This document shows, piece after piece, positions 1 to 64,000 of a stretch of 64,000 nt of DNA (positions are counted from its first letter, which is position 1; each line of letters starts with the position of its first letter). Both the position numbers and the translations under genes were made by a program. This stretch comes from Anaerolineales bacterium (lineage in GTDB: Bacteria; Chloroflexota; Anaerolineae; Anaerolineales; RBG-16-64-43). Below the pieces are notes generated by a model. That model saw only the letters and a list, made by a program, of their open reading frames with translations, did no database searches and was not told the DNA's origin. The stretch lies in contig JBEKSY010000014.1 of assembly GCA_049516595.1 (NCBI GenBank), positions 4,016-68,015 of the forward strand. Direction: 5' to 3'.

Positions 1-706
1 CTACATGTCCCAGAAGTTCTCCCTCTACGACGATCTCACCGTGCTGGAGAACCTGCAGTTCTACGCTGGGGTCTATGATGTTCCGGCAGCCGAGGAGGGG
101 AGACGCATCGAAGAAGTACTGCACCTGGCGGGACTGGAGAATCGCAGGTCGACCTTTGCCAGGGAGCTCTCGGGAGGCTGGCGCCAGCGCCTGGCCCTAG
201 GCTGTGCTCTGATTCACCGCCCGCCTTTGCTGTTCCTGGATGAACCCACGAGCGGGGTGGATCCGGTGGCCCGGCGCGAGTTCTGGGATCTAATCTACTT
301 GCTGGCCTCCCAAGGAACGACAGTCCTCATCACCACTCACTACATGGATGAGGCGGAGCATTGCAACAAGGTCGGGTTCATGAACCGAGGAAAGCTCCTG
401 GCCTTCGACACACCTCATCGCCTCCGGGCGACCTACCTGCATGGAGCAGCCTGGAACCTTGATGCCAGCCCGCTGCTGGAGGCAGTTGAGGAGTTGAGCC
501 GGACGGCCGGAATCACCCGGGCCAGCCTGTACGGCGACCAGGCTCACGTGATCATCAACACCGGGGAATGGAATCCCCAGAGCGTGACCCGCCTGCTTGC
601 CGAAAAGGGGATCACGGTCCAATCCATCAGCCCGGTGGAATCCACCCTGGAAGACGTATATACATTGCTGGCAAATCAGGGCCTGGGATCCTCGCTGGCG
701 GGATGA
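1..706 (+). CDS. ABC transporter ATP-binding protein (5' end outside window)
   Basis: The frame is open from the window edge (codon phase starts at nt 2). It has the ABC signature LSGGWRQRL, Walker B LLFLDEPTSGVD and H-loop TTHYMDEA, followed by a ~90-aa C-terminal accessory domain. Walker A lies upstream of the window. Confidence 0.9.
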   Translation, partial: YMSQKFSLYDDLTVLENLQFYAGVYDVPAAEEGRRIEEVLHLAGLENRRSTFARELSGGWRQRLALGCALIHRPPLLFLDEPTSGVDPVARREFWDLIYLLASQGTTVLITTHYMDEAEHCNKVGFMNRGKLLAFDTPHRLRATYLHGAAWNLDASPLLEAVEELSRTAGITRASLYGDQAHVIINTGEWNPQSVTRLLAEKGITVQSISPVESTLEDVYTLLANQGLGSSLAG

Positions 707-1256
707 ACGGCGTGGGGGCGGCTGGCCACTTGTGACCGACGCCTGGTCCGGGAAGGGGGTGCAATCCCTCGCCTCGTATCGCCTCGTCAGAGGCTCCAAA
801 TCGACGAGAGCCCATCTCGGAATGCACCCCGCCGCGCATTCCGGGCCTACGGCCAGACCCGGAGCAGGTCGGGACCTCTCGCTAGCATCTTCTGCCCGGG
901 GGGCTTCGACCTTCTCGCCATTTGGCCCGATCAACTTCCTTGGCCAAAGGGGATGAGCAGGATTCTGGAACGCAGACAGGAACGGAGGAACCGGGCTCCG
1001 GACCCGGGCCGGCGTAGCCTCGGCTTCACCTTTTGGATTCAGCCTTCGCTGATCCCCGTGTCCGCGACCTTCCGCCGGGGCGTCTTTGGCGATCCGTCCA
1101 CAGGGCGTTCGCCTGCCTGAGGCGCGAGAGGCAGGAGGCCACGGATCCCTGCGAGAATCGTTTACTCTTTGGCCAGGCCTGTACCTCGCACGGGACCCTT
1201 CCATTCCGTTTCCAACAGGAAGTGAGGGCGAGGCTTCCGTCGCCCGGATCGGTCAT

Positions 1257-1751
1257 TCACCTTCCCCTCTCTTCGGTGTCTGCGGAAATAACTTCGCCTC
1301 GGGTCCGTCCCTCGTAGGCAGCATAGTCCGGAACATTCCTCTGATACTGGTCAGACATGAGGGGAGAGGAGATCATGAAGTCGGCAGATGCCCGATTGCA
1401 GGCTACAGGAATATTCCACACCACGGCGATTCTCAGCAGAGCTCTCACATCCATATCGTGCGGAAGAGGTTCAAGAGGATCCCAGAAGAAGATCAGGAAA
1501 TCGATTTCCCCTTCGGTGATCTTTGCGCCAACTTGCTGATCTCCTCCCAGAGGGCCACTCTGCAGTTTGGTTACCTTGACCGAGAGCTCCTTCTCCAGGA
1601 GCCTACCGGTCCTGCCGGTGGCAAACAGGGTGTGTTGAGCCAGGGTGCCTCGGTTGTACTTTGCCCACTCCAGCAGATCTTCCTTCCTGTTGTCGTGAGC
1701 CACAAGAGCGATTCTCTTTTTCGTTCCCAGTGCCAGCTCAGTTTGTGCCAT
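1257..1751 (-). CDS. mgsA: methylglyoxal synthase
   Basis: 164 aa with [18 protein letters not shown]...LFATGTTG-like RTGRLL...GPLGGDQQ...[29 protein letters not shown], typical of MgsA. ATG at 1751 is preceded by AGGAAGGA. Confidence 0.9.
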
Positions 1752-2653
1752 CGTCCTTCCTTTCTGTTGGTCGCCTTCCGGTTGGCCGCCGGAGCAAGCG
1801 CATCCGACCGCAGGAGGCGAAGATATCCTCCCTCCATCTCAGTTGCTCTCCCTAGAAGTTGAGGAGGGCGGTCACCCCTTTCTGGCTGGGGTCCGGGAGG
1901 CCCTTGATAGGGCGGCCGTGAGAGGGGGCTGAGCAGGAAGGAACTCCCCGATACCACCGCGCCCTCGGGGTTCGCAAGGGTCAAAGGTGGTCGCCGCGCA
2001 GTCCCGCCAAACCACACCGACAAGGAAGTGCCAGCCCGAGAGAAGGAACCGCCACCGAAGGAGTCAGCCCGCCAGCAAGGATAACATAGGCGGGGCTTGT
2101 AAGCCTTTCTGCGGCAATCTGACCGAGGAGGTTTTCCTCCAAGGAAAGGGAATCTTGCCTCTCGGCCCGACGCCCCTACGGTGCAATCGGGGCCGGAGGG
2201 GTGATCTGGCCCCGAAAGGAGGCAGGTCCATGGAATGAGACCGGCCCGAACAACTGCCCGGCAGACCTTGGGCGAGGTGCGCCAACAGACGAATCGTGAA
2301 TCCTCTGCAGTCCGCGCTCGGAACCCTTCGTGGAAGGGCGAGAAATGAGGTATATCATTTCCGGCACCCGCTGGCATGGAGTGCCTCTTCCAAGGTTGCA
2401 CCTGGACGATTTCCCGGTCCAGACTTAGACTTGCATTCCCGGAAGGTTGTTCAGCCCTTCCCTCGGACCCTCGAAGGCAGCCTGCCCGAGCAGCGACCCT
2501 GATATGGGTGTGGCCTTGCCTCCCCGGCCATCTTGCACAGGTCGCCCAGGATCGCCCCATGGCCACAGCAGGGGAACCGCTCCTCCGGTGCAAGGAGGCA
2601 GTGCCAAGAGGAATGGGATTCTTGAAGAATGATTACGTCGGCAGAGGTGGGAC

Positions 2654-3277
2654 ATGACCTTGATAGTCCTCGCGCGTCATGGAGAGACGGAGTGGAATCG
2701 GGTCGAACGCTATCGAGGGCGGGCGGATGTGCCCCTTAACGCAACCGGGCTGGCCCAGGCCGAATTGACTGCCAAGCGGCTGGCCTCGGAGTGGAAGCCG
2801 AGCTCCGTTTACTCCAGCCCCCTGTCGCGCGCGGTGAGGACGGCGGAGGCCATAGCCAGGCACTGCAACTTGGGAGTCCAGGTGGAGAGTGGCATTGTGG
2901 ATATCGACTACGGCCGGTGGCAAGGGCTGACGCCCGAGGAGGCCAGGGAACGGTGGCCGGAGGTCTACTCAGCCTGGTCCAACTCCCCCCAGGAAGCGCA
3001 GCTGCCCGATGGCGAGAGGCTGGACGACCTGCGGGCCCGGGCCATGCAGAGCGTGCGGGATCTGGTCGCTCGTCACGCCTCGGAGACCATCGTGCTGGTC
3101 TCTCACACGATTGTCAATCGGATCATCCTCTTGAGCGTGCTGGGCTTGGACAACAATCATCTCTGGCGCCTGAAGCAGGATACCTGCGCCATCAATGTGT
3201 TTGAAGCAGATGGGAAGAAGTACACGCTTGTGTCCTTGAATGACACGTGCCACCTGCGGTCGGGTGTGACGGGGTGA
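2654..3277 (+). CDS. histidine phosphatase family protein (phosphoglycerate mutase / CobC-like)
   Basis: N-terminal RHGETEWN catalytic motif, a downstream SPL.RA..TA motif, and VSH near the C-terminus. RBS GAGGTGGG lies upstream of the ATG. Confidence 0.85.
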   Translation: MTLIVLARHGETEWNRVERYRGRADVPLNATGLAQAELTAKRLASEWKPSSVYSSPLSRAVRTAEAIARHCNLGVQVESGIVDIDYGRWQGLTPEEARERWPEVYSAWSNSPQEAQLPDGERLDDLRARAMQSVRDLVARHASETIVLVSHTIVNRIILLSVLGLDNNHLWRLKQDTCAINVFEADGKKYTLVSLNDTCHLRSGVTG

Positions 3278-3702
3278 GAGTAGCAGCGGCCTGCAGTCTC
3301 TGCCCGCAGGGTGGTCCCCGTAGTTTGCCCCTCGCTGCCTATCTCGTCCGTCCATCTCTCGGCGTCGAGGCCACGGTGCGGCTCTGGCGGCCCCCATCTG
3401 CGAGCAAGCCGCCAGGGCGCATTCAACCCACCCAGGCTTGGAGCAGGGCCGCCTTCCTGAATAAGGTCCGCAGTCGGCATTTGGGCTCCTGCAGAGGTCA
3501 GACAGCTATATGCTTGCTTCGGTTGCCGCGCTTTGCGGCGATGGCCCTCGGCCAGATGACGGTCGATGGGCTCACGGCATTGGCCGGACGGATGCTCGCC
3601 CCCATCTGAGCGATACCCAAAGGCGAGCGCGCCGCCGCCCGGTCGTGGGGGCCGCTCGCCAGTTGGGGGAGAAAGCCCGTCATGGGAGGGCAACCACCTG
3701 GA

Positions 3703-4569
3703 CTAGAGGTCGCGCCGCTGAAAGATTCGAACGGACACCGCCAGGGAAGCAAAGAGATAGATCACCGCATAGGCGATCATCAGGAAGCTGGGAACGGAGA
3801 TGGTCCCGAATGGAGACATGCCCAGTGCCCCCGCCAGAGGGGTTTGCATCTCAAAGGCCGCACGGCGCCAGAGCGATTCGCTGGGGATGATCAGACTGGT
3901 AATGATTCCGACCTTGACCGCGGTCGGAATTTGCAGGAGCGAGCCGAATTGCTCAATCCATCCGCCCATGAAGGAAAGGCCCCAAAGACCGAACACAATG
4001 CCTCCGGTCGCCAGCGCCGGAAATGCACTGGAGCACGCGAGCGAGATGGTCATGATCAGTGCGGCTTCGAGATAGATCAGGGCCAGCCCAGCGACCAGGT
4101 GATCGGGTGTGTACCCTGTCTGAACGAGCACGCTCAACACGGTACCGCCGGCCATGAGCAGGACATAGAGTGCCAGGAGCCCGACGAATCCCAGCCACTT
4201 TCCAAGGACGACGTCGGACCGGCGGATCGGCTTGGTGACGATGGTCTGGATTGTGCCCGAGCTGATCTCCCCCGCCAGGGTGTCTGCGCCTAGCAGAGCC
4301 GCCATGGCGACGGAAAGGAAGGTGACGGCATAGAGCCCCGAGAGGAGCAGCAGGTTGATCCCCTCGGTGCGGGCAATCCGGGCCAGCCCCGGGCCGTTGC
4401 TCTGCGCGGAAAGGTTCGCCGCGCTCGTGCCGATCTGGGAGATGATGAAGTGAAATCCGGCGGTAAAAATGATCAAGAAGCAGACTCCCAGGACGACCCC
4501 TGTCAGGACAATCCGACGTCGAATGGCTTCCCGAAATGTCATGCGCGCCAGGACCCAGATGTTGTTCAC
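3703..4569 (-). CDS. ABC-2 type transporter permease
   Basis: Polytopic hydrophobic protein (about 6 TM segments). The N-terminus was trimmed from the 376-aa track ORF to a GTG at 4569 that overlaps the TGA of the upstream ATPase (GTGA). The upstream part of the track ORF is R/P/G-rich and overlaps the ATPase CDS. Confidence 0.75.
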   Translation of the reverse strand: MNNIWVLARMTFREAIRRRIVLTGVVLGVCFLIIFTAGFHFIISQIGTSAANLSAQSNGPGLARIARTEGINLLLLSGLYAVTFLSVAMAALLGADTLAGEISSGTIQTIVTKPIRRSDVVLGKWLGFVGLLALYVLLMAGGTVLSVLVQTGYTPDHLVAGLALIYLEAALIMTISLACSSAFPALATGGIVFGLWGLSFMGGWIEQFGSLLQIPTAVKVGIITSLIIPSESLWRRAAFEMQTPLAGALGMSPFGTISVPSFLMIAYAVIYLFASLAVSVRIFQRRDL

Positions 4570-5486
4570 AGCCCCCCATCCTTCCCAATCGTCTCCACGA
4601 AGATCTCCTCCAGGGACTTGCGATTGGGCACGAGGCTGTACACGGCCGCCCCGTTCGCCACGAGGTGACGCACGATCTCCGGCAGGGCCGACTCGCTTGG
4701 GACGGAGAGGCTCACCTGTTCGCCTTCCGCGTGGATGTCCTGCCCCCACTGCCTGAGCCCCTCGAGCGCTTGGGCGGAGAGGTTGCGCACGTGAAGGGTG
4801 GCCACGGTCTGCCCCGCCTCCAGAGAGCGCCACTCCATGACCCGGACGACTTCCCCATGGCGGATGAAGGCCACCCGGTCGCAGGTGACTTCGATTTCGC
4901 TGAGAAGATGAGAGTTCAAGAAGACGCTGGTGCCGTCGGAACGCAGCTCGTGGATGATATCTCTCACTAGGCGGCGGCCGATCGGATCCAGTCCCGAGGT
5001 CGGCTCATCGAGGAAAACCAGGGAGGGGCGGTTGAGCAGGGCCTGAGCCAGCCCGATCCGCTGCAACATCCCCTTGGAGAAAGTGTGCAGTTGTTTTTGG
5101 CGATACTCCGAGAGGCCGACTCGGTCCAGCAACTCGTCGATCCGCAGTTTCAGGTCGTGCGGGTTCATGTTCCAAAGCTGACCATGGAGCTCAAGGAACT
5201 CGCGCGCGGTAAGCCACTCCTGGAATCGGAAGTGCTCGGGGAGAAACCCCATGCGAGCCAAGGCCCGGCGATCGCCAATCGGCGCCCCCAGGACGGAGGC
5301 TGTGCCGGAGGTGGGTGCAATCAACCCCAGCAGCATCTTCATGGCGGTCGTCTTCCCCGCGCCATTGGGCCCCAGGAAACCGAAGACCTCACCCTGCTCC
5401 ACCAGCAGGGTGAGGTCCTTCACCGCGGACCGCTCGCCGAAAACCTTCCTCAGCTGGTCTGTACGAATCGCCGATCCGTCAGGCAT
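4566..5486 (-). CDS. ABC transporter ATP-binding protein
   Basis: Walker A GPNGAGKTT, signature FSKGMLQRIGLAQAL, Walker B LVFLDEPTSGLDP, H-loop NSHLLSE, plus a C-terminal accessory domain. Confidence 0.92.
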   Translation of the reverse strand: MPDGSAIRTDQLRKVFGERSAVKDLTLLVEQGEVFGFLGPNGAGKTTAMKMLLGLIAPTSGTASVLGAPIGDRRALARMGFLPEHFRFQEWLTAREFLELHGQLWNMNPHDLKLRIDELLDRVGLSEYRQKQLHTFSKGMLQRIGLAQALLNRPSLVFLDEPTSGLDPIGRRLVRDIIHELRSDGTSVFLNSHLLSEIEVTCDRVAFIRHGEVVRVMEWRSLEAGQTVATLHVRNLSAQALEGLRQWGQDIHAEGEQVSLSVPSESALPEIVRHLVANGAAVYSLVPNRKSLEEIFVETIGKDGGL

Positions 5487-5495
5487 GAGAGACCC

Positions 5496-6674
5496 CTACG
5501 GGAGTGAGTTCGCCATCTGGATCGCCCGTTGGGAATCGCTGCCCAGGCCGCTGATCCCGTAGATGTCCCCGCCTTTGACCCACAGCAGCCCGAATTCGGG
5601 AGCGTCGTCCGCCGGTCGCTGGATGAGGGTTCCCACCACCCCGTCCACATTCACCTGCTCGTAGGTCGCGGCATTCTTGGGAATGGGGATCACGAGCGTG
5701 GACGTCCAATCGACGGTTTTGGTAAAGGCCGCCGCCTGGTCACTGGTCATGCCCGTGAACTCCAGGCCGATTTGGGCTAGCTGGGCAACATCCAGGCTGG
5801 GTGTGGCGGTGACCGTCGGACTGGGGATCTCAGCCAGAATGACACAGTCCGGGTAACGGCGGCCGGCGGAACCGCCCGCACTGAGGTCGATTCCGGACTC
5901 GTCCGTACTTGGCGCAGGGCAGGTGCCGTAATCGACGCTGACCGCCGCGGGGATCTTCACGGAGACCAGCGCGCCGTCAATCGAGGCAGGCAGGCGAAGA
6001 TCGCTTCTCCCGGCCTCATCCAACAAGGCCTGCGCCTTGGTGCGATTGACCTTAAAGGTGAAGGCCGACGCGCCGACCACGCTGATGCGCGAGGGCGTCA
6101 TACCCTGGGGAAGACGGACCTTGAACCCTGCCAGCGGGCTGGCCTGAACCGCATCGGAAACCTCGACAGGGGCCCCGGGCTTCTGAGTCATCGTGACCGA
6201 GTCCGAGATCAGTTCACTGAGTTGCTTTCCAACCGTCCCCTGGCCCGTGAGTTGCTGCAATCCGGTAAAGTCGACCGGGATGACCGCCACATGCTCCACC
6301 CGGAACAGATTGAGCAACTTGTCAGCCAGGGCACGCGTGGTGGGAATCGTCAGGATCAGAACCAAGAGCACCGCAACCGGCAGGCCGTACTGGACTACGG
6401 GTGAATGAAGCGCTTTTCTTGCCATGCTTGAGCTCTCCTTTCGGGCGAGTCTTCGTTCGTGGAAATGGCTCAGGGCGGTCCGGGAGGAGAGATCCGCTGG
6501 CGGGTTGGCCTGGGAAAAGAGGGCGAGCCTGCCCGCGGTCGGTTGCCACTCCCGCCGCACCGCCTCGCGTCGTTCCTGACACCCTGCGCAACTTTCCAGG
6601 TGGCTCAGATTCGCTGAGCCGAGCTCTCCGTCGAGCGCCGCTCTCAACTGGCCATCGCTCAGGTGTTGGCTCAT
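5496..6674 (-). CDS. anti-sigma factor (zf-HC2, single TM, large extracytoplasmic domain)
   Basis: N-terminal H-x3-C-x2-C motif (HLESCAGCQ), one TM segment (VVQYGLPVAVLLVLILTI), and a ~270-aa C-terminal domain resembling DUF4367/LolA-like anti-sigma ectodomains. The ATG at 6674 overlaps the sigma-factor stop (ATGA). Confidence 0.75.
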   Translation of the reverse strand: MSQHLSDGQLRAALDGELGSANLSHLESCAGCQERREAVRREWQPTAGRLALFSQANPPADLSSRTALSHFHERRLARKESSSMARKALHSPVVQYGLPVAVLLVLILTIPTTRALADKLLNLFRVEHVAVIPVDFTGLQQLTGQGTVGKQLSELISDSVTMTQKPGAPVEVSDAVQASPLAGFKVRLPQGMTPSRISVVGASAFTFKVNRTKAQALLDEAGRSDLRLPASIDGALVSVKIPAAVSVDYGTCPAPSTDESGIDLSAGGSAGRRYPDCVILAEIPSPTVTATPSLDVAQLAQIGLEFTGMTSDQAAAFTKTVDWTSTLVIPIPKNAATYEQVNVDGVVGTLIQRPADDAPEFGLLWVKGGDIYGISGLGSDSQRAIQMANSLP

Positions 6675-7237
6675 GCATCCTCCTCCATCAGAGACCGGTA
6701 GCATTTCTCGAAGGCGCGTTCCGCGCGGAGCAGCAGTGGACCGACCGAATTTGGCGAGAGGCCCATGGCAGCGGCGATCTCTCGATAGGTCATGCCCGAG
6801 TAGCGCAGGATCAACAACTGGGCCTGATGAGAATTCATCCGGGCCAGCCCCATTCTGGCTAGGCGGCGCTCTTCTTCGCGGGCCTGGATCTCCGCCGGCC
6901 GATTCTCAGGGGCGTCCTCCAGGACGCCCACGCCAGCCTCGAGCTCGTAACGCTGGCGCCGCCTGTAGCTTCGAATTGAGCGAAGTCCCAAATTGCCCGC
7001 CACACGGGTGAGCCAGCCTCCCACATTGAAGCCTTCTGGCGGCTGCGGGCTTCGCTGGTACAGTTTCAGGAAGGCTTCCAATGCCAGATCCTCCGCTTCG
7101 GCTGGGTCCCCCACCAGCCCAAGGACCATCCGGTAAACATGCGTCCAGTGCTCCAAGAACAGGTTCTCAAAGGACGGGGACACCGGCATGGTCTGCGGGC
7201 TTGCGCGCGCGGCGGCAAGACTCTTGCGGAATCTCAT
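6671..7237 (-). CDS. RNA polymerase ECF-type sigma-70 factor
   Basis: Region 2 (HVYRMVLGLVGDPAEAEDLALEAFLKLY) and region 4 HTH (LRYSGMTYREIAAAMGLSPNSVGPLLLRA). The start is uncertain: ATG at 7237 or 7189. The track ORF start at 7369 looks over-extended. Confidence 0.85.
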   Translation of the reverse strand: MRFRKSLAAARASPQTMPVSPSFENLFLEHWTHVYRMVLGLVGDPAEAEDLALEAFLKLYQRSPQPPEGFNVGGWLTRVAGNLGLRSIRSYRRRQRYELEAGVGVLEDAPENRPAEIQAREEERRLARMGLARMNSHQAQLLILRYSGMTYREIAAAMGLSPNSVGPLLLRAERAFEKCYRSLMEEDA

Positions 7238-7770
7238 CGTGTGAAAGACGCCCTTGCGACCAATGTTTGTGCCCATCGCCTCGGAGGCCGCCCTGCAAGG
7301 ATAATCCCTTTCAATGAGAAATTGAGACATCGGGCATCTGTGCATGAGCCGGTTCAAGGGACAGGCCATCTAGGCGATGGGCGGAGGCGGCCCGAGAGCT
7401 CGGGCGCAATTGCAGTCCGCCAAGGTGGGGATCGCTGAGGGCCTTTCTCCGGGCAAACCCCTCAGGGCGCCCCTTGCGCCTCCAGGTACAGGGGAATAGC
7501 CCGCTCATTCTCGTCGCACGGAGGCTCAAGAAAGATCGAAGGCGCAGGCGAGACATCCGGGGCGGGCGTTCATCCGCCGCCCGCTCTGATCCTCACCCGG
7601 GGCCCCAAGATGGGAGGGTTCCTCCCCCAGAGAGCGGCGATGTGCCCTCGGCCCGGTTCGCCCCGATTCACTCAGAAGTGAACCGTCGTTTGCTGCTCCC
7701 CTTCCACCGACGGCGGAAGCGACCCGAGCTGCCGGGGGGAAATCGGCCCCCCGCGAGCACTAGGCGACAC

Positions 7771-8589
7771 TCAGGCGATGCGTCCACCCGGCAGCGGCGG
7801 TCCGCCGGCATAGATCTCTCGGACCTGAATCGCGCCGCTGCGTCCGGAGGCGCTCCAGGTGCCTTTCGCTTGATAGGAAACGGCCTCGAGGGTCAGGATG
7901 TTGGTCGCCACCAAGGCGCCCGGGGGCGGCTGGGGCAGCTCAGGGGCTCCGTTCCAGCAGACCAGGCCCGTATTTCCGCTCGGCTGCATCGAAATCGCCG
8001 GGACGACAACCGGGTAGCCCGTCGGACTCACCCAGGCCAGGACCTTCACCGCCGCCATCTTTGCGAATTCGCGCCGAACGGGCAGGGGCACCGGCACCCC
8101 CCCATCCCCACGCCCCCAGCCGCGGATCGCGCTGAGGCGGGCAAGAGTAAAGTCCCGCAGGACCTCCAAGCGAGGAATGGCAAAGGTCGCCTCGGCGGAT
8201 CGCAGCCGGATGACACCGGCATTTCGGATTCCGGTGTACGCGTTGTAGCGCAGGAGGGAGCTGCTCATCTGGCGATCCACGTAGGGCCCGCTGCGTTGAA
8301 ACTCGAGAAAATCGCCCGTGAGAATCCAACCCTGCAGATCGGTGGTGATCACCAGAATCCCAACGCGCCTGTCCTCCTCCAGGTTCTTGATACTCTTGCG
8401 CAGCAGGAAATTGCCGAAGGTGAGCGTGTCAGGCGCATCCTCGGCTGGCAGGAGCGTTATGCAGGGAACCACATTCGGCGCGCCGTCGGCGCTTCGGGTA
8501 GCCAGAAACTTAGGTGTCATCTCTCCGCGCAGGGCATCCAGCAAGCCGGGGGTGTCATTCAAGATGGACATGGTTGCCTCCGCTTTCAT
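7771..8589 (-). CDS. tandem split-barrel (pyridoxamine 5'-phosphate oxidase-like / flavin-binding) family protein
   Basis: 272 aa. Two repeats resemble the PNPOx-like FMN-binding split barrel (first: FLATRSADGAPNVVPCITL...VGILVITTDLQGWILTGDF; second: KVLAWVSPTGYPVVVPAISM...). The ATG at 8589 overlaps the activase stop (ATGA). The family call is by resemblance only. Confidence 0.65.
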   Translation of the reverse strand: MKAEATMSILNDTPGLLDALRGEMTPKFLATRSADGAPNVVPCITLLPAEDAPDTLTFGNFLLRKSIKNLEEDRRVGILVITTDLQGWILTGDFLEFQRSGPYVDRQMSSSLLRYNAYTGIRNAGVIRLRSAEATFAIPRLEVLRDFTLARLSAIRGWGRGDGGVPVPLPVRREFAKMAAVKVLAWVSPTGYPVVVPAISMQPSGNTGLVCWNGAPELPQPPPGALVATNILTLEAVSYQAKGTWSASGRSGAIQVREIYAGGPPLPGGRIA

Positions 8590-9503
8590 TGGGTCGCTCC
8601 GGACCAGCGGGCACACGGGACCAGATCGGCGGCGGTCTGCCAGGTGGAAACCATCGACTGCCGAGACAGCAGCGCGGCCGCCTCCAGCGGATAGGGAACA
8701 TCCAGGCGGTGATACTTGGGCCGCCCCAGGTTGGTGTAGGCCAGCAGATCCCAGCGCTTGACCGTAGGCAGTTCCCGCTGGATGAAGGCTCCCAGGGCCC
8801 GTATGTTTTCCGGATCGTCCGTGTAGCCGGGGATGATGGGTGTGCGAACCCACAGAGGAACACCTTGGGACGCCAAGAGGCGCGCGTTGTGCAAGATCAG
8901 ATCGTTGGCCGCCCCAGTGGCGGCTCGGTGTCGGTCCGGATCCATGATCTTGAGGTCATACAGGACCAGGTCCACCAAGTCGAGAATCCGTTCAAAGCGT
9001 TCGGGTGAGGCGGCGCCGCAGGTATCCAGCGCGATGTGCAGGCCCGCCCTGCGGCAGCGCGGCAGGACCTCGCTCAGGAAATCCTCCTGCAGCATAGGCT
9101 CGCCCCCGCTGAACGTGATGCCGCCGGCCGAGGTCTCGAAGAAGACCTTGTCCTTCAACAGTTCCTCCATCAGCTGCTCCGGGGTCCAGCGACGGCCAAT
9201 GACCTCCAGTGCGCCGCCTGGGCAGGCCTGGGCGCAGTCGCCGCAGACCGAACAGCGCTCCCGGTCAATGCGCATCCCGGAGGGCGTGAGGGTCAGCGCG
9301 TCGGCAGGGCAAGCGCCCAGGCAGGCGCGTGCTCCGATGCAGCGCACGTCGTACCACACCAGATCGGGCGCGGCCCGCAATCCCTCCGGGTTGTGGCACC
9401 AGGCGCAACGCAACGGGCAGCCTTTCAGGAAGACAGTCGTGCGGATGCCCGGTCCGTCTTCGGTGCTGAACTGCTGAATGTTGAAGATTAACCCGGTCGC
9501 CAT
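8586..9503 (-). CDS. glycyl-radical enzyme activating protein (radical SAM, with ferredoxin-like insert)
   Basis: GPGIRTTVFLKGCPLRCAWCHNPE contains the CX3CX2C radical-SAM cluster. It is followed by two Cys clusters (CIGARACLGACP and CSVCGDCAQACP) and a GGEP SAM-binding motif. Confidence 0.92.
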   Translation of the reverse strand: MATGLIFNIQQFSTEDGPGIRTTVFLKGCPLRCAWCHNPEGLRAAPDLVWYDVRCIGARACLGACPADALTLTPSGMRIDRERCSVCGDCAQACPGGALEVIGRRWTPEQLMEELLKDKVFFETSAGGITFSGGEPMLQEDFLSEVLPRCRRAGLHIALDTCGAASPERFERILDLVDLVLYDLKIMDPDRHRAATGAANDLILHNARLLASQGVPLWVRTPIIPGYTDDPENIRALGAFIQRELPTVKRWDLLAYTNLGRPKYHRLDVPYPLEAAALLSRQSMVSTWQTAADLVPCARWSGATQ

Positions 9504-9508
9504 ACCCG

Positions 9509-11911
9509 CTACAGCCGGTGGGCCTCTCGGGCGATGATCTCGTCCTGGATCTCCTTGCCCAATCCCACGAAATAAGCGTTGTAACCGGTGACCCGCACCA
9601 GCAGGTTGCGGTACTCATCGGGATGCTTCTGGGCCTCGCGCAGGGTGTTCGTGTCAATGACGTTTACCTGCAGACAGGTCCCGCCCACTTGGCCGTACGC
9701 GCGCAGGAGCCCCGCAATCTTCTCCCGCTGCTCGGGATCGCGCAGCAGGGAGGGGCTGAAGCTCATGGTGTGGCTCGCGCCGTTGGGGGCCGTTCTCAGA
9801 TCCAACTGCCCAACGCTCTTGATTACGGCGGTCGGTCCCCTGCGGTCTGCCCCGTTGACTGGGCACACCGCGTTCGAGAGGAACTGGCCGCGGCGGCGGC
9901 CGTCGGGTGTGGCGGCGGTCGCGGGGGCATAGGCGATCCAGTAGTTCCAGGAAAGGTAGCCGGCGCGATAACGCTTGCCGGTGGGAGCCGTGTGGCGGAA
10001 GGCTTCCTCCGTCCAGAAGCGGCTCACCTCGCGCGCCAGCTCGTCGGCTTCCGGGTCATCGTTGCCATACTTGGGGGCCTGATGGAGCAGCATCTGGCGC
10101 AGGCTCTCGTGCCCCTCGAAGTTGGCGCGCAGGGCGGCCAGGAGCTGAGACATTCCCAAGCGCCGATCCGCAAAAACCAGCTTGCGCACGGCGGCCAGGC
10201 TGTCGGCAGCGGTTGCCAGAGCGACCCCCTCCACCGTCAGGTAGCTAAAGCGGGCACCGCCGGCGTTCGCATCCCGGCCTGTTTCCAGGCAGCCGCCCAC
10301 CAGGGCGCTGACATAGGGCACGGGCTCCCAGCGCGCCCGCCCCGCATCCGCGAGGTTGTTCACGCGAATGATCCACCCCAGCAGGTGGCGGAGCTGCGTC
10401 AGGAAGGCCTGGCGGAAGTCGTCGAAGGAAGCGAAGGTTGTAGGGTCACCGGTGCGAGGGCCAATCTGGCGATCGGTTTGCATGTCGCGGCCATCATTCA
10501 GGGCGAGTTCCACGGCCTTCGCCAGATTCAGGTTGACGTCCACGGTCCCGGAGCGGTCGTCGCCCGCCAGGGTATTCTCCAGGCAACCCACCGGGGCGTA
10601 GTCCCACAGGCGGCCTTCGGGCAGCCCTTCCCAACGGAGTCCGGCGATCGCGTTTTCGTCGAAGTTGAGGAGAAAGGGCGAGCCCTGTGCCCCCGCCAGC
10701 ATTTCCACGATGCGCCGAAGCAGCCGATCCGGGGTGCGAGCGTGGAGGCGGATATTGGGCTTGGGCTCCAGCAGGTTAATCTCCTGGATGACCTCCAGCA
10801 TCAGGTAGGTGAGATCGTTTGAGGCGTCGTCCCCGTGCTCATCGGTCCCGCCGAGGGTGATCAGTTGACCAAAGGAGGAGTTGATGCCTTGACTTGTTCC
10901 TGTCCAGCCCTGGTAGTCGTAGACGTAGTTGTGCTTGATCCACCAGCATTCAAGCCACTCCTTGGCCTGGGCGCGCGTCAGGCGGCCTGCCACCAGGTCC
11001 GCCTGGTAGTAAGGTCGAAGGTACTGATCCACACGTCCTGGCGAGACCCCGGGGCCCGGATAGCTTTCCGCGGCGAGGAGCAGCATGTGGGTGGTCCAGA
11101 GCGCCTGCAGGGCTTCGGGGAAGGTTTCGGGCGGAAGCCAAGGGACCTTGCGCACGATGCGGGCGATTTCCCGAAGCTCTTCCCGGCGGGCCGGACTGGC
11201 TTCGCCCTGGGCCAATCGATCCGCTTCCGCGGCATATCGCTCGGTGAGCAGGCGCACCCCCTCAGCGCAAATGACGACGGCGCGGGCCTGGTCGCGCTGT
11301 TCGCGCGTGCTGGCCCGATCGTCAGCCATCGCTTGAGCCTCATCCCGAATTCCTTTCCAGCCGAGGCGCAGAGCCTTCGGGTAGTCGGGCACGAGATGAC
11401 CCGGCACGGCCGCGCAGTTTCCAACCCCCACGTCGTTGAGCGCGTGCCATTCTTTGAGGAACCTCTGCTCCTCCCGATCTCGGGCGCGGGCCTCTCCTTT
11501 CTTCAGGCAGCGAGAGAGGGCCGTGGAGAAATGGGAACCGACGATCAGCTCCCCTTCCAGAATCTGGACCGGCAGATCGTGGCTCACGACCTCACGGAAG
11601 AAAAGAGCTTGTCGCACGGCGAGCGGCTGCTCCCAGAATGCTGCTGGGAGTTGCACCCGCGCGGCCGCAGCCAGGAGATAGGACCGGAATCCTTTCTGGA
11701 ACAGGGCGACTTCTGGAACGTTCGTCCAGCTCCAGATCGAATAGACCATATCCCAGGGTGTGCCGGTGGTGTAGGACCGGACCTCGTTCGTATACTCCCG
11801 TTCGTAGAAGGACCAGAACTGGTCGCGCAGCTTCTTCACGCGGGGCGAGAGCGTGGGCGCGGCCGTCCATAGATCGGAAGGGGAAAGAGCGGCGCAGGAA
11901 TCCACAATCAT
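9509..11911 (-). CDS. glycyl radical enzyme (PFL2 / dehydratase-lyase type), substrate unknown
   Basis: 800 aa. The C-terminal glycyl-radical motif is RVTGYNAYF (Gly776, codon 9584-9586). The Cys loop is VGCLEN (Cys443, codon 10583-10585) with Glu two residues later, as in the GCVE loop of GRE eliminases. RBS GGAGGG lies upstream of the ATG at 11911. Confidence 0.92.
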   Translation of the reverse strand: MIVDSCAALSPSDLWTAAPTLSPRVKKLRDQFWSFYEREYTNEVRSYTTGTPWDMVYSIWSWTNVPEVALFQKGFRSYLLAAAARVQLPAAFWEQPLAVRQALFFREVVSHDLPVQILEGELIVGSHFSTALSRCLKKGEARARDREEQRFLKEWHALNDVGVGNCAAVPGHLVPDYPKALRLGWKGIRDEAQAMADDRASTREQRDQARAVVICAEGVRLLTERYAAEADRLAQGEASPARREELREIARIVRKVPWLPPETFPEALQALWTTHMLLLAAESYPGPGVSPGRVDQYLRPYYQADLVAGRLTRAQAKEWLECWWIKHNYVYDYQGWTGTSQGINSSFGQLITLGGTDEHGDDASNDLTYLMLEVIQEINLLEPKPNIRLHARTPDRLLRRIVEMLAGAQGSPFLLNFDENAIAGLRWEGLPEGRLWDYAPVGCLENTLAGDDRSGTVDVNLNLAKAVELALNDGRDMQTDRQIGPRTGDPTTFASFDDFRQAFLTQLRHLLGWIIRVNNLADAGRARWEPVPYVSALVGGCLETGRDANAGGARFSYLTVEGVALATAADSLAAVRKLVFADRRLGMSQLLAALRANFEGHESLRQMLLHQAPKYGNDDPEADELAREVSRFWTEEAFRHTAPTGKRYRAGYLSWNYWIAYAPATAATPDGRRRGQFLSNAVCPVNGADRRGPTAVIKSVGQLDLRTAPNGASHTMSFSPSLLRDPEQREKIAGLLRAYGQVGGTCLQVNVIDTNTLREAQKHPDEYRNLLVRVTGYNAYFVGLGKEIQDEIIAREAHRL

Positions 11912-12432
11912 CGGAATCCCTCCACGGATACTGAAACGGATCAGAGTGCGGCGGTTGCCGGGCGCCTGGCGTCAGCCTGCCCGCATTTCGTGATAAGAAT
12001 ACACCGAGGCCGGGCAGGAAGGTAGTGACGCGCATGACGGATTCGATCGCCGAGTGTCAGTCCGCACGCGGCAGGTCAAACCTGCGGGGAACGGCCCGTG
12101 ACGGTAGGTGCCTGCCGGCGCCAAGTCGGCCGTGGCAGGCAGAGCCGCCTTGGGTGGCATAGATCAGGCGCAAGACCCCCGCGAGGCATAACGCCGGACG
12201 ATGCCGGGCAGGCCGGGACCCCGTCGCGGAGGCCGGCAACTGGGATCCTCAGGGCGGCGTCGGTCACAGCCCACCCTGCCGCGGACGGCAAAGGCAAGTC
12301 GCCTGGCCGTGAGGAGGCGGGCATCGGCCTCAGGACTTCGCGGGTCTCCTGAACCCCCAGAAGGCTGCCGAGAAGATGGCCAGGGCGCGCTCCGAGCCCC
12401 GTCGGCCTTCGGACCCTCATCCAATCCGGTTT

Positions 12433-13107
12433 TCAGGCTGGCGGGATCTTGCCTGCCGCCCCGAATACGACGGGACCATGTCCCGGACAGATGATCTGGG
12501 CGCCCAGGGCCGCTTGCGTCCTCACCGAGCTGTCCGCCTGGGCCTGATCCCATGTGTTGGCCCCATGGGAGCCGCGCAGGCCGTCCTTTGTTGAGATGAT
12601 CGAGTCCCCCGAGAAGAGAATGCCGGTGGATTCCGAGAATAGGGAGACATGTCCCGGGGTGTGACCGGGGGTCGCGAGAACACGCAGGCCACCCAGGGCC
12701 TGCAGTTCCTGGGCGTCATTCAAGAATCCATCCACTTTCATGGGGGAGACCCTGACGAGCTGGCTGGTCAGCCGGAACAACAGCCTCAGCAGAGGATTCT
12801 TGGGCTTCAGCTCACGTGAGGAGTGTCCGGCCGCAATCGCCTCGGCTTCAATTGGGTGGGCATACACCTTGGCCCCGCTCGCGGACTTGAGAGCCGCAAG
12901 TCCACCGACGTGGTCAAAATCGGCGTGGGTAATCAAGATGCATTTCAGATCATCCGCGCGATGCCCCAAACTGGCGATGTAGCGCAGGATCTTCTTGTGG
13001 CTACCCGGCAAACCCGCGTCGACCAATGTCAGACCTTCTGGATCAGTAATCAGATAAGGGTTTGCAACGATCCCGGGAATGTGGTGCACGTTGCGAATGA
13101 CTTCCAT
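12433..13107 (-). CDS. MBL-fold metallo-hydrolase
   Basis: ITHADFDHVGG (HxHxDH-type metal motif) and later ATPGHTPGH. The start was trimmed to the ATG at 13107 (MEVIRNVHHIPG), preceded by AGGAGG. Confidence 0.85.
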   Translation of the reverse strand: MEVIRNVHHIPGIVANPYLITDPEGLTLVDAGLPGSHKKILRYIASLGHRADDLKCILITHADFDHVGGLAALKSASGAKVYAHPIEAEAIAAGHSSRELKPKNPLLRLLFRLTSQLVRVSPMKVDGFLNDAQELQALGGLRVLATPGHTPGHVSLFSESTGILFSGDSIISTKDGLRGSHGANTWDQAQADSSVRTQAALGAQIICPGHGPVVFGAAGKIPPA

Positions 13108-14107
13108 GGAATTCGGCCTCCTGTGCGGAGAATCACGGCGGAGATGTCGGCCGGTTCCAGGGATTTGAGGGGCGGTCTTGCCCCCTTGGGACCAGCCCTG
13201 CCGCATTGCTTGAGATGGATCGGCCCGGGCCCGGTAGACATGTCAGGCGATCCGGTCCCGGGCGGTGTTAAACCCATCCCACAAGCTCAATCGCGAACCG
13301 ATTGCGTTTCCCCCAATGCTGGAATTGTTGCTCCAACAAGAGATTCGGTCAACCGAAGGGTGGACGGGGAAGCGCTGGCCGAAGTCGAAGGCCGGTCCAA
13401 CGCTGGATCGGCTTGCCCCGGACTGAACGGGGAGATTCCTCGGTCAATTTGAGCGAGGTCCACCGTGTCTCTCCCTGAAGACAGGTCCAGGGTGGACGCG
13501 CGCAACGCAGGCCACATTGGAAGGACCTGGCGACGGTGCTTTCGCGGAGAGCCCACTTTGACATCGCCTACAATCCGGGATCGAAGCGCAAGGCAGATCA
13601 GGTCGAGGCCCTCGACGGGGGAAGATCGTCGTCTGCTGTCTGCTCCGCTAGCGCGGAAATGAGGGGAGTCCGTCCATTTCCGATCTCGCATGGAAGGGCA
13701 CGCCACTGCCGAGGTCGAGCCAACTAGGACAAAGTGCCAGCGGGCAACCGCCTTGCCGCCTAGGTTCGGTTTCGGCGAAACCGGGTGTCCGGAATAAGGA
13801 AGGCCACCCGCCTTGGGGTGGCCTTGCCATGCGTTTCTTGAGGGCAAAGGACATCGAGGGGGGTTCCGGGCCGCCTACCCAACCTGAAGCCGGGTGCGGT
13901 GGCCTGGTCCACGCGGGACACGTGCATCGGCCACGAGCTCCTCAATCCAAAGAACCCCGCGCTGCCTCGCGGTCTCTCTTATCGGCTCGCACAGACCTGC
14001 ATCGGCCTCCGACTGGGTCCAGGAAGGCTTCCCGACCCTAGGCGATCGCGACATCCCCCACAGTCTCCAGGGGGGATCCCGCCTCGAGCGTATTCCTCGA
14101 GCGCCGG

Positions 14108-14749
14108 TCAATCGCCTTTCGGCATGGTGCCGAAAACGTAATCCCAAAGTGGGAAAGTCACACCAAAGCGCATGAAATCGTAGCGCCCATGATGGCGCAG
14201 GTGGTGGTTGCGAATCGCCAGGAACGGACCCCTCTTGATCGCAGCATGATGAATGGCGTAGTGCATGAGATCATAGACCAGGTAGCCGCCCACGAAACCC
14301 GCAAAGACCGGGTCAAACCACGCTCGGGCACCGATCACCTGGACAATGAGGAGCTGGAAGAACCCATAGAAGATGATCGCCATGGGAAGGCTGACGGCCG
14401 GAGGCATCACCAACCGGGTGCGGCACATCGGCTGCGCATGATGGACGCCGTGCATAATGAAAACCAGCCTCTTCAGTCTCTCGCTCTTCGCGTGATAGTG
14501 AAAGACGAACCGGTGCATGACATACTCGACCAGTGTCCAGGCGAACCAACCGAGAAGAACCCCCAATGGGACGTACAGGAGCGACCCGCCGGGTGCTCTC
14601 TGCATCAGCGAGGAGGCGAGAAAGAAAACGACGATGGGTGTCCAGATCGCTGCGACGACCCATGGGCTGATGTGACTGAAGAACTCCAGGAAGTCCGAAC
14701 GGAAGAGACGGATCGGCTCTTCCCTGATTGAAGATCGATAGGCGCCCAC
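14108..14749 (-). CDS. fatty acid hydroxylase / sterol desaturase family membrane protein
   Basis: Histidine boxes HRFVFHYH, HGVHH and HYAIHH...HHLRHH within a polytopic membrane protein. The preferred start is the GTG at 14749 (AAGGAG 6 nt upstream) rather than the track TTG at 14806. Confidence 0.8.
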   Translation of the reverse strand: MGAYRSSIREEPIRLFRSDFLEFFSHISPWVVAAIWTPIVVFFLASSLMQRAPGGSLLYVPLGVLLGWFAWTLVEYVMHRFVFHYHAKSERLKRLVFIMHGVHHAQPMCRTRLVMPPAVSLPMAIIFYGFFQLLIVQVIGARAWFDPVFAGFVGGYLVYDLMHYAIHHAAIKRGPFLAIRNHHLRHHGRYDFMRFGVTFPLWDYVFGTMPKGD

Positions 14750-14792
14750 AGAGAACTCCTTTTCCTCGCACGCAGCGGTTATCCTTTTTGGA

Positions 14793-14798
14793 TTATAC
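14793..14798 (-). promoter_or_regulatory. candidate -10 box upstream of fatty acid hydroxylase gene
   Basis: A perfect TATAAT on the minus strand about 40 nt upstream of the AAGGAG-GTG start at 14749. No good -35 is present. Confidence 0.3.
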
Positions 14799-15085
14799 GA
14801 CTCCAATTAGCTACGGGGGAGGCAAAGAGCCTGGCTAGCCGATGGCCCCGGTTCTCCAGGGGAGCAGTTGCAAAGCGTGCAGGATCTGGCAGAGCGGAGA
14901 GGCTGGCAGGACGGGCCACGGGTGTGTGCTAGTACTCATCCTTCCCCGTATCACCCTAGAGTCCCTCGAACAATCTCAGCCCGCCTGTGGGCGCCGGAGG
15001 GGTGAGATATCTTGCGCAGGTTGACCGAGCGCCCTCCAGACCCTCGGAATGAGGGAGGCTCACATTGTGGGACTGCCCTCCCGCC

Positions 15086-15952
15086 TCATCCCCGCAGAAC
15101 CGCGACCAGTACGATCAGGGCGGCCAGCCCCCAGCGGTAATAGACGAACAGGTCGGTCGAGTGTCGCCGCAGGTAGAGCAGCAAGTAGCGGATGCAGAAG
15201 AAGCCGCTGATGGCTGCCGCAAGAACGCCGATTGGGAACAGGATCCATTCGGCGTGGCTGAAGCCCCCTCCCGCCTGCACCTGCTTGTAGATGTCCCAAA
15301 GGCTCTTGAGACCTGCACCCGCAATGATGGGAGCGCTCAGCAGAAAGGAGAAACGGGCAGCCGCCTCTCGCTCCAGCTGGACCCCCAGCCCTGCGGTGAT
15401 CGTGCTGCCGGAGCGGGAAACGCCGGGGAATATCGCAAACGCCTGGGCCACGCCGATCACCAGCGCATCCCGCAGCGACAAGGAATCCATTTTTCGCGTG
15501 TGCTTTGCCAGCCGTTCGGCGGCGAACAAGAACAGAGCCAGGAGGACAATGATGATGGCCATCACGATCATGGCGGATGCCTTGATGGGGGCATTCGGCT
15601 CGTGGAACACTTGCTCAATCTTGCTTTCTCCCAGGACCCCGGCGATCCCCCCCGGAATGCATCCAATGACCAGGAGCCACGCCAGGCGACGGTCCGGGTC
15701 CTTTCCGATCCGCCGCTCGACCAGGCTTGCCACCCCTGCCCGGATGAGGCGAACCCAATCGGAGGCGAAATAGACCAGTACCGCCAGGAGCGTCCCCAGG
15801 TGCAAGGCCACATCGAATTGAAGGCTGTCCAGGAGGGGGTCCTTCCAGCCAAAAAGCCAGGGGACAATGATGAGGTGGGCAGAACTCGAGATGGGCATGA
15901 ACTCGGTCAAACCTTGAACGATGCCAAGAATAGCGGCTTCTACGGCGATCAT
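15086..15952 (-). CDS. uppP: undecaprenyl-diphosphate phosphatase
   Basis: 288 aa with GIVQGLTEFMPISSSAHL... and a later PGVSRSG.TI motif, typical of BacA/UppP. Confidence 0.92.
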   Translation of the reverse strand: MIAVEAAILGIVQGLTEFMPISSSAHLIIVPWLFGWKDPLLDSLQFDVALHLGTLLAVLVYFASDWVRLIRAGVASLVERRIGKDPDRRLAWLLVIGCIPGGIAGVLGESKIEQVFHEPNAPIKASAMIVMAIIIVLLALFLFAAERLAKHTRKMDSLSLRDALVIGVAQAFAIFPGVSRSGSTITAGLGVQLEREAAARFSFLLSAPIIAGAGLKSLWDIYKQVQAGGGFSHAEWILFPIGVLAAAISGFFCIRYLLLYLRRHSTDLFVYYRWGLAALIVLVAVLRG

Positions 15953-16253
15953 GGCAGCGGCGCTCCATCGTCACGGATTTGTGGTCTTACGGGGCCATTC
16001 TACCCGCGTTTCTGCGCCGCGTGGCTCCCTGAAGTCCGGGCCCGGGAGCGTGCCCGGCGGGAACTCGCCAAGGTTGCCGGTCAGGATGCGCCACGAAATC
16101 GCCTCAAGCTTGCGGCCTCACTTCGGTCGGATTGAGGATCCTGCGCGTTGGATGGAAAGACCGACCTCGCCGGTTCCTGCTCTTTCCGGAAGGGCCTTGG
16201 CTCGCAGCCATTCGCCCTGCAGGGCAGCGGGGTTGGGGCGCGACAAACAAGGA

Positions 16254-16293
16254 GCCCACGCGCTTCTGGCGGTGGGCTCCTTTCAAAGTGGCG
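16254..16293 (-). terminator. intrinsic terminator downstream of serpin gene
   Basis: On the minus strand, an 11-bp perfect stem AAGGAGCCCAC / GTGGGCTCCTT with a 12-nt loop is followed by GTTTGT. It begins 10 nt after the serpin stop. Confidence 0.6.
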
Positions 16294-16302
16294 AGGGTGG
16301 GC

Positions 16303-17643
16303 TTAGCCGGTGGGGTCCAAGACTCGCCCCATGAAAAGAAGGCTTCCAGTCTGATCATCACGGATGAAGAAGATGAAGGGTCGGTCGACGGTGAAGATGA
16401 TTGGACCACCCGCTTCCGCCACACTCGCCTCCATGACTACCGCCGTGGCGGCTGCCGCCTCGGTGCCGTTCTCATCGACCGACACAAAGGCCTTGTGCAT
16501 CACGTTGCCGATGTACAGGTCGTGTTCCCCATCCATACCTGAGAAGTCGGCCCGGACCGGATCAAAGGCGTCTGTCATCCCCAGGGTTTTGAGCGTCTCG
16601 TTCAGATTGAAGGATGATTCGTAACTGAACTTCGGCAGGCTCAGGTCGACGGAGCCGTACTTCACGCTGCCGGCCAGGTCCGTGATCATGCCGGGATTCA
16701 GTTGCTGTTCGACCGATTGGAACTGACCCGAGTCCGGCAGAAGAATCCACATCGACAGGCTCCCGGTTTGGTAAGGGAGATCAATGGCCCTGTACCCGCT
16801 CATCAGCGCGTATCCAAACTTCCCCTTTTGGTTCATCATCGAGACCTTCACGGTCGAGCCATCCAATAGGTGGAAGGGTTCGGACTGGCTTGCTTTCTTG
16901 TCAAAGGAGCTCTGCCACCCGGCCTTGAAGTAGATGGCATTGGCCAGCACGAGACGCGTCAACGGGTCGATGGCACCGGCCGGGATCAAGTCAAGGATCT
17001 TCTGTTTGGTCTCATCGCTCACCCACTGGTTGATTGCCAGTCGAGCCGCCTCGGGGTTGGAAGTGAAATCCACCAGCCGCAATCCTGCCCCATAGTTCTC
17101 CGCGAGCAAGTCCAGAAAGTCGCTGCGGAACGGCAGGCTCTTTTGGCCCCAGAGGGAATTGGCAATGGTCAGCTCGAAGGGCGTACCTTCTTTCGAGGCC
17201 GCAGCGCGGCCCTGAAGGTCCTGCGAGTAGGCGTTGAAAGCCGGGTGCAGTGAGGATGGGGGAAGGGCAAAGTGCATGGTTCCGGCCATCTGGCTCGCGG
17301 TGTCTCCTTCGGCCCCGCCGAAGGTCATCGCGAGGGCGAGAGAGATGCTGTAGGGAGAAAGGAAGAGGTTCCCCTTTCCAGCGCGCAGCGATCGGTAAAG
17401 GTCGAAGGCGAACTGGGTATTTCCGGCTGCCAAAGCCCTGAGGTCCTCGGGTGGTACGGGCGGGTTCTTGGTGCGCGGCGCCTTCGACTGGGCGACCGCA
17501 ACGCTGGCAGGGCGAATATCTCCTGTCCCGGAAGGAATCGGCGTGCCGGCCGCCGGCGGGACAAAGGGCCTGGGTCCGCAACTGCTGGCTATTGTCAATG
17601 TGACGAGCGCGAGGGCAAATAGGGGTTGGCGGGTGTTTTTCAT
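16303..17643 (-). CDS. serpin family protein, probable lipoprotein
   Basis: Serpin core (NLFLSPYSISLALAMTFGGAEG) and an inhibitory-type hinge ENGTEAAAATAVVM...DRPFIFFIRD. The start was trimmed to the ATG at 17643 (GGAGGA RBS), giving the signal/lipobox MKNTRQPLFALALVTLTIASSC. Confidence 0.88.
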   Translation of the reverse strand: MKNTRQPLFALALVTLTIASSCGPRPFVPPAAGTPIPSGTGDIRPASVAVAQSKAPRTKNPPVPPEDLRALAAGNTQFAFDLYRSLRAGKGNLFLSPYSISLALAMTFGGAEGDTASQMAGTMHFALPPSSLHPAFNAYSQDLQGRAAASKEGTPFELTIANSLWGQKSLPFRSDFLDLLAENYGAGLRLVDFTSNPEAARLAINQWVSDETKQKILDLIPAGAIDPLTRLVLANAIYFKAGWQSSFDKKASQSEPFHLLDGSTVKVSMMNQKGKFGYALMSGYRAIDLPYQTGSLSMWILLPDSGQFQSVEQQLNPGMITDLAGSVKYGSVDLSLPKFSYESSFNLNETLKTLGMTDAFDPVRADFSGMDGEHDLYIGNVMHKAFVSVDENGTEAAAATAVVMEASVAEAGGPIIFTVDRPFIFFIRDDQTGSLLFMGRVLDPTG

Positions 17644-18031
17644 GGCGTCCTCCGCTTTAACACAGAGACGAGGCATTGTGCGAAAAGGTTCCCAACCGGG
17701 AACCACAGCCCTCCCCGTTTCTCCCGTCAGGGCGCCAAAGGGTGACGGTGGAGCTGGGGTCAAGGAGCGAGACGGAGAGGGAGCCAACGTGGGGTGGGCT
17801 GAAGGCTATGGACCGGGTCGTAACCAACCCCTCTGCGGTGGTGACCACCCAGGCACCCTCTATCTTGCCCTGATCCACCTGCCAGCGAGGAATCCAGCCC
17901 CGGGCGCGACATCACTTCCTGCGGCCTTGTAATCTAACTCTAAGGAAGGAGTTCATGGGACCGTCATCTTCTCATGGGAAACTGCAAAAGAAAGGACCGG
18001 AAGGCATCAGAGAGGCCCCGGGCCAGCGACG

Positions 18032-18047
18032 GAGGATCCGGATCCTC
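18032..18047. repeat. 16-bp perfect palindrome in serpin/HtrA divergent intergenic region
   Basis: GAGGATCCGGATCCTC reads identically on both strands. Confidence 0.9.
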
Positions 18048-18346
18048 GGAAAACTGGAACCCGGGACCCCGGGAGGGCAAGAAACTGGCCGCTGAAGGCC
18101 TCTTGCCGGTTCGACATCGCGGTCCGGGGAGGTCATGTTGATCGTTGTGCCATTCAACCGATTCTGCAGTCGTGACTCCACCTGGAGATCACGCTTTGTC
18201 TGAGAGGGGGGATCCCACATTGAGGAAACGATGCCTGCCGGTCGGCTGATCAAGTGAAGGACCGGCCCAATGGTTCGGAGAACCATCAGAGTCTCGGTAG
18301 ACACAAGGCTGGAAGGCTGAAACAGACATCCAAAGGAGAATCAAGA

Positions 18347-19555
18347 ATGTACAAGAATCTCAAACTCCTCAGCGTCGTTGCAATTGCCACGCTCGGCTCA
18401 ATCATGGCCAGCGCTTGCTCCGCCTCGGCATTCGTTGACGGAGCGGTTCCGTCGTCTTCGCCGACCGCGGTGGCCCAGTCCGCTCCCGCGGTCGCGACCA
18501 GCGGCTCCTCCCAGAATCCGGTTGCAACCTCCGCAACGACACTGGATGCATATCAACAGGTGCTGGAGCAAGTCTACGCGCGGGTCAGCCCGTCGGTCGT
18601 GACGATCAATGTGGAGCAGAGTGCCCAAACTCCCTTCGGAGGTTCCCAGCAGGCCCTGGGGTCGGGTTTCGTGTGGGACATGCAGGGACACATCGTAACG
18701 AACAATCACGTCGTGGACGGCGCTCAAAGTGTCCAGGTAACTTTTCCAGATGGCACGACCCTGCCGGCCAAGGTCGTGGGAACCGACCCCAACACTGACC
18801 TGGCGGTCATTCAAGTCAGTGCTCCCTCGGGATTGCTTCACCCCGTGCAGCTGGGCGACTCCTCGAAGGTCGTGGTGGGCCAGATCGCAATCGCCATTGG
18901 CAATCCCTTCGGGGAGCAAAACACGATGACCGTCGGGATCATCAGTGCACTGGGGCGCAGTCTGCCGGTGCAGAGCAATTCCTTTCAGGGAGCCAGCTAC
19001 TCCATTCCCGATGTGATTCAAACGGATGCGCCCATCAACCCTGGTAACTCAGGCGGGGTCCTTCTCGACGAGAATGGCTACGTCGTCGGGGTGACCTCGG
19101 CCATTGAATCGGCCTCGCAGTCTTCTTCGGGGGTCGGCTTCGCTATCCCGGCGAGCATCGTGAGCAAGGTGGTTCCCTCGTTGATCCAGTCGGGTCAGCA
19201 CCAAACCCCCTACCTTGGGATCAGCGGCACGACCCTGACCCCAGCTCTGGCACAGGCTATGGGGCTGAATTCAAGCGCTCGAGGTGCCCTCATAGAGGAT
19301 GTCGCCCTTGGAGGGCCGGCGGCCAAGGCCGGACTGCTGGGCAGCAATCAGCCGATCACGCTGAACGGGCAGGCGGTGCGCGTGGGGGGTGATATCATCA
19401 CCGCGATCAATGGGACCGCGATTCAAGGCATGGACGACCTGCTCACGTATGTGGCCGGCTCGACTGAAGCCGGGCAGACGATCACCCTCACGGTCCAGAG
19501 AAACGGAAAACAGATGGACCTGCCCCTTACCCTGGGGGTGCGGCCAACTGCCTGA
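18347..19555 (+). CDS. HtrA/DegP-type S1C serine protease with C-terminal PDZ domain
   Basis: Catalytic triad contexts are TNNHVV (His), DLAVIQ (Asp) and GNSGGVLLD (Ser), with a C-terminal PDZ-like segment. The ATG at 18347 follows AAGGAG. The N-terminal signal ends ...MASAC. Confidence 0.9.
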   Translation: MYKNLKLLSVVAIATLGSIMASACSASAFVDGAVPSSSPTAVAQSAPAVATSGSSQNPVATSATTLDAYQQVLEQVYARVSPSVVTINVEQSAQTPFGGSQQALGSGFVWDMQGHIVTNNHVVDGAQSVQVTFPDGTTLPAKVVGTDPNTDLAVIQVSAPSGLLHPVQLGDSSKVVVGQIAIAIGNPFGEQNTMTVGIISALGRSLPVQSNSFQGASYSIPDVIQTDAPINPGNSGGVLLDENGYVVGVTSAIESASQSSSGVGFAIPASIVSKVVPSLIQSGQHQTPYLGISGTTLTPALAQAMGLNSSARGALIEDVALGGPAAKAGLLGSNQPITLNGQAVRVGGDIITAINGTAIQGMDDLLTYVAGSTEAGQTITLTVQRNGKQMDLPLTLGVRPTA

Positions 19556-19665
19556 GTGAAGACCCGGTTCACCCAGACGGGGATCCATCCCGGTAGAGAA
19601 ACAGCTGCAAACGATTCTCCCTGGCGCGTCGAATGACGTGCCAGGGAACTCAGGAGGTAGCGGAT

Positions 19666-20025
19666 ATGAACAAAGCGGTATCGATCGTTCTCATTGTGCT
19701 CGTTGTGGTTCTCGTGCTGGGAGCCGCCGCTGCGGTTATTGTCCCGCTGGCAACCCGGGCTCCTCTGGCGTATGGCTACCGAGGCATGATGGGCCCCTAT
19801 ATGATGGGTGGATTTGGGCTGGCTGGTACCTTGGTGACCTTTCTTTTCTTCCTGTTAATTGTCCTGGCCGTCGTTTCGCTCGTGCAGCCTCGGGGACGCG
19901 GTGCAGGGGGCGGAGTGCTTCCTCCGGATTTGGAAACGCCGATCGAGATTCTGAAGCGCCGCTATGCCAGGGGGGAGATCACCAAAGAGCAGTATGAGGA
20001 AATGAAACGCGAGATCGGGTCCTGA
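19666..20025 (+). CDS. SHOCT domain-containing membrane protein
   Basis: Two TM segments followed by a C-terminal LKRRYARGEITKEQYEEMKREI (SHOCT-like). A strong terminator lies 17 nt downstream. Confidence 0.7.
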   Translation: MNKAVSIVLIVLVVVLVLGAAAAVIVPLATRAPLAYGYRGMMGPYMMGGFGLAGTLVTFLFFLLIVLAVVSLVQPRGRGAGGGVLPPDLETPIEILKRRYARGEITKEQYEEMKREIGS

Positions 20026-20042
20026 CCTGGCGCAGACGCCCG

Positions 20043-20080
20043 GAGCGGCCCTGGCCTGGAATCCAGGGCCGCTCTGTCTT
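20043..20080 (+). terminator. intrinsic terminator downstream of SHOCT gene
   Basis: A 12-bp perfect stem GAGCGGCCCTGG (20043-20054) / CCAGGGCCGCTC (20063-20074) with an 8-nt loop is followed by the pyrimidine-rich TGTCTT. Confidence 0.6.
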
Positions 20081-20789
20081 CCTGATCCGTCCGTTGTGCA
20101 CCAGATGGACGGCCTTCCCCCAACCCTGTCTTCCTAAGCAAGTCCTCAGCTTGACCATGGACAGAAACTAGAGGCCACGTCAAAGGCGAGGGTGCCGCCT
20201 TGTCGAGGTCTGTCCTAGCGCCCTAACACCCAGACATGGCGGCAGCGTTGGGTATCCTGCTCTCCTGACATGCCGACGGGCAACGCACTTTGCAATGGGA
20301 AAAGGGTCCAAACGCTCGGGGGCATCTGGGCCTTCTGCTGCGCACGTCCCTCGCGGGGGATCGGCATCTCGGGGACCCAGGCCGAAGAGAAGCCGGCCAC
20401 CGCGCTGGAGGTGCGTCTGCGGACCCTCGTTCCGGGGGCTCGGAGGCCGCCGGGCAAAAATCCTTTTGCCGGCCCGATCGCTGCCGGACTCCGGGGGAGT
20501 GGACGCGGACCTGCAACGTGCCTCCTGCGTTCTTGGAGGCCGGCAAGGCATGGCTGGTATGATTCCGGACATCGCGGACGCATTGCGCGAGGCCGCGATC
20601 CCAGGAAAAATGAATGGTGCAAGGCGGCTGGCAGCGCAACCAACAACGGACGGCCACGCACAACCCAGGGGGACGTATCCGGCCTGTCGGGCCCAGCCTC
20701 GCTGCTCTTTCAAAGGATGAAGCTCCAAGCTTCTCTTCCCAACACGATTGGTCGAGGGGTGGCTATCCCATTAAGGTCCGGAGGGAGGC

Positions 20790-21542
20790 ATGAAGACTAC
20801 AGGGAACACGATCTTGATCACTGGTGGCGGAACCGGGATCGGTCTTGCCTTGGCTAGGGTCCTCTTGAAGGAAGGCAATCAAGTATTGATCTGTGGCCGA
20901 CGGAAAGAGGTTTTGGACGAGGCGCGGCGGCAGCTGCCCAACCTGCATACTCTGCAGTGCGACGTCGCCGACGCGGCAGGGAGGAAATCCCTGCAGGATT
21001 GGGCGACTCGGGGTTTCCCTGACCTGAACATCTTGGTCAACAATGCAGGTATTCAACGGCAGATCGACTTCCGCAAGGGAGTGGCAGACCTCTGGGCAGG
21101 AGAGGATGAGATCACGATCAATCTTCTCGGACCGGTACATCTCACCGCTCTATTCATCCCTCATCTCATGGAGCAGGAGTCGGCCGCGATCGTCAACATC
21201 TCCTCCGGGTTAGGCTTCATCCCATTGGCGATCATGCCGGTCTATTGCGCAACGAAGGCGGCGATCCATTCCCTCAGCCTGTCCCTGCGACACCAGTTGA
21301 GGGAAACGTCGGTCAGGGTCTTTGAGGTGATTCCCCCGACTGTGGATACGAACTTGGACAGGGGCGCCAGGCAAGGCCGAGGGCAAGCGGAAAGAGGCAT
21401 CCAGCCCGAGGAGGTCGCGACTGCCACCCTGAAAGGCTTGGCCGAAGATGAATATGAGTTGGCGATCGGGCAGGCGCAATTGCTGCGCAAGGGCTCACGG
21501 GAAGATCTGGACCAAATCTTTCAGAGGATGAACAGTCATTAG
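20790..21542 (+). CDS. SDR family oxidoreductase
   Basis: TGGGTGIG cofactor motif, NNAG, and catalytic YCATKAA (YxxxK). RBS GGAGGGAGG. Confidence 0.9.
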   Translation: MKTTGNTILITGGGTGIGLALARVLLKEGNQVLICGRRKEVLDEARRQLPNLHTLQCDVADAAGRKSLQDWATRGFPDLNILVNNAGIQRQIDFRKGVADLWAGEDEITINLLGPVHLTALFIPHLMEQESAAIVNISSGLGFIPLAIMPVYCATKAAIHSLSLSLRHQLRETSVRVFEVIPPTVDTNLDRGARQGRGQAERGIQPEEVATATLKGLAEDEYELAIGQAQLLRKGSREDLDQIFQRMNSH

Positions 21543-21831
21543 TCTTGCCTTCCAGACCCAATTCGACCAAGAAGGCACGGATGGGTCTGCGCGGAAGGTG
21601 CCTTTTCTCGGGTGTGGAGGAAGCATATTCCGGAGGGTCAGGAGGGAGATGGAGATAGGCTTCCCAGGTGGCCCCCCAGGTCCGCGCAGAACGGGGATGA
21701 GGCCTGCACCTTTCCTTTGGCGAGAGGGGGTCGGGACCGATGGTCGCTCGCGGACGTGGGGAAACCGAGCGGAATCTGCCAGCTCACCCGTGGGGATGCT
21801 ATCCGCGCCCCGGTTATCCAATGGCAAGAAC

Positions 21832-22643
21832 TCAGCATTCATCCTCGAGTTGGCCAACAGGCCCGCACACCCTTCGCCAGGTCTCTCCGCTTGATTCTTC
21901 CAGCCCAAGCGCGCCAGCCTCTTGAGTTGCCCGCGCATTGCTCCCCAATATCCCCAAGCTGACGCTCGTTCCCCTCAGCGTTCCCGCCAAGCCTTCGATG
22001 AGCCTCCCAGGCCGACCCAGGTCGGGGTGCGCTATCCAAGGCCCCACGGCTACACACTCAGCACCCACATGGCCCATGACAAACCCGAGGACTTGCCCCT
22101 GTTCCTCAAGAACGGTACAGAGCTCCGGGTAGAGCGCGAAGTTCCTGCGAAGGAAGAAGGACCGATCCGCTCCGAAGGTATCCTGGTCAAGACATTCGAC
22201 CTGATGCAGATCTTGGGCCAGCATTCCCCGGACGGCTCGGTCCGAGCCATGGCCAACCGGTCCCCCAAACCGAGGACGGCGAAGAACTTGCGGAATCCGA
22301 ATCGCTCATACATAGGAATAGCGTTCTTGTCTCCATTGAGGAGAATCCTTTCGGCGCCCTGATCCTTGAGATGCCTCAGCGCGCGCTCACAATGGGCCGA
22401 TCCAATTCCAATTCGGCGGTGCGAGGGCAGAACGATCAACTCCCCAAGAAAGCCGACGGGGCCATAGCCGACGGAAATACACAGGCCTACAGGCTCCCGC
22501 GACTCCTGGGCGACAAAGCAACCCAGGGGATCATATTCGAGGAACACCCCGAATTCGGGGCCAGTCTCGGTTCTCCAACCTTGCAATCCCGCGCAGCGGC
22601 AGGCGAACTCTATGTCGTCCGGCTGCATGGGTCGGATGTGCAC
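21832..22643 (-). pseudogene. GNAT family N-acetyltransferase (two-domain type), frameshifted
   Basis: The N-terminal GNAT domain (track ORF 22050-22742: ...GELIVLPSHRRIGIGS...MYERFGF) goes out of frame near 22225-22260. The C-terminal domain continues in another frame (ORF 21832-22224: DLHQVECLDQDTFGADRSFFL...). A CCCC run at 22226-22229 is a candidate slip site. The start is probably a GTG near 22643. Confidence 0.6.
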
Positions 22644-23082
22644 AGGCTTCACTCCTCGTGCCCAGGAGGGCAATCCTGGGGGGGGCGCGACACGAGGGGG
22701 CGAAAGCCATCTCGCCGGCAAGCGGCGCGGATAAGCCTGCACGAGCTTCGCGTGTTCTCTGGCTTGATCTTGGAGCGAGTGTCTGGACTCATCCCAGACC
22801 TGCCGCGATGAGCCAGGGACCCGGCCTCGCTGGGATGAGGGGTCATCCCTTGGCCGGAATGCCAGAGGCCAGCTTTGGATCTGCCCGAGCCCGGCCCAAC
22901 CGCAGATCCAGGTCCCCGGCCGTCATCCCGATGGGTCGGCAGGGACGGCCTGGGCGGCCCATGCCTTCCTGCCGCGATGGTCCCTCTCTTGGTCTGAAGG
23001 CGGTCACGTGCAGTTGAGACAGATGCGATCGGGGCGACTCGCCCCAGGAGGTTCTCTTGGGGGACCGCCTCTCCTTCTATTC

Positions 23083-23820
23083 TTACGAGCCAGACCTCAC
23101 TAGGCCCGGAACTGGGCGCCGCCTTTCGATGCGGACGGCCAGGAAGATGCTGGCTTCATACAAGATGACCAGGGGAACCATGACCGTGAGCGGGGCCACG
23201 ATCGGATCCGAAACGGGCGTGATGATCTCGGCAAAAACAAAAAGCGCAAAGTACGCAATGCGCCGCTGCTTCCTCAACAGATTGGAATTGAGAATGCGAA
23301 GTTGGACCAGGATGACGATCAACGTCGGCACCTGAAAGGCCAGGCCGCAGGCCAGGAGGAAGAAGGTCACGAAGGAGATGTAATCGTCCGCGGAGGGCAG
23401 GAATTGAACTTCCTTCGGGTAGAGGGCGATCAACACGCGGATCATGCCCAATAGCAGGTAGAAACCAAAGGCGGCGCCCAGCAGGAAGAGCAGCAGCGAT
23501 CCTCCCAGCAGCGGGAAGATGATCTTCCTTTCATTGGGCATCAGGCCGGGGGAGATGAAACTGTACAGTTCGTATGCCCAGACCGGGAAGGAGATCACCA
23601 CTCCCGTGTACAGGGCAATGCGCCATTTGATCATGAAGCCGTCGAGGAGACCAAAGGCCCTCAGCTGAAGGCCACCGGAGGGCAACAACAAAAGCTTCAG
23701 GATGGGGTCCGAAAAGAAAAAGCCGGCGGCCGTGACCACAAGAATCGCCAGCGCGGAGATGAGAATTCGAGTGCGGAGCTCCTCTAGATGCTCCAGGAAA
23801 GTCATCCGCTTTTCAGCCAT
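23083..23820 (-). CDS. tatC: twin-arginine translocase subunit TatC
   Basis: MTFLEHLEELRTRI... and six TM segments typical of TatC. ATG at 23820. Confidence 0.92.
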   Translation of the reverse strand: MAEKRMTFLEHLEELRTRILISALAILVVTAAGFFFSDPILKLLLLPSGGLQLRAFGLLDGFMIKWRIALYTGVVISFPVWAYELYSFISPGLMPNERKIIFPLLGGSLLLFLLGAAFGFYLLLGMIRVLIALYPKEVQFLPSADDYISFVTFFLLACGLAFQVPTLIVILVQLRILNSNLLRKQRRIAYFALFVFAEIITPVSDPIVAPLTVMVPLVILYEASIFLAVRIERRRPVPGLVRSGS

Positions 23821-23895
23821 CGAGGCCCACCGGATATCTCCAACGCCCATCTCTCGGGTACGGCGGCCCGATCGTGGCGACAGGCAGACTGGGTA

Positions 23896-24213
23896 TTACG
23901 CTGTCAGCTGCGCACCACAGTTGCTGCAGAAGCGAGCTCCGGCAGGGTTTGCGCCACCACATTGATGGCAAAAGGGACCAGTGGGTGCCGGGGGATTCGC
24001 AATACTGGTCGTGGGAGACGAGGTGGAAGGCGCGTTCGGATTTTGGCTGATCTCCTCGCGGAAGGATTCAGTCATCTCCTTGGTCCCGTTGCGGAACTCT
24101 CTGAGAGCTCGGCCCATTCCCCGCCCGATGTCAGGGAGACGTGAGGGTCCGAAGACCAGCAACGCCACGACGGCAATCACGATCAGGTGCCATGGCTGCA
24201 ATCCAAATGGCAT
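23896..24213 (-). CDS. tatA: TatA/E family twin-arginine translocase subunit fused to a C-terminal zinc ribbon
   Basis: The N-terminus WHLIVIAVVALLVFGPSRLPDIGRGMGRALREF is a TatA TM segment plus amphipathic helix. The C-terminus CHQCGGANPAGARFCSNCG (nt 23917-23970) is a CxxC...CxxC ribbon. Confidence 0.85.
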   Translation of the reverse strand: MPFGLQPWHLIVIAVVALLVFGPSRLPDIGRGMGRALREFRNGTKEMTESFREEISQNPNAPSTSSPTTSIANPPAPTGPFCHQCGGANPAGARFCSNCGAQLTA

Positions 24214-24262
24214 AAGTCCCTCCCGCAGTATCCTCAGCCGACAGGAATGCTGCCTTAAAATG

Positions 24263-24268
24263 ATTATA
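24263..24268 (-). promoter_or_regulatory. candidate -10 box upstream of tatA
   Basis: A perfect TATAAT on the minus strand about 50 nt upstream of the tatA ATG, in a local AT-rich patch. No good -35 is present. Confidence 0.3.
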
Positions 24269-24905
24269 CATCATCCCTGTTTGGGTCTTCCCTGGAGCGG
24301 AATCTGTCTCGGGGCGCAACACATGGATAGCGAGGGATCCGCTCACGAATCTGCTCACACCCTCGGGCAAGCGCGCAGTTTTGCTCAACCGGTTCCCGTA
24401 CTGCCTTCCCCGCTCAGAGAAGAGCCCAAGGCCAGGGACTCGTCGTGTCCGCCATGGGGTGCGACCCGGAAGACGCGGTGGCAAGTTCCCGCCGGGCATG
24501 GGATCCCATGTCGTGGCAAATCGTTCCCAGGCAATGCCCCGGAGGCGAGAGTTATCCCTTGGAACAGCCCTCTCTAGGTTTTTCCTTCGACGGGAACACG
24601 GGGGCCTGCGAATAAGAGCGGACGATTCGTGTCAGCCTATCAGGGCCGAGTTTCGGATTCCGCCCCCGGGTGATCGTGACCCATCGCTGCCGGACGCCGG
24701 ATCGAATTCTGCTGGATTCGTGCGATCGGGCGGCGCGGGATCTTGCGACCAAGTCCTTGGCCTTCCATATGATAATGGTGGGAGTCCGCATCCAGGTAGA
24801 CTACTGCCCGATAGGTCGGGGGTCTGGGGTGCATGTTCCGCTTTGAACTCTGGATTATGCCGCAGCCGGGGCAGCATTTTCTCGCGATGGAGGGCCAACG
24901 GCAGG

Positions 24906-25450
24906 ATGGCTCTGAGTGCTCACCGCCGTGATGTTCGGGGCAAGGATCCTGGCAACTGGGGCGCCCAGAAGAAGAAGACACTGGTTGTCTACTACTCTAA
25001 GTTTGGGAACACCCGAAAGGTTGCGTAGGCGATCAGAGGTGTTCTGCAGTCCCAGGAATCGGCCCGCTTGCTCAGTGCCGACGAGTTGGATGCGGGGGAC
25101 TTGGCCAAGGAGAACCTGGTGGTGGCCGGCAGCCCGACGCGCAAGATGAATCTGCTCCAAGAGTTGCGGCCCATCCTTAGGAGCCTGCCTCGCCAGGCCT
25201 TGAAGAGGAAGGCCTTTGGCGCTCTTGACAGCTCTGGCAGGATGTCCGGTTGGCTTCCCACTGGCTCGCCTCGAGACTCCGACATCTTGGCGACAAGCTG
25301 ATCGCCAAACCTCAGACCTTCCACGTCCGGGCGAGAAAGGGGCCGCTTTGGGAATACGAGGTTGAGAAGGACGCGAGGTGGGCAGATGAGCTCGCCCGTA
25401 TTGTTCAGGAGGATCTGATCAGAGCTGGCCTCTTAGGGCCCAAATCTTGA
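24906..25450 (+). pseudogene. flavodoxin family protein, disrupted (in-frame TAG plus frameshift)
   Basis: KTLVVYYSKFGNTRKVA is followed by TAG at 25026-25028. The same frame then continues (...LVVAGSPTRKMN...LKRKAFGALD). The C-terminal part (FHVRARKGPLWEYEVEKDARWADELA) is in a different frame from about 25230-25250. Confidence 0.6.
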
Positions 25451-25745
25451 CACCGCTAAATACCTCCGCACAGGTGCGTCATGGTCCCCGCCTCTTCCTC
25501 AAGGCGCGAGACCGACCCCAGCCGAAATGCGGAGGCCGATTCCAAGAGAGAACGGTCAGCGCGGTTGTGCCGGTGGGCTGATCTTCCCTGTGCCGCCCGG
25601 CAAGGCGAGTGGCTCGCCGGAGCGAATGCCTTCATGGCCCCCGAAGGGCATGGCACAGCGCAGGCTTCTCGCGGAGTCCCGCCTTCGCTCTTGGCAGGAG
25701 GGACATGACCGGGCAGCGTCAGGAGGATCGTGAGATAAGGATCCA

Positions 25746-26894
25746 ATGACCGACACACCACATCGAAGGCTGGCGGAGGTGGCCTGGTACTATCTGCGAC
25801 TTGGGCTCACCGCGTTCGGAGGTCCCGCGGCCCACATCGCCATGATGCATGACGAAACCGTTGTGCGGCGGAAATGGCTGACCGACCAAGAGTTTTTGGA
25901 CTTGCTTGGGGCAACGAACCTGATCCCCGGGCCCAACTCCACAGAGATGGCAATTCACATTGGTTTTCGCAGAGCCAAATGGCAGGGGCTGATCGCCGGG
26001 GGGGTATGCTTCATGCTGCCGGCCATGCTGATCGTACTCGCGTTGGCATGGTTGTACGTTCGATTCGGAAGCTTGCCTCAGGTCAGCTGGCTGTTGTACG
26101 GCGTGAAGCCCGTTGTCATCGCCATCATCGTGCAGGCTCTCTGGACCCTCGCGAGGAATGCTCTGAAAAGCTGGTTCTTGGGCTTGGTCGGGGCGACCGT
26201 CCTGGTGGCCTTCTTGCTGGGCCTCAACGCCGTCATCCTTCTCCTGGCCAGCGGGCTTGCGGCCATGTTGGTTGCCAACTGGCGTCGCAAGCGAGGGCAT
26301 CTTCCAGCCGCGATCCTGCTTCCGGTTGCCTCCGCCGGTGCCTTGGCGTCCCTTTCCTCACCCTTCAGCCTTCCTCTTCTATTCCTGACCTTTCTGAAGA
26401 TCGGCTCGGTGTTGTACGGAAGCGGCTACGTCCTCCTTGCTTTTCTTCGAGCCGATTTGGTTGTGCACCTCGGCTGGCTGACCGATCGGCAGTTGCTCGA
26501 CGCGGTGGCCGTCGGGCAGATCACTCCCGGTCCGTTGTTCACGACGGCGACATTCATTGGGTACCTTTTGGGAGGGGTGCCTGGGGCGCTGCTCGCGACC
26601 CTCGGGATCTTCCTTCCCTCCTTCTTTTTTGTGGCTGTGTCGAACCCTTTGGTCCCGCGCATGCGCAACTCGCCCTGGGTGGGCAGCCTGCTCGATGGGG
26701 TGAACGTGGCTTCTCTGGGGTTGATGGCGGCGGTAAGCGTGCAGCTGGGAGTGGCCTCTCTCACCGACCCGGTGGCCCTCCTGATTGGACTGGCTTCACT
26801 CGTGCTCCTTACCCGGTCCAAGGTCAATTCGACCTGGCTGATCGCAGGCGGGGCCCTGGTCGGTATCCTCACGAAGGCTCTCCTGCGATATTGA
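25746..26894 (+). CDS. chrA: chromate transporter (ChrA family)
   Basis: 382 aa with duplicated CHR domains. GLTAFGGPAAHIAMM...LIPGPNSTE is in the first half and QITPGPLFTTATFIGY in the second. Confidence 0.9.
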   Translation: MTDTPHRRLAEVAWYYLRLGLTAFGGPAAHIAMMHDETVVRRKWLTDQEFLDLLGATNLIPGPNSTEMAIHIGFRRAKWQGLIAGGVCFMLPAMLIVLALAWLYVRFGSLPQVSWLLYGVKPVVIAIIVQALWTLARNALKSWFLGLVGATVLVAFLLGLNAVILLLASGLAAMLVANWRRKRGHLPAAILLPVASAGALASLSSPFSLPLLFLTFLKIGSVLYGSGYVLLAFLRADLVVHLGWLTDRQLLDAVAVGQITPGPLFTTATFIGYLLGGVPGALLATLGIFLPSFFFVAVSNPLVPRMRNSPWVGSLLDGVNVASLGLMAAVSVQLGVASLTDPVALLIGLASLVLLTRSKVNSTWLIAGGALVGILTKALLRY

Positions 26895-27443
26895 CTCGTC
26901 CGTACAATTCCGGACGGCAATGAGGCCCTGGGGTCTCAGCCGCTGGACGACCCTTCTTGCCACCAGGCGAGAGCCGACCCCGGGGTTTAGTCCCCCCTGC
27001 ATATGCCATCCGCTCTGTCTCTCCCCATGGTCCCCTCTTTCTGGCGGTACAAGGTCCGGTTCGATCGCCCGGGTTGAGAGGGAAAGAGCACCAGGAGATG
27101 CTCATCTCTCGCTGGAACCTGGAGGATGGCCGTGATACGATCTCGAGGCACCAAGGGAGCGCAGCGCCCCCGGATGGTTTCCGGCCGGGTGAGGTCTGGC
27201 TTCTATCCTTTTTCCCAGAGTCTTGCCGTCGAAGTTCTGCCGTCAACCCAGGCCCAGGCATGCAAGCAGTCCTTCCGGAATCGTGGGGGGACTCCAGCCC
27301 CGGATGCGTGTGGCGTGGCCGCTGGCCATCGCGAAGGCCTGCAGGGCGCACCAGGGTTGCCGGGAGGGGATCTCAGGCATCGCCACCCCGCCAGGATTCG
27401 TCAAGGGCCTCCCACACGAGCTTCAAAGAACGCGGTCAAAGAT

Positions 27444-28370
27444 CTAGGCGACGGGCAGATCGAACAGACGCGTGCTCAGGTACTTCTCGCCACCGTCCGG
27501 GAAGAGTACGACGATCGTCCCGGTTCGAATCCTTTCCGCCAGCTTCATCGCTCCCCACAGGGCGGCCCCGGAAGAGATTCCCACGAAGAGCCCTTCGGCA
27601 CGCGCCAGTTCCCTGGCTACCCTGAAGGCCTCCTCATCATCGAGCATGATCTTCTCGTCCAGGAAAGACTCTTGGTAGATGCTGGGCACGTAAGCAGCCA
27701 TGTTCCGGAGTCCCTGGATGGCACTGCTCGCCACGGGTTCGAGCCCGACAATGGCGACCTCGGATTTGTGATCCCGCATGTAGCGAGCCACTCCCATCAA
27801 GGTGCCCCCGGTCCCCATGCCCGCCACAAAGTGGGTGACCTCGGGTACGTCCTTCAAGATTTCCGGCGCCGTGGTCAGGTAGTGGGCCTCGGGGTTAGCG
27901 TGATTGTTGAACTGGTCCAGCATGAGATAGCGATCGTCCTCCCGTGCAAGGCGTGAGGCCACTTCAATCGCCCAGTTGGTTCCCTTCGTGCCGTCGGTCA
28001 GGATGAACTTTGCCCCGAAGGCGGCCATGATCTTGCGGCGTTCGAGGCTGGTGCTCTCAGGAAGGACGGCGACGAATGGATAGCCACGAACGGCTGCGAT
28101 CATCGCCAGTCCGATGCCGGTGTTGCCGCTCGTCGCTTCGAGCAGGATTCTCTCTCCTCCCGGGCGAAGCAGGCCCTGGCGCTCGGCAGCCTCGATCATG
28201 GCCTTGCAGATCCGGTCTTTTACCGACCCTCCCGGGTTGTGTCCCTCGAGCTTAGCATAGATCCTGACCTGGGGATTGGGATTCAGGCGGCGGATCTCCA
28301 CAACGGGGGTGTTGCCAATCAGCCCCAGGAAGTCTGGCGGGGGCGATCCTAATTCTGTAGCTCTGTTCAT
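27444..28370 (-). CDS. cysteine synthase (CysK/CysM family, PLP-dependent)
   Basis: LIGNTPVVEI...KLEGHNPGGSVKDR (PLP lysine context) and GTGGT. The start was trimmed to the ATG at 28370, preceded by AGGAG. Confidence 0.9.
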   Translation of the reverse strand: MNRATELGSPPPDFLGLIGNTPVVEIRRLNPNPQVRIYAKLEGHNPGGSVKDRICKAMIEAAERQGLLRPGGERILLEATSGNTGIGLAMIAAVRGYPFVAVLPESTSLERRKIMAAFGAKFILTDGTKGTNWAIEVASRLAREDDRYLMLDQFNNHANPEAHYLTTAPEILKDVPEVTHFVAGMGTGGTLMGVARYMRDHKSEVAIVGLEPVASSAIQGLRNMAAYVPSIYQESFLDEKIMLDDEEAFRVARELARAEGLFVGISSGAALWGAMKLAERIRTGTIVVLFPDGGEKYLSTRLFDLPVA

Positions 28371-29184
28371 GATGTCTCCTGACGGCCTCGGGATCACGGA
28401 ACCGGAATCTACGGTCCAATCGACACTGCGGAGAGGGCATTGACCATGGAGGAGGAGGCAACACTCCAGTGCCCCCGTGATCAGGATGGGCGCATGGCCG
28501 GGCGGCCACCTCGCCAAGGGAACCCGGATTCTCCAATCGCAAACCCCGGGTCGAGTCGTTTCCCTGCTCAATTCTACATCCAGGAGCAGCCCGCCATTCT
28601 CGAGCCGGGGGGAGCGGCGGGGTGTCCGCCTGCCTGTGAGCGGCGAGGCAACGGGTCATCCTTCTGTCCCCTCTTTTTTCCGGAGGACCTGGGGCAATCC
28701 CAGCCGGTTCCGGCCATCTCCTTGGGGGGGTGTCCTGCGCTCGGCTCCCTTCCAGTTCCCGGAGGAAACATGGGGTGAAGATCGCGCCAAGCTGCGGGAG
28801 GGACCAAAGCGCCGATCCCCTCAGCCCTCGAAGCGACTGGCAGGGGGGTGGACCGTTATGATCGGGAGATCGGCAGGGACGGCGAGGGGGTGTCTCTTCC
28901 TTAGTACCGACCTCCGTGAAAGGAGGCCGATTGGGGACCATCCGATTATGATAGATTCAATCCACCGGGAGCAGACCTGAGTTCCCAACCACGGTGTTAG
29001 GTGCCGGATTTGCGTGGTGATCGAGCTGCCCGTTTCACTTGGATCTGGTGATTCCGGGGGAAGGCGCGGGGGATGCGCGGGCGGGGGGCACAGGGCCATC
29101 AGAATCTGAGGACCTTTTCATAGATGTACTGGACGCATCTGAGAATGGATGGGCACTATGGGAGAGGCACGATGAACGGGGTAA

Positions 29185-30228
29185 TTGCATGTCGAGGAGA
29201 GAGGGTGGGAGAGTAAGACCTTCCCGTTGGCACGATCGGATCTGACCTTGATACCTCCGGCGATTCACATCCAGGATCTATGCAAGACCTACTCGGTCAG
29301 CGAGCGGGAAGCGGGCGTCGTGGCTGCACTCCAAAGCCTCATACACCGCAAGAGGCAGGATGTTCCTGCCGTGGACGAGCTCTCCTTTGACCTCGTCCCC
29401 GGCGAGGTGGTTGGTTTCCTGGGTCCCAATGGAGCCGGGAAGACCACGACCCTGAAAATGCTCTCCGGCCTCTTGCATCCCACAGCGGGCGAGGTGACTG
29501 TGCTGGGTTATGTCCCCTGGAGGCGCGACAAGGCGTTCCTGCGTCAGATTACTTTGGTGATGGGGCAGCGGAACCAGTTGGTTTGGGATATCCCTGCCAT
29601 CGATTCGTTCGAATTGAACCGGGCGATCTATCGCATTCCAACGGTCGACTATGCGCGTATGCTCAACGAACTGACCGAACTGCTGGATCTCGGGCCCCTG
29701 CTGCGAAAGCCCGTCCGCAACCTTTCCCTGGGGGAACGGATGAAATGTGAAATCGCAGCGGCCCTGCTCCACCGACCTCAGGTGGTCTTTCTCGACGAGC
29801 CGACCATCGGGCTCGATGTCACCATGCAACGACGTATTCGCGCCTTCATCGGCGAGTACAACCGCCGCTTTGGGGCGACGGTCCTGCTCACCAGCCACTA
29901 TATGGCGGATGTCGAAGCGCTTTGTCGCCGGGTGGTCGTGATCCATCACGGCCGGCTCCTCTTCGACGGGGAATTGGCGGATCTCGTGCAGCAATTCACG
30001 GCGCATAAGACGATCGTGGTGCAGTTGGAGGACTGCCGGGTTGACCTGCGGTCCTACGGCGAGGTGGTTTCCTGCGCCGACGGGAGCTTTACCCTGCGGG
30101 TGCCCAAGGCGGAAACGGCCCGGGTCACCGAACGATTGCTCGCGGACCTACCGGTGATCGATCTCCTCGTGGAGGATCCTCCGATTGAGGAGGTAATCGA
30201 GAGCGTTTTTGCGCAGGGGGACACGTGA
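29185..30228 (+). CDS. ABC transporter ATP-binding protein (COG4586-like)
   Basis: Walker A GPNGAGKTT, signature LSLGERMKCEIAAAL, Walker B VVFLDEPTIGLD, H-loop TSHYM. The start is uncertain: in-frame TTG candidates at 29185, 29227 and 29248. Confidence 0.85.
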   Translation: MHVEERGWESKTFPLARSDLTLIPPAIHIQDLCKTYSVSEREAGVVAALQSLIHRKRQDVPAVDELSFDLVPGEVVGFLGPNGAGKTTTLKMLSGLLHPTAGEVTVLGYVPWRRDKAFLRQITLVMGQRNQLVWDIPAIDSFELNRAIYRIPTVDYARMLNELTELLDLGPLLRKPVRNLSLGERMKCEIAAALLHRPQVVFLDEPTIGLDVTMQRRIRAFIGEYNRRFGATVLLTSHYMADVEALCRRVVVIHHGRLLFDGELADLVQQFTAHKTIVVQLEDCRVDLRSYGEVVSCADGSFTLRVPKAETARVTERLLADLPVIDLLVEDPPIEEVIESVFAQGDT

Positions 30229-31028
30229 GAGCCCTGGCCGGTTTATACGTGCAGCAGTTCAAGACCACCCTCGCCTCCACGCTCCAATACCGCGCCTCGC
30301 TGGTCATTTGGATGATCGCCCACATCCTGGAACCGCTCGTGTACCTGATCGTGTGGTCGACAGTCTCGAACACGAGCGGCGGGAGCGTCGGCGACATCAC
30401 AACCCGAGGCTTTGCCGCCTACTACATTGTGCTGATGCTCGTCAACCATGTTACCTACACCTGGATCATGTACGAAAACGAGTATCGGATCCGGGAGGGC
30501 AGCTTGTCGTTCGCTCTGTTGAAACCCGTGCACCCCATCCACTCCGACATCGCCGATAACATCTCCTCCAAACTCATCACCCTGCCCATGATGCTGGCCG
30601 CCGCGGCGGGTCTGGCACTAATCTTCCGACCTTCCGCCTCCCCGGCTCTGTGGTCCCTGGCCGCGTCCGTGCCAGCCCTGGTGCTGGCCTTCCTGATCCG
30701 GTTTCTGGTGGAATGGACCCTGGCCCAGTCCGCCTTCTGGACCACACGCGTCAGCGCGATCAATCAGACCTACTTTGTCCCCCTGCTATTCCTCTCCGGC
30801 CAGATCGCGCCCCTTTCGCTCTTCCCCGTTCCGATCCAGGTTCTGGCCTCAGTCCTTCCATTCCGCTGGATGATCGGATTTCCAGTCGAACTTCTCACTG
30901 GACAACTCAGCCCGCTGCAGGGATTGATCGGTCTGGCGGCCCAGACCGCATGGCTGGCCTTGAGCATTGCCCTGGTGCGGATTGTTTGGCGGGCAGGCGT
31001 CCGGATCTATTCGGCGGTGGGCGCATGA
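30225..31028 (+). CDS. ABC-2 family transporter permease (COG4587-like)
   Basis: Polytopic membrane protein. The GTG start overlaps the ATPase stop (GTGA at 30225-30228). Confidence 0.75.
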   Translation: MRALAGLYVQQFKTTLASTLQYRASLVIWMIAHILEPLVYLIVWSTVSNTSGGSVGDITTRGFAAYYIVLMLVNHVTYTWIMYENEYRIREGSLSFALLKPVHPIHSDIADNISSKLITLPMMLAAAAGLALIFRPSASPALWSLAASVPALVLAFLIRFLVEWTLAQSAFWTTRVSAINQTYFVPLLFLSGQIAPLSLFPVPIQVLASVLPFRWMIGFPVELLTGQLSPLQGLIGLAAQTAWLALSIALVRIVWRAGVRIYSAVGA

Positions 31029-31810
31029 ACTACCTGCGTCTCCTTGGCGTTTTCTTCCGCGTCAGCGTCCTGGACGAACTCGCCTATCGGGTCAACTTTT
31101 TCGTCCAGTTGTTCCAGTCGTTTCTGGAATTGGCGACTGCCTTGGGGGGCCTGGCCGTGATCTTCTCTTTCACCGCCACGCTGGGCGGCTGGCGGCCCGA
31201 CGAGGTGCTAGCCCTGGTAGGGGTGTACTTCCTGGTCGGGGGGATAATTGGGCTGGTAATCCAGCCCGGCATGGAGGATTTGATTTCGTCCGTTCGTGAC
31301 GGATCACTCGACTTCCTGCTCACCAAGCCAGAGGACGCGCAGCTTCTCATTAGCATCCACCGGGTAGAGATCTGGAAGCTGATTGATGTCGCCCTGGGCC
31401 TGGGAGTGCTGGTCACTGCAATCATTCGATTGGGAGAGAAAGTGGGGGCGGGCCAAGCGGCATATTTCGCGGTCATGGTGACCGCTGGCGCAGCCATCAT
31501 CTACAGCTTTTGGCTCATCTTGGCCACTCTCTCGTTCTGGTTCGTGCGGGTGGAGAATATCCTCGAGATCTTCCAGAGCATGTATGAGGCCGGCCGTTGG
31601 CCGGTGAGCCTGTACCCCGGGTGGCTGCGTTTCGCGCTGACCTTCATCGTGCCGGTTGCATTTGCGACGACGGTGCCGGCCGAGGCTCTCATCGGTCGCC
31701 TTTCCGGGGGAACCTTGCTCAGTGGGGTGGTCCTGGCGGTGGTGTTGCTCGCCGGTTCTCGTCTCTTCTGGCAGGTTGGGCTGCGCCAGTATTCCGGGAC
31801 GTCCGCTTGA
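31025..31810 (+). CDS. ABC-2 family transporter permease (COG3694-like)
   Basis: MNYLRLLGVFFRVSVLDELAYRVNFF... is a polytopic protein. The ATG at 31025 overlaps the preceding stop (ATGA). The upstream part of the track ORF (30650-) overlaps the previous CDS and is discarded. Confidence 0.75.
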   Translation: MNYLRLLGVFFRVSVLDELAYRVNFFVQLFQSFLELATALGGLAVIFSFTATLGGWRPDEVLALVGVYFLVGGIIGLVIQPGMEDLISSVRDGSLDFLLTKPEDAQLLISIHRVEIWKLIDVALGLGVLVTAIIRLGEKVGAGQAAYFAVMVTAGAAIIYSFWLILATLSFWFVRVENILEIFQSMYEAGRWPVSLYPGWLRFALTFIVPVAFATTVPAEALIGRLSGGTLLSGVVLAVVLLAGSRLFWQVGLRQYSGTSA

Positions 31811-31933
31811 CGGGAGGCTCGTCGAGTCGTCCCACCTTGGCACACCCCGCAGGCCAATCATCGGGTCCCGCAGGGGGCGGGGGAAAGCGCGAGGGGTGGG
31901 GATGAGGCTTAGCCTGACCCAGTTCGTATTTGC

Positions 31934-32476
31934 TTGTTTGGGGGGTTCTTCTCCGTCTGGCTCGTCTTGGCCTTCCGGGACCGACCGAAAGCCGAGCGCC
32001 ACGAGTCGTTGGTTTCCCGGCTGGGATATCTGGTGCTGGTCGGGGCGGCGGCCGGGTTACTTGTCTTTGACCCAATCTTCTACGGCCTCTTGCTCACACG
32101 GTTCCTGCCTCAGGGGAGGTGGATCGGCCTGCTCGGCGTCTTGCTCGCCTGGCTGGGAATGGCCTTCGCCATCTGGGCCCGGGTGCAACTGGGGCGGAAT
32201 TGGAGCGCGCGGATCTCCGTCCGCATGGACCTTCAACGGATCCGAACAGGGCCCTATGCGCTTTTCCGCCACCCGATCCACACCGGAGGACTCGTTGCGG
32301 TGATCGCGACAGCCCTCGTGATCGGGGAAGTCAGGGGGCTTCTCGCGCTCGGACTGGTCGTCGTCGCCTTGGCGCTCAAGATCAGACTTGAGAAGATCGG
32401 GATGCTCGAGCGGTTTGGTGCGGACTATCGCCGGTATCAAGGGGAAGTCAATGCCATCATCCCGTTCCTGCTTTGA
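31934..32476 (+). CDS. isoprenylcysteine carboxyl methyltransferase (ICMT) family membrane protein
   Basis: C-terminal TGPYALFRHPIHTG...E..ML..FG..Y..Y motif typical of ICMT/PEMT-type methyltransferases, with 4-5 TM segments. TTG start. Confidence 0.75.
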   Translation: MFGGFFSVWLVLAFRDRPKAERHESLVSRLGYLVLVGAAAGLLVFDPIFYGLLLTRFLPQGRWIGLLGVLLAWLGMAFAIWARVQLGRNWSARISVRMDLQRIRTGPYALFRHPIHTGGLVAVIATALVIGEVRGLLALGLVVVALALKIRLEKIGMLERFGADYRRYQGEVNAIIPFLL

Positions 32477-32641
32477 GCCGATCACTGCGGACGGAAGTCA
32501 CGACCTCGGACACGCGGGTGGCGGATTCAAGGAGTCCGCCGAGGGGGCAGGACCCTGTGATGTGCGCGGGGGCCCCGCCCACGGCGGTTGTTTGAATGAG
32601 GGGCCATCCGCAGGGGCACAGGTCGCTGGGGAGTGACGGTC

Positions 32642-33124
32642 ATGGGAAGCCCAAGCAAACTAGCGTCCTACGACAGCGTCTTCCTGGAGTTCTGCGATTG
32701 CATTAGGTCTGTACCGGATTGTCTGTTCTTGAAACCAATGAATGGCTGGTCACCTCGTGATGTGGTGGCGCACTTGGTAGGCTGGCACTACCGCATGATC
32801 CAGGCTTGCCAGGAGATTCGGCGAGGTCAGGCCCCGGGCTATTATGCCGATGCTGCCACCGATTACGCCAACCTCAATACCGCCTCGGTCGCCCAGTTCA
32901 TGTCCCAGTCGAAGGAGGAGTTGCTGAGAGAGCTTACCTCTTCTCGACAGGAGTTCCTGAACTATCTGGGGACCCTCGATCCGAGCGAGTGGGATGCAGA
33001 CCACGTTGTGGTCCACCATAGAGGCGGGCCGGCCACCGTGGGCAGGATCGTAGAGGCCCTGCTTGGGGATTACCGCCAGCACACAAAAGAGATCGGGAAG
33101 TGGCTGGCAGAAAGACCGGATTAG
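32642..33124 (+). CDS. DinB-like four-helix-bundle family protein
   Basis: WSPRDVVAHLVGWH plus a C-terminal H-rich helix (GDYRQHTKEI) resemble the DinB_2 / MDMPI N-terminal-like fold. The ATG at 32642 follows GGGGAG. Confidence 0.6.
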   Translation: MGSPSKLASYDSVFLEFCDCIRSVPDCLFLKPMNGWSPRDVVAHLVGWHYRMIQACQEIRRGQAPGYYADAATDYANLNTASVAQFMSQSKEELLRELTSSRQEFLNYLGTLDPSEWDADHVVVHHRGGPATVGRIVEALLGDYRQHTKEIGKWLAERPD

Positions 33125-33263
33125 GACTCGAGCAAAAAGCGGTCCCGCTCGAGCAACGGCGGACGGATGCGCCTCTTGCACGAAGGTGGAGCCGCTTTGT
33201 CGCCCGGGTCCACACGACCGAATCTGTGCGAGCAGGGCGAGCCCACCGACCGACCAGGTCTTC

Positions 33264-33686
33264 ATGACCATGCCGAGATCAGGTTCAGCAGAGAGTTTCC
33301 TTGCAATCGCGGCGGCGCTCGCCTGCGTGTTGGTCACGGGGATCCTTTGGCCCGTGATCGCTTCCCGCCAGCCCATGTGGCCTCTCCCGGGCATCTATCT
33401 GATCGAGATTCCCATGCTCGCCCTGGCGGCCGCGTCCGCCGTTCTCCTGGATTCCCCCATGGGGGGGGCAATTGTCTGGATCGCCTTTGGGGCCACGGCT
33501 GCTTTTGCGGGCTTGGCGGCGCTCAGCATTGGGTTCCTTTATTTTCCCGAGGCGGCTGCTCTCGGACTGGCGGGGATCCTCGTCGTGAGGAGAAGGCGGC
33601 TGAGTGCCAGTCTCCACTTGGCTCTGGGTATCGCTGCGCTGGCGGGCCAGACAGGCCTCATCCTGGCCCTGTCCCGCCTATCTTAG
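33264..33686 (+). CDS. hypothetical membrane protein
   Basis: 140 aa with about four hydrophobic segments rich in A/L/G. No family recognised. The start is chosen at MTMPRS, and the upstream part of the track ORF is R/S/P-rich. Confidence 0.45.
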   Translation: MTMPRSGSAESFLAIAAALACVLVTGILWPVIASRQPMWPLPGIYLIEIPMLALAAASAVLLDSPMGGAIVWIAFGATAAFAGLAALSIGFLYFPEAAALGLAGILVVRRRRLSASLHLALGIAALAGQTGLILALSRLS

Positions 33687-33919
33687 CCAGAAGGGTTTTC
33701 TGAATTCGCTCGGGAATGGACCGATGAGACCGGAGTTTCTTCGGTCTCTCTCTGGCCCCCAAAGCCGAGGCCTGGAGGCCAGAAGGGTTCTTTTCGCCCT
33801 GCGACTACTCGGAGCAAGCGCCGGGTTCCCCTCAACCGTCCGGCGTGGACGGATCGGGCAAGTCGGTCTAATATTGCCTATTTGAGAATCCCTGTCGCGT
33901 CTCTTCGAGGGAAAGGTCT

Positions 33920-35083
33920 ATGACCAGTTCAGTCTTTTTCGGATCGGCCCATCAAACGCGCATGGAAGCGAAGGAGACCCTTCCGGCCAAGCTCGACCTG
34001 ATTCTTGAGCGGCTGGGCCTCAGGGAGCGGGTGAAGGGGGAAACTGTGCTGATCAAGATGCACACGGGGAACAACATCAACTACTCCACCATTCCGCCGC
34101 TTTTTGTTCGCAAGGTGGTGGAGGTTGTCAAGCAAGGGGGCGGCAAGCCGTTTATCGCGGACGTGTACTGGGACGTCGAGGGTGCCGAGAAACGGGGCTA
34201 CTCCCAGGAAATGGTTGGATGCCCCGTTTACTTGGCGGCAGGAATTGACGAGAAGTATTCCTACACCTTTGTTCGACCCTTCAAGAACCTGAAGGAGTGG
34301 AAGGTCGCCGGAATGGTGAATGATGCGACCTTCCTGATCAACTTCGCCCATGTCAAGGGGCACCCTTCGTGCGGATTTGGCGGAGCAATCAAGAATCTGG
34401 CACTGGGATGCATGATCACCGAGACCCGCAGCGCGATGCATGACAGTTGCCACTTTGATCGATATTGGTTTCCTGAAATGTGCCCAGACGCCGAGACGCG
34501 GGGGAAGATCGTCGCCGCCTGTCCCTTCGGGGCACTTGTTGAAGACAAGGATCGACCTGAGGAGCTGCACCTGCACTTCGAGCAATGCAATCAGTGCGGC
34601 CGCTGCCTGAAGCTGGCCCCGGCTGGAAGCCTGCGGATTGACCGCGTCAACTTCGATTCTTTTCAGGAAGCTTGTGCCATCAGCACCGCGGTCACCCTCT
34701 CCACTTTTGCTCCCGGCAAGAGCGTCCATCTCAATCTCGCGACCGACATCACACCGTTCTGCGATTGCTTCGGGTTCACCACGCTCCCCATCCTCCCGGA
34801 TGTGGGTCTCTTTGGATGTGATGACCTGGTGGCGCTCGAACAGGCGACCCTTGACCTGACCTCGACTTGCCTGCTGATTGAGGAAAATATCCCTTCTTCC
34901 ATGGAAGTGTTCTTCAGGGAGGGCCATCCCTTCCGCCAGTTGCATGGCCCGCTCAAGGACCCGTATCGAGTTGTGGAATATGCGCAGGCTCTCGGCATCG
35001 GGTCCCGCTCATACGAGCTGGTCGATGTGCTGCCGCTGGAGTCTGTGCCCCGGTCGCCCATTGGCTACATTCCTGCGCGCTGA
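33920..35083 (+). CDS. DUF362 domain-containing Fe-S protein
   Basis: 387 aa with VLIKMHTGN...FIADV...FAHVKGH, characteristic of DUF362, plus a ferredoxin-like CNQCGRC segment. RBS GAGGGAAAGG. Confidence 0.8.
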   Translation: MTSSVFFGSAHQTRMEAKETLPAKLDLILERLGLRERVKGETVLIKMHTGNNINYSTIPPLFVRKVVEVVKQGGGKPFIADVYWDVEGAEKRGYSQEMVGCPVYLAAGIDEKYSYTFVRPFKNLKEWKVAGMVNDATFLINFAHVKGHPSCGFGGAIKNLALGCMITETRSAMHDSCHFDRYWFPEMCPDAETRGKIVAACPFGALVEDKDRPEELHLHFEQCNQCGRCLKLAPAGSLRIDRVNFDSFQEACAISTAVTLSTFAPGKSVHLNLATDITPFCDCFGFTTLPILPDVGLFGCDDLVALEQATLDLTSTCLLIEENIPSSMEVFFREGHPFRQLHGPLKDPYRVVEYAQALGIGSRSYELVDVLPLESVPRSPIGYIPAR

Positions 35084-35685
35084 ACGGATTCTTGCGTCGA
35101 CTGAGAGGTCTATTTCCAGGCGCTTCCTCACAGGGGCGGCTTGGCACATGCAGGGCTGAGCCATATGAGCGGGGTGGTGCTGGACCGTAAGCTTGAGGAA
35201 GCCGGCGGGGGACCAGCTTAGGCTGGTAAGGATTCCTATCCGGTCATGGACCGTGGCCCCATCGCTCGGGGAGCTTGCGCCTGGGTCCGCTTTGGGCCGG
35301 CCCCCGTCGGCCGAGCGCGGTCAAGCGTCTCCTCGCGACAGGCGTTGCTTGGCGTGGGGCGGGGACGGACCTTCGATGGGTTTGCGGGAGTCCTGAACCC
35401 GGCTTGGCGCATTCTAGCGGTCCGGCTGGATCATCCTTCCCTCGAGACAGGCGGCGCGGCCGAAGTCAACATATCTCTCACCCGGCTGAAGGAGATGGCC
35501 CATATACCTGCCGGTGTGCGGGAGGCGGATCGTGGAAAGGGTGCCTCTTCCGTCCCGAAGCCCTGGCGAGAGGGCTTTTCCTCCAGAGTTGCCCCCAGGA
35601 CGGTTATCCCGATAAGATGGTGTCCTCAAAGGCGGAGGTAGGCTTCGCGTCGAATGCTGGTCCCTCGTGTCGAAAGGACGTTGCC

Positions 35686-36096
35686 ATGGATCTGATGATT
35701 GACTTCCCTGGGAGAGCGCGGGTGGATGCTCACTTTGGCCCTTTTGTCGTGGCCACAGACCAGCCGACGCAGGGAGGGGGTCCTGGCTCGGCTCCCACCC
35801 CGTTTGAGATTTTTCTCGCGTCGCTGGGGACGTGCGCCGGCTTCTATGTCTTGGAGTTTTGCCACCAGCGAGGGATAGCTGCGGCGGGAATACGGTTGCA
35901 CCAGCACATGGAACAAGACCCGTCGAGCGGACTGGTCAGCAGGATCGACTTGGATATTCAACTCCCGCCGGACTTCCCCGAGAGATACAGAGCGGCCGTG
36001 ATCCGTGCCGCAGAGCAATGCACCGTGAAAAAACACCTGGAGCACCCACCGGTCATTGATGTCCGCATCTTCGTTTCCGGATCGGCACCATCCTGA
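35686..36096 (+). CDS. OsmC family peroxiredoxin-like protein
   Basis: 136 aa with PTPFEIFLASLGTCAGF... and a C-terminal AEQCTVKKHL, the two conserved Cys contexts of OsmC/Ohr. Confidence 0.8.
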   Translation: MDLMIDFPGRARVDAHFGPFVVATDQPTQGGGPGSAPTPFEIFLASLGTCAGFYVLEFCHQRGIAAAGIRLHQHMEQDPSSGLVSRIDLDIQLPPDFPERYRAAVIRAAEQCTVKKHLEHPPVIDVRIFVSGSAPS

Positions 36097-37006
36097 TCCG
36101 TTCGGTGGCGTTTGGGTCCCCCAAGGGCATTACGCCGGCCAAGAAGCCCCCGCGCGGCGCAGCCCTCGAGGGAACCTTGAGGCCATTTGACTTGCACCAC
36201 TTCGAACGGAAAATGCAGAGGCCCGCTTCAAGATCCGGGAATTCGGCTCAGGCCATCAGCAACGGCCGCTGCTCGGCCATAGCTCTCTTTCGATTGTCAA
36301 TCAAGGAGTAGGTAGCACCTATCGCGCCCGCCAACTTGGAACGTAAGACATCGTGCGGACGAAGCGCCACGCTCTCGCTGTCTGCGTGAGGAACGCCACA
36401 CAACTGAACGAGGTACTTGGAGGTGGCTGGCCCGGATAGGGGTTGGGTGACATCGGATGACGCCACGCCGGCGGGCCAGTTCTTCGAGGGGGCACCGCGG
36501 AATCCAGAGGCCCAGACCCCAGAGCATTTGAGGTCCCACCCGTCACGAGGGAGGCAGACCCGGCCGTTTCCCTTCAACACGGGACTTCGGCGTCTCATGT
36601 CCGTCCCCGGTGGATATCCGTGGCGAGCTTAACTTCATTCCGCAGTCAAGATCCTTGCTGGGCCCGCGGAGCCCAAGGCGTGGCGCGCGTTAAGGAAAGG
36701 ACAGGGGCAACTTTCCCGACCCATCACGGCTCAAAGACTCCCCGGTGCGGCCAATATGCGTGACGATCGGGGAGTCGCGCGAAATCGAACGAGGTCGCGG
36801 TCGTTCGGATACAATTTGAGGCGAGGGGTCCTTGCTCAGCATCAAGGAGCCGGGAAGGGTCCTTTGCAGCCCGGGAATTGCGGCGGTTTCAGTGACCGCC
36901 CGGTCTGTGGTCCCATTCGCTTCCAAATTCCCGGCCTTGGGGAGCCTGCGGGGAGATCGGCCCTCGCCCGGTAAAGCCATCAGCTCTGCGGCATGGCGAT
37001 TGTGCC

Positions 37007-38125
37007 ATGAGGAGGCGGATGCCCACAGACCCTGCGGTCGAACTCCGCGATGTCCTCCAGCGTTATGACCTGGGGCAGTTGGTCGGGCTGGAGCGGAACG
37101 AGCGTGGATATGTCAACACCAGCTTCGTGGTCGACGTGGATAGACAGGGGGTGAGCGCACGCTATTTTGTACGCAAGTACAAGAAGGGAATCAACGAGTC
37201 CGACGTTCGATTTGAGCACTCCGTGATCAACCGTTTGGTTGCTGCGGGAAGTCCGCCTGTAGCGCGCTTGCACCTAACCCAGAATGGCAGCACCTACCTG
37301 CATCGCTTTTCAGGCGAGGATCGCAAAGGAGATTACTTCGCGATCTTCGATTTCCTGCCCGATGAGGATCGCTATACCTGGGTCGGCCCTCGATGTCTGC
37401 CGAAGGAATCCCGCAGCTCGGCGATCGTCCAGGCTCAATTCCATAAAGCAATGGAGGGCTTCCAGCCCGAGGGGCAAAGGGAGGAGCCCAGGATCCTCGA
37501 TCTCCTGCAGCTCATCGCCACGCGCCTGGCCACGGCCGGCGGGCGATCGAAGCACACGGTCTTCGATGCGTACCTGGAGGAACACCTGGAGCTTCTGGAG
37601 CGTGATCTGAGCGAGACGCTGGAGTATCTGCAGGAGCCTCCAGCACGCGCATTGCCGCAAGTCGTGATCCACTGCGACTATCACCCGGGCAATCTCAAGT
37701 TCCGCGGCTCGGAAGTGACCGGGGTGTTCGATTTTGACTGGTCCAAGCTGGACCTGCGGGCCTTCGATGTCGGCCTGGCCCTTTGGTATTTCTACACTTC
37801 CTGGGATGGAGAGCACGACGGTGAGCTGAGGCTGGAAGATGTGGCAATCTATCTGGGTGCCTACCAGCAGTATATGTATGGCCGCCCAGGCCTTGGACCT
37901 CTCTCCGCCCAAGAGAGAGTCTACCTGCCGTATCTGATCAATGCGGGGAACCTGTATATCCTCTACTGGACCGTCGAGGATTACTTCAACAAGGCGGCCG
38001 ACCCCCAGGAGTACCTGGTCTACCTGCGCCACAGCGTCAACTTCACGAAGTGGATCCGGGCCGAGGGGAACCTGGACGCGCTGAGAGTCACCCTCTCGCA
38101 GCTGCCGGGCAGCGAGCCCAGGTGA
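37007..38125 (+). CDS. phosphotransferase (APH / homoserine kinase type II family)
   Basis: Brenner motif VIHCDYHPGNLKF and metal-binding VFDFDW, with an N-terminal GYVNTSF nucleotide-lobe motif. Confidence 0.8.
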   Translation: MRRRMPTDPAVELRDVLQRYDLGQLVGLERNERGYVNTSFVVDVDRQGVSARYFVRKYKKGINESDVRFEHSVINRLVAAGSPPVARLHLTQNGSTYLHRFSGEDRKGDYFAIFDFLPDEDRYTWVGPRCLPKESRSSAIVQAQFHKAMEGFQPEGQREEPRILDLLQLIATRLATAGGRSKHTVFDAYLEEHLELLERDLSETLEYLQEPPARALPQVVIHCDYHPGNLKFRGSEVTGVFDFDWSKLDLRAFDVGLALWYFYTSWDGEHDGELRLEDVAIYLGAYQQYMYGRPGLGPLSAQERVYLPYLINAGNLYILYWTVEDYFNKAADPQEYLVYLRHSVNFTKWIRAEGNLDALRVTLSQLPGSEPR

Positions 38126-38480
38126 CCGCCTGGGTGTGACACCCTCTTCGTCGAAAGATGGGCCCTGATTGGTTCCTGCCCTGGTAAAGGCTAGGGGGAA
38201 GGGGAAAAGAGAGCCTGCGGTCGAAAAAAAAAAGGGCCCTCCTCCTGAGTCCCGGGTGCTCACCTGCCCAAGACCCCAAGACCCCTTTGGGCCCGAATGG
38301 CGAACGCGATCCGGCAGGAATCGCTCCCAGATCCAGCGCTCTGTCGGAGCTGGAGCTGAAAGCGGCTCCGGAATTGGTTGCCTCCCTCGGCGGAGACGCT
38401 GGGGTTGGCGCACCCAGGCCCCGCATCTGAGAACCCCAGCTCTTCTCAACTTACGCGTTCACCCAATCCGTTTGGAAGCC

Positions 38481-40613
38481 TCATCCGATCGCCGCGCGCA
38501 CGCGCTCTGCCGTAAAGGGGACTTGCCGGACTCGGCCCCCGGTTGCACTGAAGATAGCGTTGGAAAGGGCGGCAGCAGTGGTTATGCTGGCAGGCTCCCC
38601 GGCGCCCAGGGCGGGCTGATCCGGCCGATTGATCAGGACCACCTCTACCTCTGGGGCCTCCGAGAATTTGAGTGTTGGATAGGTTTCCCAGTCGAGACTT
38701 GTGATGCGTTGGTCATCAAAAGTCACCTGTTCCTTGAGAGCCCGGCTGGTGGACTGAATGACGTTGCCTTCGATCTGATTCCTCAGCCCGTCGGGGTTGA
38801 TGACCAATCCGCAGTCGTGAGCAACCACAAGGCGTTTCACAAACACCCTGCCGGTCGCGCGGTCCACCTCCACTAGCGCAGCGGTGGCCACGTAGGCCTC
38901 CTCATTCTCGTACTGCGCGAAAGCGATCCCTCGTCCTTCGCCGGGCGCGAGCGGCCTGCCCCAGTCGGCATGCTGGGCGGCACCCTTCAGGACCTCGACC
39001 CCGCGCGGATCCGGCAGGTGGCGCAGGCGAAACTCCAGGGGATCAACCCGGGCTGCGGCGGCAAGCTCGTCCATGAACGACTCGTTGGCGAAGGTGTTGG
39101 CAGAACCGCCCAGGCTGCGGAAAGACGAAGCGCGCAAGATCGAGTCGGAGAGCCAGTGCATGGTCACCCGCTGGTGGGGGAAGGAGTAGTTCGTCGGCGC
39201 ATTGCGGGCGCCCCCGAAGAAGAACGAGCTGGCTGGCGGCCCCTTTCCCGAGATCAATTGCCCGGCTAGCAGGGAGTCCCCCGTCTGCGCGCCTGCCACG
39301 TGGGTCGGGGACCAGGCGTGATAGTCCCAGGCGACGACGTTCCCCTTCTTGTTCAGGCCAGCATGGATTTCCAAAACCATGGCAGGAGCGTACGGTTCCC
39401 ACCGAAATTCGTCCTCGCGCGTCCATTGAACGCGGACCGGTTTGCCGACCGCGCGCGAGAGCACAACCGCGTCGGCGGCGGCATCGTCGGTGCCGTTTTG
39501 CCCGTAGCTGCCCGCACCCTCAACATGGGTCACCCGTACCTTCGACAGGGGCAGTTTCAAGAGATCCGCCAGCGCCCGGCGCAGGGGATAGGCCCCCCGC
39601 GTGTTGCACCAGACCTCAACCTGATCGTCGTGGAAATGCGCAACCGCGCAGGATGGGCCGATGGAGGCATGGGCCTGGAAGGGCTGGCAATAGGTCGCGC
39701 TCAATCGCTGCGCGGCACGACGCAGAGCGGACCGGATGTTCCCCTGATCCTCCACGACCTCCTCGGTCGCGGGCTGGCTGCGCAGCTCCTCGTACAGATT
39801 CTCCATCCGAGGCAGGTGGGCTGTTTCGTGCCACTCGATCCGTATCTGCTTGGCCGCGCGAACGGCCTGTTCCTCGCGAGCCGCGACTAGGCCGACGAAG
39901 TCGCCCAGACGCACCACTTGCGCGTCCTGGACCGAACTCGCGTCCAGCGTAGCCAGCTTGGCCTGGGGACTAGGAGGGCGGACGACGCGGGCGTGCAACA
40001 TACCCGGAAGGCGCATATCCTGAATGAAGCACGGAGCACCCGTGACCTTCCCGGGAAGGTCCACTCGCCGGAGGGGCTGCCCGACGATGGTGTACTCCTC
40101 CGGCCGTTTGAGCGGGGCCTGGAGGGTGATCTTGCGGTTAAATCGCTTCCCGCCCATCAACTCCGCATAGGAAATGGACCGCGCGGGGTCGTCCCGCACG
40201 GAGACGATCCCTTCCCGGATGACCAGCTCGTCCAGGGAGGCATCCAAAGAGTCCGAGGCCTGCTCCAACAAGGCTTGGCGGGCCTCCGCGCTGGCGTGGC
40301 GGAGTGCGAATCCGCCGTACTGAATCGTCATGCTGCCCGCGGTGTAGCCTTCGTCAGGGGTGAGGGCAGTGTCCCCCATGACCATCTGGACGCGCTCAAA
40401 AGGGACGTCGAGCTCTTCCGCCACGATCTGGGCCAGCGCCGTGCGGACCCCCGTTCCCAGTTCAACCCTGCCGCTGAAGGCCGTGACCATGCCGTCCGGT
40501 CGAATGGCCAGCCAGTTGTCGACCTGGTTCGCCTTTTCCAGCGCGCCCGTTTCACTCCACTCTGACGAACCGCCCCATGAAGATCCCTGTGCATCCATCG
40601 CCTTCAGCCCCAT
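38481..40613 (-). CDS. molybdopterin-binding oxidoreductase large subunit (xanthine dehydrogenase family, IorB-like)
   Basis: About 710 aa with VELGTGVRTALAQIVAEEL..P...V....GDT and later GAGEP motifs of aldehyde oxidase/XDH Moco subunits. The start is uncertain: ATG at 40613 (10-nt overlap with the small subunit) or 40598. Confidence 0.88.
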   Translation of the reverse strand: MGLKAMDAQGSSWGGSSEWSETGALEKANQVDNWLAIRPDGMVTAFSGRVELGTGVRTALAQIVAEELDVPFERVQMVMGDTALTPDEGYTAGSMTIQYGGFALRHASAEARQALLEQASDSLDASLDELVIREGIVSVRDDPARSISYAELMGGKRFNRKITLQAPLKRPEEYTIVGQPLRRVDLPGKVTGAPCFIQDMRLPGMLHARVVRPPSPQAKLATLDASSVQDAQVVRLGDFVGLVAAREEQAVRAAKQIRIEWHETAHLPRMENLYEELRSQPATEEVVEDQGNIRSALRRAAQRLSATYCQPFQAHASIGPSCAVAHFHDDQVEVWCNTRGAYPLRRALADLLKLPLSKVRVTHVEGAGSYGQNGTDDAAADAVVLSRAVGKPVRVQWTREDEFRWEPYAPAMVLEIHAGLNKKGNVVAWDYHAWSPTHVAGAQTGDSLLAGQLISGKGPPASSFFFGGARNAPTNYSFPHQRVTMHWLSDSILRASSFRSLGGSANTFANESFMDELAAAARVDPLEFRLRHLPDPRGVEVLKGAAQHADWGRPLAPGEGRGIAFAQYENEEAYVATAALVEVDRATGRVFVKRLVVAHDCGLVINPDGLRNQIEGNVIQSTSRALKEQVTFDDQRITSLDWETYPTLKFSEAPEVEVVLINRPDQPALGAGEPASITTAAALSNAIFSATGGRVRQVPFTAERVRAAIG

Positions 40614-41083
40614 TCCTGAGCCAGCAATTCCGCAGCTCGCTTGACGGCGCGGAGAATGCGCAAATGCGCGCCGCAGCGACACAGGTTTCCTTCGAGCGCC
40701 TCCCGAATCTGTTGATCTGTGGGATGCCGGGTCTTCCCCAGCAATGCGGCGGCGGCGATCATCATCCCGTTGGTGCAGTAGCCGCATTGCGCGGCTTGTT
40801 CCTCGAGGAAGGCACGCTGCACGGGATGCAGTTCCTGCGCCGATCCCAATCCTTCCAGGGTCGTGATCGCAGCGCCAGTGGCTTCAGAGACGGGCAGCTT
40901 GCACGACTGCACCGCCTTGGCACCCAGGAGCACCATGCAAGAACCACACTGCTCCAGGCCGCAACCGAACTGCGGGCCGTTCAGTCTAAGTTCGTTGCGC
41001 AGCACATAGAACAGCGGGGTGTCGGGCGAGGCTTCGACGCGATGTGCCTGGCCGTTCACCGTAACCACAATTTCGCTTGCCAT
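40604..41083 (-). CDS. (2Fe-2S)-binding small subunit of XDH-family oxidoreductase
   Basis: 159 aa with two 2Fe-2S motifs: CGLEQCGSCMV and QCGYCTNG...CRCGAH. RBS AGGAGAGG. Confidence 0.9.
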   Translation of the reverse strand: MASEIVVTVNGQAHRVEASPDTPLFYVLRNELRLNGPQFGCGLEQCGSCMVLLGAKAVQSCKLPVSEATGAAITTLEGLGSAQELHPVQRAFLEEQAAQCGYCTNGMMIAAAALLGKTRHPTDQQIREALEGNLCRCGAHLRILRAVKRAAELLAQEWG

Positions 41084-41423
41084 TCGAATACCTCTCCTCT
41101 CGAGTCCCTCTCGCCCTGATTCTCTGTGCTCTCCGCGATCTGTGATGCACTCGCGCGCTACCTGTTTGGGGGGACCGCCTCGGCCTCCACCTCATCCTCG
41201 GTGGGACAAGGGACAAACCCCGCCTGAGAGAACGGCTTCGGCAAAGGGCCTAAAGGGGACGGTCCCGAGGGAACTCCTCCGCGCGCAGCCCAAAAGGCTG
41301 CTCCAGGTCCTCCAATCCACCCCGAATTGGATCTGTTTTCCGCATGGGCAGGAGGGCGGGCGGGTTCCACGGATCGTTGGCCTGGGAATTCTGATCCCGG
41401 TTTGCACGTCCCCGGCCAACCGT

Positions 41424-41452
41424 GAAAAGGGCCCGTCAAGAGGCTGGCCCTT
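41424..41452 (-). terminator. possible terminator downstream of azlCD
   Basis: On the minus strand, a 7-bp stem AAGGGCC / GGCCCTT with a 12-nt loop runs into TTTTCAC. It lies about 95 nt after the azlD stop. Confidence 0.4.
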
Positions 41453-41546
41453 GCAGTCATTGTATGCCATCGGACCCAGGGAAGAAAGGGCCGGGTCGCG
41501 CAGGATCACTCTTTTTGGCTGACCTGGTAAGCAAAGGAACCCAAGA

Positions 41547-41870
41547 TCAGAAAACAGCTGAGAGGATCCAGAGGGTCGCCATCCCCGCTGCGATCGACAG
41601 CCAGGTGTTGCGCGTGCGCCAGGCGATCGCGCCGGCCAACAGGCCGGCAACCAGGCGCGGATTGGTCGGGCTCAGGTTGAGGCTCGCGCCCGAACCGACG
41701 AGTCCGGGAAGGATCAGCGCGGCCAACACCGCGGGCGGGACGAATCGCAGCGATTGATACAAGCGTGGGGGGAGTCGATCACGGGGCAGAAGTCCGATGA
41801 ATGACAACCGCAGCGCATAGGTACCGAGCGCTCCGGCCATGATGATTGTCCACAGGGCAGGACCGCTCAC
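41547..41870 (-). CDS. azlD: AzlD family branched-chain amino acid transport protein
   Basis: 107-aa hydrophobic protein (GALGTYALRLSF...). The GTG at 41870 overlaps the azlC stop (GTGA). The remainder of the 265-aa track ORF is R/P-rich and overlaps azlC. Confidence 0.75.
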   Translation of the reverse strand: MSGPALWTIIMAGALGTYALRLSFIGLLPRDRLPPRLYQSLRFVPPAVLAALILPGLVGSGASLNLSPTNPRLVAGLLAGAIAWRTRNTWLSIAAGMATLWILSAVF

Positions 41871-42583
41871 TGGGAGCTCCTCCCGGGCAACCGGCGGCAC
41901 CCCTCGAGCAGAATCCCTGCTCCTACTCCCGCCGCGGCGGCAATCAAGAGTCCGATTCGATCGGGCAGCCCCCCGAGGATGACCGCCAGACTGCCAGCGG
42001 CAGCCGCAGCGGCAATGGCCGGGCGATCTCGCAGCATCGGGACGAGGAGGGCAAGGAAAGTGAGGGGCAAGGCGAAGTCGAGCTGCCAGCTGGTCGGGAC
42101 GCGAGCTCTCAGCAGAATTCCCACGGCGGTACTGGCCTGCCAGGCGGACCACAACGTCAATCCGGTCCCCAAGAAGTACCAGTGGGCGAAGCGCAAGTCG
42201 CCCCCCTGATATCGGGCGGAGCCAACGGCGAAGGCCTCGTCGGTGAGCAGCCAGGCGAGCGGGATTCTCCAGCGCGCGGGAAGGGGGGAGAACTGTGGCG
42301 CCAGGCTCGCGCTGTAGAGCAGATGTCGCAAGTTGACGATCCAAATCGTGCCAATGACGACGACCATCGGCGCAGCGCCTGCGATTAGACTCACGGCCAC
42401 GAACTGGGCGCTACCCGCAAAGATGAAGAGCGAGAACCCCTGTGCGACAAGTGCAGAAAGCCCCGAACCAACAGCAAGCGCCCCGAAGATCAAACCGAAC
42501 GGCACAACGCCCGCCAGGATCGGCAGCTGGTCACGGGCTCCGGCTGCAAACTCACGCCAAGCGGCGCGGGAGAGGGCAGACAC
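41867..42583 (-). CDS. azlC: AzlC family branched-chain amino acid transporter
   Basis: 238 aa with PILAGVVPFGLIFGALAV...FAGSAQF motifs of AzlC. GTG start. Confidence 0.85.
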   Translation of the reverse strand: MSALSRAAWREFAAGARDQLPILAGVVPFGLIFGALAVGSGLSALVAQGFSLFIFAGSAQFVAVSLIAGAAPMVVVIGTIWIVNLRHLLYSASLAPQFSPLPARWRIPLAWLLTDEAFAVGSARYQGGDLRFAHWYFLGTGLTLWSAWQASTAVGILLRARVPTSWQLDFALPLTFLALLVPMLRDRPAIAAAAAAGSLAVILGGLPDRIGLLIAAAAGVGAGILLEGCRRLPGRSSQ

Positions 42584-43336
42584 CTGCTAGTCCCTCCCGA
42601 GCGTCCGGACTTCCAGACTGGGCGGAACAAGAAAACAAGCCAACATCATCCCGTCACTGTCCGTTCGCGTTCCGCCGGTGGTCTGATTCTTCCTATCCCA
42701 TTTCAATTCTCCCTCCATCTGCACCCGCGCCGCCGCGCATCGCCCTTCGCTTCATCATGCCGGAGTGACCGTCCCGTTCGGTTGTCCCCCCAAAGGCTTG
42801 TATTCGACAAGCCGTTTGCGTGGAATATCACAACGGCCTTCGAGACCGAACTGGTGCCATTGTATCTGTAGACCACAGGAGCAGGAAAGGATGCTCTGGC
42901 AGCGAGGAGCACACGAGCATATGGCCTGGGTGCACCTCTTCCCGACCGGGAGAAACCCCGAGGCTGGGCTGTCCCGGTGGATCTTAGGTCGTCCGAACTT
43001 GATCGTGCCGGGGTTGGGATTTCAGGTCAGCCTTATCCGGCTTGAGCTCCCTGGCTGCCAACTCCCAAGTCCTCTGGTGGGTCTGGTGAAGATCGGCTTC
43101 GTTGTCCGTAGTTGCGATTGACCCATCTGTCACCATCCCCGTCTTGCGGAAGCGGGAGGGCAGCCAAGGCAGACGTGCCATGTTCCCTGGGCATTCCCAA
43201 GGGCTCATTCATTTTCCTCTCATCCAGCAGTTCTATAGTTTCTAAATTCCCTGAAGATCGTCGGGTTTTCGGTGCGCAGCGGCCCGCCCGCTGTTCATAT
43301 TGACAAGGTCCCCTTTCCCTATTGGTGGAAGAGATA

Positions 43337-44176
43337 ATGAACGAAGCACCCGTTTCGCGTCCCGAGCTTTGGCGCGGCCGCCTGCAGCGGCTGCGAGCCC
43401 GCCTGCGCAAGGCGCTGCCGTTTGCTCTCGGGACAGCGGCGGCGCTGGTGGCGCTCCTGATCTACAGTCTTCTCTTTCCCGGGCCCCATCAGCTGACCGA
43501 GCGCGACGTGAACGACGCAGTCGCACAAGCCCTCGCCTCGGAGACGCCTCCCCCGGCTTTCTCTGAGCGCGTGTACGAGATCATTCAACCCTCGCTCGTT
43601 TTGATCCAAACCAAATCCCTCGCCGCAGATGGCGACCCAGAGACCGGCTTGGGGAGTGGTGTCGTCATTGACGATAGCGGCGATATCCTGACGAGCCTGC
43701 ACGTGGTCGCTCAATCCAGCGATATTAGTTTGACCTTCGCGGATGGCACGCAGTCGAGTGCGGAGGTGACGACCCAGCAACCTTCGATTGACATCGCCAT
43801 CCTGCGGGCGAGCCACCCTCCGGCGCAGCTTTACCCGGCCACGATTGGCAATCCGAACGCCATGCGCGTTGGCGACGAGGCGTATGTCGTCGGCAATCCG
43901 TTTGGCCTCTACGCATCGATGACGGCGGGAGTAATCTCTGGTTTCGATCGTTCTTTCCAACCCCCCAACAGCAATTTGGTGCTTCAAGGGCTCATTCAAA
44001 TCGACTCCGCCGTGAATCCCGGCAATTCCGGAGGCCCGCTGCTCAATCGCGACGGAGAAGTCATCGGCATTGTCGAGGGGATAGTCAACCCGACTGGTCA
44101 AGATGTGTTCATCGGCATCGGTTTCGCCGTGCCGATTAACGTCGCCGGCTCAGCCTTCGGCTCCCCGCCGGATTAG
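43337..44176 (+). CDS. membrane-anchored trypsin-like (S1C) serine protease without PDZ
   Basis: An N-terminal TM anchor followed by TSLHVV (His), DIAILR (Asp) and GNSGGPLLN (Ser). It ends about 25 aa after the catalytic domain. Confidence 0.85.
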   Translation: MNEAPVSRPELWRGRLQRLRARLRKALPFALGTAAALVALLIYSLLFPGPHQLTERDVNDAVAQALASETPPPAFSERVYEIIQPSLVLIQTKSLAADGDPETGLGSGVVIDDSGDILTSLHVVAQSSDISLTFADGTQSSAEVTTQQPSIDIAILRASHPPAQLYPATIGNPNAMRVGDEAYVVGNPFGLYASMTAGVISGFDRSFQPPNSNLVLQGLIQIDSAVNPGNSGGPLLNRDGEVIGIVEGIVNPTGQDVFIGIGFAVPINVAGSAFGSPPD

Positions 44177-44266
44177 GAGAAGGGTGATCCTGCGCCACAG
44201 GACCTAGCTGGCGGCTTTCAGCCTCAACGGGCGGGCGCTATCATCCAATTCTCAAGGAGGACTTCA

Positions 44267-45277
44267 GTGGAAGGAAGAACGGATCCTGAAAACAGAACGC
44301 CGATGGAACGCGTCCTGTACGAAGTGAAGAAAGTGATCGTTGGGCAGGATCACTTGCTGGAACGGTTGGCGGTCGCCCTGCTGGCACGCGGACATATCCT
44401 CGTGGAAGGGGTTCCGGGGCTGGCGAAGACGATGGCCATCAAGACGCTGGCGGAAGCGATTGGCGTCGAATTCAAGCGCATCCAGTTCACGCCGGATCTG
44501 GTGCCCGCCGATTTGATCGGCACACGCATCTACAACCAAAAAACAGGCGAATTCAATACCTCGCTGGGCCCGGTCTTCACCAACCTACTGCTCGCGGATG
44601 AAATCAACCGAGCGGCGGCGAAGGTGCAGAGCGCTCTGCTGGAGGTCATGCAGGAGCGGCAAGTGACGATCGGTCGCGAGACCCACAAAGTGCCGGATCC
44701 CTTCTTGGTGCTGGCCACGCAGAATCCCATCGAGACTGAAGGAACCTACCCGTTGCCCGAGGCGCAGGTGGACCGCTTTATGCTCAAGGTGTTGGTCGGC
44801 TATCCGAGCACAACGGAGGAATTTGTTATCGTCGAGCGGATGACGGGCGCCTTGCAGGCCCTGCAGAAGGTTCTGACCAGCGCGCAATTGCTGCGGCTCC
44901 AGCAGGAAGCCGACCGAGTGTACGTCGACCCGGCGCTCATTGAGTTTGCCGTGCGCATGGTGACCGCGACCCGCAAGCCGGGAGAACTGGGCTTGAGTGA
45001 ATTGGCAAAATACATCATGTTTGGCGCGAGCCCGCGCGCTTCCATTAACCTGATCCTCACCGCACGGGCCCTCGCTTTCGTGCGGGGACGCGACTACGTC
45101 CTGCCGCAAGACGTTCTGGACATGGCTCTGGACGTGATGCGCCACCGGCTCGTGCTTTCGTACGAGGCGCTTTCGGACAACGTGACTGCCGATATGCTGC
45201 TGCAAAAGATACTCGACCGAATTCCGATCCCTGTGGTGCCCTTGCATGAGCATGCCGACGTCCGCCTCAACGCCTGA
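44267..45277 (+). CDS. MoxR-family AAA+ ATPase
   Basis: Walker A GVPGLAKT, Walker B LLADEINRA, and the ATQNPIE..GTYPLPEAQ.DRF sensor region. The GTG start lies 6 nt after AAGGAGG. Confidence 0.92.
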   Translation: MEGRTDPENRTPMERVLYEVKKVIVGQDHLLERLAVALLARGHILVEGVPGLAKTMAIKTLAEAIGVEFKRIQFTPDLVPADLIGTRIYNQKTGEFNTSLGPVFTNLLLADEINRAAAKVQSALLEVMQERQVTIGRETHKVPDPFLVLATQNPIETEGTYPLPEAQVDRFMLKVLVGYPSTTEEFVIVERMTGALQALQKVLTSAQLLRLQQEADRVYVDPALIEFAVRMVTATRKPGELGLSELAKYIMFGASPRASINLILTARALAFVRGRDYVLPQDVLDMALDVMRHRLVLSYEALSDNVTADMLLQKILDRIPIPVVPLHEHADVRLNA

Positions 45278-46145
45278 ACGCATCCTACATCGTCTCGATT
45301 GGAAAGTCATACGCCGCCTGGACGGGGTTCTTCAAGGCGATTACCGCAGCCTCTTCTATGGCTACGGGGTGGATTTTGCGGACCTGCGCGAATATCAACC
45401 CGGGGATGACATCCGCTATATGGATTGGAACGTGACCGCGCGAATGAACACGCCGTATGTGCGGCAGTACCACGAAGACCGCGAGATCACAGCCTGGTTC
45501 CTCCTGGATCTCAGCCCTTCCGTCGATTTTGGCACGGTGGATAATCTGAAGCGGACGGTTCTGATTGACTTCGTGGTCACACTCGCGCGGCTGTTGACGC
45601 GTCACGGTAACCGCGTGGGTGCAGTTTTCTTTGGCTCCCGCGTCGAACGGACGATTCCGGCGCGAGGGGGGCGGATCCAGACGTTGCGCTTGGCCAATGA
45701 TCTGCTCCGGCAGCCGCGCTTGCCTCGCGCTCCGTTTACGAACCTGAAGCCGCTGCTGGAATGGGGACTGCACGCCATCAAGAGACGATCCCTGGTGTTT
45801 GTGGTCTCGGATTTCATCTGCGAGCCGGGCTGGGAGGCTCCCCTGAGCCTGCTCACCCGGAAGAACGAAGTCCTGGCGGTGCGCCTGTGGGATCCCCGGG
45901 AGATGGAACTTCCCGATATCGGTGCCGTTTTCATGGAGGATGCGGAGACGGGCGAACAGCTGTATGTGGACACGCACGATGCGGGATTTCGGAGGCAGTT
46001 TGCAGAGGGCGCGTCGCGGCGCGAAGCTAATCTGGGGCGGGCATTTAAGCGTGCCGGGGTTGACGTGCTGTCGATCTCGACCGAAGAGGACCTGGTCAGC
46101 GCAATCGTGCGCTTCGCCAGCTCCAGGCAGCATCGCAGAAAGTAA
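45246..46145 (+). CDS. DUF58 domain-containing protein
   Basis: G.DFADLREYQPGDDIRYMDWNVTAR signature of DUF58, in the position following MoxR. The start is uncertain (it overlaps the MoxR end by 32 nt). Confidence 0.85.
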   Translation: MSMPTSASTPERILHRLDWKVIRRLDGVLQGDYRSLFYGYGVDFADLREYQPGDDIRYMDWNVTARMNTPYVRQYHEDREITAWFLLDLSPSVDFGTVDNLKRTVLIDFVVTLARLLTRHGNRVGAVFFGSRVERTIPARGGRIQTLRLANDLLRQPRLPRAPFTNLKPLLEWGLHAIKRRSLVFVVSDFICEPGWEAPLSLLTRKNEVLAVRLWDPREMELPDIGAVFMEDAETGEQLYVDTHDAGFRRQFAEGASRREANLGRAFKRAGVDVLSISTEEDLVSAIVRFASSRQHRRK

Positions 46146-46159
46146 CTTCAGGCCTTCTC

Positions 46160-47176
46160 ATGTCCTTCCTCTGGCCCGCCGTGCTCTTCTTGCTGCTTCT
46201 GCTTCCGCTGGGGGTTGTGCTGTACTTGCGCTGGCAGCAGCAACGGTGGCGGCTTGCCGCCCGCTACGGCAATTTTGGGCTCGTGCAGGAGACGGGGGGG
46301 CGCCGCTTGGGATGGCGCCGGCACATTCCTCCGGCTCTCTTTCTGACGGGCCTGGCGATCCTGACGATCGGATTGGCGCGCCCGCAAACGGTTCTCAGTC
46401 TTCCCCGGGAAGAGGGCACGGTCATCTTAGCCTTCGACGTTTCCGGGAGCATGGCGGCGAGTGACGTCCAGCCCACTCGGATGGAGGCGGCGAAGGCGGC
46501 AGCGCGGGACTTCGTGCATCGACAGCCCACCAGCGTGCAGATCGGAGTTGTCGCCTTCAGTGACAGCGCCTTTTCGGTGCAGACGCCGACCGACAACCAG
46601 GATGCGATCCTAGCGGCGATCAACCGCCTTGCGCCGCAGCGCGGCACCTCGATCGCGCAGGGGCTTCTTGCTTCCCTCAATTCGATTGCCGTAGCCACGG
46701 GTCAGGCTGGGCAAGCACCGAATCTCTACTCGAACCTGCCGCCGAACCCTGCCCCTACGCCGACGCCGGTCCCTAAGGGAATGTACACGTCCGCCGTCAT
46801 TATCCTGCTCAGCGACGGAGAGAACAACGAGAACCCGGATCCGCTGGTCCCAGCCCAGCTGGCAGCCACACGCGGCGTGCGCATCTACACAGTCGGGATT
46901 GGGAGTCCAGCGGGAACCACTCTGCACATCAACGGCTTTACTGTCCACACTCAGCTGGACGAGCTCACATTGAAACAGATTTCGCAGGTCACGGGGGGCA
47001 CCTATTACAGCGCGCAGAGCGAGGAAGACTTGCGCACGATCTACGAAAACCTCGACCGCGAGCTCGTGGCCAAGCCGGAAAAGACGGAAGTCACATCTCT
47101 TTTTGCGGGAGCCAGCATCTTTCTCCTTCTGATCGGGGGTGCCTTGTCACTCCTGTGGTTCAGCCGCATGCCGTGA
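46160..47176 (+). CDS. VWA domain-containing protein (BatA-like)
   Basis: N-terminal TM segment, MIDAS motif LAFDVSGSM, and a C-terminal TM segment. Confidence 0.85.
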   Translation: MSFLWPAVLFLLLLLPLGVVLYLRWQQQRWRLAARYGNFGLVQETGGRRLGWRRHIPPALFLTGLAILTIGLARPQTVLSLPREEGTVILAFDVSGSMAASDVQPTRMEAAKAAARDFVHRQPTSVQIGVVAFSDSAFSVQTPTDNQDAILAAINRLAPQRGTSIAQGLLASLNSIAVATGQAGQAPNLYSNLPPNPAPTPTPVPKGMYTSAVIILLSDGENNENPDPLVPAQLAATRGVRIYTVGIGSPAGTTLHINGFTVHTQLDELTLKQISQVTGGTYYSAQSEEDLRTIYENLDRELVAKPEKTEVTSLFAGASIFLLLIGGALSLLWFSRMP

Positions 47177-47207
47177 TGCGGATGGCGAATACCTAAAGGT
47201 GCCCGAG

Positions 47208-48323
47208 ATGCAACGGATCGACTTCCTTTGGCCCGGCTTTCTCGCCTTGCTGGCGTTGATTCCTCTGATCGTCGCGGCTTATGTTCTGGTCCTGCGGCGG
47301 CGCCGGCGATTTGCGGTGCGCTTCTCCAGCTTGGCTTTGGTGCGGGAGGCGATTCCCCGCCAGTCCTGGCTGCGGCGCCATCTGCCATTTGCCCTGTTTC
47401 TCCTCGCTCTGGCGAGCCTGGTGATCGCTCTGGGACGCCCGGCGGCTGTCGTGAGTCTTCCCAGCGGACAAACCACGGTCATCCTCACCCTGGATGTTTC
47501 CGGAAGCATGCGCTCGACAGACATTCAGCCCTCGCGTCTGGGGGCGGCAGAGGCTGCCGCGCTGTCGTTCATTCAGCGCCAGAAAGCCACCACCCAAATC
47601 GGGATCGTCGCGTTCTCTGAGTTCGCGGAACTGATCCAAGCGCCCACGACGGATCAGGAAGCATTGCAAGCTGCGATCGAGAGCTTGACTACCGGACGCC
47701 GGACGGCGATCGGCAGTGGCATTCTCAAGTCGTTGGACGCGATTGCCGAGGTGGACAAGAACGTTGCGCCGAGCGTGACCGATCCCTCCTCCGGGGTCGA
47801 GCCCCCACCGGTGGCCCCAGGGGCCTACGCGCCCGACATCATTGTGCTGCTGACTGATGGGGTGAGCAATGCAGGTCCAGCGCCGCTCGATGCCGCCAAG
47901 CAGGCGATGGACCGGGGGGTTCGCATCTACACGATCGGCTTTGGTACGGCCAACGGATTCATGCCATTCGGCGGCCAAGCCCCCCAGGGTGGCGGCCTGT
48001 TTGGAAATGGGGGCGGATTTGGCGGGGGCAATCCAGGTTTCGGTGGGCAGGGGTTTGGCGGCGGAGGATTTGGAGGAGGATTTGGAGGAGGATTTCGCAC
48101 TGGAATTGACGAGGCGACCCTAAAGCAAATTGCCTCGATGACCGGCGGAACTTATCACTCCGCAGCAAGTGCGAGTGAATTGCAGAGTGTTTTCCAGGAT
48201 CTCCCGACCTATCTGGTTACCAAACACGAGCTTCAGGAACTCAGCGTGATCTTTGCGGCCCTGGGCGCGCTCCTGGCACTGGCAGCGATCAGCCTCTCCC
48301 TGGTCTGGCACCCACTGCCCTGA
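47208..48323 (+). CDS. VWA domain-containing protein (BatB-like) with Gly/Phe-rich insert
   Basis: N-terminal TM segment, MIDAS motif LTLDVSGSM, a low-complexity stretch GGGLFGNGGGFGGGNPGFGGQGFGGGGFGGGFGGGF, and a C-terminal TM segment. Start trimmed to the ATG at 47208. Confidence 0.85.
   Translation: MQRIDFLWPGFLALLALIPLIVAAYVLVLRRRRRFAVRFSSLALVREAIPRQSWLRRHLPFALFLLALASLVIALGRPAAVVSLPSGQTTVILTLDVSGSMRSTDIQPSRLGAAEAAALSFIQRQKATTQIGIVAFSEFAELIQAPTTDQEALQAAIESLTTGRRTAIGSGILKSLDAIAEVDKNVAPSVTDPSSGVEPPPVAPGAYAPDIIVLLTDGVSNAGPAPLDAAKQAMDRGVRIYTIGFGTANGFMPFGGQAPQGGGLFGNGGGFGGGNPGFGGQGFGGGGFGGGFGGGFRTGIDEATLKQIASMTGGTYHSAASASELQSVFQDLPTYLVTKHELQELSVIFAALGALLALAAISLSLVWHPLP
48060..48095 (+). repeat. 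3 x 12-nt tandem repeat inside VWA gene
   Basis: GGCGGAGGATTT followed by GGAGGAGGATTT twice, encoding the reiterated GGGF units. Confidence 0.8.
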
Positions 48324-48776
48324 GAGCCTCTACTTCCTCGATTGACCCTCCAATCGATTCTGTCTTGGATCGCGGCCGATAATGCATGGTTCGCTGGGTT
48401 CGTGATATCGGTCGTCCTCGACGTTGACGCATGCCAGCACGCCTTCCCGAGTTGTCCTCGGATGAGCGGCGAGATGCTAGCTACCAGAATGTGGCAGACT
48501 GTTGCGCTCCTTTGTCGAACGACGTAGAGTAGCCTGGCAAGCTGGCTCAAGGGTTTTCAAGCCCCGAAAAGCAAATGGTGAGCCAGGATCCTAGCAGGAC
48601 TCACCTCCAACCGCATCGAAAACCATGTCGTCCTATTGAACTCCCCAGGCCACTGAGCTCTTGTCCCTCTGAGGTTCCAGGGAACGAGGGGCCGGGGAGG
48701 AAAATCGGAGCAGGGTAGCTGTCAGGGACGCAGATAGGCGAGGAGGGGCAAAGCTTAGGAGCCTGGTGAGGAACGC

Positions 48777-48797
48777 GAGGGGGAGTCCCCTCTTTTT
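48777..48797 (+). terminator. orphan intrinsic terminator (plus strand)
   Basis: GAGGGG (48777-82), loop GAGT, CCCCTC (48787-92), then TTTTT (48793-97). The nearest upstream plus-strand CDS ends 450 nt earlier. Confidence 0.4.
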
Positions 48798-48856
48798 CCG
48801 ACCTCCCACCCTGATCCCGGGCGGATGGTCGGTGGAACCTTCTGCTTTGTGCACCC

Positions 48857-48902
48857 CCAAAGAAGAACCGAGGGGCGACTCCTCCTGCGGAAGTCGCCTC
48901 TC
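48857..48902 (-). terminator. intrinsic terminator downstream of acyl-CoA synthetase
   Basis: On the minus strand, an 11-bp stem GAGAGGCGACT / AGTCGCCCCTC (one mismatch) with an 11-nt loop is followed by GGTTCTTCTTTGG. It starts about 20 nt after the stop at 48924. Confidence 0.55.
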
Positions 48903-48923
48903 AATTCTCCGCGATCCGGGTTG

Positions 48924-50555
48924 CTACTTGTGTGCCGCCGCGTGCCGGCTGCGCAGCAGCTTCTTATCTATCTTCGCAACGCTGGTCTTGGGGATCTCGT
49001 CGACGAAGACATAGCTGTCGGGCACCGACCAGTTGGTGATAACGCCTTCCTTCACATACTTGTTCAGGTGGCCTTTGAGCTCCTCTGCGGTCAGCTTGTT
49101 CTTGAACCCTTCCCGCGCCACGATGATGGCCTGCGGGCGCTCACCCCACTTCTCGTCGGGAATTCCGATGACCGCCGCCTCCGACACGCCCTCGTGCAGG
49201 CTGAGGAGATTCTCTAGCTCCAGGGAGACAATCCACTCGCCCCCGCTCTTGATCACATCCTTGAGGCGGTCGACGATTTGGACATACCCGTATTCGTCGA
49301 CGTTCGCCACATCCCCCGTGTGCATCCATCCGCCCGCCCACAACTCCTCCGAGCGTTGGGGCTCCTTGAAATAGGCTGGGGTCAACCACGGGGCCCGCAC
49401 GACGATCTCGCCTGTCTCTTTGCCGTCCCGGGCCACCTCCTTGCCCGTGGTGTCGACCACCTTCAAGTCGACCAGGGGGATGACAAACCCAGTCTTGATC
49501 GCCCAGTCCAGGCGCTTCTCCTCGCCCCAGTCCTTTTCCATGAATGGTTTGAGATTGGCAATGGTGAGGACCGGGCAGGTCTCGGACAGGCCGTAGCCGG
49601 CGTACACCTTGATTCCCAGTTTGGTCGCCTCCATCGCCAAGCCTTTGGGCAGTCTGGCTCCGCCGATGATCACCTTCCAGCGGCTCAGGTCGGCTTTTCT
49701 CACTTCAGGAGCGGTGACGATGGTTTGCAGAATGGTCGGGACGCAGTGGCTGAAGGTCACCTTCTCGCCCAGGATGAGGCGCAGGAGCATCGGAGGCTCA
49801 TACTTACCGGGATAAACCTGCTTGAGGCCGAACAGGGTGGCGACATACGGCATGCCCCAGGCATGGACGTGGAACATGGGCGTGATCGGCATGTACACGT
49901 CGGTCTTGTTCACCCCACCAAAGTTGCCCAGAGCCGAAAGAGTGATCGCGCCGCTCAGGGTATGCAGGCTCAGCTGCCGGTGCGTGAAGAAGACTCCCTT
50001 GGGTTGGCCCGTCGTCCCGGTGGTGTAGGATTGGGTCGCCAGGGTGTCCTCGTCGAAGTCAGGCAACTCCGAGAGAGGAGAGGCGCCCTCCAGAAGCTCT
50101 TCGTACTCCGCGTCCACCCACTTGATGGCTGGCTTCTCCTTCTTGTCGGTGATGAGGATGTACTTGCGAATCCCAGGCACCTTGGCGCGCAGGGCTTCCG
50201 CCAGCGGAAGAAAATCCTCGTGGAATATCAGCACTTCGTCTTCTGCATGGCCCACGGTGTATAGCAGATCGCCGGGTGCCAGCCGGGGGTTGATGGTATG
50301 CAGGACCGCACCCACGCCGGGAATGCCGAAATACATCTCCAGGTATCGGTGGCTGTCCCATTCGATAACCCCGACCCGGGTTCCTTTCTTCACTCCGAGC
50401 GCCACCAAGGCGCCACCCAGCCGGAGCACACGTTGGTACATTGTGCTGTAGGTGTGGCGAACCTGGTCGCGATAGATGATCTCCTGATCAGGCGCCCATG
50501 CCACACCCTGCTGGAGAATGCGCTTGAGCAGCAACTGGTAATCATACGCAGCCAT
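48924..50555 (-). CDS. AMP-dependent acyl-CoA synthetase (long/medium-chain fatty acid-CoA ligase family)
   Basis: 543 aa with the AMP-binding motif YTTGTTGQPKGV and later GYGLSE, TGD and SGGEWI motifs. RBS AGGAGGGAG. Confidence 0.9.
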   Translation of the reverse strand: MAAYDYQLLLKRILQQGVAWAPDQEIIYRDQVRHTYSTMYQRVLRLGGALVALGVKKGTRVGVIEWDSHRYLEMYFGIPGVGAVLHTINPRLAPGDLLYTVGHAEDEVLIFHEDFLPLAEALRAKVPGIRKYILITDKKEKPAIKWVDAEYEELLEGASPLSELPDFDEDTLATQSYTTGTTGQPKGVFFTHRQLSLHTLSGAITLSALGNFGGVNKTDVYMPITPMFHVHAWGMPYVATLFGLKQVYPGKYEPPMLLRLILGEKVTFSHCVPTILQTIVTAPEVRKADLSRWKVIIGGARLPKGLAMEATKLGIKVYAGYGLSETCPVLTIANLKPFMEKDWGEEKRLDWAIKTGFVIPLVDLKVVDTTGKEVARDGKETGEIVVRAPWLTPAYFKEPQRSEELWAGGWMHTGDVANVDEYGYVQIVDRLKDVIKSGGEWIVSLELENLLSLHEGVSEAAVIGIPDEKWGERPQAIIVAREGFKNKLTAEELKGHLNKYVKEGVITNWSVPDSYVFVDEIPKTSVAKIDKKLLRSRHAAAHK

Positions 50556-50727
50556 TCTTTCTCTCCCTCCTGGTCTACAAGTGACTCCTCTTTCCCGGAG
50601 CTCCTCGATGCTCGAGCTTCAGGTCAAACTTGCCAGTCTTGCGCCCATGCCTCCTTCCCTTCTTGTTGACAGTCCTCTGTCGCGATCCCCTTGCGCTGTC
50701 CATACGATGCCACCGATTGCGAGCCGA

Positions 50728-50759
50728 GGAAAGCAAAAGGGTCCCCCTGGGGGGGACCC
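50728..50759 (-). terminator. strong intrinsic terminator with no recognisable upstream CDS
   Basis: On the minus strand, a 9-bp all-but-one G:C stem GGGTCCCCC / GGGGGACCC with a 3-nt loop is followed by TTTTGCTTTCC. Confidence 0.6.
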
Positions 50760-50845
50760 CCGCACTATCGAAGAGAAAGGAGGACCCGATCACACGGAGC
50801 GAGCCACCGCTGTTGGTGCACCTCGCCTCCTGCCGCACTTTCCCA
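50728..50845 (-). ncRNA. candidate small RNA or cis-regulatory leader (promoter-to-terminator unit, ~115 nt)
   Basis: Bounded by the promoter at 50851-50878 and the terminator at 50728-50759. Internal pairing is possible between AGGAGG and CCTCCT, enclosing the hairpin GCGAG-CACC / GGTG-CTCGC. It also contains an 18-codon GTG mini-ORF (VHQQRWLAPCDRVLLSLR). Confidence 0.3.
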
Positions 50846-50850
50846 GGGCT

Positions 50851-50878
50851 AGTATAGCGCCAGAGCCCGCTAAGTCAA
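50851..50878 (-). promoter_or_regulatory. near-consensus sigma-70-type promoter (minus strand)
   Basis: On the minus strand, TTGACT (50878-50873), a 16-nt spacer, then TATACT (50856-50851). Only one mismatch each to TTGACA and TATAAT, in an otherwise GC-rich context. Confidence 0.45.
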
Positions 50879-51822
50879 GCAAATCCAATGAGCGGGACAA
50901 CTGGAGAGCCCCTCGGCTCGCTGAATCGATCGTGCCTGACCCTTCAGGGAAAACTCCCGTCTTCCCGGCATGCCGGGGCTCAACCTAGCTATCGTCTCTC
51001 CAGGGTGCCGAGGCCGGGAGAGAGCCCTTGGCGAAGTTCCAGAGGCCGGGCACGCGGGTCTGCATCAACGATCCGGCCAACAGAATCCGCTATGATTTCC
51101 GACGGGCATCCCCATGCCGGAAGGATCGGGAGCAATTGGTCCTGGGTTTCAAGCAAATAGGTTTTCCCGCCTTTCCCATTCCGGGGACATTGCGCTGGTC
51201 TTAGGGTGTCGAATTGTCTTGGGTGGCGGACCTTTTGCAGAGTACTCTTGGATCGGGTTGTGGGAAGGACCGCGGCTCGGGCCATCCGGCAGGAATTGCA
51301 CGCATCGTGAGAGCAAACCCCGCCAGTCATGGCGGTCGTGACCATATACTGACTGGGTCCAGATGCCTTCCAATCGACACTAGGCGTAACTTGCCGGAGG
51401 GGCAGGGCGCGTTTCTGTCTCGTGACTGCCTCGGGCTCAATTCGGTGGAAGGTGGATGCTCAGGCCCGTTGTTGTTTGCCAGGCGCGGGAGATGTGACCG
51501 CAGCAATAGGATCCGCTTCGGCTCTTGAATCAAGCAGGTCTCGACGGGAGACTTGGCAGGCCGGGGAGGCTAGGATTGGGCTGATCGGATCGACAAGGAA
51601 GGGGCCCTGACCTCCTGGGGATCTCCTCTCTTGCTTGAACCGTGGCACAATAGCCGAAATGGGCCCCGCCTCCAAGTGGGCTGGATTCTTGGATGGATTC
51701 GGACAATCGATTAGGGAGCCTGCCCAGCAGAATCATGATGAGAGGCTGGCCGGGATTTGGGAGGCACTTTCAGTCGCTCGCCGCGGGTGTCCGTTCATTC
51801 TCTTGCTGCTCAACCTAAGCTC

Positions 51823-52578
51823 ATGGCCACCGGCTCCGTTTTCGACGTCAGGGAGTTTACGGTTCATGACGGGCCGGGAATCCGCACCACGGTCTTCTTG
51901 AAAGGTTGTCCTCTTCGATGTGCCTGGTGCCACAACCCGGAGGGTCAGTCGCGGGACCCGCAGCCGATGAGAAGCCGGGCCGGGACTCGACAGGTAGGGA
52001 TCGAGTATGCCTCTGGTGAGCTGGCCGACATCCTGAATCGTCAGTCTGTGATCCTGCGCCCGAATGAGGGCGGGGTTACTTTTTCGGGGGGTGAGCCGCT
52101 GATGCAGGCCGGTTTTGTTGCGGAGGTGATTGATCGACTGGAGGATTTGCATGTGCTGTTGGACACCTCGGGCTACGGCACCGAACGTGATCTGCGCCTG
52201 CTTTTGGATCGCGTCGACATGGTGTATTACGATTTGAAACTGATTGATGAAGGAGCGCACATCCACCACACCGGGTGCTCCAACCGTCCAATTCTGAGCA
52301 ATCTGCAGGTGCTGAGCAGGAGCGGCGTCCCGTTTGTCGTGCGCGTACCCCTCGTGCCGGGGCTGACGGATACGGATGAGAACTTGGCCGGGATCGCCCA
52401 GGCGATCAAGAACCTGCCCGGGCTGATGCATGTCGATCTCCTTCCGTACAACCGCGCGGCGGGAGCGAAGTACGGGGCGGCGGGAATGGAGTTTCACCCC
52501 GAGTACGATGAGGCTCATCCGGTCCGTGTGAATAGCCGAGTGTTCCTCGAGGCTGGAATGAAGGTGCGTCTGGCATGA
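51823..52578 (+). CDS. glycyl-radical enzyme activating protein (PflA-like, no ferredoxin insert)
   Basis: MATGSVFDVREFTVHDGPGIRTTVFLKGCPLRCAWCHNPEG, then directly ...GVTFSGGEPLMQ. The two extra Cys clusters seen in the 8586-9503 paralog are absent. The start is set by alignment with that paralog (both begin MATG). Confidence 0.9.
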   Translation: MATGSVFDVREFTVHDGPGIRTTVFLKGCPLRCAWCHNPEGQSRDPQPMRSRAGTRQVGIEYASGELADILNRQSVILRPNEGGVTFSGGEPLMQAGFVAEVIDRLEDLHVLLDTSGYGTERDLRLLLDRVDMVYYDLKLIDEGAHIHHTGCSNRPILSNLQVLSRSGVPFVVRVPLVPGLTDTDENLAGIAQAIKNLPGLMHVDLLPYNRAAGAKYGAAGMEFHPEYDEAHPVRVNSRVFLEAGMKVRLA

Positions 52579-54668
52579 ACCCGAGAATTGAAAGACTGAA
52601 ACTGCGGGTGCGTGATGGCGAACACCGCCCCCTTCGCGGGCAGGAACCTCTCCGCCTCCTCGAGGAATGTGAAGAGGAGCATCTGTCCTGGTCGAGGCGC
52701 GTGGCGCGATTGACCGTCCGTCAATGCGAGGCCGAGATCGTCGTGGTTTCTCCTGACGAGCGCATCGTGTTCACCCGCACCCTGCCAGCCACTGTCCCCG
52801 CCGTCTACTCGGGGGACGAATGGGATCGCCTTACCATGGGACGGACGTTGCACGAACTGGGACCGATCAGCAATATCTGTGCCGACTGGGGGAAGGTCCT
52901 TTCACAAGGCCTACTGGGGCGGCGGAAAGTCGCTCTGGCCTCCCGCAGTCGATGCCGTGAACACTCGGAGGCCGTCGAATTCCTGGAGGGTGCCATCGAG
53001 TCAATCGATGCCGTCCTGGCGCTGGCGGCGCGCTACGCCGAGACCGCCCGTCGCATGGGCCGTGGCGAGATTTTCGAGATCCTCACCCGGGTCCCCGCGC
53101 AGCCGCCGCGCACATTTCACGAGGCCCTGCAGTCCCTGCGTCTGATGCACGCCGTGGTCTGGCTGGGAGGCAACTACCATGTGGGGCTGGGTCGATTTGA
53201 TCAGTACATGTGGCCGTACCTGAAGGCCGACCTCGAGCAGGGACGCCTGGACGAGGCCGAGGCTTTCGATCTTCTGGCCGAATTCTTCATCTCGCTGAAC
53301 AAAGACAGTGACCTCTACCCCGGAGTCCAACAGGGGGATAACGGGCAAACCATCACACTGGGCGGCATGGACGGGGCGGGCAATCCTGCAGTCAACCCGT
53401 TGACCTCCCTGGCGCTGCATGTGTCCCGGGATGTGTGTTTGATCGATCCCAAGATCAACCTGCGCATTTCCGCGAGCACAGATCTCGAGCTGCTCACATT
53501 GGCAACGGAGTTGACGCGCAAGGGATTGGGATTCCCTCAATACTGCAATGATGACGTCGTGATCCCGGGCCTGGTGGCGTGCGGCTACCGTCTGGAGGAT
53601 GCCCGGGATTATGCCATCGCGGCCTGTTGGGAATTCCTGGTCCCGGGGAAGGCCATGGACGTTGTCAATATCGGGGCGGTATCCTTTCCCGCCGCCGTGG
53701 ACCAGGCCCTCCGAGATGGGTTCTCGGCTGGCGAGGATATGCCGCAGATGCTCCAGCGCGTGAAAGGGAACATCGCCCAGCAGGTAAGCGATCTGGCCTG
53801 CGCCTACGAGCGCCTGCTTCTGCCGCCCGCCCCGTACTATTCGGTCCTGATGACAGACTGCCTGGAGGAGGGGCGCGACATCTCGGAAGGGGCCCAATAC
53901 AACAACTTCGGAATCCACGGAGCCGGCTCGGCGAATGCCGCTGATGCGCTGGCAGCCATCCAGGAGTTTGTGTTCCGGGAAAAGAGCGTTCAGCCAAGGG
54001 AAATTCTGGCCGCCCTGGATGCCGATTACGAGGGTTTCGAGGATTTGCGGGTGAAGCTGGCAGAGAAGGGGCCCAAGACAGGAAACGATGACGATCGGGC
54101 AGATCGCTTCCTGGTCGCATTGTTCCAGATGCTGGCGGAGGCCTGTGAGGGCTATGGAACCACCAGCCGAAAAGGAATCCTGCGTCCGGGATCAGGCTCG
54201 GCGATGTATTACCTCTGGCTGGCGCAGGGCCACCCAGGCATGCGTGAGCCGCAGGTGGGCGCAACCGCAGAGGGGCGTTGCAGCGGCCGACCCTTCGGAG
54301 CGAATCTGGCTCCCTCTCAGGGGGTGCAAATCCGCGGCCCGTTCAGTCTGCTTCTTTCCTACAGTAAACTGGACTACCGGCGAATCTGCAACGGCGGACC
54401 GATCACGATGGAACTCTCCGACTCGGTTTTTCGAGATGACGAGTCGGTGCGCAAGGTGTCTCTCCTAATCCGAGCGTTCGCCCAGCTGGGGTGTCAGCAG
54501 TTGCAACTCAACAGCGTCAATGTCGAGACTCTTCGGGATGCCAAGATCCATCCGGAGCTTCACAAGAACCTGATTGTCCGTGTGTGGGGCTGGAGCGGGT
54601 ATTTCTGCGAGCTCGCCCCCGAGTACCAGGATCAGATCATCGGGCGCCATGTGTTTGCGGCCGGGTGA
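52575..54668 (+). CDS. glycyl radical enzyme, short form (697 aa), substrate unknown
   Basis: The C-terminal glycyl motif is RVWGWSGYF (Gly672, codon 54588-54590). The Cys loop is ARDYAIAACWEF (Cys351, codon 53625-53627) with Glu at +2. The ATG overlaps the activase stop (ATGA at 52575-52578). Confidence 0.88.
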   Translation: MNPRIERLKLRVRDGEHRPLRGQEPLRLLEECEEEHLSWSRRVARLTVRQCEAEIVVVSPDERIVFTRTLPATVPAVYSGDEWDRLTMGRTLHELGPISNICADWGKVLSQGLLGRRKVALASRSRCREHSEAVEFLEGAIESIDAVLALAARYAETARRMGRGEIFEILTRVPAQPPRTFHEALQSLRLMHAVVWLGGNYHVGLGRFDQYMWPYLKADLEQGRLDEAEAFDLLAEFFISLNKDSDLYPGVQQGDNGQTITLGGMDGAGNPAVNPLTSLALHVSRDVCLIDPKINLRISASTDLELLTLATELTRKGLGFPQYCNDDVVIPGLVACGYRLEDARDYAIAACWEFLVPGKAMDVVNIGAVSFPAAVDQALRDGFSAGEDMPQMLQRVKGNIAQQVSDLACAYERLLLPPAPYYSVLMTDCLEEGRDISEGAQYNNFGIHGAGSANAADALAAIQEFVFREKSVQPREILAALDADYEGFEDLRVKLAEKGPKTGNDDDRADRFLVALFQMLAEACEGYGTTSRKGILRPGSGSAMYYLWLAQGHPGMREPQVGATAEGRCSGRPFGANLAPSQGVQIRGPFSLLLSYSKLDYRRICNGGPITMELSDSVFRDDESVRKVSLLIRAFAQLGCQQLQLNSVNVETLRDAKIHPELHKNLIVRVWGWSGYFCELAPEYQDQIIGRHVFAAG

Positions 54669-54743
54669 TTTTCCGAATTGAGGAAGCCGGTCCGCCGGAG
54701 GGAGCGGGAGCCTGGCCGCCTCAGGCAGGCGCAGGGGCCCTCA

Positions 54744-56084
54744 ATGCCTGACTGGAGGATGCGCGTGTCACCTGGTTTCACCTTTCAAGTCGATGACAGG
54801 GTGAGCTTGACTTTCCGGATTCTCAATGAGCTGGTCAGCGACAAGCCGGCTCTCCGCGTGAGTTTCCGCCTTTGGAACGGGAGCCTGTGGCCAGATGATG
54901 CCTCCCGCCAGGCAACGCTGGTGCTCAAGCATCCGGGCGCGCTGCGGGCGATCTTCCTGCCTGGCACTGAACTGGGGATGGGGGAAGCCTATCTCTACGA
55001 TGATTTCGACATCGAGGGCGATGTTGAACAGGTCCTTGCTCTTGCCGACGCCCTCTCTCAGGCCAAGTCCGGCCTCCTGAAGAAACTCCGTCTGGCCCGG
55101 GAACTGGTGAAGTTGCCCAAGGCGGAGACAAACCGACCCCGATCGAGTCGGCGCGGCCCGGCCCGGCTGGCCGGACGGCCGCATTCGCTGGCCCGCGACC
55201 GCCAAGCCGTGACCTATCACTACGACGTTTCCAATGATTTCTACGCCTTGTGGCTCGACCGGCGCTTGATCTATTCGTGCGCCTATTTCTTATCGCCTGG
55301 GGATGACCTGGACACGGCCCAGGAGCAGAAGCTGGAATACCTCTGCCGCAAGTTGCGCCTGCGCCCGGGCCAGCGTTTGCTGGACATCGGCTGCGGGTGG
55401 GGCGGTCTAGTGATGTACGCCGCCCAAAGCTGCGGGGTGGACGCGACCGGGATCACCCTCAGTCAGCCTCAGGCCGATCTGGCGCAGGAGCGAATTCGGG
55501 CCGCGGGTCTCTCGGGCCGCTGTCGGGTCGTAGTGCGAGACTACCGGGAAATGGATGAACCGGAAAGCTTCGATGCCATGGTCAGCGTTGGGATGTTCGA
55601 GCACGTCGGCGCCGCCATGCTGCCGACCTACTTTGCCAGGGCGTATCGCCTGCTGAAACCGCAGGGGGTGTTTCTCAACCATGGAATTGCCTGCCGCTCG
55701 GCCGATGCCGGCCCTCAGGGCGGGGCGAGTTTCAGCCAGGCCTACGTCTTCCCCGACGGCGAACTGGAGCCCATTAATGTGCCCCTGCGGGCGGCTGAAG
55801 ACAGCCACTTTGAAGTGCGCGACGTGGAAAGCCTGCGCGAACACTATGCGCTCACGCTTCGCCAGTGGGTAAGGCGCCTGGAAGCGCATCACACACAAGC
55901 GCTTGGCTGGGTGGACGAACCCACCTACCGGACCTGGAGGCTTTTCATGGCCGCCTCAGCCTACGGGTTTTCCTCGGGGCGGCTCAACGTTTATCAAACC
56001 CTGCTGGTCAAACCGGATGAGGGTGGGCGAAGCGCTCTCCCCCTGACCCGGTCCGACTGGTATCGATCCGCAAAGCCCGGGTGA
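54744..56084 (+). CDS. cyclopropane-fatty-acyl-phospholipid synthase family SAM-dependent methyltransferase
   Basis: YDVSNDFY..WLD....YSCAYF and SAM motif LLDIGCGWGG, then MFEHVG and a C-terminal ...REHYALTLRQW typical of the CMAS family. The start is uncertain: ATG at 54744 or TTG at 54678. Confidence 0.88.
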   Translation: MPDWRMRVSPGFTFQVDDRVSLTFRILNELVSDKPALRVSFRLWNGSLWPDDASRQATLVLKHPGALRAIFLPGTELGMGEAYLYDDFDIEGDVEQVLALADALSQAKSGLLKKLRLARELVKLPKAETNRPRSSRRGPARLAGRPHSLARDRQAVTYHYDVSNDFYALWLDRRLIYSCAYFLSPGDDLDTAQEQKLEYLCRKLRLRPGQRLLDIGCGWGGLVMYAAQSCGVDATGITLSQPQADLAQERIRAAGLSGRCRVVVRDYREMDEPESFDAMVSVGMFEHVGAAMLPTYFARAYRLLKPQGVFLNHGIACRSADAGPQGGASFSQAYVFPDGELEPINVPLRAAEDSHFEVRDVESLREHYALTLRQWVRRLEAHHTQALGWVDEPTYRTWRLFMAASAYGFSSGRLNVYQTLLVKPDEGGRSALPLTRSDWYRSAKPG

Positions 56085-56166
56085 GGTCCGCCCCCTGCAG
56101 GAAGGCTCGCGGTCGGCCTAGCGCAGGCGCCGCGCACACGCGCTACTCGGTGGGGAATCACGGACC

Positions 56167-57081
56167 TTACCGGATCGGGAGCCGAAGGGTGATAACAGTT
56201 CCCTGGCCGACACGGCTGCGCAGGAACACCTGACCGCGGTGGCGTTCGGCGATCGCTCTGACCAGGGCCAACCCAAGCCCGCTTCCCGGAGTGCCGCGCG
56301 CATTTTCGCCCCGAAAAAGCTCTTCCCAGACCATGGGCATATCCCGATCGGGGATTCCCTGCCCGGTGTCGGCTACTTCCACAACCACGCTCGGGTTGTC
56401 TTCGAAAGCGCGCAGCTCGATCGTGTTCCCTGGGAGGGTGAACTTCAGGGCGTTATCCGCCAGGTTGTGAAACATCAGAAACAAAAGGTCGCGATCGCCG
56501 GGGACCGCGGGCAGTGGCCAAGGGGCCTGAGGCAGAATAAAGCTGATGTGTCTCCCGGCCGCCTCGGGCCGCTTCTCGGTTTCGGTAACGACTTCCTGCA
56601 GCAGGTTGCCGATATCCACCGGACTGCGGTCCAGCGGGCGAGTCTCTAGTTCGGACAGCTTGCGAAGATCACTGAGGAGGTTGCTGAGCCGCGCCGTTTG
56701 AATTTCCAGGCCCGCGAGGACATCCTGCTGGTCCGGTGCGACAGCCGTGCCGCCCAGGTTTGCCAGTCCGGCCCGGATGGCCATCAATGGGTTCTTGAGT
56801 TCATGATCCAATCTGCGCAGGAATCCGCGGCGCTCATTGGTCGCCTCGACTTGAATCCGGTTGTGGAATGCCCGTTGCTTGCCCTCGGCCCGGCTCCACC
56901 ACAGCCACCCCATGCCAACGCCGAACGCCAAAAGCAAGCCTGCCAACCCAGCCAGAGTGCCGAGGTCTGCCCGCAGATAGACCACTTCGCTGGGCAGCCA
57001 ACCAAGCCGGAAAGCGGCAGCCAGAAGCAGACTCAAGACAGCTGGCAGGACCGAAACCCACCCCCACCGCACGGGCCTCAT
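56167..57081 (-). CDS. sensor histidine kinase
   Basis: Two N-terminal TM segments, H-box FLRRLDHELKNPL, N-box NLADNALKF, and G-boxes DTGQGI / GSGLGLALV. The ATG at 57081 overlaps the regulator stop (ATGA). Confidence 0.88.
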   Translation of the reverse strand: MRPVRWGWVSVLPAVLSLLLAAAFRLGWLPSEVVYLRADLGTLAGLAGLLLAFGVGMGWLWWSRAEGKQRAFHNRIQVEATNERRGFLRRLDHELKNPLMAIRAGLANLGGTAVAPDQQDVLAGLEIQTARLSNLLSDLRKLSELETRPLDRSPVDIGNLLQEVVTETEKRPEAAGRHISFILPQAPWPLPAVPGDRDLLFLMFHNLADNALKFTLPGNTIELRAFEDNPSVVVEVADTGQGIPDRDMPMVWEELFRGENARGTPGSGLGLALVRAIAERHRGQVFLRSRVGQGTVITLRLPIR

Positions 57082-57776
57082 GGACGCACCTCGACCTTGG
57101 CGATGAATCGGTAGCCCTCGCCGGGAACCGTCTCGATGTAGGTGGGCGTCGAAGCGTCGTCGCCCAGCGCCCGGCGGAGCTCGGCGATGCGGGTATCCAC
57201 TGTGCGGGTCCCGACTGGATAGTCCCACCCCCAGACCGATTCGAGCAACCTCTCGCGCCTTATGAGCTCGTCGGGATGAATCATCAGAAACTCGAGCAAC
57301 GAGACGGCTTTGGGTGTGAGACTCAATTCCTGGTCGTCCAGGACGACGCGGTGAGCCCGACGATCCAGGATTAATCGACCGGAGTCCAACTGCCAGGAGG
57401 CCGCCAGGGGGGGCTGTCCAGGACGGGCCCGGCGCAGCACCGACCGGATGCGTGCGACCAACTCAAGCGGGTCAAAGGGCTTGTTGATGTAGTCGTCGGC
57501 GCCCTCCTCGAGCGCCATGGCCCGCTCGCCGGCCTCGCCGACTTGGGTCAGAAGAATGACCGGAGTCCAATCGCCAGATTCTCGCAGGCGGCGCAGGACC
57601 TGGCGGCCGTCCATCCTGGGCATCAGGACGTCCAGGATGATCAGATCGGGGTGGGATTGGCCCGCCAGTTCCAAGGCTTGGATCCCGTCGTCGGCCACAC
57701 GCACCGCAAATCCAGAGCGTTCTAGGAAAGGGGCGAGGTTCACGGTGATGGCGGTTTCATCATCGACGAGCAGCAA
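57078..57776 (-). CDS. OmpR-family response regulator
   Basis: Receiver domain (LLVDDE...DLIILDVLMP..DG) plus a winged-helix C-terminus (LTPKAVSLLEFL...GYRF). TTG start as in the track; the exact start is uncertain. Confidence 0.9.
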   Translation of the reverse strand: MLLVDDETAITVNLAPFLERSGFAVRVADDGIQALELAGQSHPDLIILDVLMPRMDGRQVLRRLRESGDWTPVILLTQVGEAGERAMALEEGADDYINKPFDPLELVARIRSVLRRARPGQPPLAASWQLDSGRLILDRRAHRVVLDDQELSLTPKAVSLLEFLMIHPDELIRRERLLESVWGWDYPVGTRTVDTRIAELRRALGDDASTPTYIETVPGEGYRFIAKVEVRP

Positions 57777-58452
57777 GTGGGGAGAAGTGTCCTTGACAAT
57801 CGTAGAAGTCTTCCTTGCGCAGCGTAAGGGTGCCGGCGCCTCGACAAAGCGCGAGGCGGGTTAGGACCTCCATTTTACTTGGGATCGGCCACCTGCCTCC
57901 GGCCTCGCCCATCGAGCGAATGAAATCCCGCGTAATGCGGAGACTCCAGGGGGGATTGACCTCACCTCTTTCAAGTTTCTGCCCGTCCCTGGGGAGGTGC
58001 AAGACTTACTTGGCCCTCCGTTAGGTGGTTGTCGGTTGCCGAGGACAGGTGCGGATGGCCAACCCCCGAAGCGCCCTGGCATGGCTGAATTGCTTGGGCG
58101 GTCGGCGCGTTGCCAGGTTGAGCTAGGTCCTGCGCCAATTGTCGACGGCCTCTGCCGGATTTGAGCATCTATTCTGCCTGCCCACCGAGACCTGGCACCC
58201 AGGCGGCCCGGCTCGTTGAGGCGGAATTCCTCAAAAGAGGAGCCGTGCCCGGGTCGGCCAGCGTGATTTCTATGGTTCGAGGGCGGGCTTTGCCCGTCGG
58301 GCCACGAGAAGAGACTTGGTTGCCGCTGATTGCCGGTTACAAGACCGACATCTATCTGACACAGGCCTGTGACGCCGATTCGGCCGCCTCTTGGTAGACT
58401 GAGGGGCGCAGATCAAGACGACCAGACACCTGCACTTTTCGAAGAGGCTCGA

Positions 58453-59091
58453 ATGAAGACCATTCCTGTTATTTTCCTTGGGACTTTCCTTGTCCTATCC
58501 TTGTCGGCCTGCGGGACGTTCGAGGTGGGGGTGGAAAACACGAACACGATCGTGGTGGGTCCTACGGTGGTGCCGACGACGGTCTCGGTCCTGACCGTTG
58601 CACCTAGTGCGCCGCCACCCGCCACGGTCCCGCCGACCGCGGTCCCACCCTGGACGCCCCCGCCTGCCGCCAGTCCGACACCGCAGGAGATGAGCCTGCA
58701 AGTATTCCTGATCGCTGTCGGGGACAACGGGGTCTCCGGCAAGAAGATCGGTTGCGGCGACAGCGCCGTCCCCGTTCAACTGGAGGTCCCGTACACGGTC
58801 GGTGTGCTGAGGGCATCGCTCGGCGCGCTGTTCTCGATCAAAGGGAGAGACTATGGGGAGTCTGGGCTATACAACGCCCTCTACCAATCCAATCTGCAGG
58901 TGCAGAACGTGAACCTGCAAAATGGAAAGGCGCTCGTCTACCTGACCGGGACCCTGCAGCTGGGTGGAGAATGCGACACCCCGAGGGTAAAGGCCCAGAT
59001 CGAAGAAACGGCTCTCCAGTTTTCAACCGTGAGTCAGGTGGAAATCTTTCTGAATGGCCAACCGTTGGATCAGGCCCTTTCTTTGAAATAG
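58453..59091 (+). CDS. GerMN domain-containing lipoprotein
   Basis: Signal/lipobox MKTIPVIFLGTFLVLSLSAC, a Pro/Thr/Val-rich linker, then a GerMN-like domain (LQVFLIAVGDNG...CG.S.VPV...). Confidence 0.8.
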   Translation: MKTIPVIFLGTFLVLSLSACGTFEVGVENTNTIVVGPTVVPTTVSVLTVAPSAPPPATVPPTAVPPWTPPPAASPTPQEMSLQVFLIAVGDNGVSGKKIGCGDSAVPVQLEVPYTVGVLRASLGALFSIKGRDYGESGLYNALYQSNLQVQNVNLQNGKALVYLTGTLQLGGECDTPRVKAQIEETALQFSTVSQVEIFLNGQPLDQALSLK

Positions 59092-59128
59092 ATCGTGCCA
59101 TCGGCGAAAGGGCAAGGGCCTGGGGCCG

Positions 59129-59154
59129 GGACGCCCATGCGCGCGTCCGGTTTT
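59129..59154 (+). terminator. possible terminator downstream of GerMN lipoprotein gene
   Basis: GGACGC (59129-34) / GCGTCC (59143-48) with an 8-nt loop, then GG and TTTT (59151-54). Confidence 0.35.
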
Positions 59155-59218
59155 CGGCTGCGCGCAAACCATTCTCAAGCCCCGCGAAGGGTAAAACTTG
59201 CCCTGTCCAGCGGCCGGG

Positions 59219-61657
59219 TCAGCGCAATTCTGCTTCTGCCCCCATCACGGCATGCACGATGTGAGGCCCACCCATTCGGTCCGGCGGGACGACATTCCCC
59301 TCGATCGCACGGCCGTCCAGGCGGACGGACACGACGCCCCGGCAAACGTGAAGGGGGTTTTCCACCGAGATCTCATACCGCGCGCCCCGGAACCTGCGGG
59401 TCATCTGGAAACCGTTCCAGGCGTGGGGAATGCAAGGGTTGATCTCCAGGCCGTTGTATGTGGCACGGACCCCAAGGATGTGCTGGGTGGCGGCCTGATA
59501 GGCCCACGACGCCGTGCCCGAGAGCCAGCTGTTGCGGGCCAGTCCAAACTGCGGATGTTCGTCGCCCAAGATGTTTTGGGCGTAGACGTACGGCTCGCAC
59601 TCGTAGATCTCAATCAGGTCATTGCGCGCGGCCGGATTGATCTCGGAATAGTATTCAAAGGCGCGATCGCCGTTGCCCAGGATCGTTTCCGCGATGACCG
59701 CCCACGGATTGGGATGCAAGAAGATGCCGCCGTTTTCCTTGGTGCCGGGTGGAAAGGTCGTCACGCCCCCGTACTGGGGGTCGAACCCGTTGTAACTGGG
59801 TGCGGCAAGCTTGATACCGAATCTCGTGTTCAACCTCCCATAGACGGCGTCCATCGCCTTTCGGGCGCGATCAGGGGATGCAAAACCTGAGATGACCGGC
59901 CAGGATTGGCCGTTGAGATAGATCTGCGCGTATGTGTTCTTCGAAGAGCCGAGAGGGGTTCCCTCCTCGTCGAAATAGCGGACATACCATTCGCCGTCCC
60001 AGGCGGTGGCCTCCACGATGGAGCGCATGCGCTCGTACGCGGCGCGGTATTCCTCGGCCAGGGAAACCTCCCCCAGGTGCTCAAGCAGCGCGATCATCTC
60101 CAGGAGAGCCTTCCCGTACAAGTTGGCGGTGAAGAGGGATTCGGATCCGGCCGGCAGATTGACCGTGTCGTTCCAGTCGGCGAATCCGAGCCGGGGCAGG
60201 CCGTGCTGGCCGACATCGCGGGCGGTAAAGGCCAGGCCGCGCTTCATGTGCTCAAGCACGGTGCCTGGCTCCGGCACCCGGTCGGGTTCGCCCTTCCCAT
60301 AGAAGGGGACGACCTCCTCGATCAGAGCAAGGCCCCCCGTCTCCTTCAGGTAGGCCGTGACCGCCAGGAGGGTCCAGAGGTGGTCATCGCTGTAATAGTG
60401 CGGGCGGTCCGGCCTCTCCAGCGAGTCGCCGCAACTGGCTTCCCGGGTGAGCGGATTGAACTGGTGCATCGCGGAGCCGTCCTGCACTTGGAAGGACAGA
60501 AGGTTGAGCAGGAGGGTTCGCGCCTCACCGGGAACGGAGGCCATCACCGCCATCACGTCCTGCGACGAGTCGCGGATGCCGATGCCACGCGAGCCCAATC
60601 CGAGTTGATAGTAGGAGAGATAGCGGGACCAGGTCGTGGTGACGTAGCACTGGCGCGGATTGTAGACGTTGAGCATGGCGCTCATGCCCGGGTCCGGCGT
60701 AGTGACTTGCAGGGCCGAGAGGTACCTCTCCCAGAAGACGCGCAGCCTCCCCAGTTCCGCCTCGACCTGCTCGGGATCCCGGAAGCGCCGAATCTCCGGG
60801 AGGGCCTCCTCCACGCTGCGGGATTGGCCGAGCTGGGTGATCAGACGGCGCGTCGCGCCAGGCGGCAGCGTCCCCAGAGGATGAAGCAAAGCGGCGAGGT
60901 TGTCTCCGCGCAAGGCGAGCGAGTTGCCCAGCTCGGGTTGAAGAAGACTCCGGGGGGTCTGGAAGCTGCCGTATTCATTGTCGCCCAGAAAACGTTTGCG
61001 GTCGGTCTCAAAGGACGAGGGCCGCCGGTTGGAGGTAAGGTAGTTGACCCGGGTGTCCCGATACATGAAAGGGTACTGAATCAAGATGAGCAGATCCCCG
61101 TCTTGAATCATCTGGCTTTGCATGGTCTGCGGAACCCAGTCCGCGTTGGTGAACTGGCGGAGGGCGTCGGGATGGGTGTACTCAACCACGGGGATCGCGT
61201 CGACCGCAACCGGGGCGGCGCGGAGATTCGTGACCTGGATGTCTCGCAGTTCGCAATGGGCGCCGAGCGGCACAAAGATGGTGCAGTCTGTGCGCAGGCC
61301 CTGGCACTCCGTCACGAGGCGCGTGTAACCCAGGCCGACATGGCATTCGAAGCGCTCAAGAACCCCGAGCCCGGGGACCAAGAAGGGGGCGAGCACGGAG
61401 TATCCGCCTTGTGCAGGAACCCGCAAGTAGAGCGTCTCGCCTTTGAAGTCGGAACTGGGCGTCTGCTGAATGTACTTGGTGATCCGATTGAAGGTGGGAT
61501 CGTCCCTGCAAATCAGAGCGCCCCCGGTGTGATCGACAAACCCGCCGAACGAACGCGTGCCGATGTAGTTGATCCACTTGACCGGAGTGTGTGGGTCGGT
61601 GATGACGTACTCGCGGCGAAGTTCGTCGAAGAAACCGTATTGCATGGCCAAGCTCAC
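59219..61657 (-). CDS. GH94 glycoside phosphorylase (cellobiose / chitobiose phosphorylase-like)
   Basis: MQYGFFDELRREYVITDPHTPVKWINYIGT... N-terminus and a length of about 810 aa are typical of GH94 cellobiose phosphorylase. The GTG at 61657 overlaps the GH5 stop (GTGA). The ATG at 61645 is an equally plausible start. Confidence 0.9.
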   Translation of the reverse strand: MSLAMQYGFFDELRREYVITDPHTPVKWINYIGTRSFGGFVDHTGGALICRDDPTFNRITKYIQQTPSSDFKGETLYLRVPAQGGYSVLAPFLVPGLGVLERFECHVGLGYTRLVTECQGLRTDCTIFVPLGAHCELRDIQVTNLRAAPVAVDAIPVVEYTHPDALRQFTNADWVPQTMQSQMIQDGDLLILIQYPFMYRDTRVNYLTSNRRPSSFETDRKRFLGDNEYGSFQTPRSLLQPELGNSLALRGDNLAALLHPLGTLPPGATRRLITQLGQSRSVEEALPEIRRFRDPEQVEAELGRLRVFWERYLSALQVTTPDPGMSAMLNVYNPRQCYVTTTWSRYLSYYQLGLGSRGIGIRDSSQDVMAVMASVPGEARTLLLNLLSFQVQDGSAMHQFNPLTREASCGDSLERPDRPHYYSDDHLWTLLAVTAYLKETGGLALIEEVVPFYGKGEPDRVPEPGTVLEHMKRGLAFTARDVGQHGLPRLGFADWNDTVNLPAGSESLFTANLYGKALLEMIALLEHLGEVSLAEEYRAAYERMRSIVEATAWDGEWYVRYFDEEGTPLGSSKNTYAQIYLNGQSWPVISGFASPDRARKAMDAVYGRLNTRFGIKLAAPSYNGFDPQYGGVTTFPPGTKENGGIFLHPNPWAVIAETILGNGDRAFEYYSEINPAARNDLIEIYECEPYVYAQNILGDEHPQFGLARNSWLSGTASWAYQAATQHILGVRATYNGLEINPCIPHAWNGFQMTRRFRGARYEISVENPLHVCRGVVSVRLDGRAIEGNVVPPDRMGGPHIVHAVMGAEAELR

Positions 61658-62691
61658 CGGCGGGAAATGATGGCGATCAGCTCCTGGCTGACAACCTGCC
61701 CGCCCTCGTCCACCAGGCCGAAATCCATGGCCTTGTAGGTCCAGTAGGCGCGGCCGATCCCGAATCCGTGCAGCAGATCAATCAGGTCTCGAGTCCAGTT
61801 CAGGCGAGTGGTCAGGTCGGCTTGCTCGTAGACGCCGAACTCGCCGCAATAGACCGGCTGGTTCGTGCGCAGGGAGAAGTCCAAGCACGGTTGGAGTTCA
61901 GATTGGAGGTACCAGCAGTCGAATCGTTTTCCGACCTCGGCTCCCAGTCGATCGCGGTGCTCGGGGTGGGCCTGCAGGAAAGCCTCCAAGCCGGGCGCAA
62001 ATCCCGGGTAGTCGATCGGGCGGTCATACTCCACCAGAGCCTGGATCCAGGGCGCTTTCTGGTGGGTCACGACCAGGGGGGCGTAGAAGTGGAACGTGAA
62101 GAGGATGTTCGGATCGGGAGTGACTTCCAGGCTGCTCAGCTGGCCGGGCGCATTGTAACGGTTGGCTCCGATGACGATCAATCGCTGAGCATCCTCCTTG
62201 CGGATCATCGCCACGGCCCGTCGAACCAACGCGTTCCAGGGATCGCTGGTGGGCAGGAAAACTTCATTGAGCAGTTCAAAGGCCAGCCCGTCCTCCATCT
62301 GAGCGCAGAAACGGTGGGTCATGGTATGCCAGAGCGCCAGAAAGCGTTCTTGCAGGGCGGGGCTCCCGAAGAGCAGGCTTTCAACCGGGGCTTCGAAGGT
62401 GTAGCCGGGTGCTTTGTGAAGGTCGAGGATGACGCGCAGCCCGTTTTCCTGGCACCAATCCAGGCAGGATTCAACGTATCCCAATCCGCTCTCACTGGAA
62501 ACACCCGCCCGAGGCTCGTCCTGGAGCAGGGGGTAATCGACTGGCAGTCGGATGTGATCAAACCCCCAGCCGGCAATCCGTTTGATGTCCTCGGCGGTGA
62601 TGAAGGAATCAAAGTGCCGCTGGTCGCTAGTCGGGTATTGTGATAACCACCCGCCTAGATTCACCCCGACTTGAAGTTTCTCCCGATCCAT
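61654..62691 (-). CDS. glycoside hydrolase family 5 (cellulase-like), no signal peptide
   Basis: GVNLGGWL...GFDHIRLPV, a LLNE catalytic acid/base context (FELLNEV) and GEFG nucleophile context (YCGEFGV). The N-terminus MDREKLQVGVN is not hydrophobic. Confidence 0.88.
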   Translation of the reverse strand: MDREKLQVGVNLGGWLSQYPTSDQRHFDSFITAEDIKRIAGWGFDHIRLPVDYPLLQDEPRAGVSSESGLGYVESCLDWCQENGLRVILDLHKAPGYTFEAPVESLLFGSPALQERFLALWHTMTHRFCAQMEDGLAFELLNEVFLPTSDPWNALVRRAVAMIRKEDAQRLIVIGANRYNAPGQLSSLEVTPDPNILFTFHFYAPLVVTHQKAPWIQALVEYDRPIDYPGFAPGLEAFLQAHPEHRDRLGAEVGKRFDCWYLQSELQPCLDFSLRTNQPVYCGEFGVYEQADLTTRLNWTRDLIDLLHGFGIGRAYWTYKAMDFGLVDEGGQVVSQELIAIISRR

Positions 62692-62843
62692 CGATCCTTC
62701 CCCGGACCTGAGGCTGAAGTCCGTGGCTTACAACCCCAGTTGGGGGCTGCCAGTCCCGGTCAAGGGCCTGATCCGTACCGTGGGACCCCAGCGGAGTTCC
62801 TGCCCATCGTGGGGATGACATTCCCCCTCGGCCATCGGCCCAG

Positions 62844-64000
62844 TCAATACTCACCTACGGTTGCCAGGACGTGGACTTCTCTTGTCCCTGGGGCCGGAGG
62901 CAGGATGACGGTTCCCTCGGCGCCCTTTCCATCCACCTCCAGGCGGACTCTGTTCCCTGGCCCTCTCCGCCTCACCTGAATAACGTAGCGGACGTCCCGG
63001 AACTCGCGAGCTACCTCAAAGCCGGACCAGGTGGAGGGCATGACCGGGGCGACCTGCAGCCCCTCAAAGGTCGGGCGGATTCCCAGGATCCACTGCGTGA
63101 TGGCCACGTAGTTCCAGGCCGCCGTTCCGGTGAGCCAGGAATTCTTTGCTTCCCCATAGGTTGGGGCGTCTCGTCCCGCGATCATCTGGGCGTACACGTA
63201 GGGCTCGCACCGATGCACTTCGCTGATGGCTTCACGTGCGGAGGGGTTGATGCGCAGGTAATAGTCATGGGCCCGGTCGCCGTGCCCCATTCTGGCCTCG
63301 GCAATCATGATCCACGGGTTGGTGTGACAGAAAATCCCCCCGTTCTCTTTGTACCCAGGCGGGTAGGATGAGATTTCGCCGAGCTGCAGGTAGTAGCGAC
63401 TGTAGGCAGGCTGCAAGAGCAGGATGCCGTGCGGTGTAGCCAGGCGCGCGGCCACCGCGTCCAGCGCCTGCTCGGCGCGGCCGTTGTCCAGGCCCAGGCC
63501 GGCCATCACGCACAGGCCCTGCGGCTCGATGAAGATCTGTCCCTCCTGGCAATCCTTTGACCCGACCGGTTTGCCGAAATCGTCATAGGCGCGGCAAAAC
63601 CATTGACCGTCCCAGCCTGCCGACCAGACCGCCTTCTCCATGTCCTGCGCCGCCGCGCTGAAAGCCTCCGCATCCTGGGGGCGGCCGAGCCTCTTGGCCA
63701 TGGCGGCCATTTCCCCAGAGGCCAGGACGAACAAGCCTGCGATCAGGACGCTCTCGGCCGTCTTCCCGTCCTTGGTCGCGGTCGTCTGGAAGGATTGGCC
63801 AGGGGTTCCGGAAAAGCAGTTCAGGTTCAAACAGTCGTTCCAGTCGGCGCGTCCGATCAAGGGCAGGCGGTGGGGTCCCCTGCGCTCGAGCGTGTACTCG
63901 GTCGAGCGACGGAGATGCTCGTAGAGCGGCCTCTCGGAGCCGGGCTGGCCGTCGTACGGAACAGGCTCGTCCAGGATCCCCCAATCGCCGGTTTCTTTGA
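62844..64000 (-). CDS. GH94 glycoside phosphorylase (cellodextrin/cellobiose phosphorylase-like), N-terminus outside window
   Basis: My hand translation shows the frame stays open upstream of the track start to the window edge (...DGQPGSERPLYEHLRRSTEYTLERRGPHRLPLIGRADWNDCLNL...). The C-terminal catalytic (alpha/alpha)6 region is paralogous to 59219-61657 (shared GGIF.H.NPW, CEPYVYAQ, NSWLTGTA blocks). Confidence 0.88.
   Translation of the reverse strand, partial: KETGDWGILDEPVPYDGQPGSERPLYEHLRRSTEYTLERRGPHRLPLIGRADWNDCLNLNCFSGTPGQSFQTTATKDGKTAESVLIAGLFVLASGEMAAMAKRLGRPQDAEAFSAAAQDMEKAVWSAGWDGQWFCRAYDDFGKPVGSKDCQEGQIFIEPQGLCVMAGLGLDNGRAEQALDAVAARLATPHGILLLQPAYSRYYLQLGEISSYPPGYKENGGIFCHTNPWIMIAEARMGHGDRAHDYYLRINPSAREAISEVHRCEPYVYAQMIAGRDAPTYGEAKNSWLTGTAAWNYVAITQWILGIRPTFEGLQVAPVMPSTWSGFEVAREFRDVRYVIQVRRRGPGNRVRLEVDGKGAEGTVILPPAPGTREVHVLATVGEY

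Follow-up and report, generated by a model that had tools for sequence, protein, structure and literature searches.

Within the 64-kb window (the whole stretch of DNA analysed), three genes lie on the minus strand and encode a glycyl radical enzyme (GRE), a radical-SAM activase with a ferredoxin insert and a tandem split-β-barrel protein, hereafter the partner. A sequence-only reading of this DNA had listed these three genes, and all of them proved real. The GRE (9509 to 11911, minus strand) comprises 800 residues of the CXE (eliminase/isomerase-type) class, with Pfam matches to PF02901 (464 bits) and PF01228 (98 bits). A GGAGG Shine-Dalgarno, read from the sequence (11919 to 11923, minus strand), lies 7 nt before its ATG and is kept in loci L014 and L008. 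The protein harbors Gly776 in RVTGYNAYF and Cys443 in VGCLEN, both where they had first been placed, together with the Cys443-Leu-Glu445 loop, His172 and a clade-specific AAESYPGPGVSPGR segment of the active site that contains P287-G288; the GRE motifs are kept in 88-100% of loci. Orthologs share 75-96% identity within Anaerolineae and 55-60% in other phyla. No curated NCBIfam equivalog cut-off is reached by the GRE, every score being far short (518 bits versus 678 for TIGR01774, 449 versus 1100 for HypD, 441 versus 1000 for HpsG and 394 versus 1050 for CutC), and the enzyme is about equally distant from every solved GRE. The possibility, raised by the sequence-only reading, that it would join a clade of known function thus did not hold. 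As judged from its sequence, the GRE is a clade apart from every assigned GRE, with a distinctive predicted active site.

The activase gene (8586 to 9503, minus strand; 305 residues) begins 5 nt past the GRE stop, and the gap, whose length had been reported correctly, reads CGGGT. The protein scores 328 bits against TIGR02494 (cut-off 174) and carries the radical-SAM motif C29-x3-C33-x2-C36. It matches the Radical_SAM and Fer4 families of Pfam, with the Fer4 matches at residues 54-100. The two-cluster ferredoxin insert comprises Cys55/61/65 and Cys84/87/90/94, which are invariant in the paired alignment.

The partner gene had been described as a 272-residue frame joined to the activase by an ATGA overlap. 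The ATGA is present at 8586-8589 and the frame ends at 7771, but the overlap ATG at 8589 is not a conserved start, the codon being TTG in L014 and CTG in L008. The ATG at 8571-8569, 18 nt downstream, is conserved and is preceded at 5 nt by a GGAGG Shine-Dalgarno (8577 to 8581, minus strand) that is itself conserved among the junctions compared in 12 loci. Because homologs also begin there, the partner is most likely a 266-residue protein (7771 to 8571, minus strand), starting 14 nt past the activase stop; in other lineages this conserved start and the stop of the activase gene overlap. Residue numbers given here for the partner follow the 272-residue form.

The leader of the GRE gene

The spacer that separates the GRE gene from the MBL-fold gene upstream of it (11912 to 12432, minus strand) had been described as a 520-nt leader free of open reading frames. 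Mechanical frames do exist in it, but it is non-coding, as indels relative to L014 are of 5, 7, 3 and 8 nt and hence non-triplet; it can be aligned to very close relatives only. That the leader is a riboswitch or another structured regulatory RNA sensing the GRE substrate is very improbable. Its length would suit such a function, as would the two hairpins with a CCTGCC/GGCAGG core, both of which exist as first noted, and the local enrichment of this hexamer (7 observed versus 0.94 expected). However, the leader is 68% GC and another 521-nt window carries eight copies of the hexamer; the folding energy is ordinary (z = -0.19 versus shuffles); and in L014, the closest alignable relative, both hairpins are disrupted with no compensating change. 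No match to Rfam was found for the leader, even at E ≤ 1, nor any similarity to the leaders of at least 25 other orthologous loci. The spacer is therefore not a conserved structured RNA.

The sole spacer block conserved in the window locus, L014 and L008, as defined by blastn and alignment, lies at 11994 to 12060 (minus strand) and has the core GTCACTACCTTCC...CGGTGTAT.CTT. This block probably represents a promoter/operator, which would give a 5' UTR of roughly 80 nt. A sigma-70 consensus scan returned no match on the GRE strand.

Fold of the partner

That the partner is built of two PNPOx-like split-barrel repeats, as had been proposed, was borne out in three ways. Its N and C halves align with each other by hhalign (E = 6.5e-6). 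The AlphaFold model has a pLDDT of 85 and a pTM of 0.86. Foldseek matches it to HupZ, the D. vulgaris FMN-binding protein and F420 FDORs (1e-6 to 1e-4), one half being covered per match; the full tandem arrangement has no match among solved structures in this search, with a full-length TM of about 0.3. With Pfam, homologs carry PF01243, whereas the window protein itself falls 0.5 bit short of the PNPOx_N gathering score (27.6 versus 28.1 bits).

The N half retains a PNPOx-type phosphate helix (R64-K65-SIKNL..RVGILV) and contains a family-specific insert, QMSSSLLRYNAYTGIRNAG, with an invariant RYNAYTG. The degenerate C half terminates in an invariant YAGGPPxPGG tail, which is of low confidence in the structural model. 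Mean column identity is 74%, and the invariant motifs persist in homologs at 29-51% identity. The alignment shows no conserved cysteine and no metal motif, and an NAD(P)H domain is not recognisable. Flavin binding is predicted from the modelled fold and one motif. Since only the N half retains the flavin-phosphate motif, there is probably a single composite cofactor site, over which the RYNAYTG insert and the C-terminal GGPPxPGG tail would lie. The family is small, with 205 representatives at 50% clustering of 1.84 billion proteins, and is found almost only in the GRE context, so that the partner is not the member of an unrelated housekeeping family that it might have been.

A conserved three-component system

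The linkage of the partner was followed from both sides. In loci selected by the partner, the activase lies upstream on the same strand in 48 of the 62 informative cases, most of the loci without an upstream activase being short contigs and uninformative. In the apparent orphans L030, L031, L045, L050 and L066, the short upstream sequence is taken up by M24, GH13 and aminotransferase genes, the same genes that separate activase from partner in longer loci. In loci selected by the GRE, the partner is the last gene in all four, despite variable genes in between. All four remote homologs of the partner (29-43% identity), encoded in Deltaproteobacteria and further phyla, lie in clusters that include a GRE of this clade (55-60% identical), its activase or both. 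Orthologous GRE loci thus do not lack the partner, and the earlier suggestion that the split-barrel protein functions with the GRE system is supported from the partner side, from the GRE side and across phyla. GRE, activase and partner form a conserved three-component glycyl radical enzyme system of which the partner is a genuine component. This clade of oxygen-sensitive GREs is widespread in anaerobic Chloroflexi and other phyla and is almost always inherited with its activase and partner.

The arrangement varies within this pattern. Of the 48 linked loci, 38 have the partner gene abutting or overlapping that of the activase, and in about 20% of loci unrelated genes are inserted between the two. 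The partner gene of L097 comes immediately after the GRE gene, no activase intervening; activase and partner form a pair in L095 to which no GRE is adjacent; and three long loci (L001, L016 and L062) have a partner and no GRE within 6-10 kb. The orphan partner of L001 comes after a nitroreductase-family flavoprotein. Recurrent accessory genes (adenosine deaminase, GH13, M24-like and class-III aminotransferases) form no coherent pathway. The other GRE operon of the window has no partner gene, though its activase is present. Mirror-tree comparison of the partner with the GRE and the activase (partial r of 0.40 against 0.31) does not separate the closest co-evolver.

Role of the partner and comparison with known systems

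By analogy, we tentatively suggest that the partner is an FMN-dependent oxidoreductase serving the chemistry of this GRE clade, a reading to which we give slightly less than an even chance. The dedicated radical-SAM activase, with its two auxiliary Fe-S clusters, would install the radical on Gly776, and Cys443, as a thiyl radical, would take a hydrogen from the position beside a substrate hydroxyl that Glu445 holds, with His172 at the position of the glycerol dehydratase proton donor. The partner, free-standing or GRE-bound, would perform a two-electron step on the carbonyl or imine product of the GRE, or on its substrate. It would be the sole conserved pathway enzyme of the operon, analogous to the pyrroline-5-carboxylate (P5C) reductase encoded beside HypD. 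The Cys-x-Glu loop defines GRE 1,2-eliminases and isomerases (PMC13450708), and the adjacency of HypD and P5C reductase is a precedent for a product reductase beside a GRE (PMC8264950). Counting against an oxidoreductase, the proteins nearest to the partner in structure are not metabolic enzymes but small carriers of FMN or heme, an NAD(P)H domain is not recognisable in it, three long loci lack a nearby GRE, the mirror-tree is undiscriminating and the accessory genes suggest no pathway. The overlap or close apposition with the activase in most loci and the L095 pair also count against it and fit a role in activation.

Such a role, in which the partner is a dedicated activation reductant, a flavodoxin surrogate docking on the activase, seems rather unlikely. 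Single electrons from an FMN semiquinone or hydroquinone would reach the radical-SAM cluster by way of the clusters in the ferredoxin insert, SAM would be cleaved and Gly776 oxidised. GRE activases do require an external electron donor, flavodoxin in E. coli (PMC13450708), and for GRE microcompartments there are proposals of redox helpers encoded in the locus (PMC6325248). Besides the gene order and the L095 pair, this route would agree with the flavoprotein preceding the L001 orphan, with the lack of a recognisable NAD(P)H domain and with the nearest structural analogue, the small FMN-binding protein of D. vulgaris. However, the partner is limited to one GRE clade, while many GRE activases with the same insert work without it and the other activase in the window has no such partner; it follows the GRE in L097, and intervening genes part it from the activase elsewhere. 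Phyla such as Deltaproteobacteria, in which generic flavodoxins or ferredoxins are expected to be available, also retain it together with this clade. We think that its job is tied to the chemistry of this GRE clade and not to generic activation, because it tracks one clade across phyla and is absent both from the window's other GRE operon and from characterised GREs with the same activase insert. We therefore favour a flavin enzyme tied to clade chemistry over a dedicated activase reductant.

It is unlikely that the partner is a non-catalytic subunit that binds the GRE like BSS β/γ, HPAD γ or MASS δ and controls solubility, Gly-loop movement, substrate-channel access, or radical quenching or protection, perhaps through its disordered C-terminal tail. 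Strict co-inheritance with one GRE clade, the direct adjacency in L097 and the invariant tail would fit, as would the control that known small subunits exert over the installation and persistence of the radical (PMC13450708), but no known GRE small subunit resembles the partner in fold or size, conserved cysteines and metal motifs are missing, and the retained flavin-phosphate motif points to a cofactor role. The tail may simply close the partner's own flavin site, as in the D. vulgaris FMN-binding protein, whose Leu122 lies against the flavin. Leu122 is the last residue of that protein and, from PDB titles, has been mutated in structural studies of it. Finally, a chance or loosely linked neighbour, an independent PNPOx-like enzyme downstream of the GRE operon, is extremely improbable: operon middles are fluid in these genomes and three long loci have the partner without a GRE, but the linkage is found whether loci are chosen by partner or by GRE, and across phyla at partner identities of 29-43%, in a small family essentially confined to the GRE context.

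Like the known 1,2-eliminases and isomerases (glycerol/propanediol dehydratase, HypD, CutC, IslA/HpsG, HplG, YbiW/PflD), the GRE has a PFL2-type fold, the glycyl radical motif RVxG(Y), the C443/E445 Cys-x-Glu loop and an adjacently encoded ferredoxin-insert activase; His172 takes the position of GDH His164, and Thr456 that of CutC Thr502. It shares only about 33% identity with any of them, scores below all curated cut-offs, has P287-G288 where GDH has H281-S282 and HypD has D278, and its clade has its own NQGINSSFGQLITLGG and DRSGTVDVNLNLAKAVEL segments. None of these enzymes has a conserved flavoprotein-like partner. The favoured oxidoreductase reading is modelled on HypD, the product of which goes to a reductase encoded alongside, but P5C reductase is an NAD(P)H Rossmann enzyme not limited to HypD loci, whereas the partner, of the split-barrel flavin type, hardly occurs apart from this GRE clade. 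The small subunits HPAD γ, BSS β and γ, and MASS β, γ and δ are likewise small additional proteins, each encoded with a single type of GRE and restricted to it; they are HiPIP- or rubredoxin-like iron proteins of less than 100 residues, whereas the partner is a tandem split β-barrel of about 266 residues in which no cysteine is conserved. A June 2026 review of GREs describes small subunits only of these iron-protein types, for HPAD, BSS and MASS (PMC13450708), which upholds the earlier remark that characterised GRE systems include no such partner. Flavodoxin for the PFL-activating enzyme, and the PduS/flavodoxin proposals for GRE microcompartments, also involve an FMN protein, sometimes locus-encoded, that supplies the electron for radical installation; flavodoxin, however, has an α/β fold and serves the cell generally as a carrier, rather than being inherited together with one particular GRE clade. 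The partner is a kind of companion not described for any characterised GRE superfamily enzyme. Each of its halves has the fold of the D. vulgaris FMN-binding protein, HupZ/HugZ, PNPOx and F420-dependent FDORs, and PNVVP and RK-x4-NL-x4-RV of the N half resemble the flavin/phosphate-binding strand and helix of this superfamily. Whereas known split-barrel proteins are homodimers of chains of about 120-150 residues with two sites, the partner is pseudo-dimeric, with two fused, diverged halves and the motif in one only, and its invariant LLRYNAYTGxRxAG insert and C-terminal tail are unique to it.

Organization of the operon and its leader

The region comprises three co-directional minus-strand genes, as described in the sequence-only reading. 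The first, at 9509-11911 (-), encodes a glycyl radical enzyme (GRE) of 800 aa that matches the Pfam families PFL-like (PF02901, 464 bits) and Gly_radical (PF01228, 98 bits). The reported Gly776 in RVTGYNAYF and Cys443 in VGCLEN are both present, and a 5-nt gap, also as reported, separates the GRE stop from the start of the second gene. The latter, at 8586-9503 (-), encodes the 305-aa radical-SAM activating enzyme (activase; TIGR02494, 328 bits against a cut-off of 174). The third gene, hereafter the partner, ends at 7771 (-). Its start had been placed at the ATG of an ATGA overlap with the activase gene (8589), but this codon is TTG in L014 and CTG in L008, two of the loci compared with that of the window. 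The ATG located 18 nt downstream (8571) is conserved, with a conserved GGAGG 5 nt upstream of it, and the corresponding methionine is the start in all partner homologs. The partner is thus most likely a protein of 266 aa that starts 14 nt after the activase stop; residue numbers below follow the 272-aa form. Other lineages have an overlap of 1 or 4 nt between the conserved start and the activase stop. The activase and partner genes are tightly packed whichever start applies.

The genome is that of an Anaerolineales bacterium (Chloroflexota) from SPRUCE peat, and loci L007, L010, L011 and L014 are 93-97% identical to it at the protein level. Downstream of the partner, a minus-strand block (4566-7369) is syntenic in these four loci. 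It encodes an ECF-type sigma factor at 6671-7369, a putative anti-sigma/membrane protein of 402 aa, without a family match, at 5496-6704, and an ABC ATPase at 4566-5486. Elsewhere in the window, a 494-aa ORF at 16303-17787 (-) contains a full-length serpin domain (396 bits), and the approximately 900 nt from the MBL-fold gene to the fatty-acid-hydroxylase-family gene (13207-14107) hold mechanical ORFs only.

The 521-nt spacer between the upstream MBL-fold gene and the GRE (11912-12432, -) is non-coding, because its indels relative to L014 are not multiples of three. The riboswitch for which this leader was to be checked was not recovered by covariance-model scan and comparative alignment: no Rfam model reached its gathering threshold (only sX5 appeared, at E = 0.8), shuffled sequences fold to the same minimum free energy (z = -0.19) and the hairpins are not conserved. 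The leader is 81% identical in L010, L011 and L014 and shares a 66-nt patch with L008; these excepted, no similarity was detected when over 25 orthologous loci were compared in their leaders. In both of the hairpins said to share a CCTGCC/GGCAGG core, pairing is lost in L014 without compensation. The hexamer is locally enriched (7 occurrences against 0.94 expected), but another stretch of 521 nt contains 8, and the GC content of the leader is 68%. The leader shows no sign of structured regulatory RNA. One block (~11994-12060) is conserved in all three alignable sequences and is more likely a putative promoter or operator; a simple sigma-70 scan at this block found nothing.

Fold and gene neighbourhood of the partner

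The Pfam PNPOx_N match of the partner falls just under threshold and covers residues 28-107 only (27.6 bits, where the gathering score is 28.1), and a PF01243 match is precomputed for most of its homologs. The two split-barrel repeats read from the sequence were recovered independently of Pfam. The N and C halves of the family align with each other in hhalign (E = 6.5e-6), and the AlphaFold model, built from a 29-sequence alignment, consists of two β-barrel halves (pLDDT 85, pTM 0.86). Each half has the fold of the PNPOx-like/FMN-binding split-barrel superfamily in Foldseek searches of the PDB. HupZ (1e-6), the FMN-binding protein of Desulfovibrio vulgaris (8e-6) and F420-dependent FDORs match at 1e-6 to 1e-4, PNPOx-like proteins match as well, and every match spans about 125 residues, or one half of the partner. 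Together, the internal repeat, the two-barrel model and the half-length matches identify the partner as a fused split-barrel pseudo-dimer. It is not a flavodoxin: no flavodoxin match was found in Pfam or NCBIfam, and its Foldseek neighbours are split barrels.

The two halves have diverged. The N half alone retains a PNVVP strand and an R64-K65-SIKNL...RVGILV helix; this strand and the R64-K65...N69-L70...R75-V helix resemble what we take to be the flavin/phosphate-binding elements of split barrels such as the FMN-binding protein and PNPOx. In addition, the N half has an invariant insert specific to the family, QMSSSLLRYNAYTGIRNAG, modelled with lower confidence as two short helices, and the C half ends with an invariant, poorly modelled YAGGPPxPGG tail. 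We infer that the partner holds a single composite cofactor site. Mean column identity is 74% over 29 members, each 64-83% identical to the window protein, and no cysteine occurs among the 88 invariant columns of this alignment. The family is small (clustering of 1.84 billion proteins at 50% leaves it 205 representatives), and its motifs survive in homologs at 29-51% identity. Kinship of the partner's RYNAYTG with the RVTGYNAYF of the GRE, and a role of its C-terminal GGRVA as a Gly-loop mimic, were considered and dropped, as both rest on no evidence.

That the partner belongs with the GRE system was borne out in loci selected in three ways. A metagenome scan with the family alignment, together with look-ups, yielded 79 distinct partner loci, 62 of them with at least 300 nt upstream. 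The activase lies directly upstream of the partner in 38/62, upstream with inserted genes in 10/62, and not upstream in 14/62. Several of these 14 are short contigs whose upstream part is filled by M24-like, GH13 or aminotransferase genes; since the same genes separate activase from partner in longer loci, such contigs are uninformative. Clear orphan partners, with 6-10 kb of upstream sequence, are found only in L001, L016 and L062. Conversely, four GRE orthologs on long contigs were picked irrespective of the partner, and in every case an ortholog of the latter (64-68% identity) closes the same-strand cluster, with intervening genes that vary (transglutaminase-like, adenosine deaminase, GH13, PDDEXK, DinB/MST, methyltransferase). 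Finally, distant partner subfamilies (29-43% identity) occur in Deltaproteobacteria, Polyangia, Dehalococcoidia, Nitrospiraceae, Phycisphaerae and Hydrogenedentes, as judged by source name, and all four of the distant loci looked up lie in GRE and/or activase clusters. The order is GRE-activase-partner in L096, the same with a fragmented GRE in L094, GRE-partner with no activase between in L097, and activase-partner beside a non-GRE secreted protein in L095. Over their full length, the GREs of these distant loci show 55-60% identity with the window GRE, as against ~33% for any characterised GRE, and they share its distinctive motifs. One GRE clade, its activase and the partner have thus been co-inherited across phyla. 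The association of partner and GRE is solid and, for specialists, unexpected.

Some individual loci deserve mention. In the orphan L001/L002 (9333-10801), a partner that is 67% identical with all motifs intact directly follows a same-strand nitroreductase-family flavoprotein gene, and neither GRE nor activase lies within 10 kb. L009 (CAVWAQ010000004.1, a 110-kb contig binned as Candidatus Bathyarchaeota) has a GRE-activase-partner cluster at 69-80% identity with a frameshift-split GRE; mis-binning, sequencing error or horizontal transfer could account for its placement and the split. A 518-aa protein from the representative search (P0257) joins a GRE fragment (approximately residues 280-650 of the clade) to the C half of a partner homolog. 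It was rejected as a Rosetta-stone fusion, consisting as it does of a truncated GRE and half a partner, and most likely reflects a deletion of the GRE end, activase and partner start, or an assembly artefact.

No split-barrel partner was found in the other GRE operon of the window, at 51757-56084 (+) and 48924-50555 (-). There, the activase gene (51757-52578), a 273-aa ORF without a ferredoxin insert, overlaps that of a short GRE (52575-54668; 697 aa, Gly672 in RVWGW, C351-W-E353), which likewise scores below all equivalog cut-offs. A cyclopropane-fatty-acid-synthase-like methyltransferase follows this GRE, and a long-chain acyl-CoA ligase lies upstream.

The GRE, its activase and substrate clues

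The window GRE has the features of its superfamily, namely a PFL-like barrel, a C-terminal glycyl radical domain with RVxG (RVTGY, Gly776) and the Cys443 loop. It falls in the PFL2 subfamily (TIGR01774, 518 bits, below the cut-off of 678) and lies about equally far from every solved GRE, at 300-400 bits; the match to the glycerol/propanediol dehydratase 1R8W (380 bits) is no closer than those to other classes. Its loop is GCLE without the CC pair of pyruvate formate-lyase (PFL; TIGR01255, 99 bits against 994). The equivalogs for trans-4-hydroxy-L-proline dehydratase (HypD; NF043068, 449 against 1100) and choline TMA-lyase (CutC; TIGR04394, 394 against 1050) are likewise missed. Residues P287-G288 replace the diol-binding H281-S282 pair of B12-independent glycerol dehydratase (GDH), which argues against a glycerol/propanediol dehydratase, and Pro287 also aligns with HypD Asp278, reportedly the acid in that enzyme (Backman et al. 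2020). Scores for the C-S lyases (IslA/IseG/HpsG) and HpfG are equally low (NF048011, the HpsG equivalog, 441 against 1000; NF048009, 392 against 1000). The mark of these enzymes is an Arg/Gln/Arg sulfonate anchor (PMC13450708); by coordinate offset, an indicative comparison only, IslA R189 and Q193 correspond to Ala168 and His172. By these sequence criteria, the GRE is a member of no assigned family.

Other active-site positions are kept: C443-L-E445 aligns with GDH C433/E435 and with the CXE loops of CutC and HypD, His172 with the GDH proton donor His164, and Thr456 with CutC Thr502. The CXE motif is retained in all eliminases and isomerases, where its Glu hydrogen-bonds the substrate hydroxyl (Imrich et al. 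2026 review, PMC13450708). On this basis, we file the GRE as eliminase- or isomerase-like and predict that it acts on a hydroxylated substrate. GCLENT is kept in 36/40 loci and the catalytic motifs in 88-100% of fetched loci. The clade is large, with identities of 75% or more throughout the best 120 database matches, and bears generic names only. It is met repeatedly in metagenomes of peat, sediment and other anoxic settings.

In established GRE activation, an external donor reduces the activase, which then cleaves SAM and removes a hydrogen from the glycine. Here, the activase with SAM would abstract hydrogen from Gly776, whose radical would generate a thiyl radical on Cys443. This thiyl would then abstract hydrogen from the carbon bearing, or neighbouring, a hydroxyl held by Glu445, and elimination or ring opening would give a carbonyl or imine product. 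The activase itself displays the C29x3C33x2C36 motif and a ferredoxin-like insert with seven invariant cysteines (Fer4 families, residues 54-100). Beyond the TIGR02494 match, its C-terminus (8586-8645; residues ~286-305) is a clade-conserved tail with an invariant W300-S-G followed by A-T, also retained in the distant L096 homolog. This tail is a possible docking element; PFL-AE too has about 20 residues past the aligned core, so that the tail is not clearly an extension.

The recurrent accessory genes (adenosine deaminase, GH13, M24/creatinase-like with SCP2, class-III aminotransferases, transglutaminase-like, DinB, methyltransferase) formed no coherent pathway from which a substrate could be read, and ectoine, taurine, purine and anhydro-sugar ideas were unsupported by them. 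A bona fide adenosine deaminase gene (TIGR01430, 305 bits against a cut-off of 216) lies between GRE and activase in at least four lineages (L051 6343-7374; L056 5498-6526; L089 2028-3053; L090 12315-13340); it may hint at a nucleoside-related substrate or be a hitchhiker. Genes for a 132-aa SCP2-like protein and a 408-aa creatinase/M24-like protein, the latter with only weak similarity to ectoine hydrolase or prolidase, are repeatedly found just 5' of the partner, both in GRE operons and in loci with no visible GRE (L016 4559-6267; L051 8340-9989; L056 7468-9102; L030, L031, L045, L053). Class-III aminotransferases, HemL-like or putrescine-aminotransferase-like and under curated cut-offs, occur near the operon, no more than a few kb away, in about nine distinct loci (L003/L004, L005, L023, L024, L028, L031, L035, L043, L044, L093), often with a PadR regulator, a small membrane protein and MFS transporters. 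In L097 (5598-11013), the partner is followed by an AcsV-type corrinoid activation protein (648 bits, below the cut-off of 800) and a ParA/CbiA-like ATPase. The former had been considered as a RACo-like, low-potential electron source; it is an AcsV-type corrinoid activator instead, and probably belongs to a neighbouring cluster.

Role of the partner and comparison with known systems

In anaerobes, GREs rank with the most abundant enzyme families, and function has been assigned for a minority of clades. The current view of their architecture comprises a catalytic subunit, an activase and sometimes small iron subunits, with no place for the partner. We tentatively favour a partner that is a flavin enzyme or subunit linked to the GRE reaction, since it tracks one GRE clade in several phyla, is absent from the window's other GRE system and from characterised systems with the same activase insert, and is the sole conserved non-core gene, like the P5C reductase encoded beside HypD (PMC8264950).

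The main rival, possible but rather less probable, is that the partner serves as the dedicated reductant of the activase. Its tight packing with the activase gene, the activase-partner pair in L095, its resemblance to small FMN carriers and its lack of an NAD(P)H domain argue for such a donor, as does the need for flavodoxin in E. coli activation (PMC13450708; PMC6325248). A mirror-tree analysis of 25 loci did not discriminate between the two candidate companions (partial r 0.40 with the GRE, 0.31 with the activase). It is unlikely that the flavoprotein is an integral redox subunit feeding reducing equivalents into the radical cycle, so that this PFL2-class enzyme, outside the RNR family, would perform an RNR-like net reductive elimination with flavin in place of formate or thioredoxin, or that it is a first flavin-containing GRE subunit controlling glycyl-radical formation or quenching. 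A non-catalytic GRE subunit seems doubtful. Chance neighbourhood is highly improbable given the partner-selected, GRE-selected and distant loci.

The obligatory flavin-type partner provides a built-in clue to the function of a highly conserved GRE clade. Its role, once worked out, could either reveal a GRE reaction not yet known, coupled to a flavin step in the carbon cycling of Chloroflexi, or answer the long-open question of the electron source of GRE activases in organisms and contexts that use a donor other than flavodoxin. As a compact unit for expression, the three genes lend themselves to direct testing.

Full-text searches combining glycyl radical with a PNPOx or split-barrel partner returned no relevant paper, and literature on Chloroflexi/Anaerolineae GREs covered hydrocarbon or microcompartment contexts only. 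Flavodoxin appears in the 2026 review only as the E. coli PFL-AE reductant, and small subunits are seen in only three GREs (HPAD, BSS and MASS), all HiPIP- or rubredoxin-like (PMC13450708), in agreement with the initial impression that characterised systems have no such partner. The GRE and activase are therefore of a known kind, and what is new is their third component, an obligatory flavin-type protein of tandem split-barrel fold, in a clade that is widespread and unassigned. Whereas the known GRE small subunits are small Cys-rich iron proteins, the partner is a split barrel without an invariant cysteine.

Follow-up and report, generated by a model that had tools for sequence, protein, structure and literature searches.

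In the trpL, hisL, leuL and pheL attenuators, a promoter is followed by a Shine-Dalgarno sequence, a short ORF, a chain of helices denoted 1:2, 2:3 and 3:4, and a terminator, with the structural gene located downstream on the same strand. The pyrBI leader of E. coli is a translation-coupled attenuator, known from the work of Turnbough and colleagues, with a leader ORF that reaches the terminator. A 5' leader position, together with a terminator as possible expression platform, is also found among the cis-regulatory families of Rfam, which include riboswitches, the T-box and Chloroflexi motifs. Passages of PMC5021804 describe how a closely coupled ribosome can block the formation of an intrinsic terminator hairpin, and passages of PMC6614838 describe trpL/rnTrpL of Sinorhizobium meliloti, where the released attenuator RNA doubles as an sRNA. 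Text searches of the literature did not find an attenuator described for a CoA-ligase gene of the kind considered here.

The locus reported here lies in a 64-kb stretch of DNA (referred to as the window, meaning the whole stretch that was analysed, 64,000 nucleotides) from an uncultured Anaerolineales bacterium (Chloroflexota) of peat, for which the nearest genome contig is that of a SPRUCE peat MAG. Its elements, all on one strand, are a promoter, a Shine-Dalgarno sequence, a short ORF, a predicted helix chain, a terminator and a structural gene; their order is that of the trp-type attenuators, and termination would likewise release an RNA of ~110 nt. In contrast to those attenuators, there is no run of cognate codons, the gene codes for a CoA ligase and not for a biosynthetic operon, and the overlap between the candidate antiterminator and the terminator is small. 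The ORF also has its end beside the terminator and not within segments 1 and 2, which implies that completed translation should suppress, not promote, termination. In this respect the locus resembles the pyrBI leader, since its ORF reaches the terminator and in one variant (L171) crosses it, so that a ribosome close behind RNA polymerase would physically prevent the hairpin. Unlike the pyrBI leader, the ORF here is much shorter, its ribosome-binding site is predicted to be sequestered in a hairpin, and the regulated gene is unrelated. On reading the sequence, no U-rich, UTP-sensitive pause region stands out either. The curated Rfam families differ from the locus in that none matches it and that it holds no conserved structure of aptamer size.

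Organization of the unit upstream of the CoA-ligase gene

A preceding inspection of the letters of the window (the sequence-only reading) had pointed to a promoter, a structured segment and a strong terminator upstream of a ligase gene, and had interpreted them as either an independent sRNA or a leader-peptide or riboswitch-type attenuator. The features are given below in their order on the minus strand, where the variants are the five versions of the unit found among relatives.

50878-50873, minus strand: -35 hexamer TTGACT, invariant in all five variants
50856-50851, minus strand: -10 hexamer TATACT, 16 nt past the -35 hexamer, invariant in all five variants
50831-50826, minus strand: Shine-Dalgarno sequence AGGAGG, invariant in all five variants, at a fixed distance of 4 nt (CGAG in the window) from the start codon
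50821-50765, minus strand: mini-ORF, GTG plus 17 codons plus TAG (50767-50765), with the peptide VHQQRWLAPCDRVLLSLR ending at the stop
50799-50758, minus strand: hairpin 2:3, a candidate antiterminator, with its 5' strand at 50799-50785 and its 3' strand at 50772-50758
50761-50730, minus strand: intrinsic terminator, with its stem at 50761-50737 and the tail TTTTGCTTT ending at 50730
50729-50556, minus strand: remaining 5' leader of the ligase gene, with the invariant block GGGAAGGAGGC (50659-50649) and the ribosome-binding site GGAGG (50570-50566)
48924-50555, minus strand: long-chain fatty-acid-CoA ligase gene, presumed to be the one regulated, 543 aa, with the Pfam domains AMP-binding and AMP-binding_C

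The main elements named by the sequence-only reading were found where it had placed them. The TTGACT-N16-TATACT promoter occupies 50878-50851, and the hairpin with its T-tail, which begins ~90 nt later on the same strand, has 11 bp with a 9-bp core. The 18-codon GTG mini-ORF stops 3 nt ahead of this stem. The ligase ATG, said to be ~170 nt further downstream, is at 50555, 174 nt past the T-tract. The assignment of the ligase is supported by its match to NCBIfam NF004837 (613 bits vs a cutoff of 476). The protein is identical to an NCBI entry with the name 'MAG: Anaerolineales bacterium'. On the other side, in divergent orientation on the plus strand, a glycyl-radical-enzyme activase with a CPLRCAWCHNPE motif starts near 51823, and a glycyl radical enzyme of 697 aa follows at 52575-54668. 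The gap of ~1.27 kb between ligase and activase holds no credible gene, and no repeats were found in the spacer. A 118-aa ORF at 50989-51345 was considered as a real gene that could own the terminator and was rejected, with no Pfam match and no conservation in L171 and L161.

The terminator stem reads GGGGGTCCCCC/CCA/GGGGGACCCTT and comprises 11 pairs, eight of which are G:C. It is taken to be unidirectional because the plus strand lacks a T-run; on the same observation its ownership by the upstream gene was rejected. In a scan of 45-56 kb this hairpin ranks as the strongest terminator, and in the same interval the only promoter-like match returned by a consensus scanner is TTGACT-N16-TATACT. 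Neither is remarkable singly when the whole 64-kb window is compared with shuffles, in view of one promoter match of at least 10/12 (1.2 in shuffles) and four strong hairpin-plus-T terminators (1.4 in shuffles). The remaining three terminators sit 17-78 nt past long ORFs, which suggests that such hairpins do serve as terminators in the host genome. The expected number of occurrences of the single promoter 90 nt upstream of one of the four terminators on the same strand is ~0.006, as estimated from this comparison. Transcription is predicted to start at ~G50844.

Conservation among relatives

Relatives were assembled as a graded series of homologs of the ligase protein, for which the contigs were fetched. 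The unit is present in every contig with a ligase at least 91% identical, and the activase/radical-enzyme neighbour is the same in all of them. Five distinct versions are represented, namely that of the window, L001 (the same in 14 other contigs), L181, L171 (the same in L172) and L176. In orthologs at 66-86% ligase identity the unit is absent and the neighbours are different. A metagenome scan with the ligase protein returned only relatives of at most 76% identity, all without the unit, and no new version came from P0002, P0004, P0007 and P0008. Pattern searches and covariance-model (R1) searches of the 64-kb window and of 47 related loci found no other copies, and by the covariance model the unit is missing from 43 other loci.

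The alignment of the window with L171 and L176 gives the following identities, listed from the upstream side.

Upstream of the -35 hexamer: 38-51%, effectively unalignable
Promoter: 79-94%
RNA body: 66-67%
Terminator: 77-86%
Terminator to ATG: 60-68%, about as high as in the RNA body
Ligase coding sequence: 83-86% at the nucleotide level, with 91% for the protein

The conservation has a sharp edge at the -35 hexamer and continues to the ligase ATG. Between the window and L001, which are more similar (~95% in the ligase coding sequence and ~80% in the spacer), the longest identical run of the spacer is a 46-nt block that holds the promoter. In the alignment of the five variants the distance between the two hexamers is constant at 16 nt, with 6/16 of the spacer positions differing. 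With the hexamers and the spacing fixed while the spacer changes, the promoter is, by this sequence comparison, under selection. In L171 and L176 the promoter of the unit is again the sole promoter-like match in ~1 kb of intergenic DNA.

The terminator is kept as well, with its nine core pairs (helix 3:4) forming in all five variants (100% of cells), while its loop differs among them (CCA, CAA, TTG or ATTGA). The predicted hairpin energies are -19 to -22 kcal/mol, with z values of -3.8 to -5.5 across the variants. Conservation in relatives, named in the sequence-only reading as a check, is thus borne out at the level of the unit, and judging from the sequences compared, chance is no explanation for it.

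In four orthologs that lack the unit, TTGACA-N16-TACAAT or TATCAT (11/12) is located at -113/-112 from the ATG, and a scan of these four for a leader terminator found none, except for a weak hairpin in L081. The ligase family therefore normally uses a consensus-type promoter of its own. Considering these ortholog promoters together with the fact that the sole promoter of the clade lies before the terminator, the unit was read as the ligase's own promoter and leader. Scans of the terminator-to-ATG stretch for other promoter-like sites found none in any variant. Of the two options left by the sequence-only reading, that of a leader or attenuator is favoured by the conservation from -35 to ATG, by the lack of a second promoter-like site and by the orthologs' own promoter. 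A non-consensus promoter 3' of the terminator is conceivable as well, and was counted against the attenuator reading.

The mini-ORF and its ribosome-binding site

Three variants start the mini-ORF with GTG and the other two with ATG, and the stop column holds TAG, TAA or TGA, with TCA in L171. The sole indel inside the ORF is of 3 nt and in frame. The length is 17-18 codons in four of the five variants, with the stop 3-4 nt before the terminator G-run, and 38 codons in L171, a variant that has lost the stop and reads through the terminator. The encoded peptides are VHEQRRLAACDLVLLSLG in L001 and L181, MLERCSCAPRELVLLIG in L176 (all ending at the stop) and MPVAKQLAPREVVLPCPRSCGG at the beginning of the longer L171 frame. 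Their identity between lineages is 29-33% at a nucleotide identity of 66-67%, which argues against selection on the peptide sequence. The ORF of L001 differs from that of the window by five non-synonymous and two synonymous changes. A repeated codon class, or tandem regulatory codons, was looked for in the five variant peptides and not found. The conserved 'LAP' codons overlap the 3' strand of helix 1:2, described below.

It should be mentioned that the +1 frame is likewise open in four of the five variants, so the open reading frame is uninformative in itself; at the local G+C content, chance alone would leave a frame of 17 codons open in more than half of all cases. The kept Shine-Dalgarno sequence, start, frame and stop column are the signatures expected if translation matters and the peptide does not, and the evidence for this is thin. 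The leader-peptide version of the attenuator, as put forward in the sequence-only reading, thus has some support from the Shine-Dalgarno sequence, the GTG/ATG start, the in-frame indel and the stop column, and none from the peptide, which is not conserved and has no regulatory codons.

Overlapping helices in the leader RNA

With a z of -0.77, the MFE of the 119-nt segment is ordinary and gives by itself no support to the description of the segment as structured. RNAalifold, applied to the body and to the full 300-nt leader, found no covariation, with an unfavourable term for the body (+2.76), and L171 and L176 break many of the pairs in the consensus fold computed for the entire body. A suggested helix between the T-tract and the 5' end was rejected, being lost in these two variants. 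The structural comparison covers five variants from about four lineages.

Helix 1:2, the RBS hairpin, pairs 50830-50822 with 50803-50796 (GGAGGCGAG with CUCGCUCC) and would sequester both the Shine-Dalgarno sequence and the start codon in the predicted fold. It is paired in 90% of cells vs 32-52% for slid registers, and shows no covariation. The sequence-only reading had instead paired AGGAGG with CCTCCT (50783-50778). This pairing can form, in 93% of cells; with slid registers reaching 53-83% and no covariation, it is not discriminating.

Hairpin 2:3 was found by folding each variant without the 3' arm of the terminator. Its strands, CUCCGYGUGAUCGGG with UUCGAU..UGCGGGG, enclose a C/U-rich loop, UCCUCCUUUCUC, at 50784-50773, in which CCTCCT is located. 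In a gap-consistent alignment it is paired in 86.7% of cells vs 34-58% for slid registers, and three pairs are altered on both sides. Compensatory changes, which the sequence-only reading had suggested looking for, are thus found at these three pairs of hairpin 2:3 and not in AGGAGG:CCTCCT. The values of hairpin 2:3 are matched by 10/500 shuffles, a count that is not a probability, as the helix was derived from the same five sequences. The covariation in the aligned sequences lends modest support to this hairpin, which has a free energy between -10 and -22 kcal/mol, depending on the variant.

The hairpin has CUCC in common with helix 1:2 and four G's (50761-50758) in common with the 5' arm of the terminator, so that helices 1:2, 2:3 and 3:4 overlap pairwise, like the chain of an attenuator. 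In the aligned sequences these three predicted helices are present and conserved, as are the promoter, the terminator and, for the ORF, its ribosome-binding site and its start and stop codons. Several properties of hairpin 2:3 count against an attenuator. It overlaps the 9-bp terminator core by only ~2 nt (2-4 nt), and the MFE structure of L171 contains hairpin 2:3 and the terminator together. The state with the full hairpin 2:3 is predicted to lie 5-16 kcal/mol above the terminator state in energy, and a C-to-G change in L001 and L181 weakens both helix 1:2 and helix 2:3. In the window, CCUCCUUUCUCU could form 8 bp over a long range with the ribosome-binding site of the ligase, a pairing that was rejected because it is not kept in L171.

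Comparison with known RNA families

An Rfam scan, also proposed in the sequence-only reading, identified no family. The whole window gave no match to Rfam 15 at the gathering score, and nothing meaningful was found for the region at E <=10 or for three homologous loci at E <=1, with T-box, ANTAR-type and riboswitch models included. Matches to STnc450 (on the promoter), SNORD125 and mir-1323 were discarded as chance matches. An aptamer is also ruled unlikely by the length of RNA 5' of the Shine-Dalgarno sequence, ~15 nt, which is too short. The riboswitch option of the sequence-only reading is accordingly not supported, on three counts, the Rfam result, this short 5' segment and a body without covariation. 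The element belongs to no curated family and is most likely an on/off leader of an ordinary kind, with a sequence family not described before.

Weighing of the possible explanations

We tentatively propose that the ligase gene has its promoter and 5' leader in this unit, which would act as a translation-dependent transcription attenuator, a reading to which the comparison of sequences brings us slightly short of even confidence. That an attenuator of some mechanism, set by translation or otherwise, is present at all we regard as probable. The same strong and conserved promoter and terminator would also delimit a short RNA, and a gene for an independent trans-acting sRNA of ~115 nt, with a separate weak promoter for the ligase, has to be weighed. 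Its loop UCCUCCUUUCUC, a C/U-rich stretch displayed by the covarying hairpin, would target the ribosome-binding sites of mRNAs; it is complementary to AGGAGG and, in the ribosome-binding site of the ligase, to AGAGAAAG. An sRNA could also be combined with attenuation, as in rnTrpL, and passages of PMC6614838 attest attenuator-derived sRNAs. However, the loop stretch is UCCUCCUU in four variants and UUCUGCCUU in L171, which has UUCUGCCUUGUC in place of the putative seed. The element is single-copy and occurs only beside the ligase gene in one narrow clade; its conservation extends beyond the terminator to the ATG, where no second promoter is seen. We consider the sRNA explanation unlikely, whether alone or in combination. 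The evidence for a leader, from the conservation between -35 and ATG and the orthologs to the terminator and helix 2:3, is shared by a cis-acting attenuator set not by translation of the mini-ORF but by an RNA-binding protein, another RNA, temperature or a small ligand. For such a device helix 1:2 and AGGAGG:CCUCCU could be kept for RNA pairing alone, and the coincidence of the conserved 'LAP' codons with the 3' strand of helix 1:2 would be in line with this. Translation, though, is the better match for the start and stop substitutions and for the in-frame indel, and the T-box, ANTAR-type and riboswitch models without a match, the ~15 nt 5' of the Shine-Dalgarno sequence (not enough room for an aptamer) and the lack of covariation outside helix 2:3 also speak against such a device, so that we judge this version rather improbable.

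A normal gene has the same layout, from a Shine-Dalgarno sequence and a start to a stop with a terminator 3 nt behind it, and the unit might be a gene for a functional small protein of 17-18 residues with its own promoter and terminator. Such a protein would hardly be expected to be 29-33% identical where the neighbouring ligase is 91% identical (83-86% in nucleotides), to change by five non-synonymous vs two synonymous substitutions between the window and L001, or to lose its stop and read through the terminator in L171; we give this explanation almost no weight. A fortuitous or decaying feature without function, conserved only through close kinship, would account for each signal occurring singly at chance frequency in the window, for the ordinary fold energy and for the finding that all carriers are close relatives with a ligase identity of at least 91%. 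It is very unlikely in view of L171 and L176, where the flanks have diverged beyond alignment and yet the hexamers, their spacing, the Shine-Dalgarno sequence and all core pairs of the terminator are kept.

Proposed mechanism

In the translation-dependent attenuator favoured here, transcription would begin near 50844. By default, AGGAGG would be folded onto CUCGCUCC in helix 1:2, or paired with the CCUCCU loop. The G-run would thereby be left free, the 11-bp terminator would form, and transcription would stop near 50730 with the release of an RNA of ~115 nt. Helix 1:2 would be opened by a ribosome that binds at AGGAGG and moves along the 18-codon ORF. At the stop codon, 3 nt before the stem, the ribosome would cover the 5' arm of the terminator, and segment 2 may capture the G-run by forming hairpin 2:3. 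The terminator would then fail, and RNA polymerase would continue into the ligase gene. In this scheme the act of translating the mini-ORF would matter and the encoded peptide would not. Like the start of transcription, the translation of the mini-ORF, its lowering effect on termination and the physiological signal behind it are inferred. There is no obvious link between translation and fatty-acid activation, which counts against an attenuator set by translation.

A more specific version may be considered, in which the attenuator senses initiation. Loading of the 30S subunit on the sequestered Shine-Dalgarno sequence, and not the stalling at codons, would pick the fold, the ligase, neighbour to a glycyl-radical enzyme operon, would be tied to translational capacity, and the ~115-nt RNA would act in trans via its loop. 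We regard this version as a long shot.

Implications

To our knowledge, the regulatory RNAs of Chloroflexota, and especially those of uncultured peat Anaerolineales, are almost unknown, and fatty-acid-CoA ligase genes are not usually regarded as controlled by attenuators. The proposed leader would explain why the only consensus-type promoter of the 64-kb window is positioned ~320 nt 5' of the ligase gene. For annotators, it means that the 87-aa and 118-aa ORFs of the ligase spacer should not be called. The wider impact is modest, because the element has a textbook design and is confined to a single narrow clade. If the proposal is true, the unit would be a compact, lineage-specific attenuator of ~115 nt ahead of a fatty-acid-CoA ligase, and would provide an example in which the translation of a leader ORF suppresses rather than promotes termination.

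Sequence context of the leader element

Two mechanical open reading frames span both the leader element and its terminator:
50575-50838, minus strand, ORF of 87 aa
50581-50988, plus strand, ORF of 135 aa
Neither has a Pfam match, and they are almost certainly not genes. Across the 64-kb window, no promoter match of at least 10/12 was found other than that of the leader element. Beyond the terminator of the element, strong hairpin-plus-T terminators are limited to three sites in the 64 kb, each lying 17-78 nt past a long ORF:
20043, plus strand, terminator
13824, minus strand, terminator
5417, minus strand, terminator

Two further stretches were noted:
50884-51822, stretch of ~0.94 kb from the -35 to the start of the divergent activase
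50659-50649, minus strand, purine-rich block GGGAAGGAGGC, ~95-105 nt ahead of the ligase ATG
The former holds no credible gene, and sequence comparison gave 38-51% identity between sub-lineages, i.e. it is unalignable. Among close relatives the whole ligase-to-activase spacer, of which this stretch is a part, differs in length, measuring between ~790 and ~1400 nt; contigs of the L001 type carry an insertion of ~97 nt at a site near window position 51508; a repeat search of the spacer found none. The purine-rich block GGGAAGGAGGC is unchanged in all five variants of the leader element, and a counterpart, GAAAGGAGGCGG, is seen in L179 and L180, two loci in which the ligase ortholog lacks the element. 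No conserved start codon follows GGGAAGGAGGC.

Neighboring genes and diverged ligase orthologs

On the far side of the spacer lies a gene pair:
51823-54668, plus strand, glycyl-radical-enzyme activase and glycyl radical enzyme, with a 4-nt overlap
The synteny of this pair with the ligase is restricted to the clade carrying the leader element. The glycyl radical enzyme is short (697 aa) and reached the cutoff of no NCBIfam model, its top match being the subfamily model TIGR01774 (332 bits versus a cutoff of 678). Because it scores below the cutoff of every such model, it looks like a member of an uncharacterised clade.

Four diverged ligase orthologs without the element (L173, L177, L003 and L081) have in common an 11/12 promoter, TTGACA-N16-TACAAT or TATCAT. 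Its location at exactly -113/-112 from the ligase ATG in all four implies a conserved, predicted 5' UTR of ~80 nt, in which a hairpin is apparently present. This 5' UTR may represent a separate leader element.

Follow-up and report, generated by a model that had tools for sequence, protein, structure and literature searches.

We identified, in a 64,000-nucleotide stretch of an Anaerolineales genome (hereafter the window), a gene pair encoding a compact glycyl radical enzyme (GRE) and its radical-SAM activase. On balance, we believe that this intact pair acts on an imported arabinose-related sugar and that it has been displaced here from its usual operon. The pair lies among the following features:

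50556–51822, no strand: ORF-poor 1.27-kb spacer upstream of the activase (ORF comparison with related locus L006)
51823–52578, plus strand: GRE-activating radical-SAM enzyme, 251 aa (Pfam Radical_SAM and Fer4_12; TIGR02494)
52575–54668, plus strand: compact GRE, 697 aa (PFL-like, E 1e-98; Gly_radical, E 4e-17)
53619–53636, plus strand: Cys loop AACWEF, with Cys351 and Glu353 (C-x-E; motif script, homologue alignment)
54579–54605, plus strand: glycyl radical loop RVWGWSGYF, radical site Gly672 (motif script, homologue alignment)
54744–56084, plus strand: CMAS-family SAM-dependent methyltransferase, 446 aa (PF02353, E 7e-87)
56167–57776, minus strand: convergent two-component system, response regulator then histidine kinase (Pfam Response_reg and Trans_reg_C; HisKA and HATPase_c)

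Both genes of the pair are genuine and intact. An ATGA at 52575–52578 contains the stop codon of the activase as well as the start codon of the GRE; this overlap, Cys351-Trp-Glu353, and Gly672, all reported in a first-pass annotation of the window, were confirmed by the ORF list and a motif script, and the −4 overlap is kept in most of 52 loci. Comparison with two related loci, L005 and L006, yielded dN/dS values of 0.11–0.26 for the activase, GRE, and methyltransferase genes (0.15–0.18 for the methyltransferase), and all three are under purifying selection. As the annotation had also stated, the GRE is shorter than the other GRE in the window (9509–11911, minus strand), by 103 aa. An N-terminal mis-call or truncation, raised there as a possible source of this short length, is refuted by the invariance of residues M1 and N2 in 35 homologues and by homologues that are equally short. 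The best 120 of more than 5,000 database matches, which share 67%–92% identity with the GRE, span 658–710 aa and nearly all measure 695–705 aa; shortness is a family trait. An AF2 model (pLDDT 82, pTM 0.86) predicts a complete barrel despite the compact length, with five strands before the Cys loop and five after it, followed by the Gly hairpin; confidence is low at residues 549–583, near the active-site strands.

Sequence comparison places the GRE in a large, uncharacterised clade of compact enzymes (approximately 640–745 aa) with the Cys loop AACWEF and the Gly loop RVWGWSGYF. When sequences are clustered at 50% identity, 30 or more clusters carry this signature, with Trp352 and Phe354 invariant within the family, whereas canonical GREs of 780–810 aa carry GCVEP and RVAGYSA loops instead, in keeping with the distinction drawn earlier between Ala-Cys-Trp and Gly-Cys-Val. 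Confirmed genome matches (574) derive from Chloroflexota, Planctomycetota, Verrucomicrobiota, Kiritimatiellota, Acidobacteriota, and others. By the roles that a review assigns to the C-x-E motif (PMC13450708), Cys351 would bear the thiyl radical and Glu353 would act as general base. The initial view of a divergent C-x-E GRE outside the characterised clades held up: all NCBIfam equivalog scores fell far below cut-off, the best PDB relatives are 22%–26% identical, and the clade is not described in a June 2026 review.

Among characterised enzymes, Foldseek aligned the GRE model to CutC, glycerol dehydratase (GD), and PflD with query-normalised TM-scores of 0.80–0.82. The top sequence match among solved structures (E 1.5e-75) is to the PflD/YbiW isomerases, ring-opening enzymes that act on 1,5-anhydromannitol-6-phosphate and 1,5-anhydroglucitol-6-phosphate (PDB 8yjo, 8id0, and 8id7). 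These share with our enzyme the C-x-E Cys loop, the GRFDQY and YN motifs, the predicted fold (TM-score 0.78–0.80), and a sugar substrate, which for the compact GRE is a proposal. However, the compact GRE is merely 24%–26% identical to them, is approximately 70 residues shorter at the N terminus, has ACWEF in place of GCVEL and Val-Asn in place of the His-Asp that follows the PflD Cys loop, and scores 286 bits against NF007437 (cut-off 1109); its relatives' loci feature free-sugar ABC or MFS import, and neither PTS nor sugar-phosphate genes lie in the vicinity. Choline trimethylamine-lyase CutC, also a C-x-E enzyme and the best Foldseek match (E 5.5e-37), differs as well, with 22%–23% identity, a TIGR04394 score of 261 bits against a cut-off of 1050, and a cut cluster and microcompartment genes that the compact GRE lacks.

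The activase begins at an ATG at 51823, with homologues aligning from residue 1, and carries the radical-SAM motif CPLRCAWC (CX3CX2C) at residues 29–36 (window positions 51907–51930). Alignment with the other activase in the window (8586–9503, minus strand), which bears a ferredoxin-like insert, bore out the earlier description of this enzyme as insert-less: it consists of the radical-SAM domain alone, with a gap where the multi-cysteine insert of approximately 44 residues would be. The 251-aa form is kept in about 60 loci. Among GRE activases, the ferredoxin-like domain is missing only from PFL-AE and RNR-AE (PMC13450708). Our activase resembles PflA, the PFL-activating enzyme, in its length of approximately 250 aa, its single domain, and its N-terminal CX3CX2C, but its partner is a C-x-E GRE rather than PFL, and by score it lies nearer to insert-bearing activases (203 bits against both TIGR02494 and the HypD activase model) than to the PflA model (158 bits). 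Because it scores closest to insert-bearing models, and because its TIGR02494 match (202.8 bits; cut-off 174.35) falls in two stretches that flank the missing insert, the sequence suggests secondary loss of this element.

Around the activase-GRE pair in the window, arabinose, transporter, and corrinoid genes are all lacking, so the gene context we describe is borrowed from relatives at 62%–75% identity. We examined 80 loci, comprising the closest relatives only, with genes called by a simple longest-ORF method. The GRE family is normally housed in arabinose and sugar-uptake operons. Among the 66 loci that span 12 kb or more, sugar transporters occur in 46 and arabinose genes in 30; in about half of the loci, no arabinose gene could be recognised within 10 kb. 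Recurrent neighbours include sugar ABC or MFS transporters, LacI/XylR regulators, araA (directly downstream), araB, araD, and the arabinofuranosidases GH51 and GH127; among the families found in the first two genes downstream of the GRE, araA and alpha-L-arabinofuranosidase occur most often. Pfam and NCBIfam checks verified AraA (829 bits; cut-off 622), ribulokinase (783; 428), L-ribulose-5-phosphate 4-epimerase (341; 251), GH51, GH127, and CUT2-type substrate-binding proteins. Sugar genes also accompany distant compact relatives, as an MFS transporter with aldose 1-epimerase; a CUT2 ABC transporter with TIM, SIS, and an AraA-like gene; a ROK-family gene; or NagA/NagB. One relative, 46% identical, sits in a biosynthetic-looking cluster, and the wider clade is thus not uniformly catabolic.

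In Anaerolineae relatives, three URO-D-type methyltransferases and a corrinoid protein lie immediately upstream, with operon-like gaps of 44 nt from the corrinoid protein to the activase and 37 nt from the GRE to araA. The GRE might be coupled to corrinoid-dependent methyl transfer, for instance by cleaving or preparing, through radical elimination, the aliphatic methyl ether that an O-methylated plant sugar carries, with the URO-D and corrinoid proteins taking the methyl group and AraA/B/D the pentose skeleton. We regard this as unlikely, if deserving of some weight. Genes run in the order LacI, substrate-binding protein, ABC transporter, three URO-D genes, corrinoid protein, activase, GRE, and often araA in 25–30 of 42 long Chloroflexi loci, on one strand with gaps of at most 44 nt, and the corrinoid gene stays beside the pair in three variant layouts (L053, L054, and L062). 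The corrinoid protein, which matches 1y80 at 206 bits and has B12-binding and B12-binding_2 domains, is a genuine methyltransferase partner, and the URO-D proteins resemble MtaA. However, the URO-D genes (30 of the 66 long loci) and the corrinoid gene (25 of 66) are confined to Chloroflexi; both are missing from the window and from the loci of Planctomycetota, Verrucomicrobiota, Acidobacteriota, and Actinomycetota, where the GREs are equally conserved. Neither an MtaB-type methanol methyltransferase nor a reductive activator was seen, and a literature search found no precedent.

Still less probable, in our estimation, is a dehydratase of small diols or polyols (ethylene glycol, 1,2-propanediol, or glycerol), in which the bulky, invariant Trp352 and Phe354 would narrow the pocket to a C2–C3 substrate and a co-located Zn-dependent alcohol dehydrogenase would reduce the aldehyde. 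A TIGR02822 dehydrogenase (Ahr aldehyde reductase-like) does occur beside araA/araB in 13 loci, and the B12-independent glycerol and propanediol dehydratases (PDB 1r8w and 5i2a) share the GRE 1,2-eliminase architecture, the C-x-E motif, and TM-scores of 0.79–0.82. Yet the catalytic His164 and Asp447 of GD align, as read by eye, with Asn100 and Asn365; scores against the GD and propanediol dehydratase families fall far short of cut-off, with 332 bits for TIGR01774 where 678 is required; and the activase lacks the ferredoxin-like domain. The neighbourhoods contain no microcompartment shell genes or aldehyde dehydrogenase, and monosaccharide transporters and glycosidases dominate them rather than diol-producing fucose or rhamnose genes.

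The pathway first proposed, in which the GRE and the CMAS methyltransferase together process a lipid-like or methylated substrate, is largely refuted by synteny, the test set beforehand, and we consider it very improbable: of 84 related loci, only the two closest (L005, 92% identity; L006, 85%) have the methyltransferase beside the GRE, it is already missing at 75% identity (L007), and it occurs in 1 of the 66 long loci, where the conserved context is instead sugar and arabinose utilisation. The gene does begin 75 nt past the GRE stop on the same strand, as annotated, with no predicted terminator between, and in one Kiritimatiellota locus the second gene downstream of the GRE encodes a PEMT-family methyltransferase. 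No methyltransferase family, however, is among the 25 commonest in the first two downstream genes of the other loci, and because GRE family members from phyla without a CMAS neighbour still share more than 60% identity, the function of the GRE cannot depend on one. The methyltransferase has a full-length CMAS domain and the SAM-binding motif DIGCGWG of the CFA synthase/mycolic acid cyclopropane synthase family, but it falls below all NCBIfam equivalog cut-offs (CfaB, 389.7 bits against 650; PRK11705, 243 against 400), has an extra N-terminal DUF7884-like region, and shows no conserved GRE link. It owes its place beside the GRE to lineage-specific gene order and is probably not a functional partner. 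The minus-strand kinase and regulator do converge on the cluster as first described, ending 82 nt beyond the methyltransferase stop; they are adjacent in L005, are not beside the GRE block in L006, and are probably unrelated to the GRE.

We return, then, to an imported arabinose-related sugar, on which the GRE is most likely a C-x-E-type radical C–O-cleaving enzyme. From the gene context of relatives, our only guide here, we take the likeliest substrate to be a free monosaccharide or near derivative that is imported and linked to plant glycans rich in L-arabinose; L-arabinose itself, pentitols, anhydropentitols, and O-methylated sugars are candidates. The bona fide araA that adjoins the GRE in Anaerolineae argues against an enzyme that merely duplicates arabinose isomerisation. 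By analogy with the GRE superfamily, the radical-SAM-only activase, with SAM and a [4Fe-4S] cluster, would take a hydrogen atom from Gly672, and the glycyl radical would form a thiyl radical on Cys351. A substrate carbinol carbon would lose a hydrogen atom to this radical, and deprotonation of its hydroxyl by Glu353 would give a ketyl radical that expels a neighbouring C–O leaving group (water, alkoxide, or ring oxygen), after which the product radical would regain a hydrogen atom from Cys351.

Upstream of the pair, the spacer holds frameshifted remnants of an ORF that L006 carries whole, at 237 aa, and the spacer matched no Rfam family. In this Anaerolineales lineage, the activase-GRE pair would have moved away from its usual operon to its present place between an acyl-CoA ligase and the CMAS-family methyltransferase, the latter having become its neighbour, we propose, through local rearrangement only.

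The two genes were recovered from an ORF table and a motif script exactly where the first-pass annotation had placed them, together with the overlap in which an ATGA at 52575–52578 serves as both the stop of the activase and the start of the glycyl radical enzyme (GRE), and the motifs surrounding Cys351 and Gly672. The two-component system described as converging on the cluster was likewise borne out, by the ORF table and Pfam. The features are as follows.

51823–52578, + strand: activase, 251 aa (ORF table and motif script)
52575–54668, + strand: GRE, 697 aa (ORF table and motif script)
54744–56084, + strand: cyclopropane-fatty-acid-synthase (CMAS)-family methyltransferase, 446 aa, 75 nt past the GRE stop (Pfam CMAS, E 7e-87)
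− strand, ending 82 nt past the CMAS stop: response regulator and histidine kinase

Members of the GRE superfamily are marked by a C-terminal RVxG[FYW] motif in a Gly_radical domain, a mid-barrel Cys loop in a PFL-like domain, and a ten-stranded barrel. The 697-aa protein matches the PFL-like (E 1e-98) and Gly_radical families of Pfam and carries both loops: RVWGWSGYF, containing Gly672 (PF01228, 63 bits versus a cut-off of 22.2), and AACWEF, containing Cys351 and Glu353 (PF02901, 332 bits versus 24.3). Cys351 is unchanged across 35 aligned homologues, and C351-W352-E353 forms the C-x-E motif listed as common to GRE eliminases and isomerases (PMC13450708). The adjoining activase comprises Radical_SAM and Fer4_12 domains, bears a CX3CX2C motif, scores 202.8 bits against TIGR02494 (cut-off 174.35), and is kept with the GRE in about 60 loci. 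By its motifs, domains, predicted fold, and adjoining activase, the enzyme is a member of the PFL-like branch of the superfamily.

The first-pass annotation had allowed that the short length of the GRE could reflect truncation or a mis-called start, an objection that was not upheld. Over 5,000 relatives came up in a protein search; the top 120 share 67–92% identity with the GRE and span 658–710 aa, nearly all 695–705. M1 and N2 never vary among 35 aligned homologues. This equal length and common N terminus rule out a truncated gene or wrong start call. Values of dN/dS of 0.11–0.26 for the activase, GRE, and CMAS genes, calculated against the two closest genomes, rule out a pseudogene or relic pair. 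An AlphaFold2 model of the GRE (mean pLDDT 82, pTM 0.86) predicts that the barrel is complete despite its short length, with five strands before the Cys loop and five after it, followed by the Gly hairpin. Foldseek alignments with CutC, PflD, and glycerol dehydratase cover the whole model, giving query-normalised TM-scores of 0.80–0.82 at only 22–26% identity. The shortening is mostly N-terminal, with residue 101 pairing with PflD residue 173 in a pairwise HMMER alignment. Residues 549–583 (window 54219–54323) hold a family-specific insertion of ~8 residues (WLAQGHPGMREPQ) ahead of a conserved GATAEGR strand; this is the model's sole long low-confidence region (pLDDT <50), yet it contains several invariant residues.

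Comparison with characterised clades showed that the GRE misses every NCBIfam equivalog cut-off by far. It scores 331.9 bits against the PFL2/glycerol dehydratase subfamily (TIGR01774, cut-off 678.2) and 286.5 bits against the PflD/YbiW anhydrohexitol-phosphate isomerases (NF007437, cut-off 1109), the structures of which (8yjo, 8id0) are 24–26% identical to it. Scores against the CutC, HypD, HpsG/HpfG, and indoleacetate and 4-hydroxyphenylacetate decarboxylase models range from 148 to 261 bits (cut-offs 1000–1150), with CutC at 261 (cut-off 1050) and HypD at 252 (cut-off 1100). Pyruvate formate-lyase, whose model the GRE matches at 58 bits (TIGR01255, cut-off 994), has adjacent cysteines on its Cys loop, whereas the GRE has Ala350-Cys351. 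Catalysis by B12-independent glycerol dehydratase involves His164, the leaving-group acid, and Asp447. In our mapping of GRE residues to glycerol dehydratase and PflD, read by eye from pairwise HMMER alignments, these two positions (1r8w, phmmer) correspond to Asn100 and Asn365, which are invariant within the GRE family. Together, the NCBIfam cut-offs, identities to PDB entries, and catalytic residues rule out membership of a characterised GRE clade.

To gauge the extent of the clade, 1.84 billion cluster representatives were scanned. Compact proteins of 640–745 aa bearing A-A-C-W-E-F and R-V-W-G-W-S-G-Y-F form a continuum that splits, at 50% identity, into no fewer than 30 clusters, and canonical 780–810-aa enzymes (G-C-V-E-P, R-V-A-G-Y-S-A) begin near 285 bits. 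A June 2026 review of the superfamily covers the eliminases known so far along with the newly described isomerases PflD, YbiW, and HplG, all C-x-E enzymes, and contains neither the compact family nor any arabinose- or corrinoid-linked GRE (PMC13450708). A full-text literature search on GREs in arabinose, corrinoid, and Anaerolineae contexts found no description of the compact family.

Activases of GREs other than pyruvate formate-lyase (PFL) and ribonucleotide reductase (RNR) typically contain a ferredoxin-like insert, with eight extra cysteines following the radical-SAM cluster motif. Alignment of the activase with the window's other activase leaves a 44-column gap where the ~44-residue, multi-cysteine ferredoxin-like insert of the latter sits; the protein has only four cysteines in total, and a Pfam search gave no Fer4 match. 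These results bear out the earlier description of the activase as insert-less. According to the superfamily review, the ferredoxin-like domain is missing only from PFL and RNR activases (PMC13450708). The view of the GRE as distinct, compact, uncharacterised, and paired with an unusual activase holds. The other activase (8586–9503, 305 aa), which has the ferredoxin-like insert, belongs to a second GRE system on the minus strand (8586–11911), less than 45 kb from the first. Its canonical 800-aa GRE (9509–11911) has HypD as its top NCBIfam model, below cut-off (449 versus 1100 bits), and is therefore likewise unassigned.

The first-pass annotation had proposed that the GRE and the CMAS gene form an undescribed radical pathway acting on a lipid-like or methylated substrate. 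The neighbouring protein belongs to the CMAS family (PF02353, 291.6 bits) but misses every NCBIfam equivalog cut-off, so that it can be placed at family level only. Conservation of the arrangement in homologous loci, a test set beforehand, failed: tblastn with the CMAS protein found matches in only 2 of 84 loci (L005 and L006, genome loci with GREs 92% and 85% identical to that of the window) and none in the other 82, and the gene occurs in one of the 66 loci of at least 12 kb. Already at 75% GRE identity (L007), a different gene lies downstream, and in a Pfam census of the other loci, covering the first two genes past the GRE, no methyltransferase family ranks among the top 25. Since GREs from phyla without a CMAS neighbour still share more than 60% identity, GRE function cannot depend on CMAS, and a GRE–methyltransferase lipid pathway is unsupported. 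In a Kiritimatiellota locus (L029:12194–13098), the GRE is followed by a Cupin_2 protein and a PEMT-family (phospholipid methyltransferase-like) protein, with two GFO/IDH/MocA oxidoreductases and an AP_endonuc_2 TIM-barrel gene upstream and divergent. Taken with the CMAS of the window, this unrelated PEMT protein two genes past the GRE might suggest a recurring methyltransferase theme, which we dismiss as anecdotal, as the downstream census shows no enrichment. For the window, the practical message is that functional prediction should not follow the CMAS neighbour.

We turned to gene context across the family, in which 574 genome matches were confirmed as relatives, from Chloroflexota, Planctomycetota, Verrucomicrobiota, Kiritimatiellota, Acidobacteriota, and others. 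The 80 genome loci fetched represent the closest GRE relatives only and derive entirely from metagenome-assembled genomes, so taxonomic labels (e.g., Bifidobacteriaceae) may carry binning errors. Genes were called by a simple longest-ORF procedure, and neighbours were clustered and then identified by Pfam, NCBIfam, and PDB searches. The Anaerolineae order is LacI, a CUT2-type sugar-binding protein, an ABC ATPase, a permease, a divergent transglutaminase-like lipoprotein, three methyltransferases of the MtaA-like URO-D family, a corrinoid protein, activase, and GRE, often followed by L-arabinose isomerase, Zn-alcohol dehydrogenase, ribulokinase, and L-ribulose-5-phosphate 4-epimerase. Planctomycetota and some Actinomycetota have LacI, GH127, an ABC transporter, activase, GRE, and then one or two GH51 genes; Verrucomicrobiota and other Planctomycetota have a XylR-type regulator, activase, GRE, an MFS sugar transporter, and a GH36-like protein. 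Among the 66 loci of at least 12 kb, sugar transporters occur in 46, arabinose genes in 30, URO-D genes in 30, and corrinoid proteins in 25, the URO-D and corrinoid loci being exclusively Chloroflexi. Spacing is operon-like: 44 nt from corrinoid gene to activase, −4 from activase to GRE in most loci, and 37 nt from GRE to araA.

In the Anaerolineae relatives L011–L046 and others (e.g., L012:1–22079 and L016:1–22085), three URO-D genes and the corrinoid protein gene lie directly 5′ of the activase–GRE pair, and araA, alcohol dehydrogenase, araB, and araD lie directly 3′, on one strand with gaps of at most 50 nt. The literature searched yielded no description of a GRE tied to a corrinoid methyl-transfer system, and we regard this tight link in Anaerolineae as the most intriguing lead. 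A Thermoguttaceae locus (L035:13500–20000) carries downstream of its GRE three tandem copies of a gene pair encoding proteins of ~104–123 and 468 aa.

Farther compact relatives, 39–46% identical to the GRE, also lie beside sugar genes: an MFS transporter with aldose 1-epimerase; a ROK-family gene; a CUT2 ABC transporter with TIM, SIS, and AraA-like genes; and a NagA/NagB/SASA cluster. One is found in a biosynthetic-looking cluster with AMP-binding, carrier, B12-radical SAM, and glycosyltransferase proteins. Compact A-C-W-E GREs in these varied settings (39–46% identity) include the following, some of whose activases are ~281 aa with a weak Fer4 signal.

L085:7001–9109
L088:7001–9109
L092:1447–3513
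L087:1387–3456

The URO-D, corrinoid, sugar ABC transporter, and ara genes that occur in 25–46 of the 66 long related loci gave no match in the window by tblastn with cluster representatives. There, the pair is preceded by a Bat-type DUF58/BatA operon and an acyl-CoA ligase, and followed by the two-component system, a Germane-domain lipoprotein, a GH94 phosphorylase, and a GH5 enzyme. This gene order is common only to the window, L005, and L006, which indicates that the pair was relocated in this lineage. The 1.27-kb spacer between ligase and activase (50556–51822) holds no ORF longer than 135 aa but two short stretches in different frames match, at 56% and 48% identity, a 237-aa ORF that L006 retains intact in this position and that itself has no Pfam match; by sequence, the spacer looks like a decayed gene. 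No Rfam family, riboswitch or other, reached its gathering score anywhere in the window, the spacer included. The Bat-type operon (45246–48323) encodes DUF58 and then two BatA-N/VWA proteins, the second with a long Gly-rich low-complexity tract (GGGFGGGNPGFGGQGFGGGGFGGGFGGGF). At 59219–62691 on the minus strand, the GH94 glycoside phosphorylase gene (812 aa) is followed by that of the GH5 cellulase-family enzyme (345 aa), with the GH5 stop overlapping the phosphorylase start; these form the sole carbohydrate-active gene pair near the GRE in the window.

By analogy with the superfamily, the radical-SAM-only activase would generate a radical at Gly672, from which Cys351 would become a thiyl radical and take a carbinol hydrogen from the substrate. 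Glu353 would then deprotonate the substrate hydroxyl, the ketyl radical would expel a vicinal C–O leaving group, and Cys351 would quench the product radical. We favour a multi-hydroxyl sugar as the substrate, given the Asn residues in place of the acid–base residues of glycerol dehydratase, the invariance of His448, Arg537, Glu613, Asp255, Asn256, and Gln258, a neighbourhood of monosaccharide import and arabinofuranosidases, and a nearest solved relative, PflD, that acts on sugars. Dehydration, ring-opening isomerisation, or methyl-ether cleavage may be the reaction; adjacency to a genuine araA argues against a mere duplicate of arabinose isomerisation. A bolder reading, tentative and on present evidence rather improbable, is that the compact clade performs an undescribed GRE reaction on free, unphosphorylated sugars: L-arabinose or a pentitol would undergo radical ring-opening or dehydration, or an aliphatic methyl ether of a sugar would be cleaved by a radical route. 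In Anaerolineae, this reaction would be coupled mechanistically to a corrinoid methyl-transfer system. If true, bacteria of peat, soil, and sediment would have a new anaerobic pathway for plant glycans that are rich in arabinose or methylated.

GREs act in the domain of chemically hard anaerobic reactions, and to our knowledge most of their sequence clades still lack a function. The CMAS neighbour is not where the interest lies; that belongs to the whole clade and to the arabinose and corrinoid genes around it. Its members abound in uncultured Anaerolineae, Planctomycetota, Verrucomicrobiota, and Acidobacteriota from peat, soil, groundwater, and sediments. They show high conservation and a reduced structure (a short N terminus, a radical-SAM-only activase) and are tied to the uptake and breakdown of arabinose-containing plant polymers. 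Once its substrate is identified, the clade would bring a further reaction to the anaerobic turnover of carbohydrates in carbon-rich wetlands and would test whether activation of C-x-E GREs works without a ferredoxin-like domain. In Anaerolineae, a GRE might moreover prove to work together with corrinoid methyl transfer, a functional link that would be the first of its kind.
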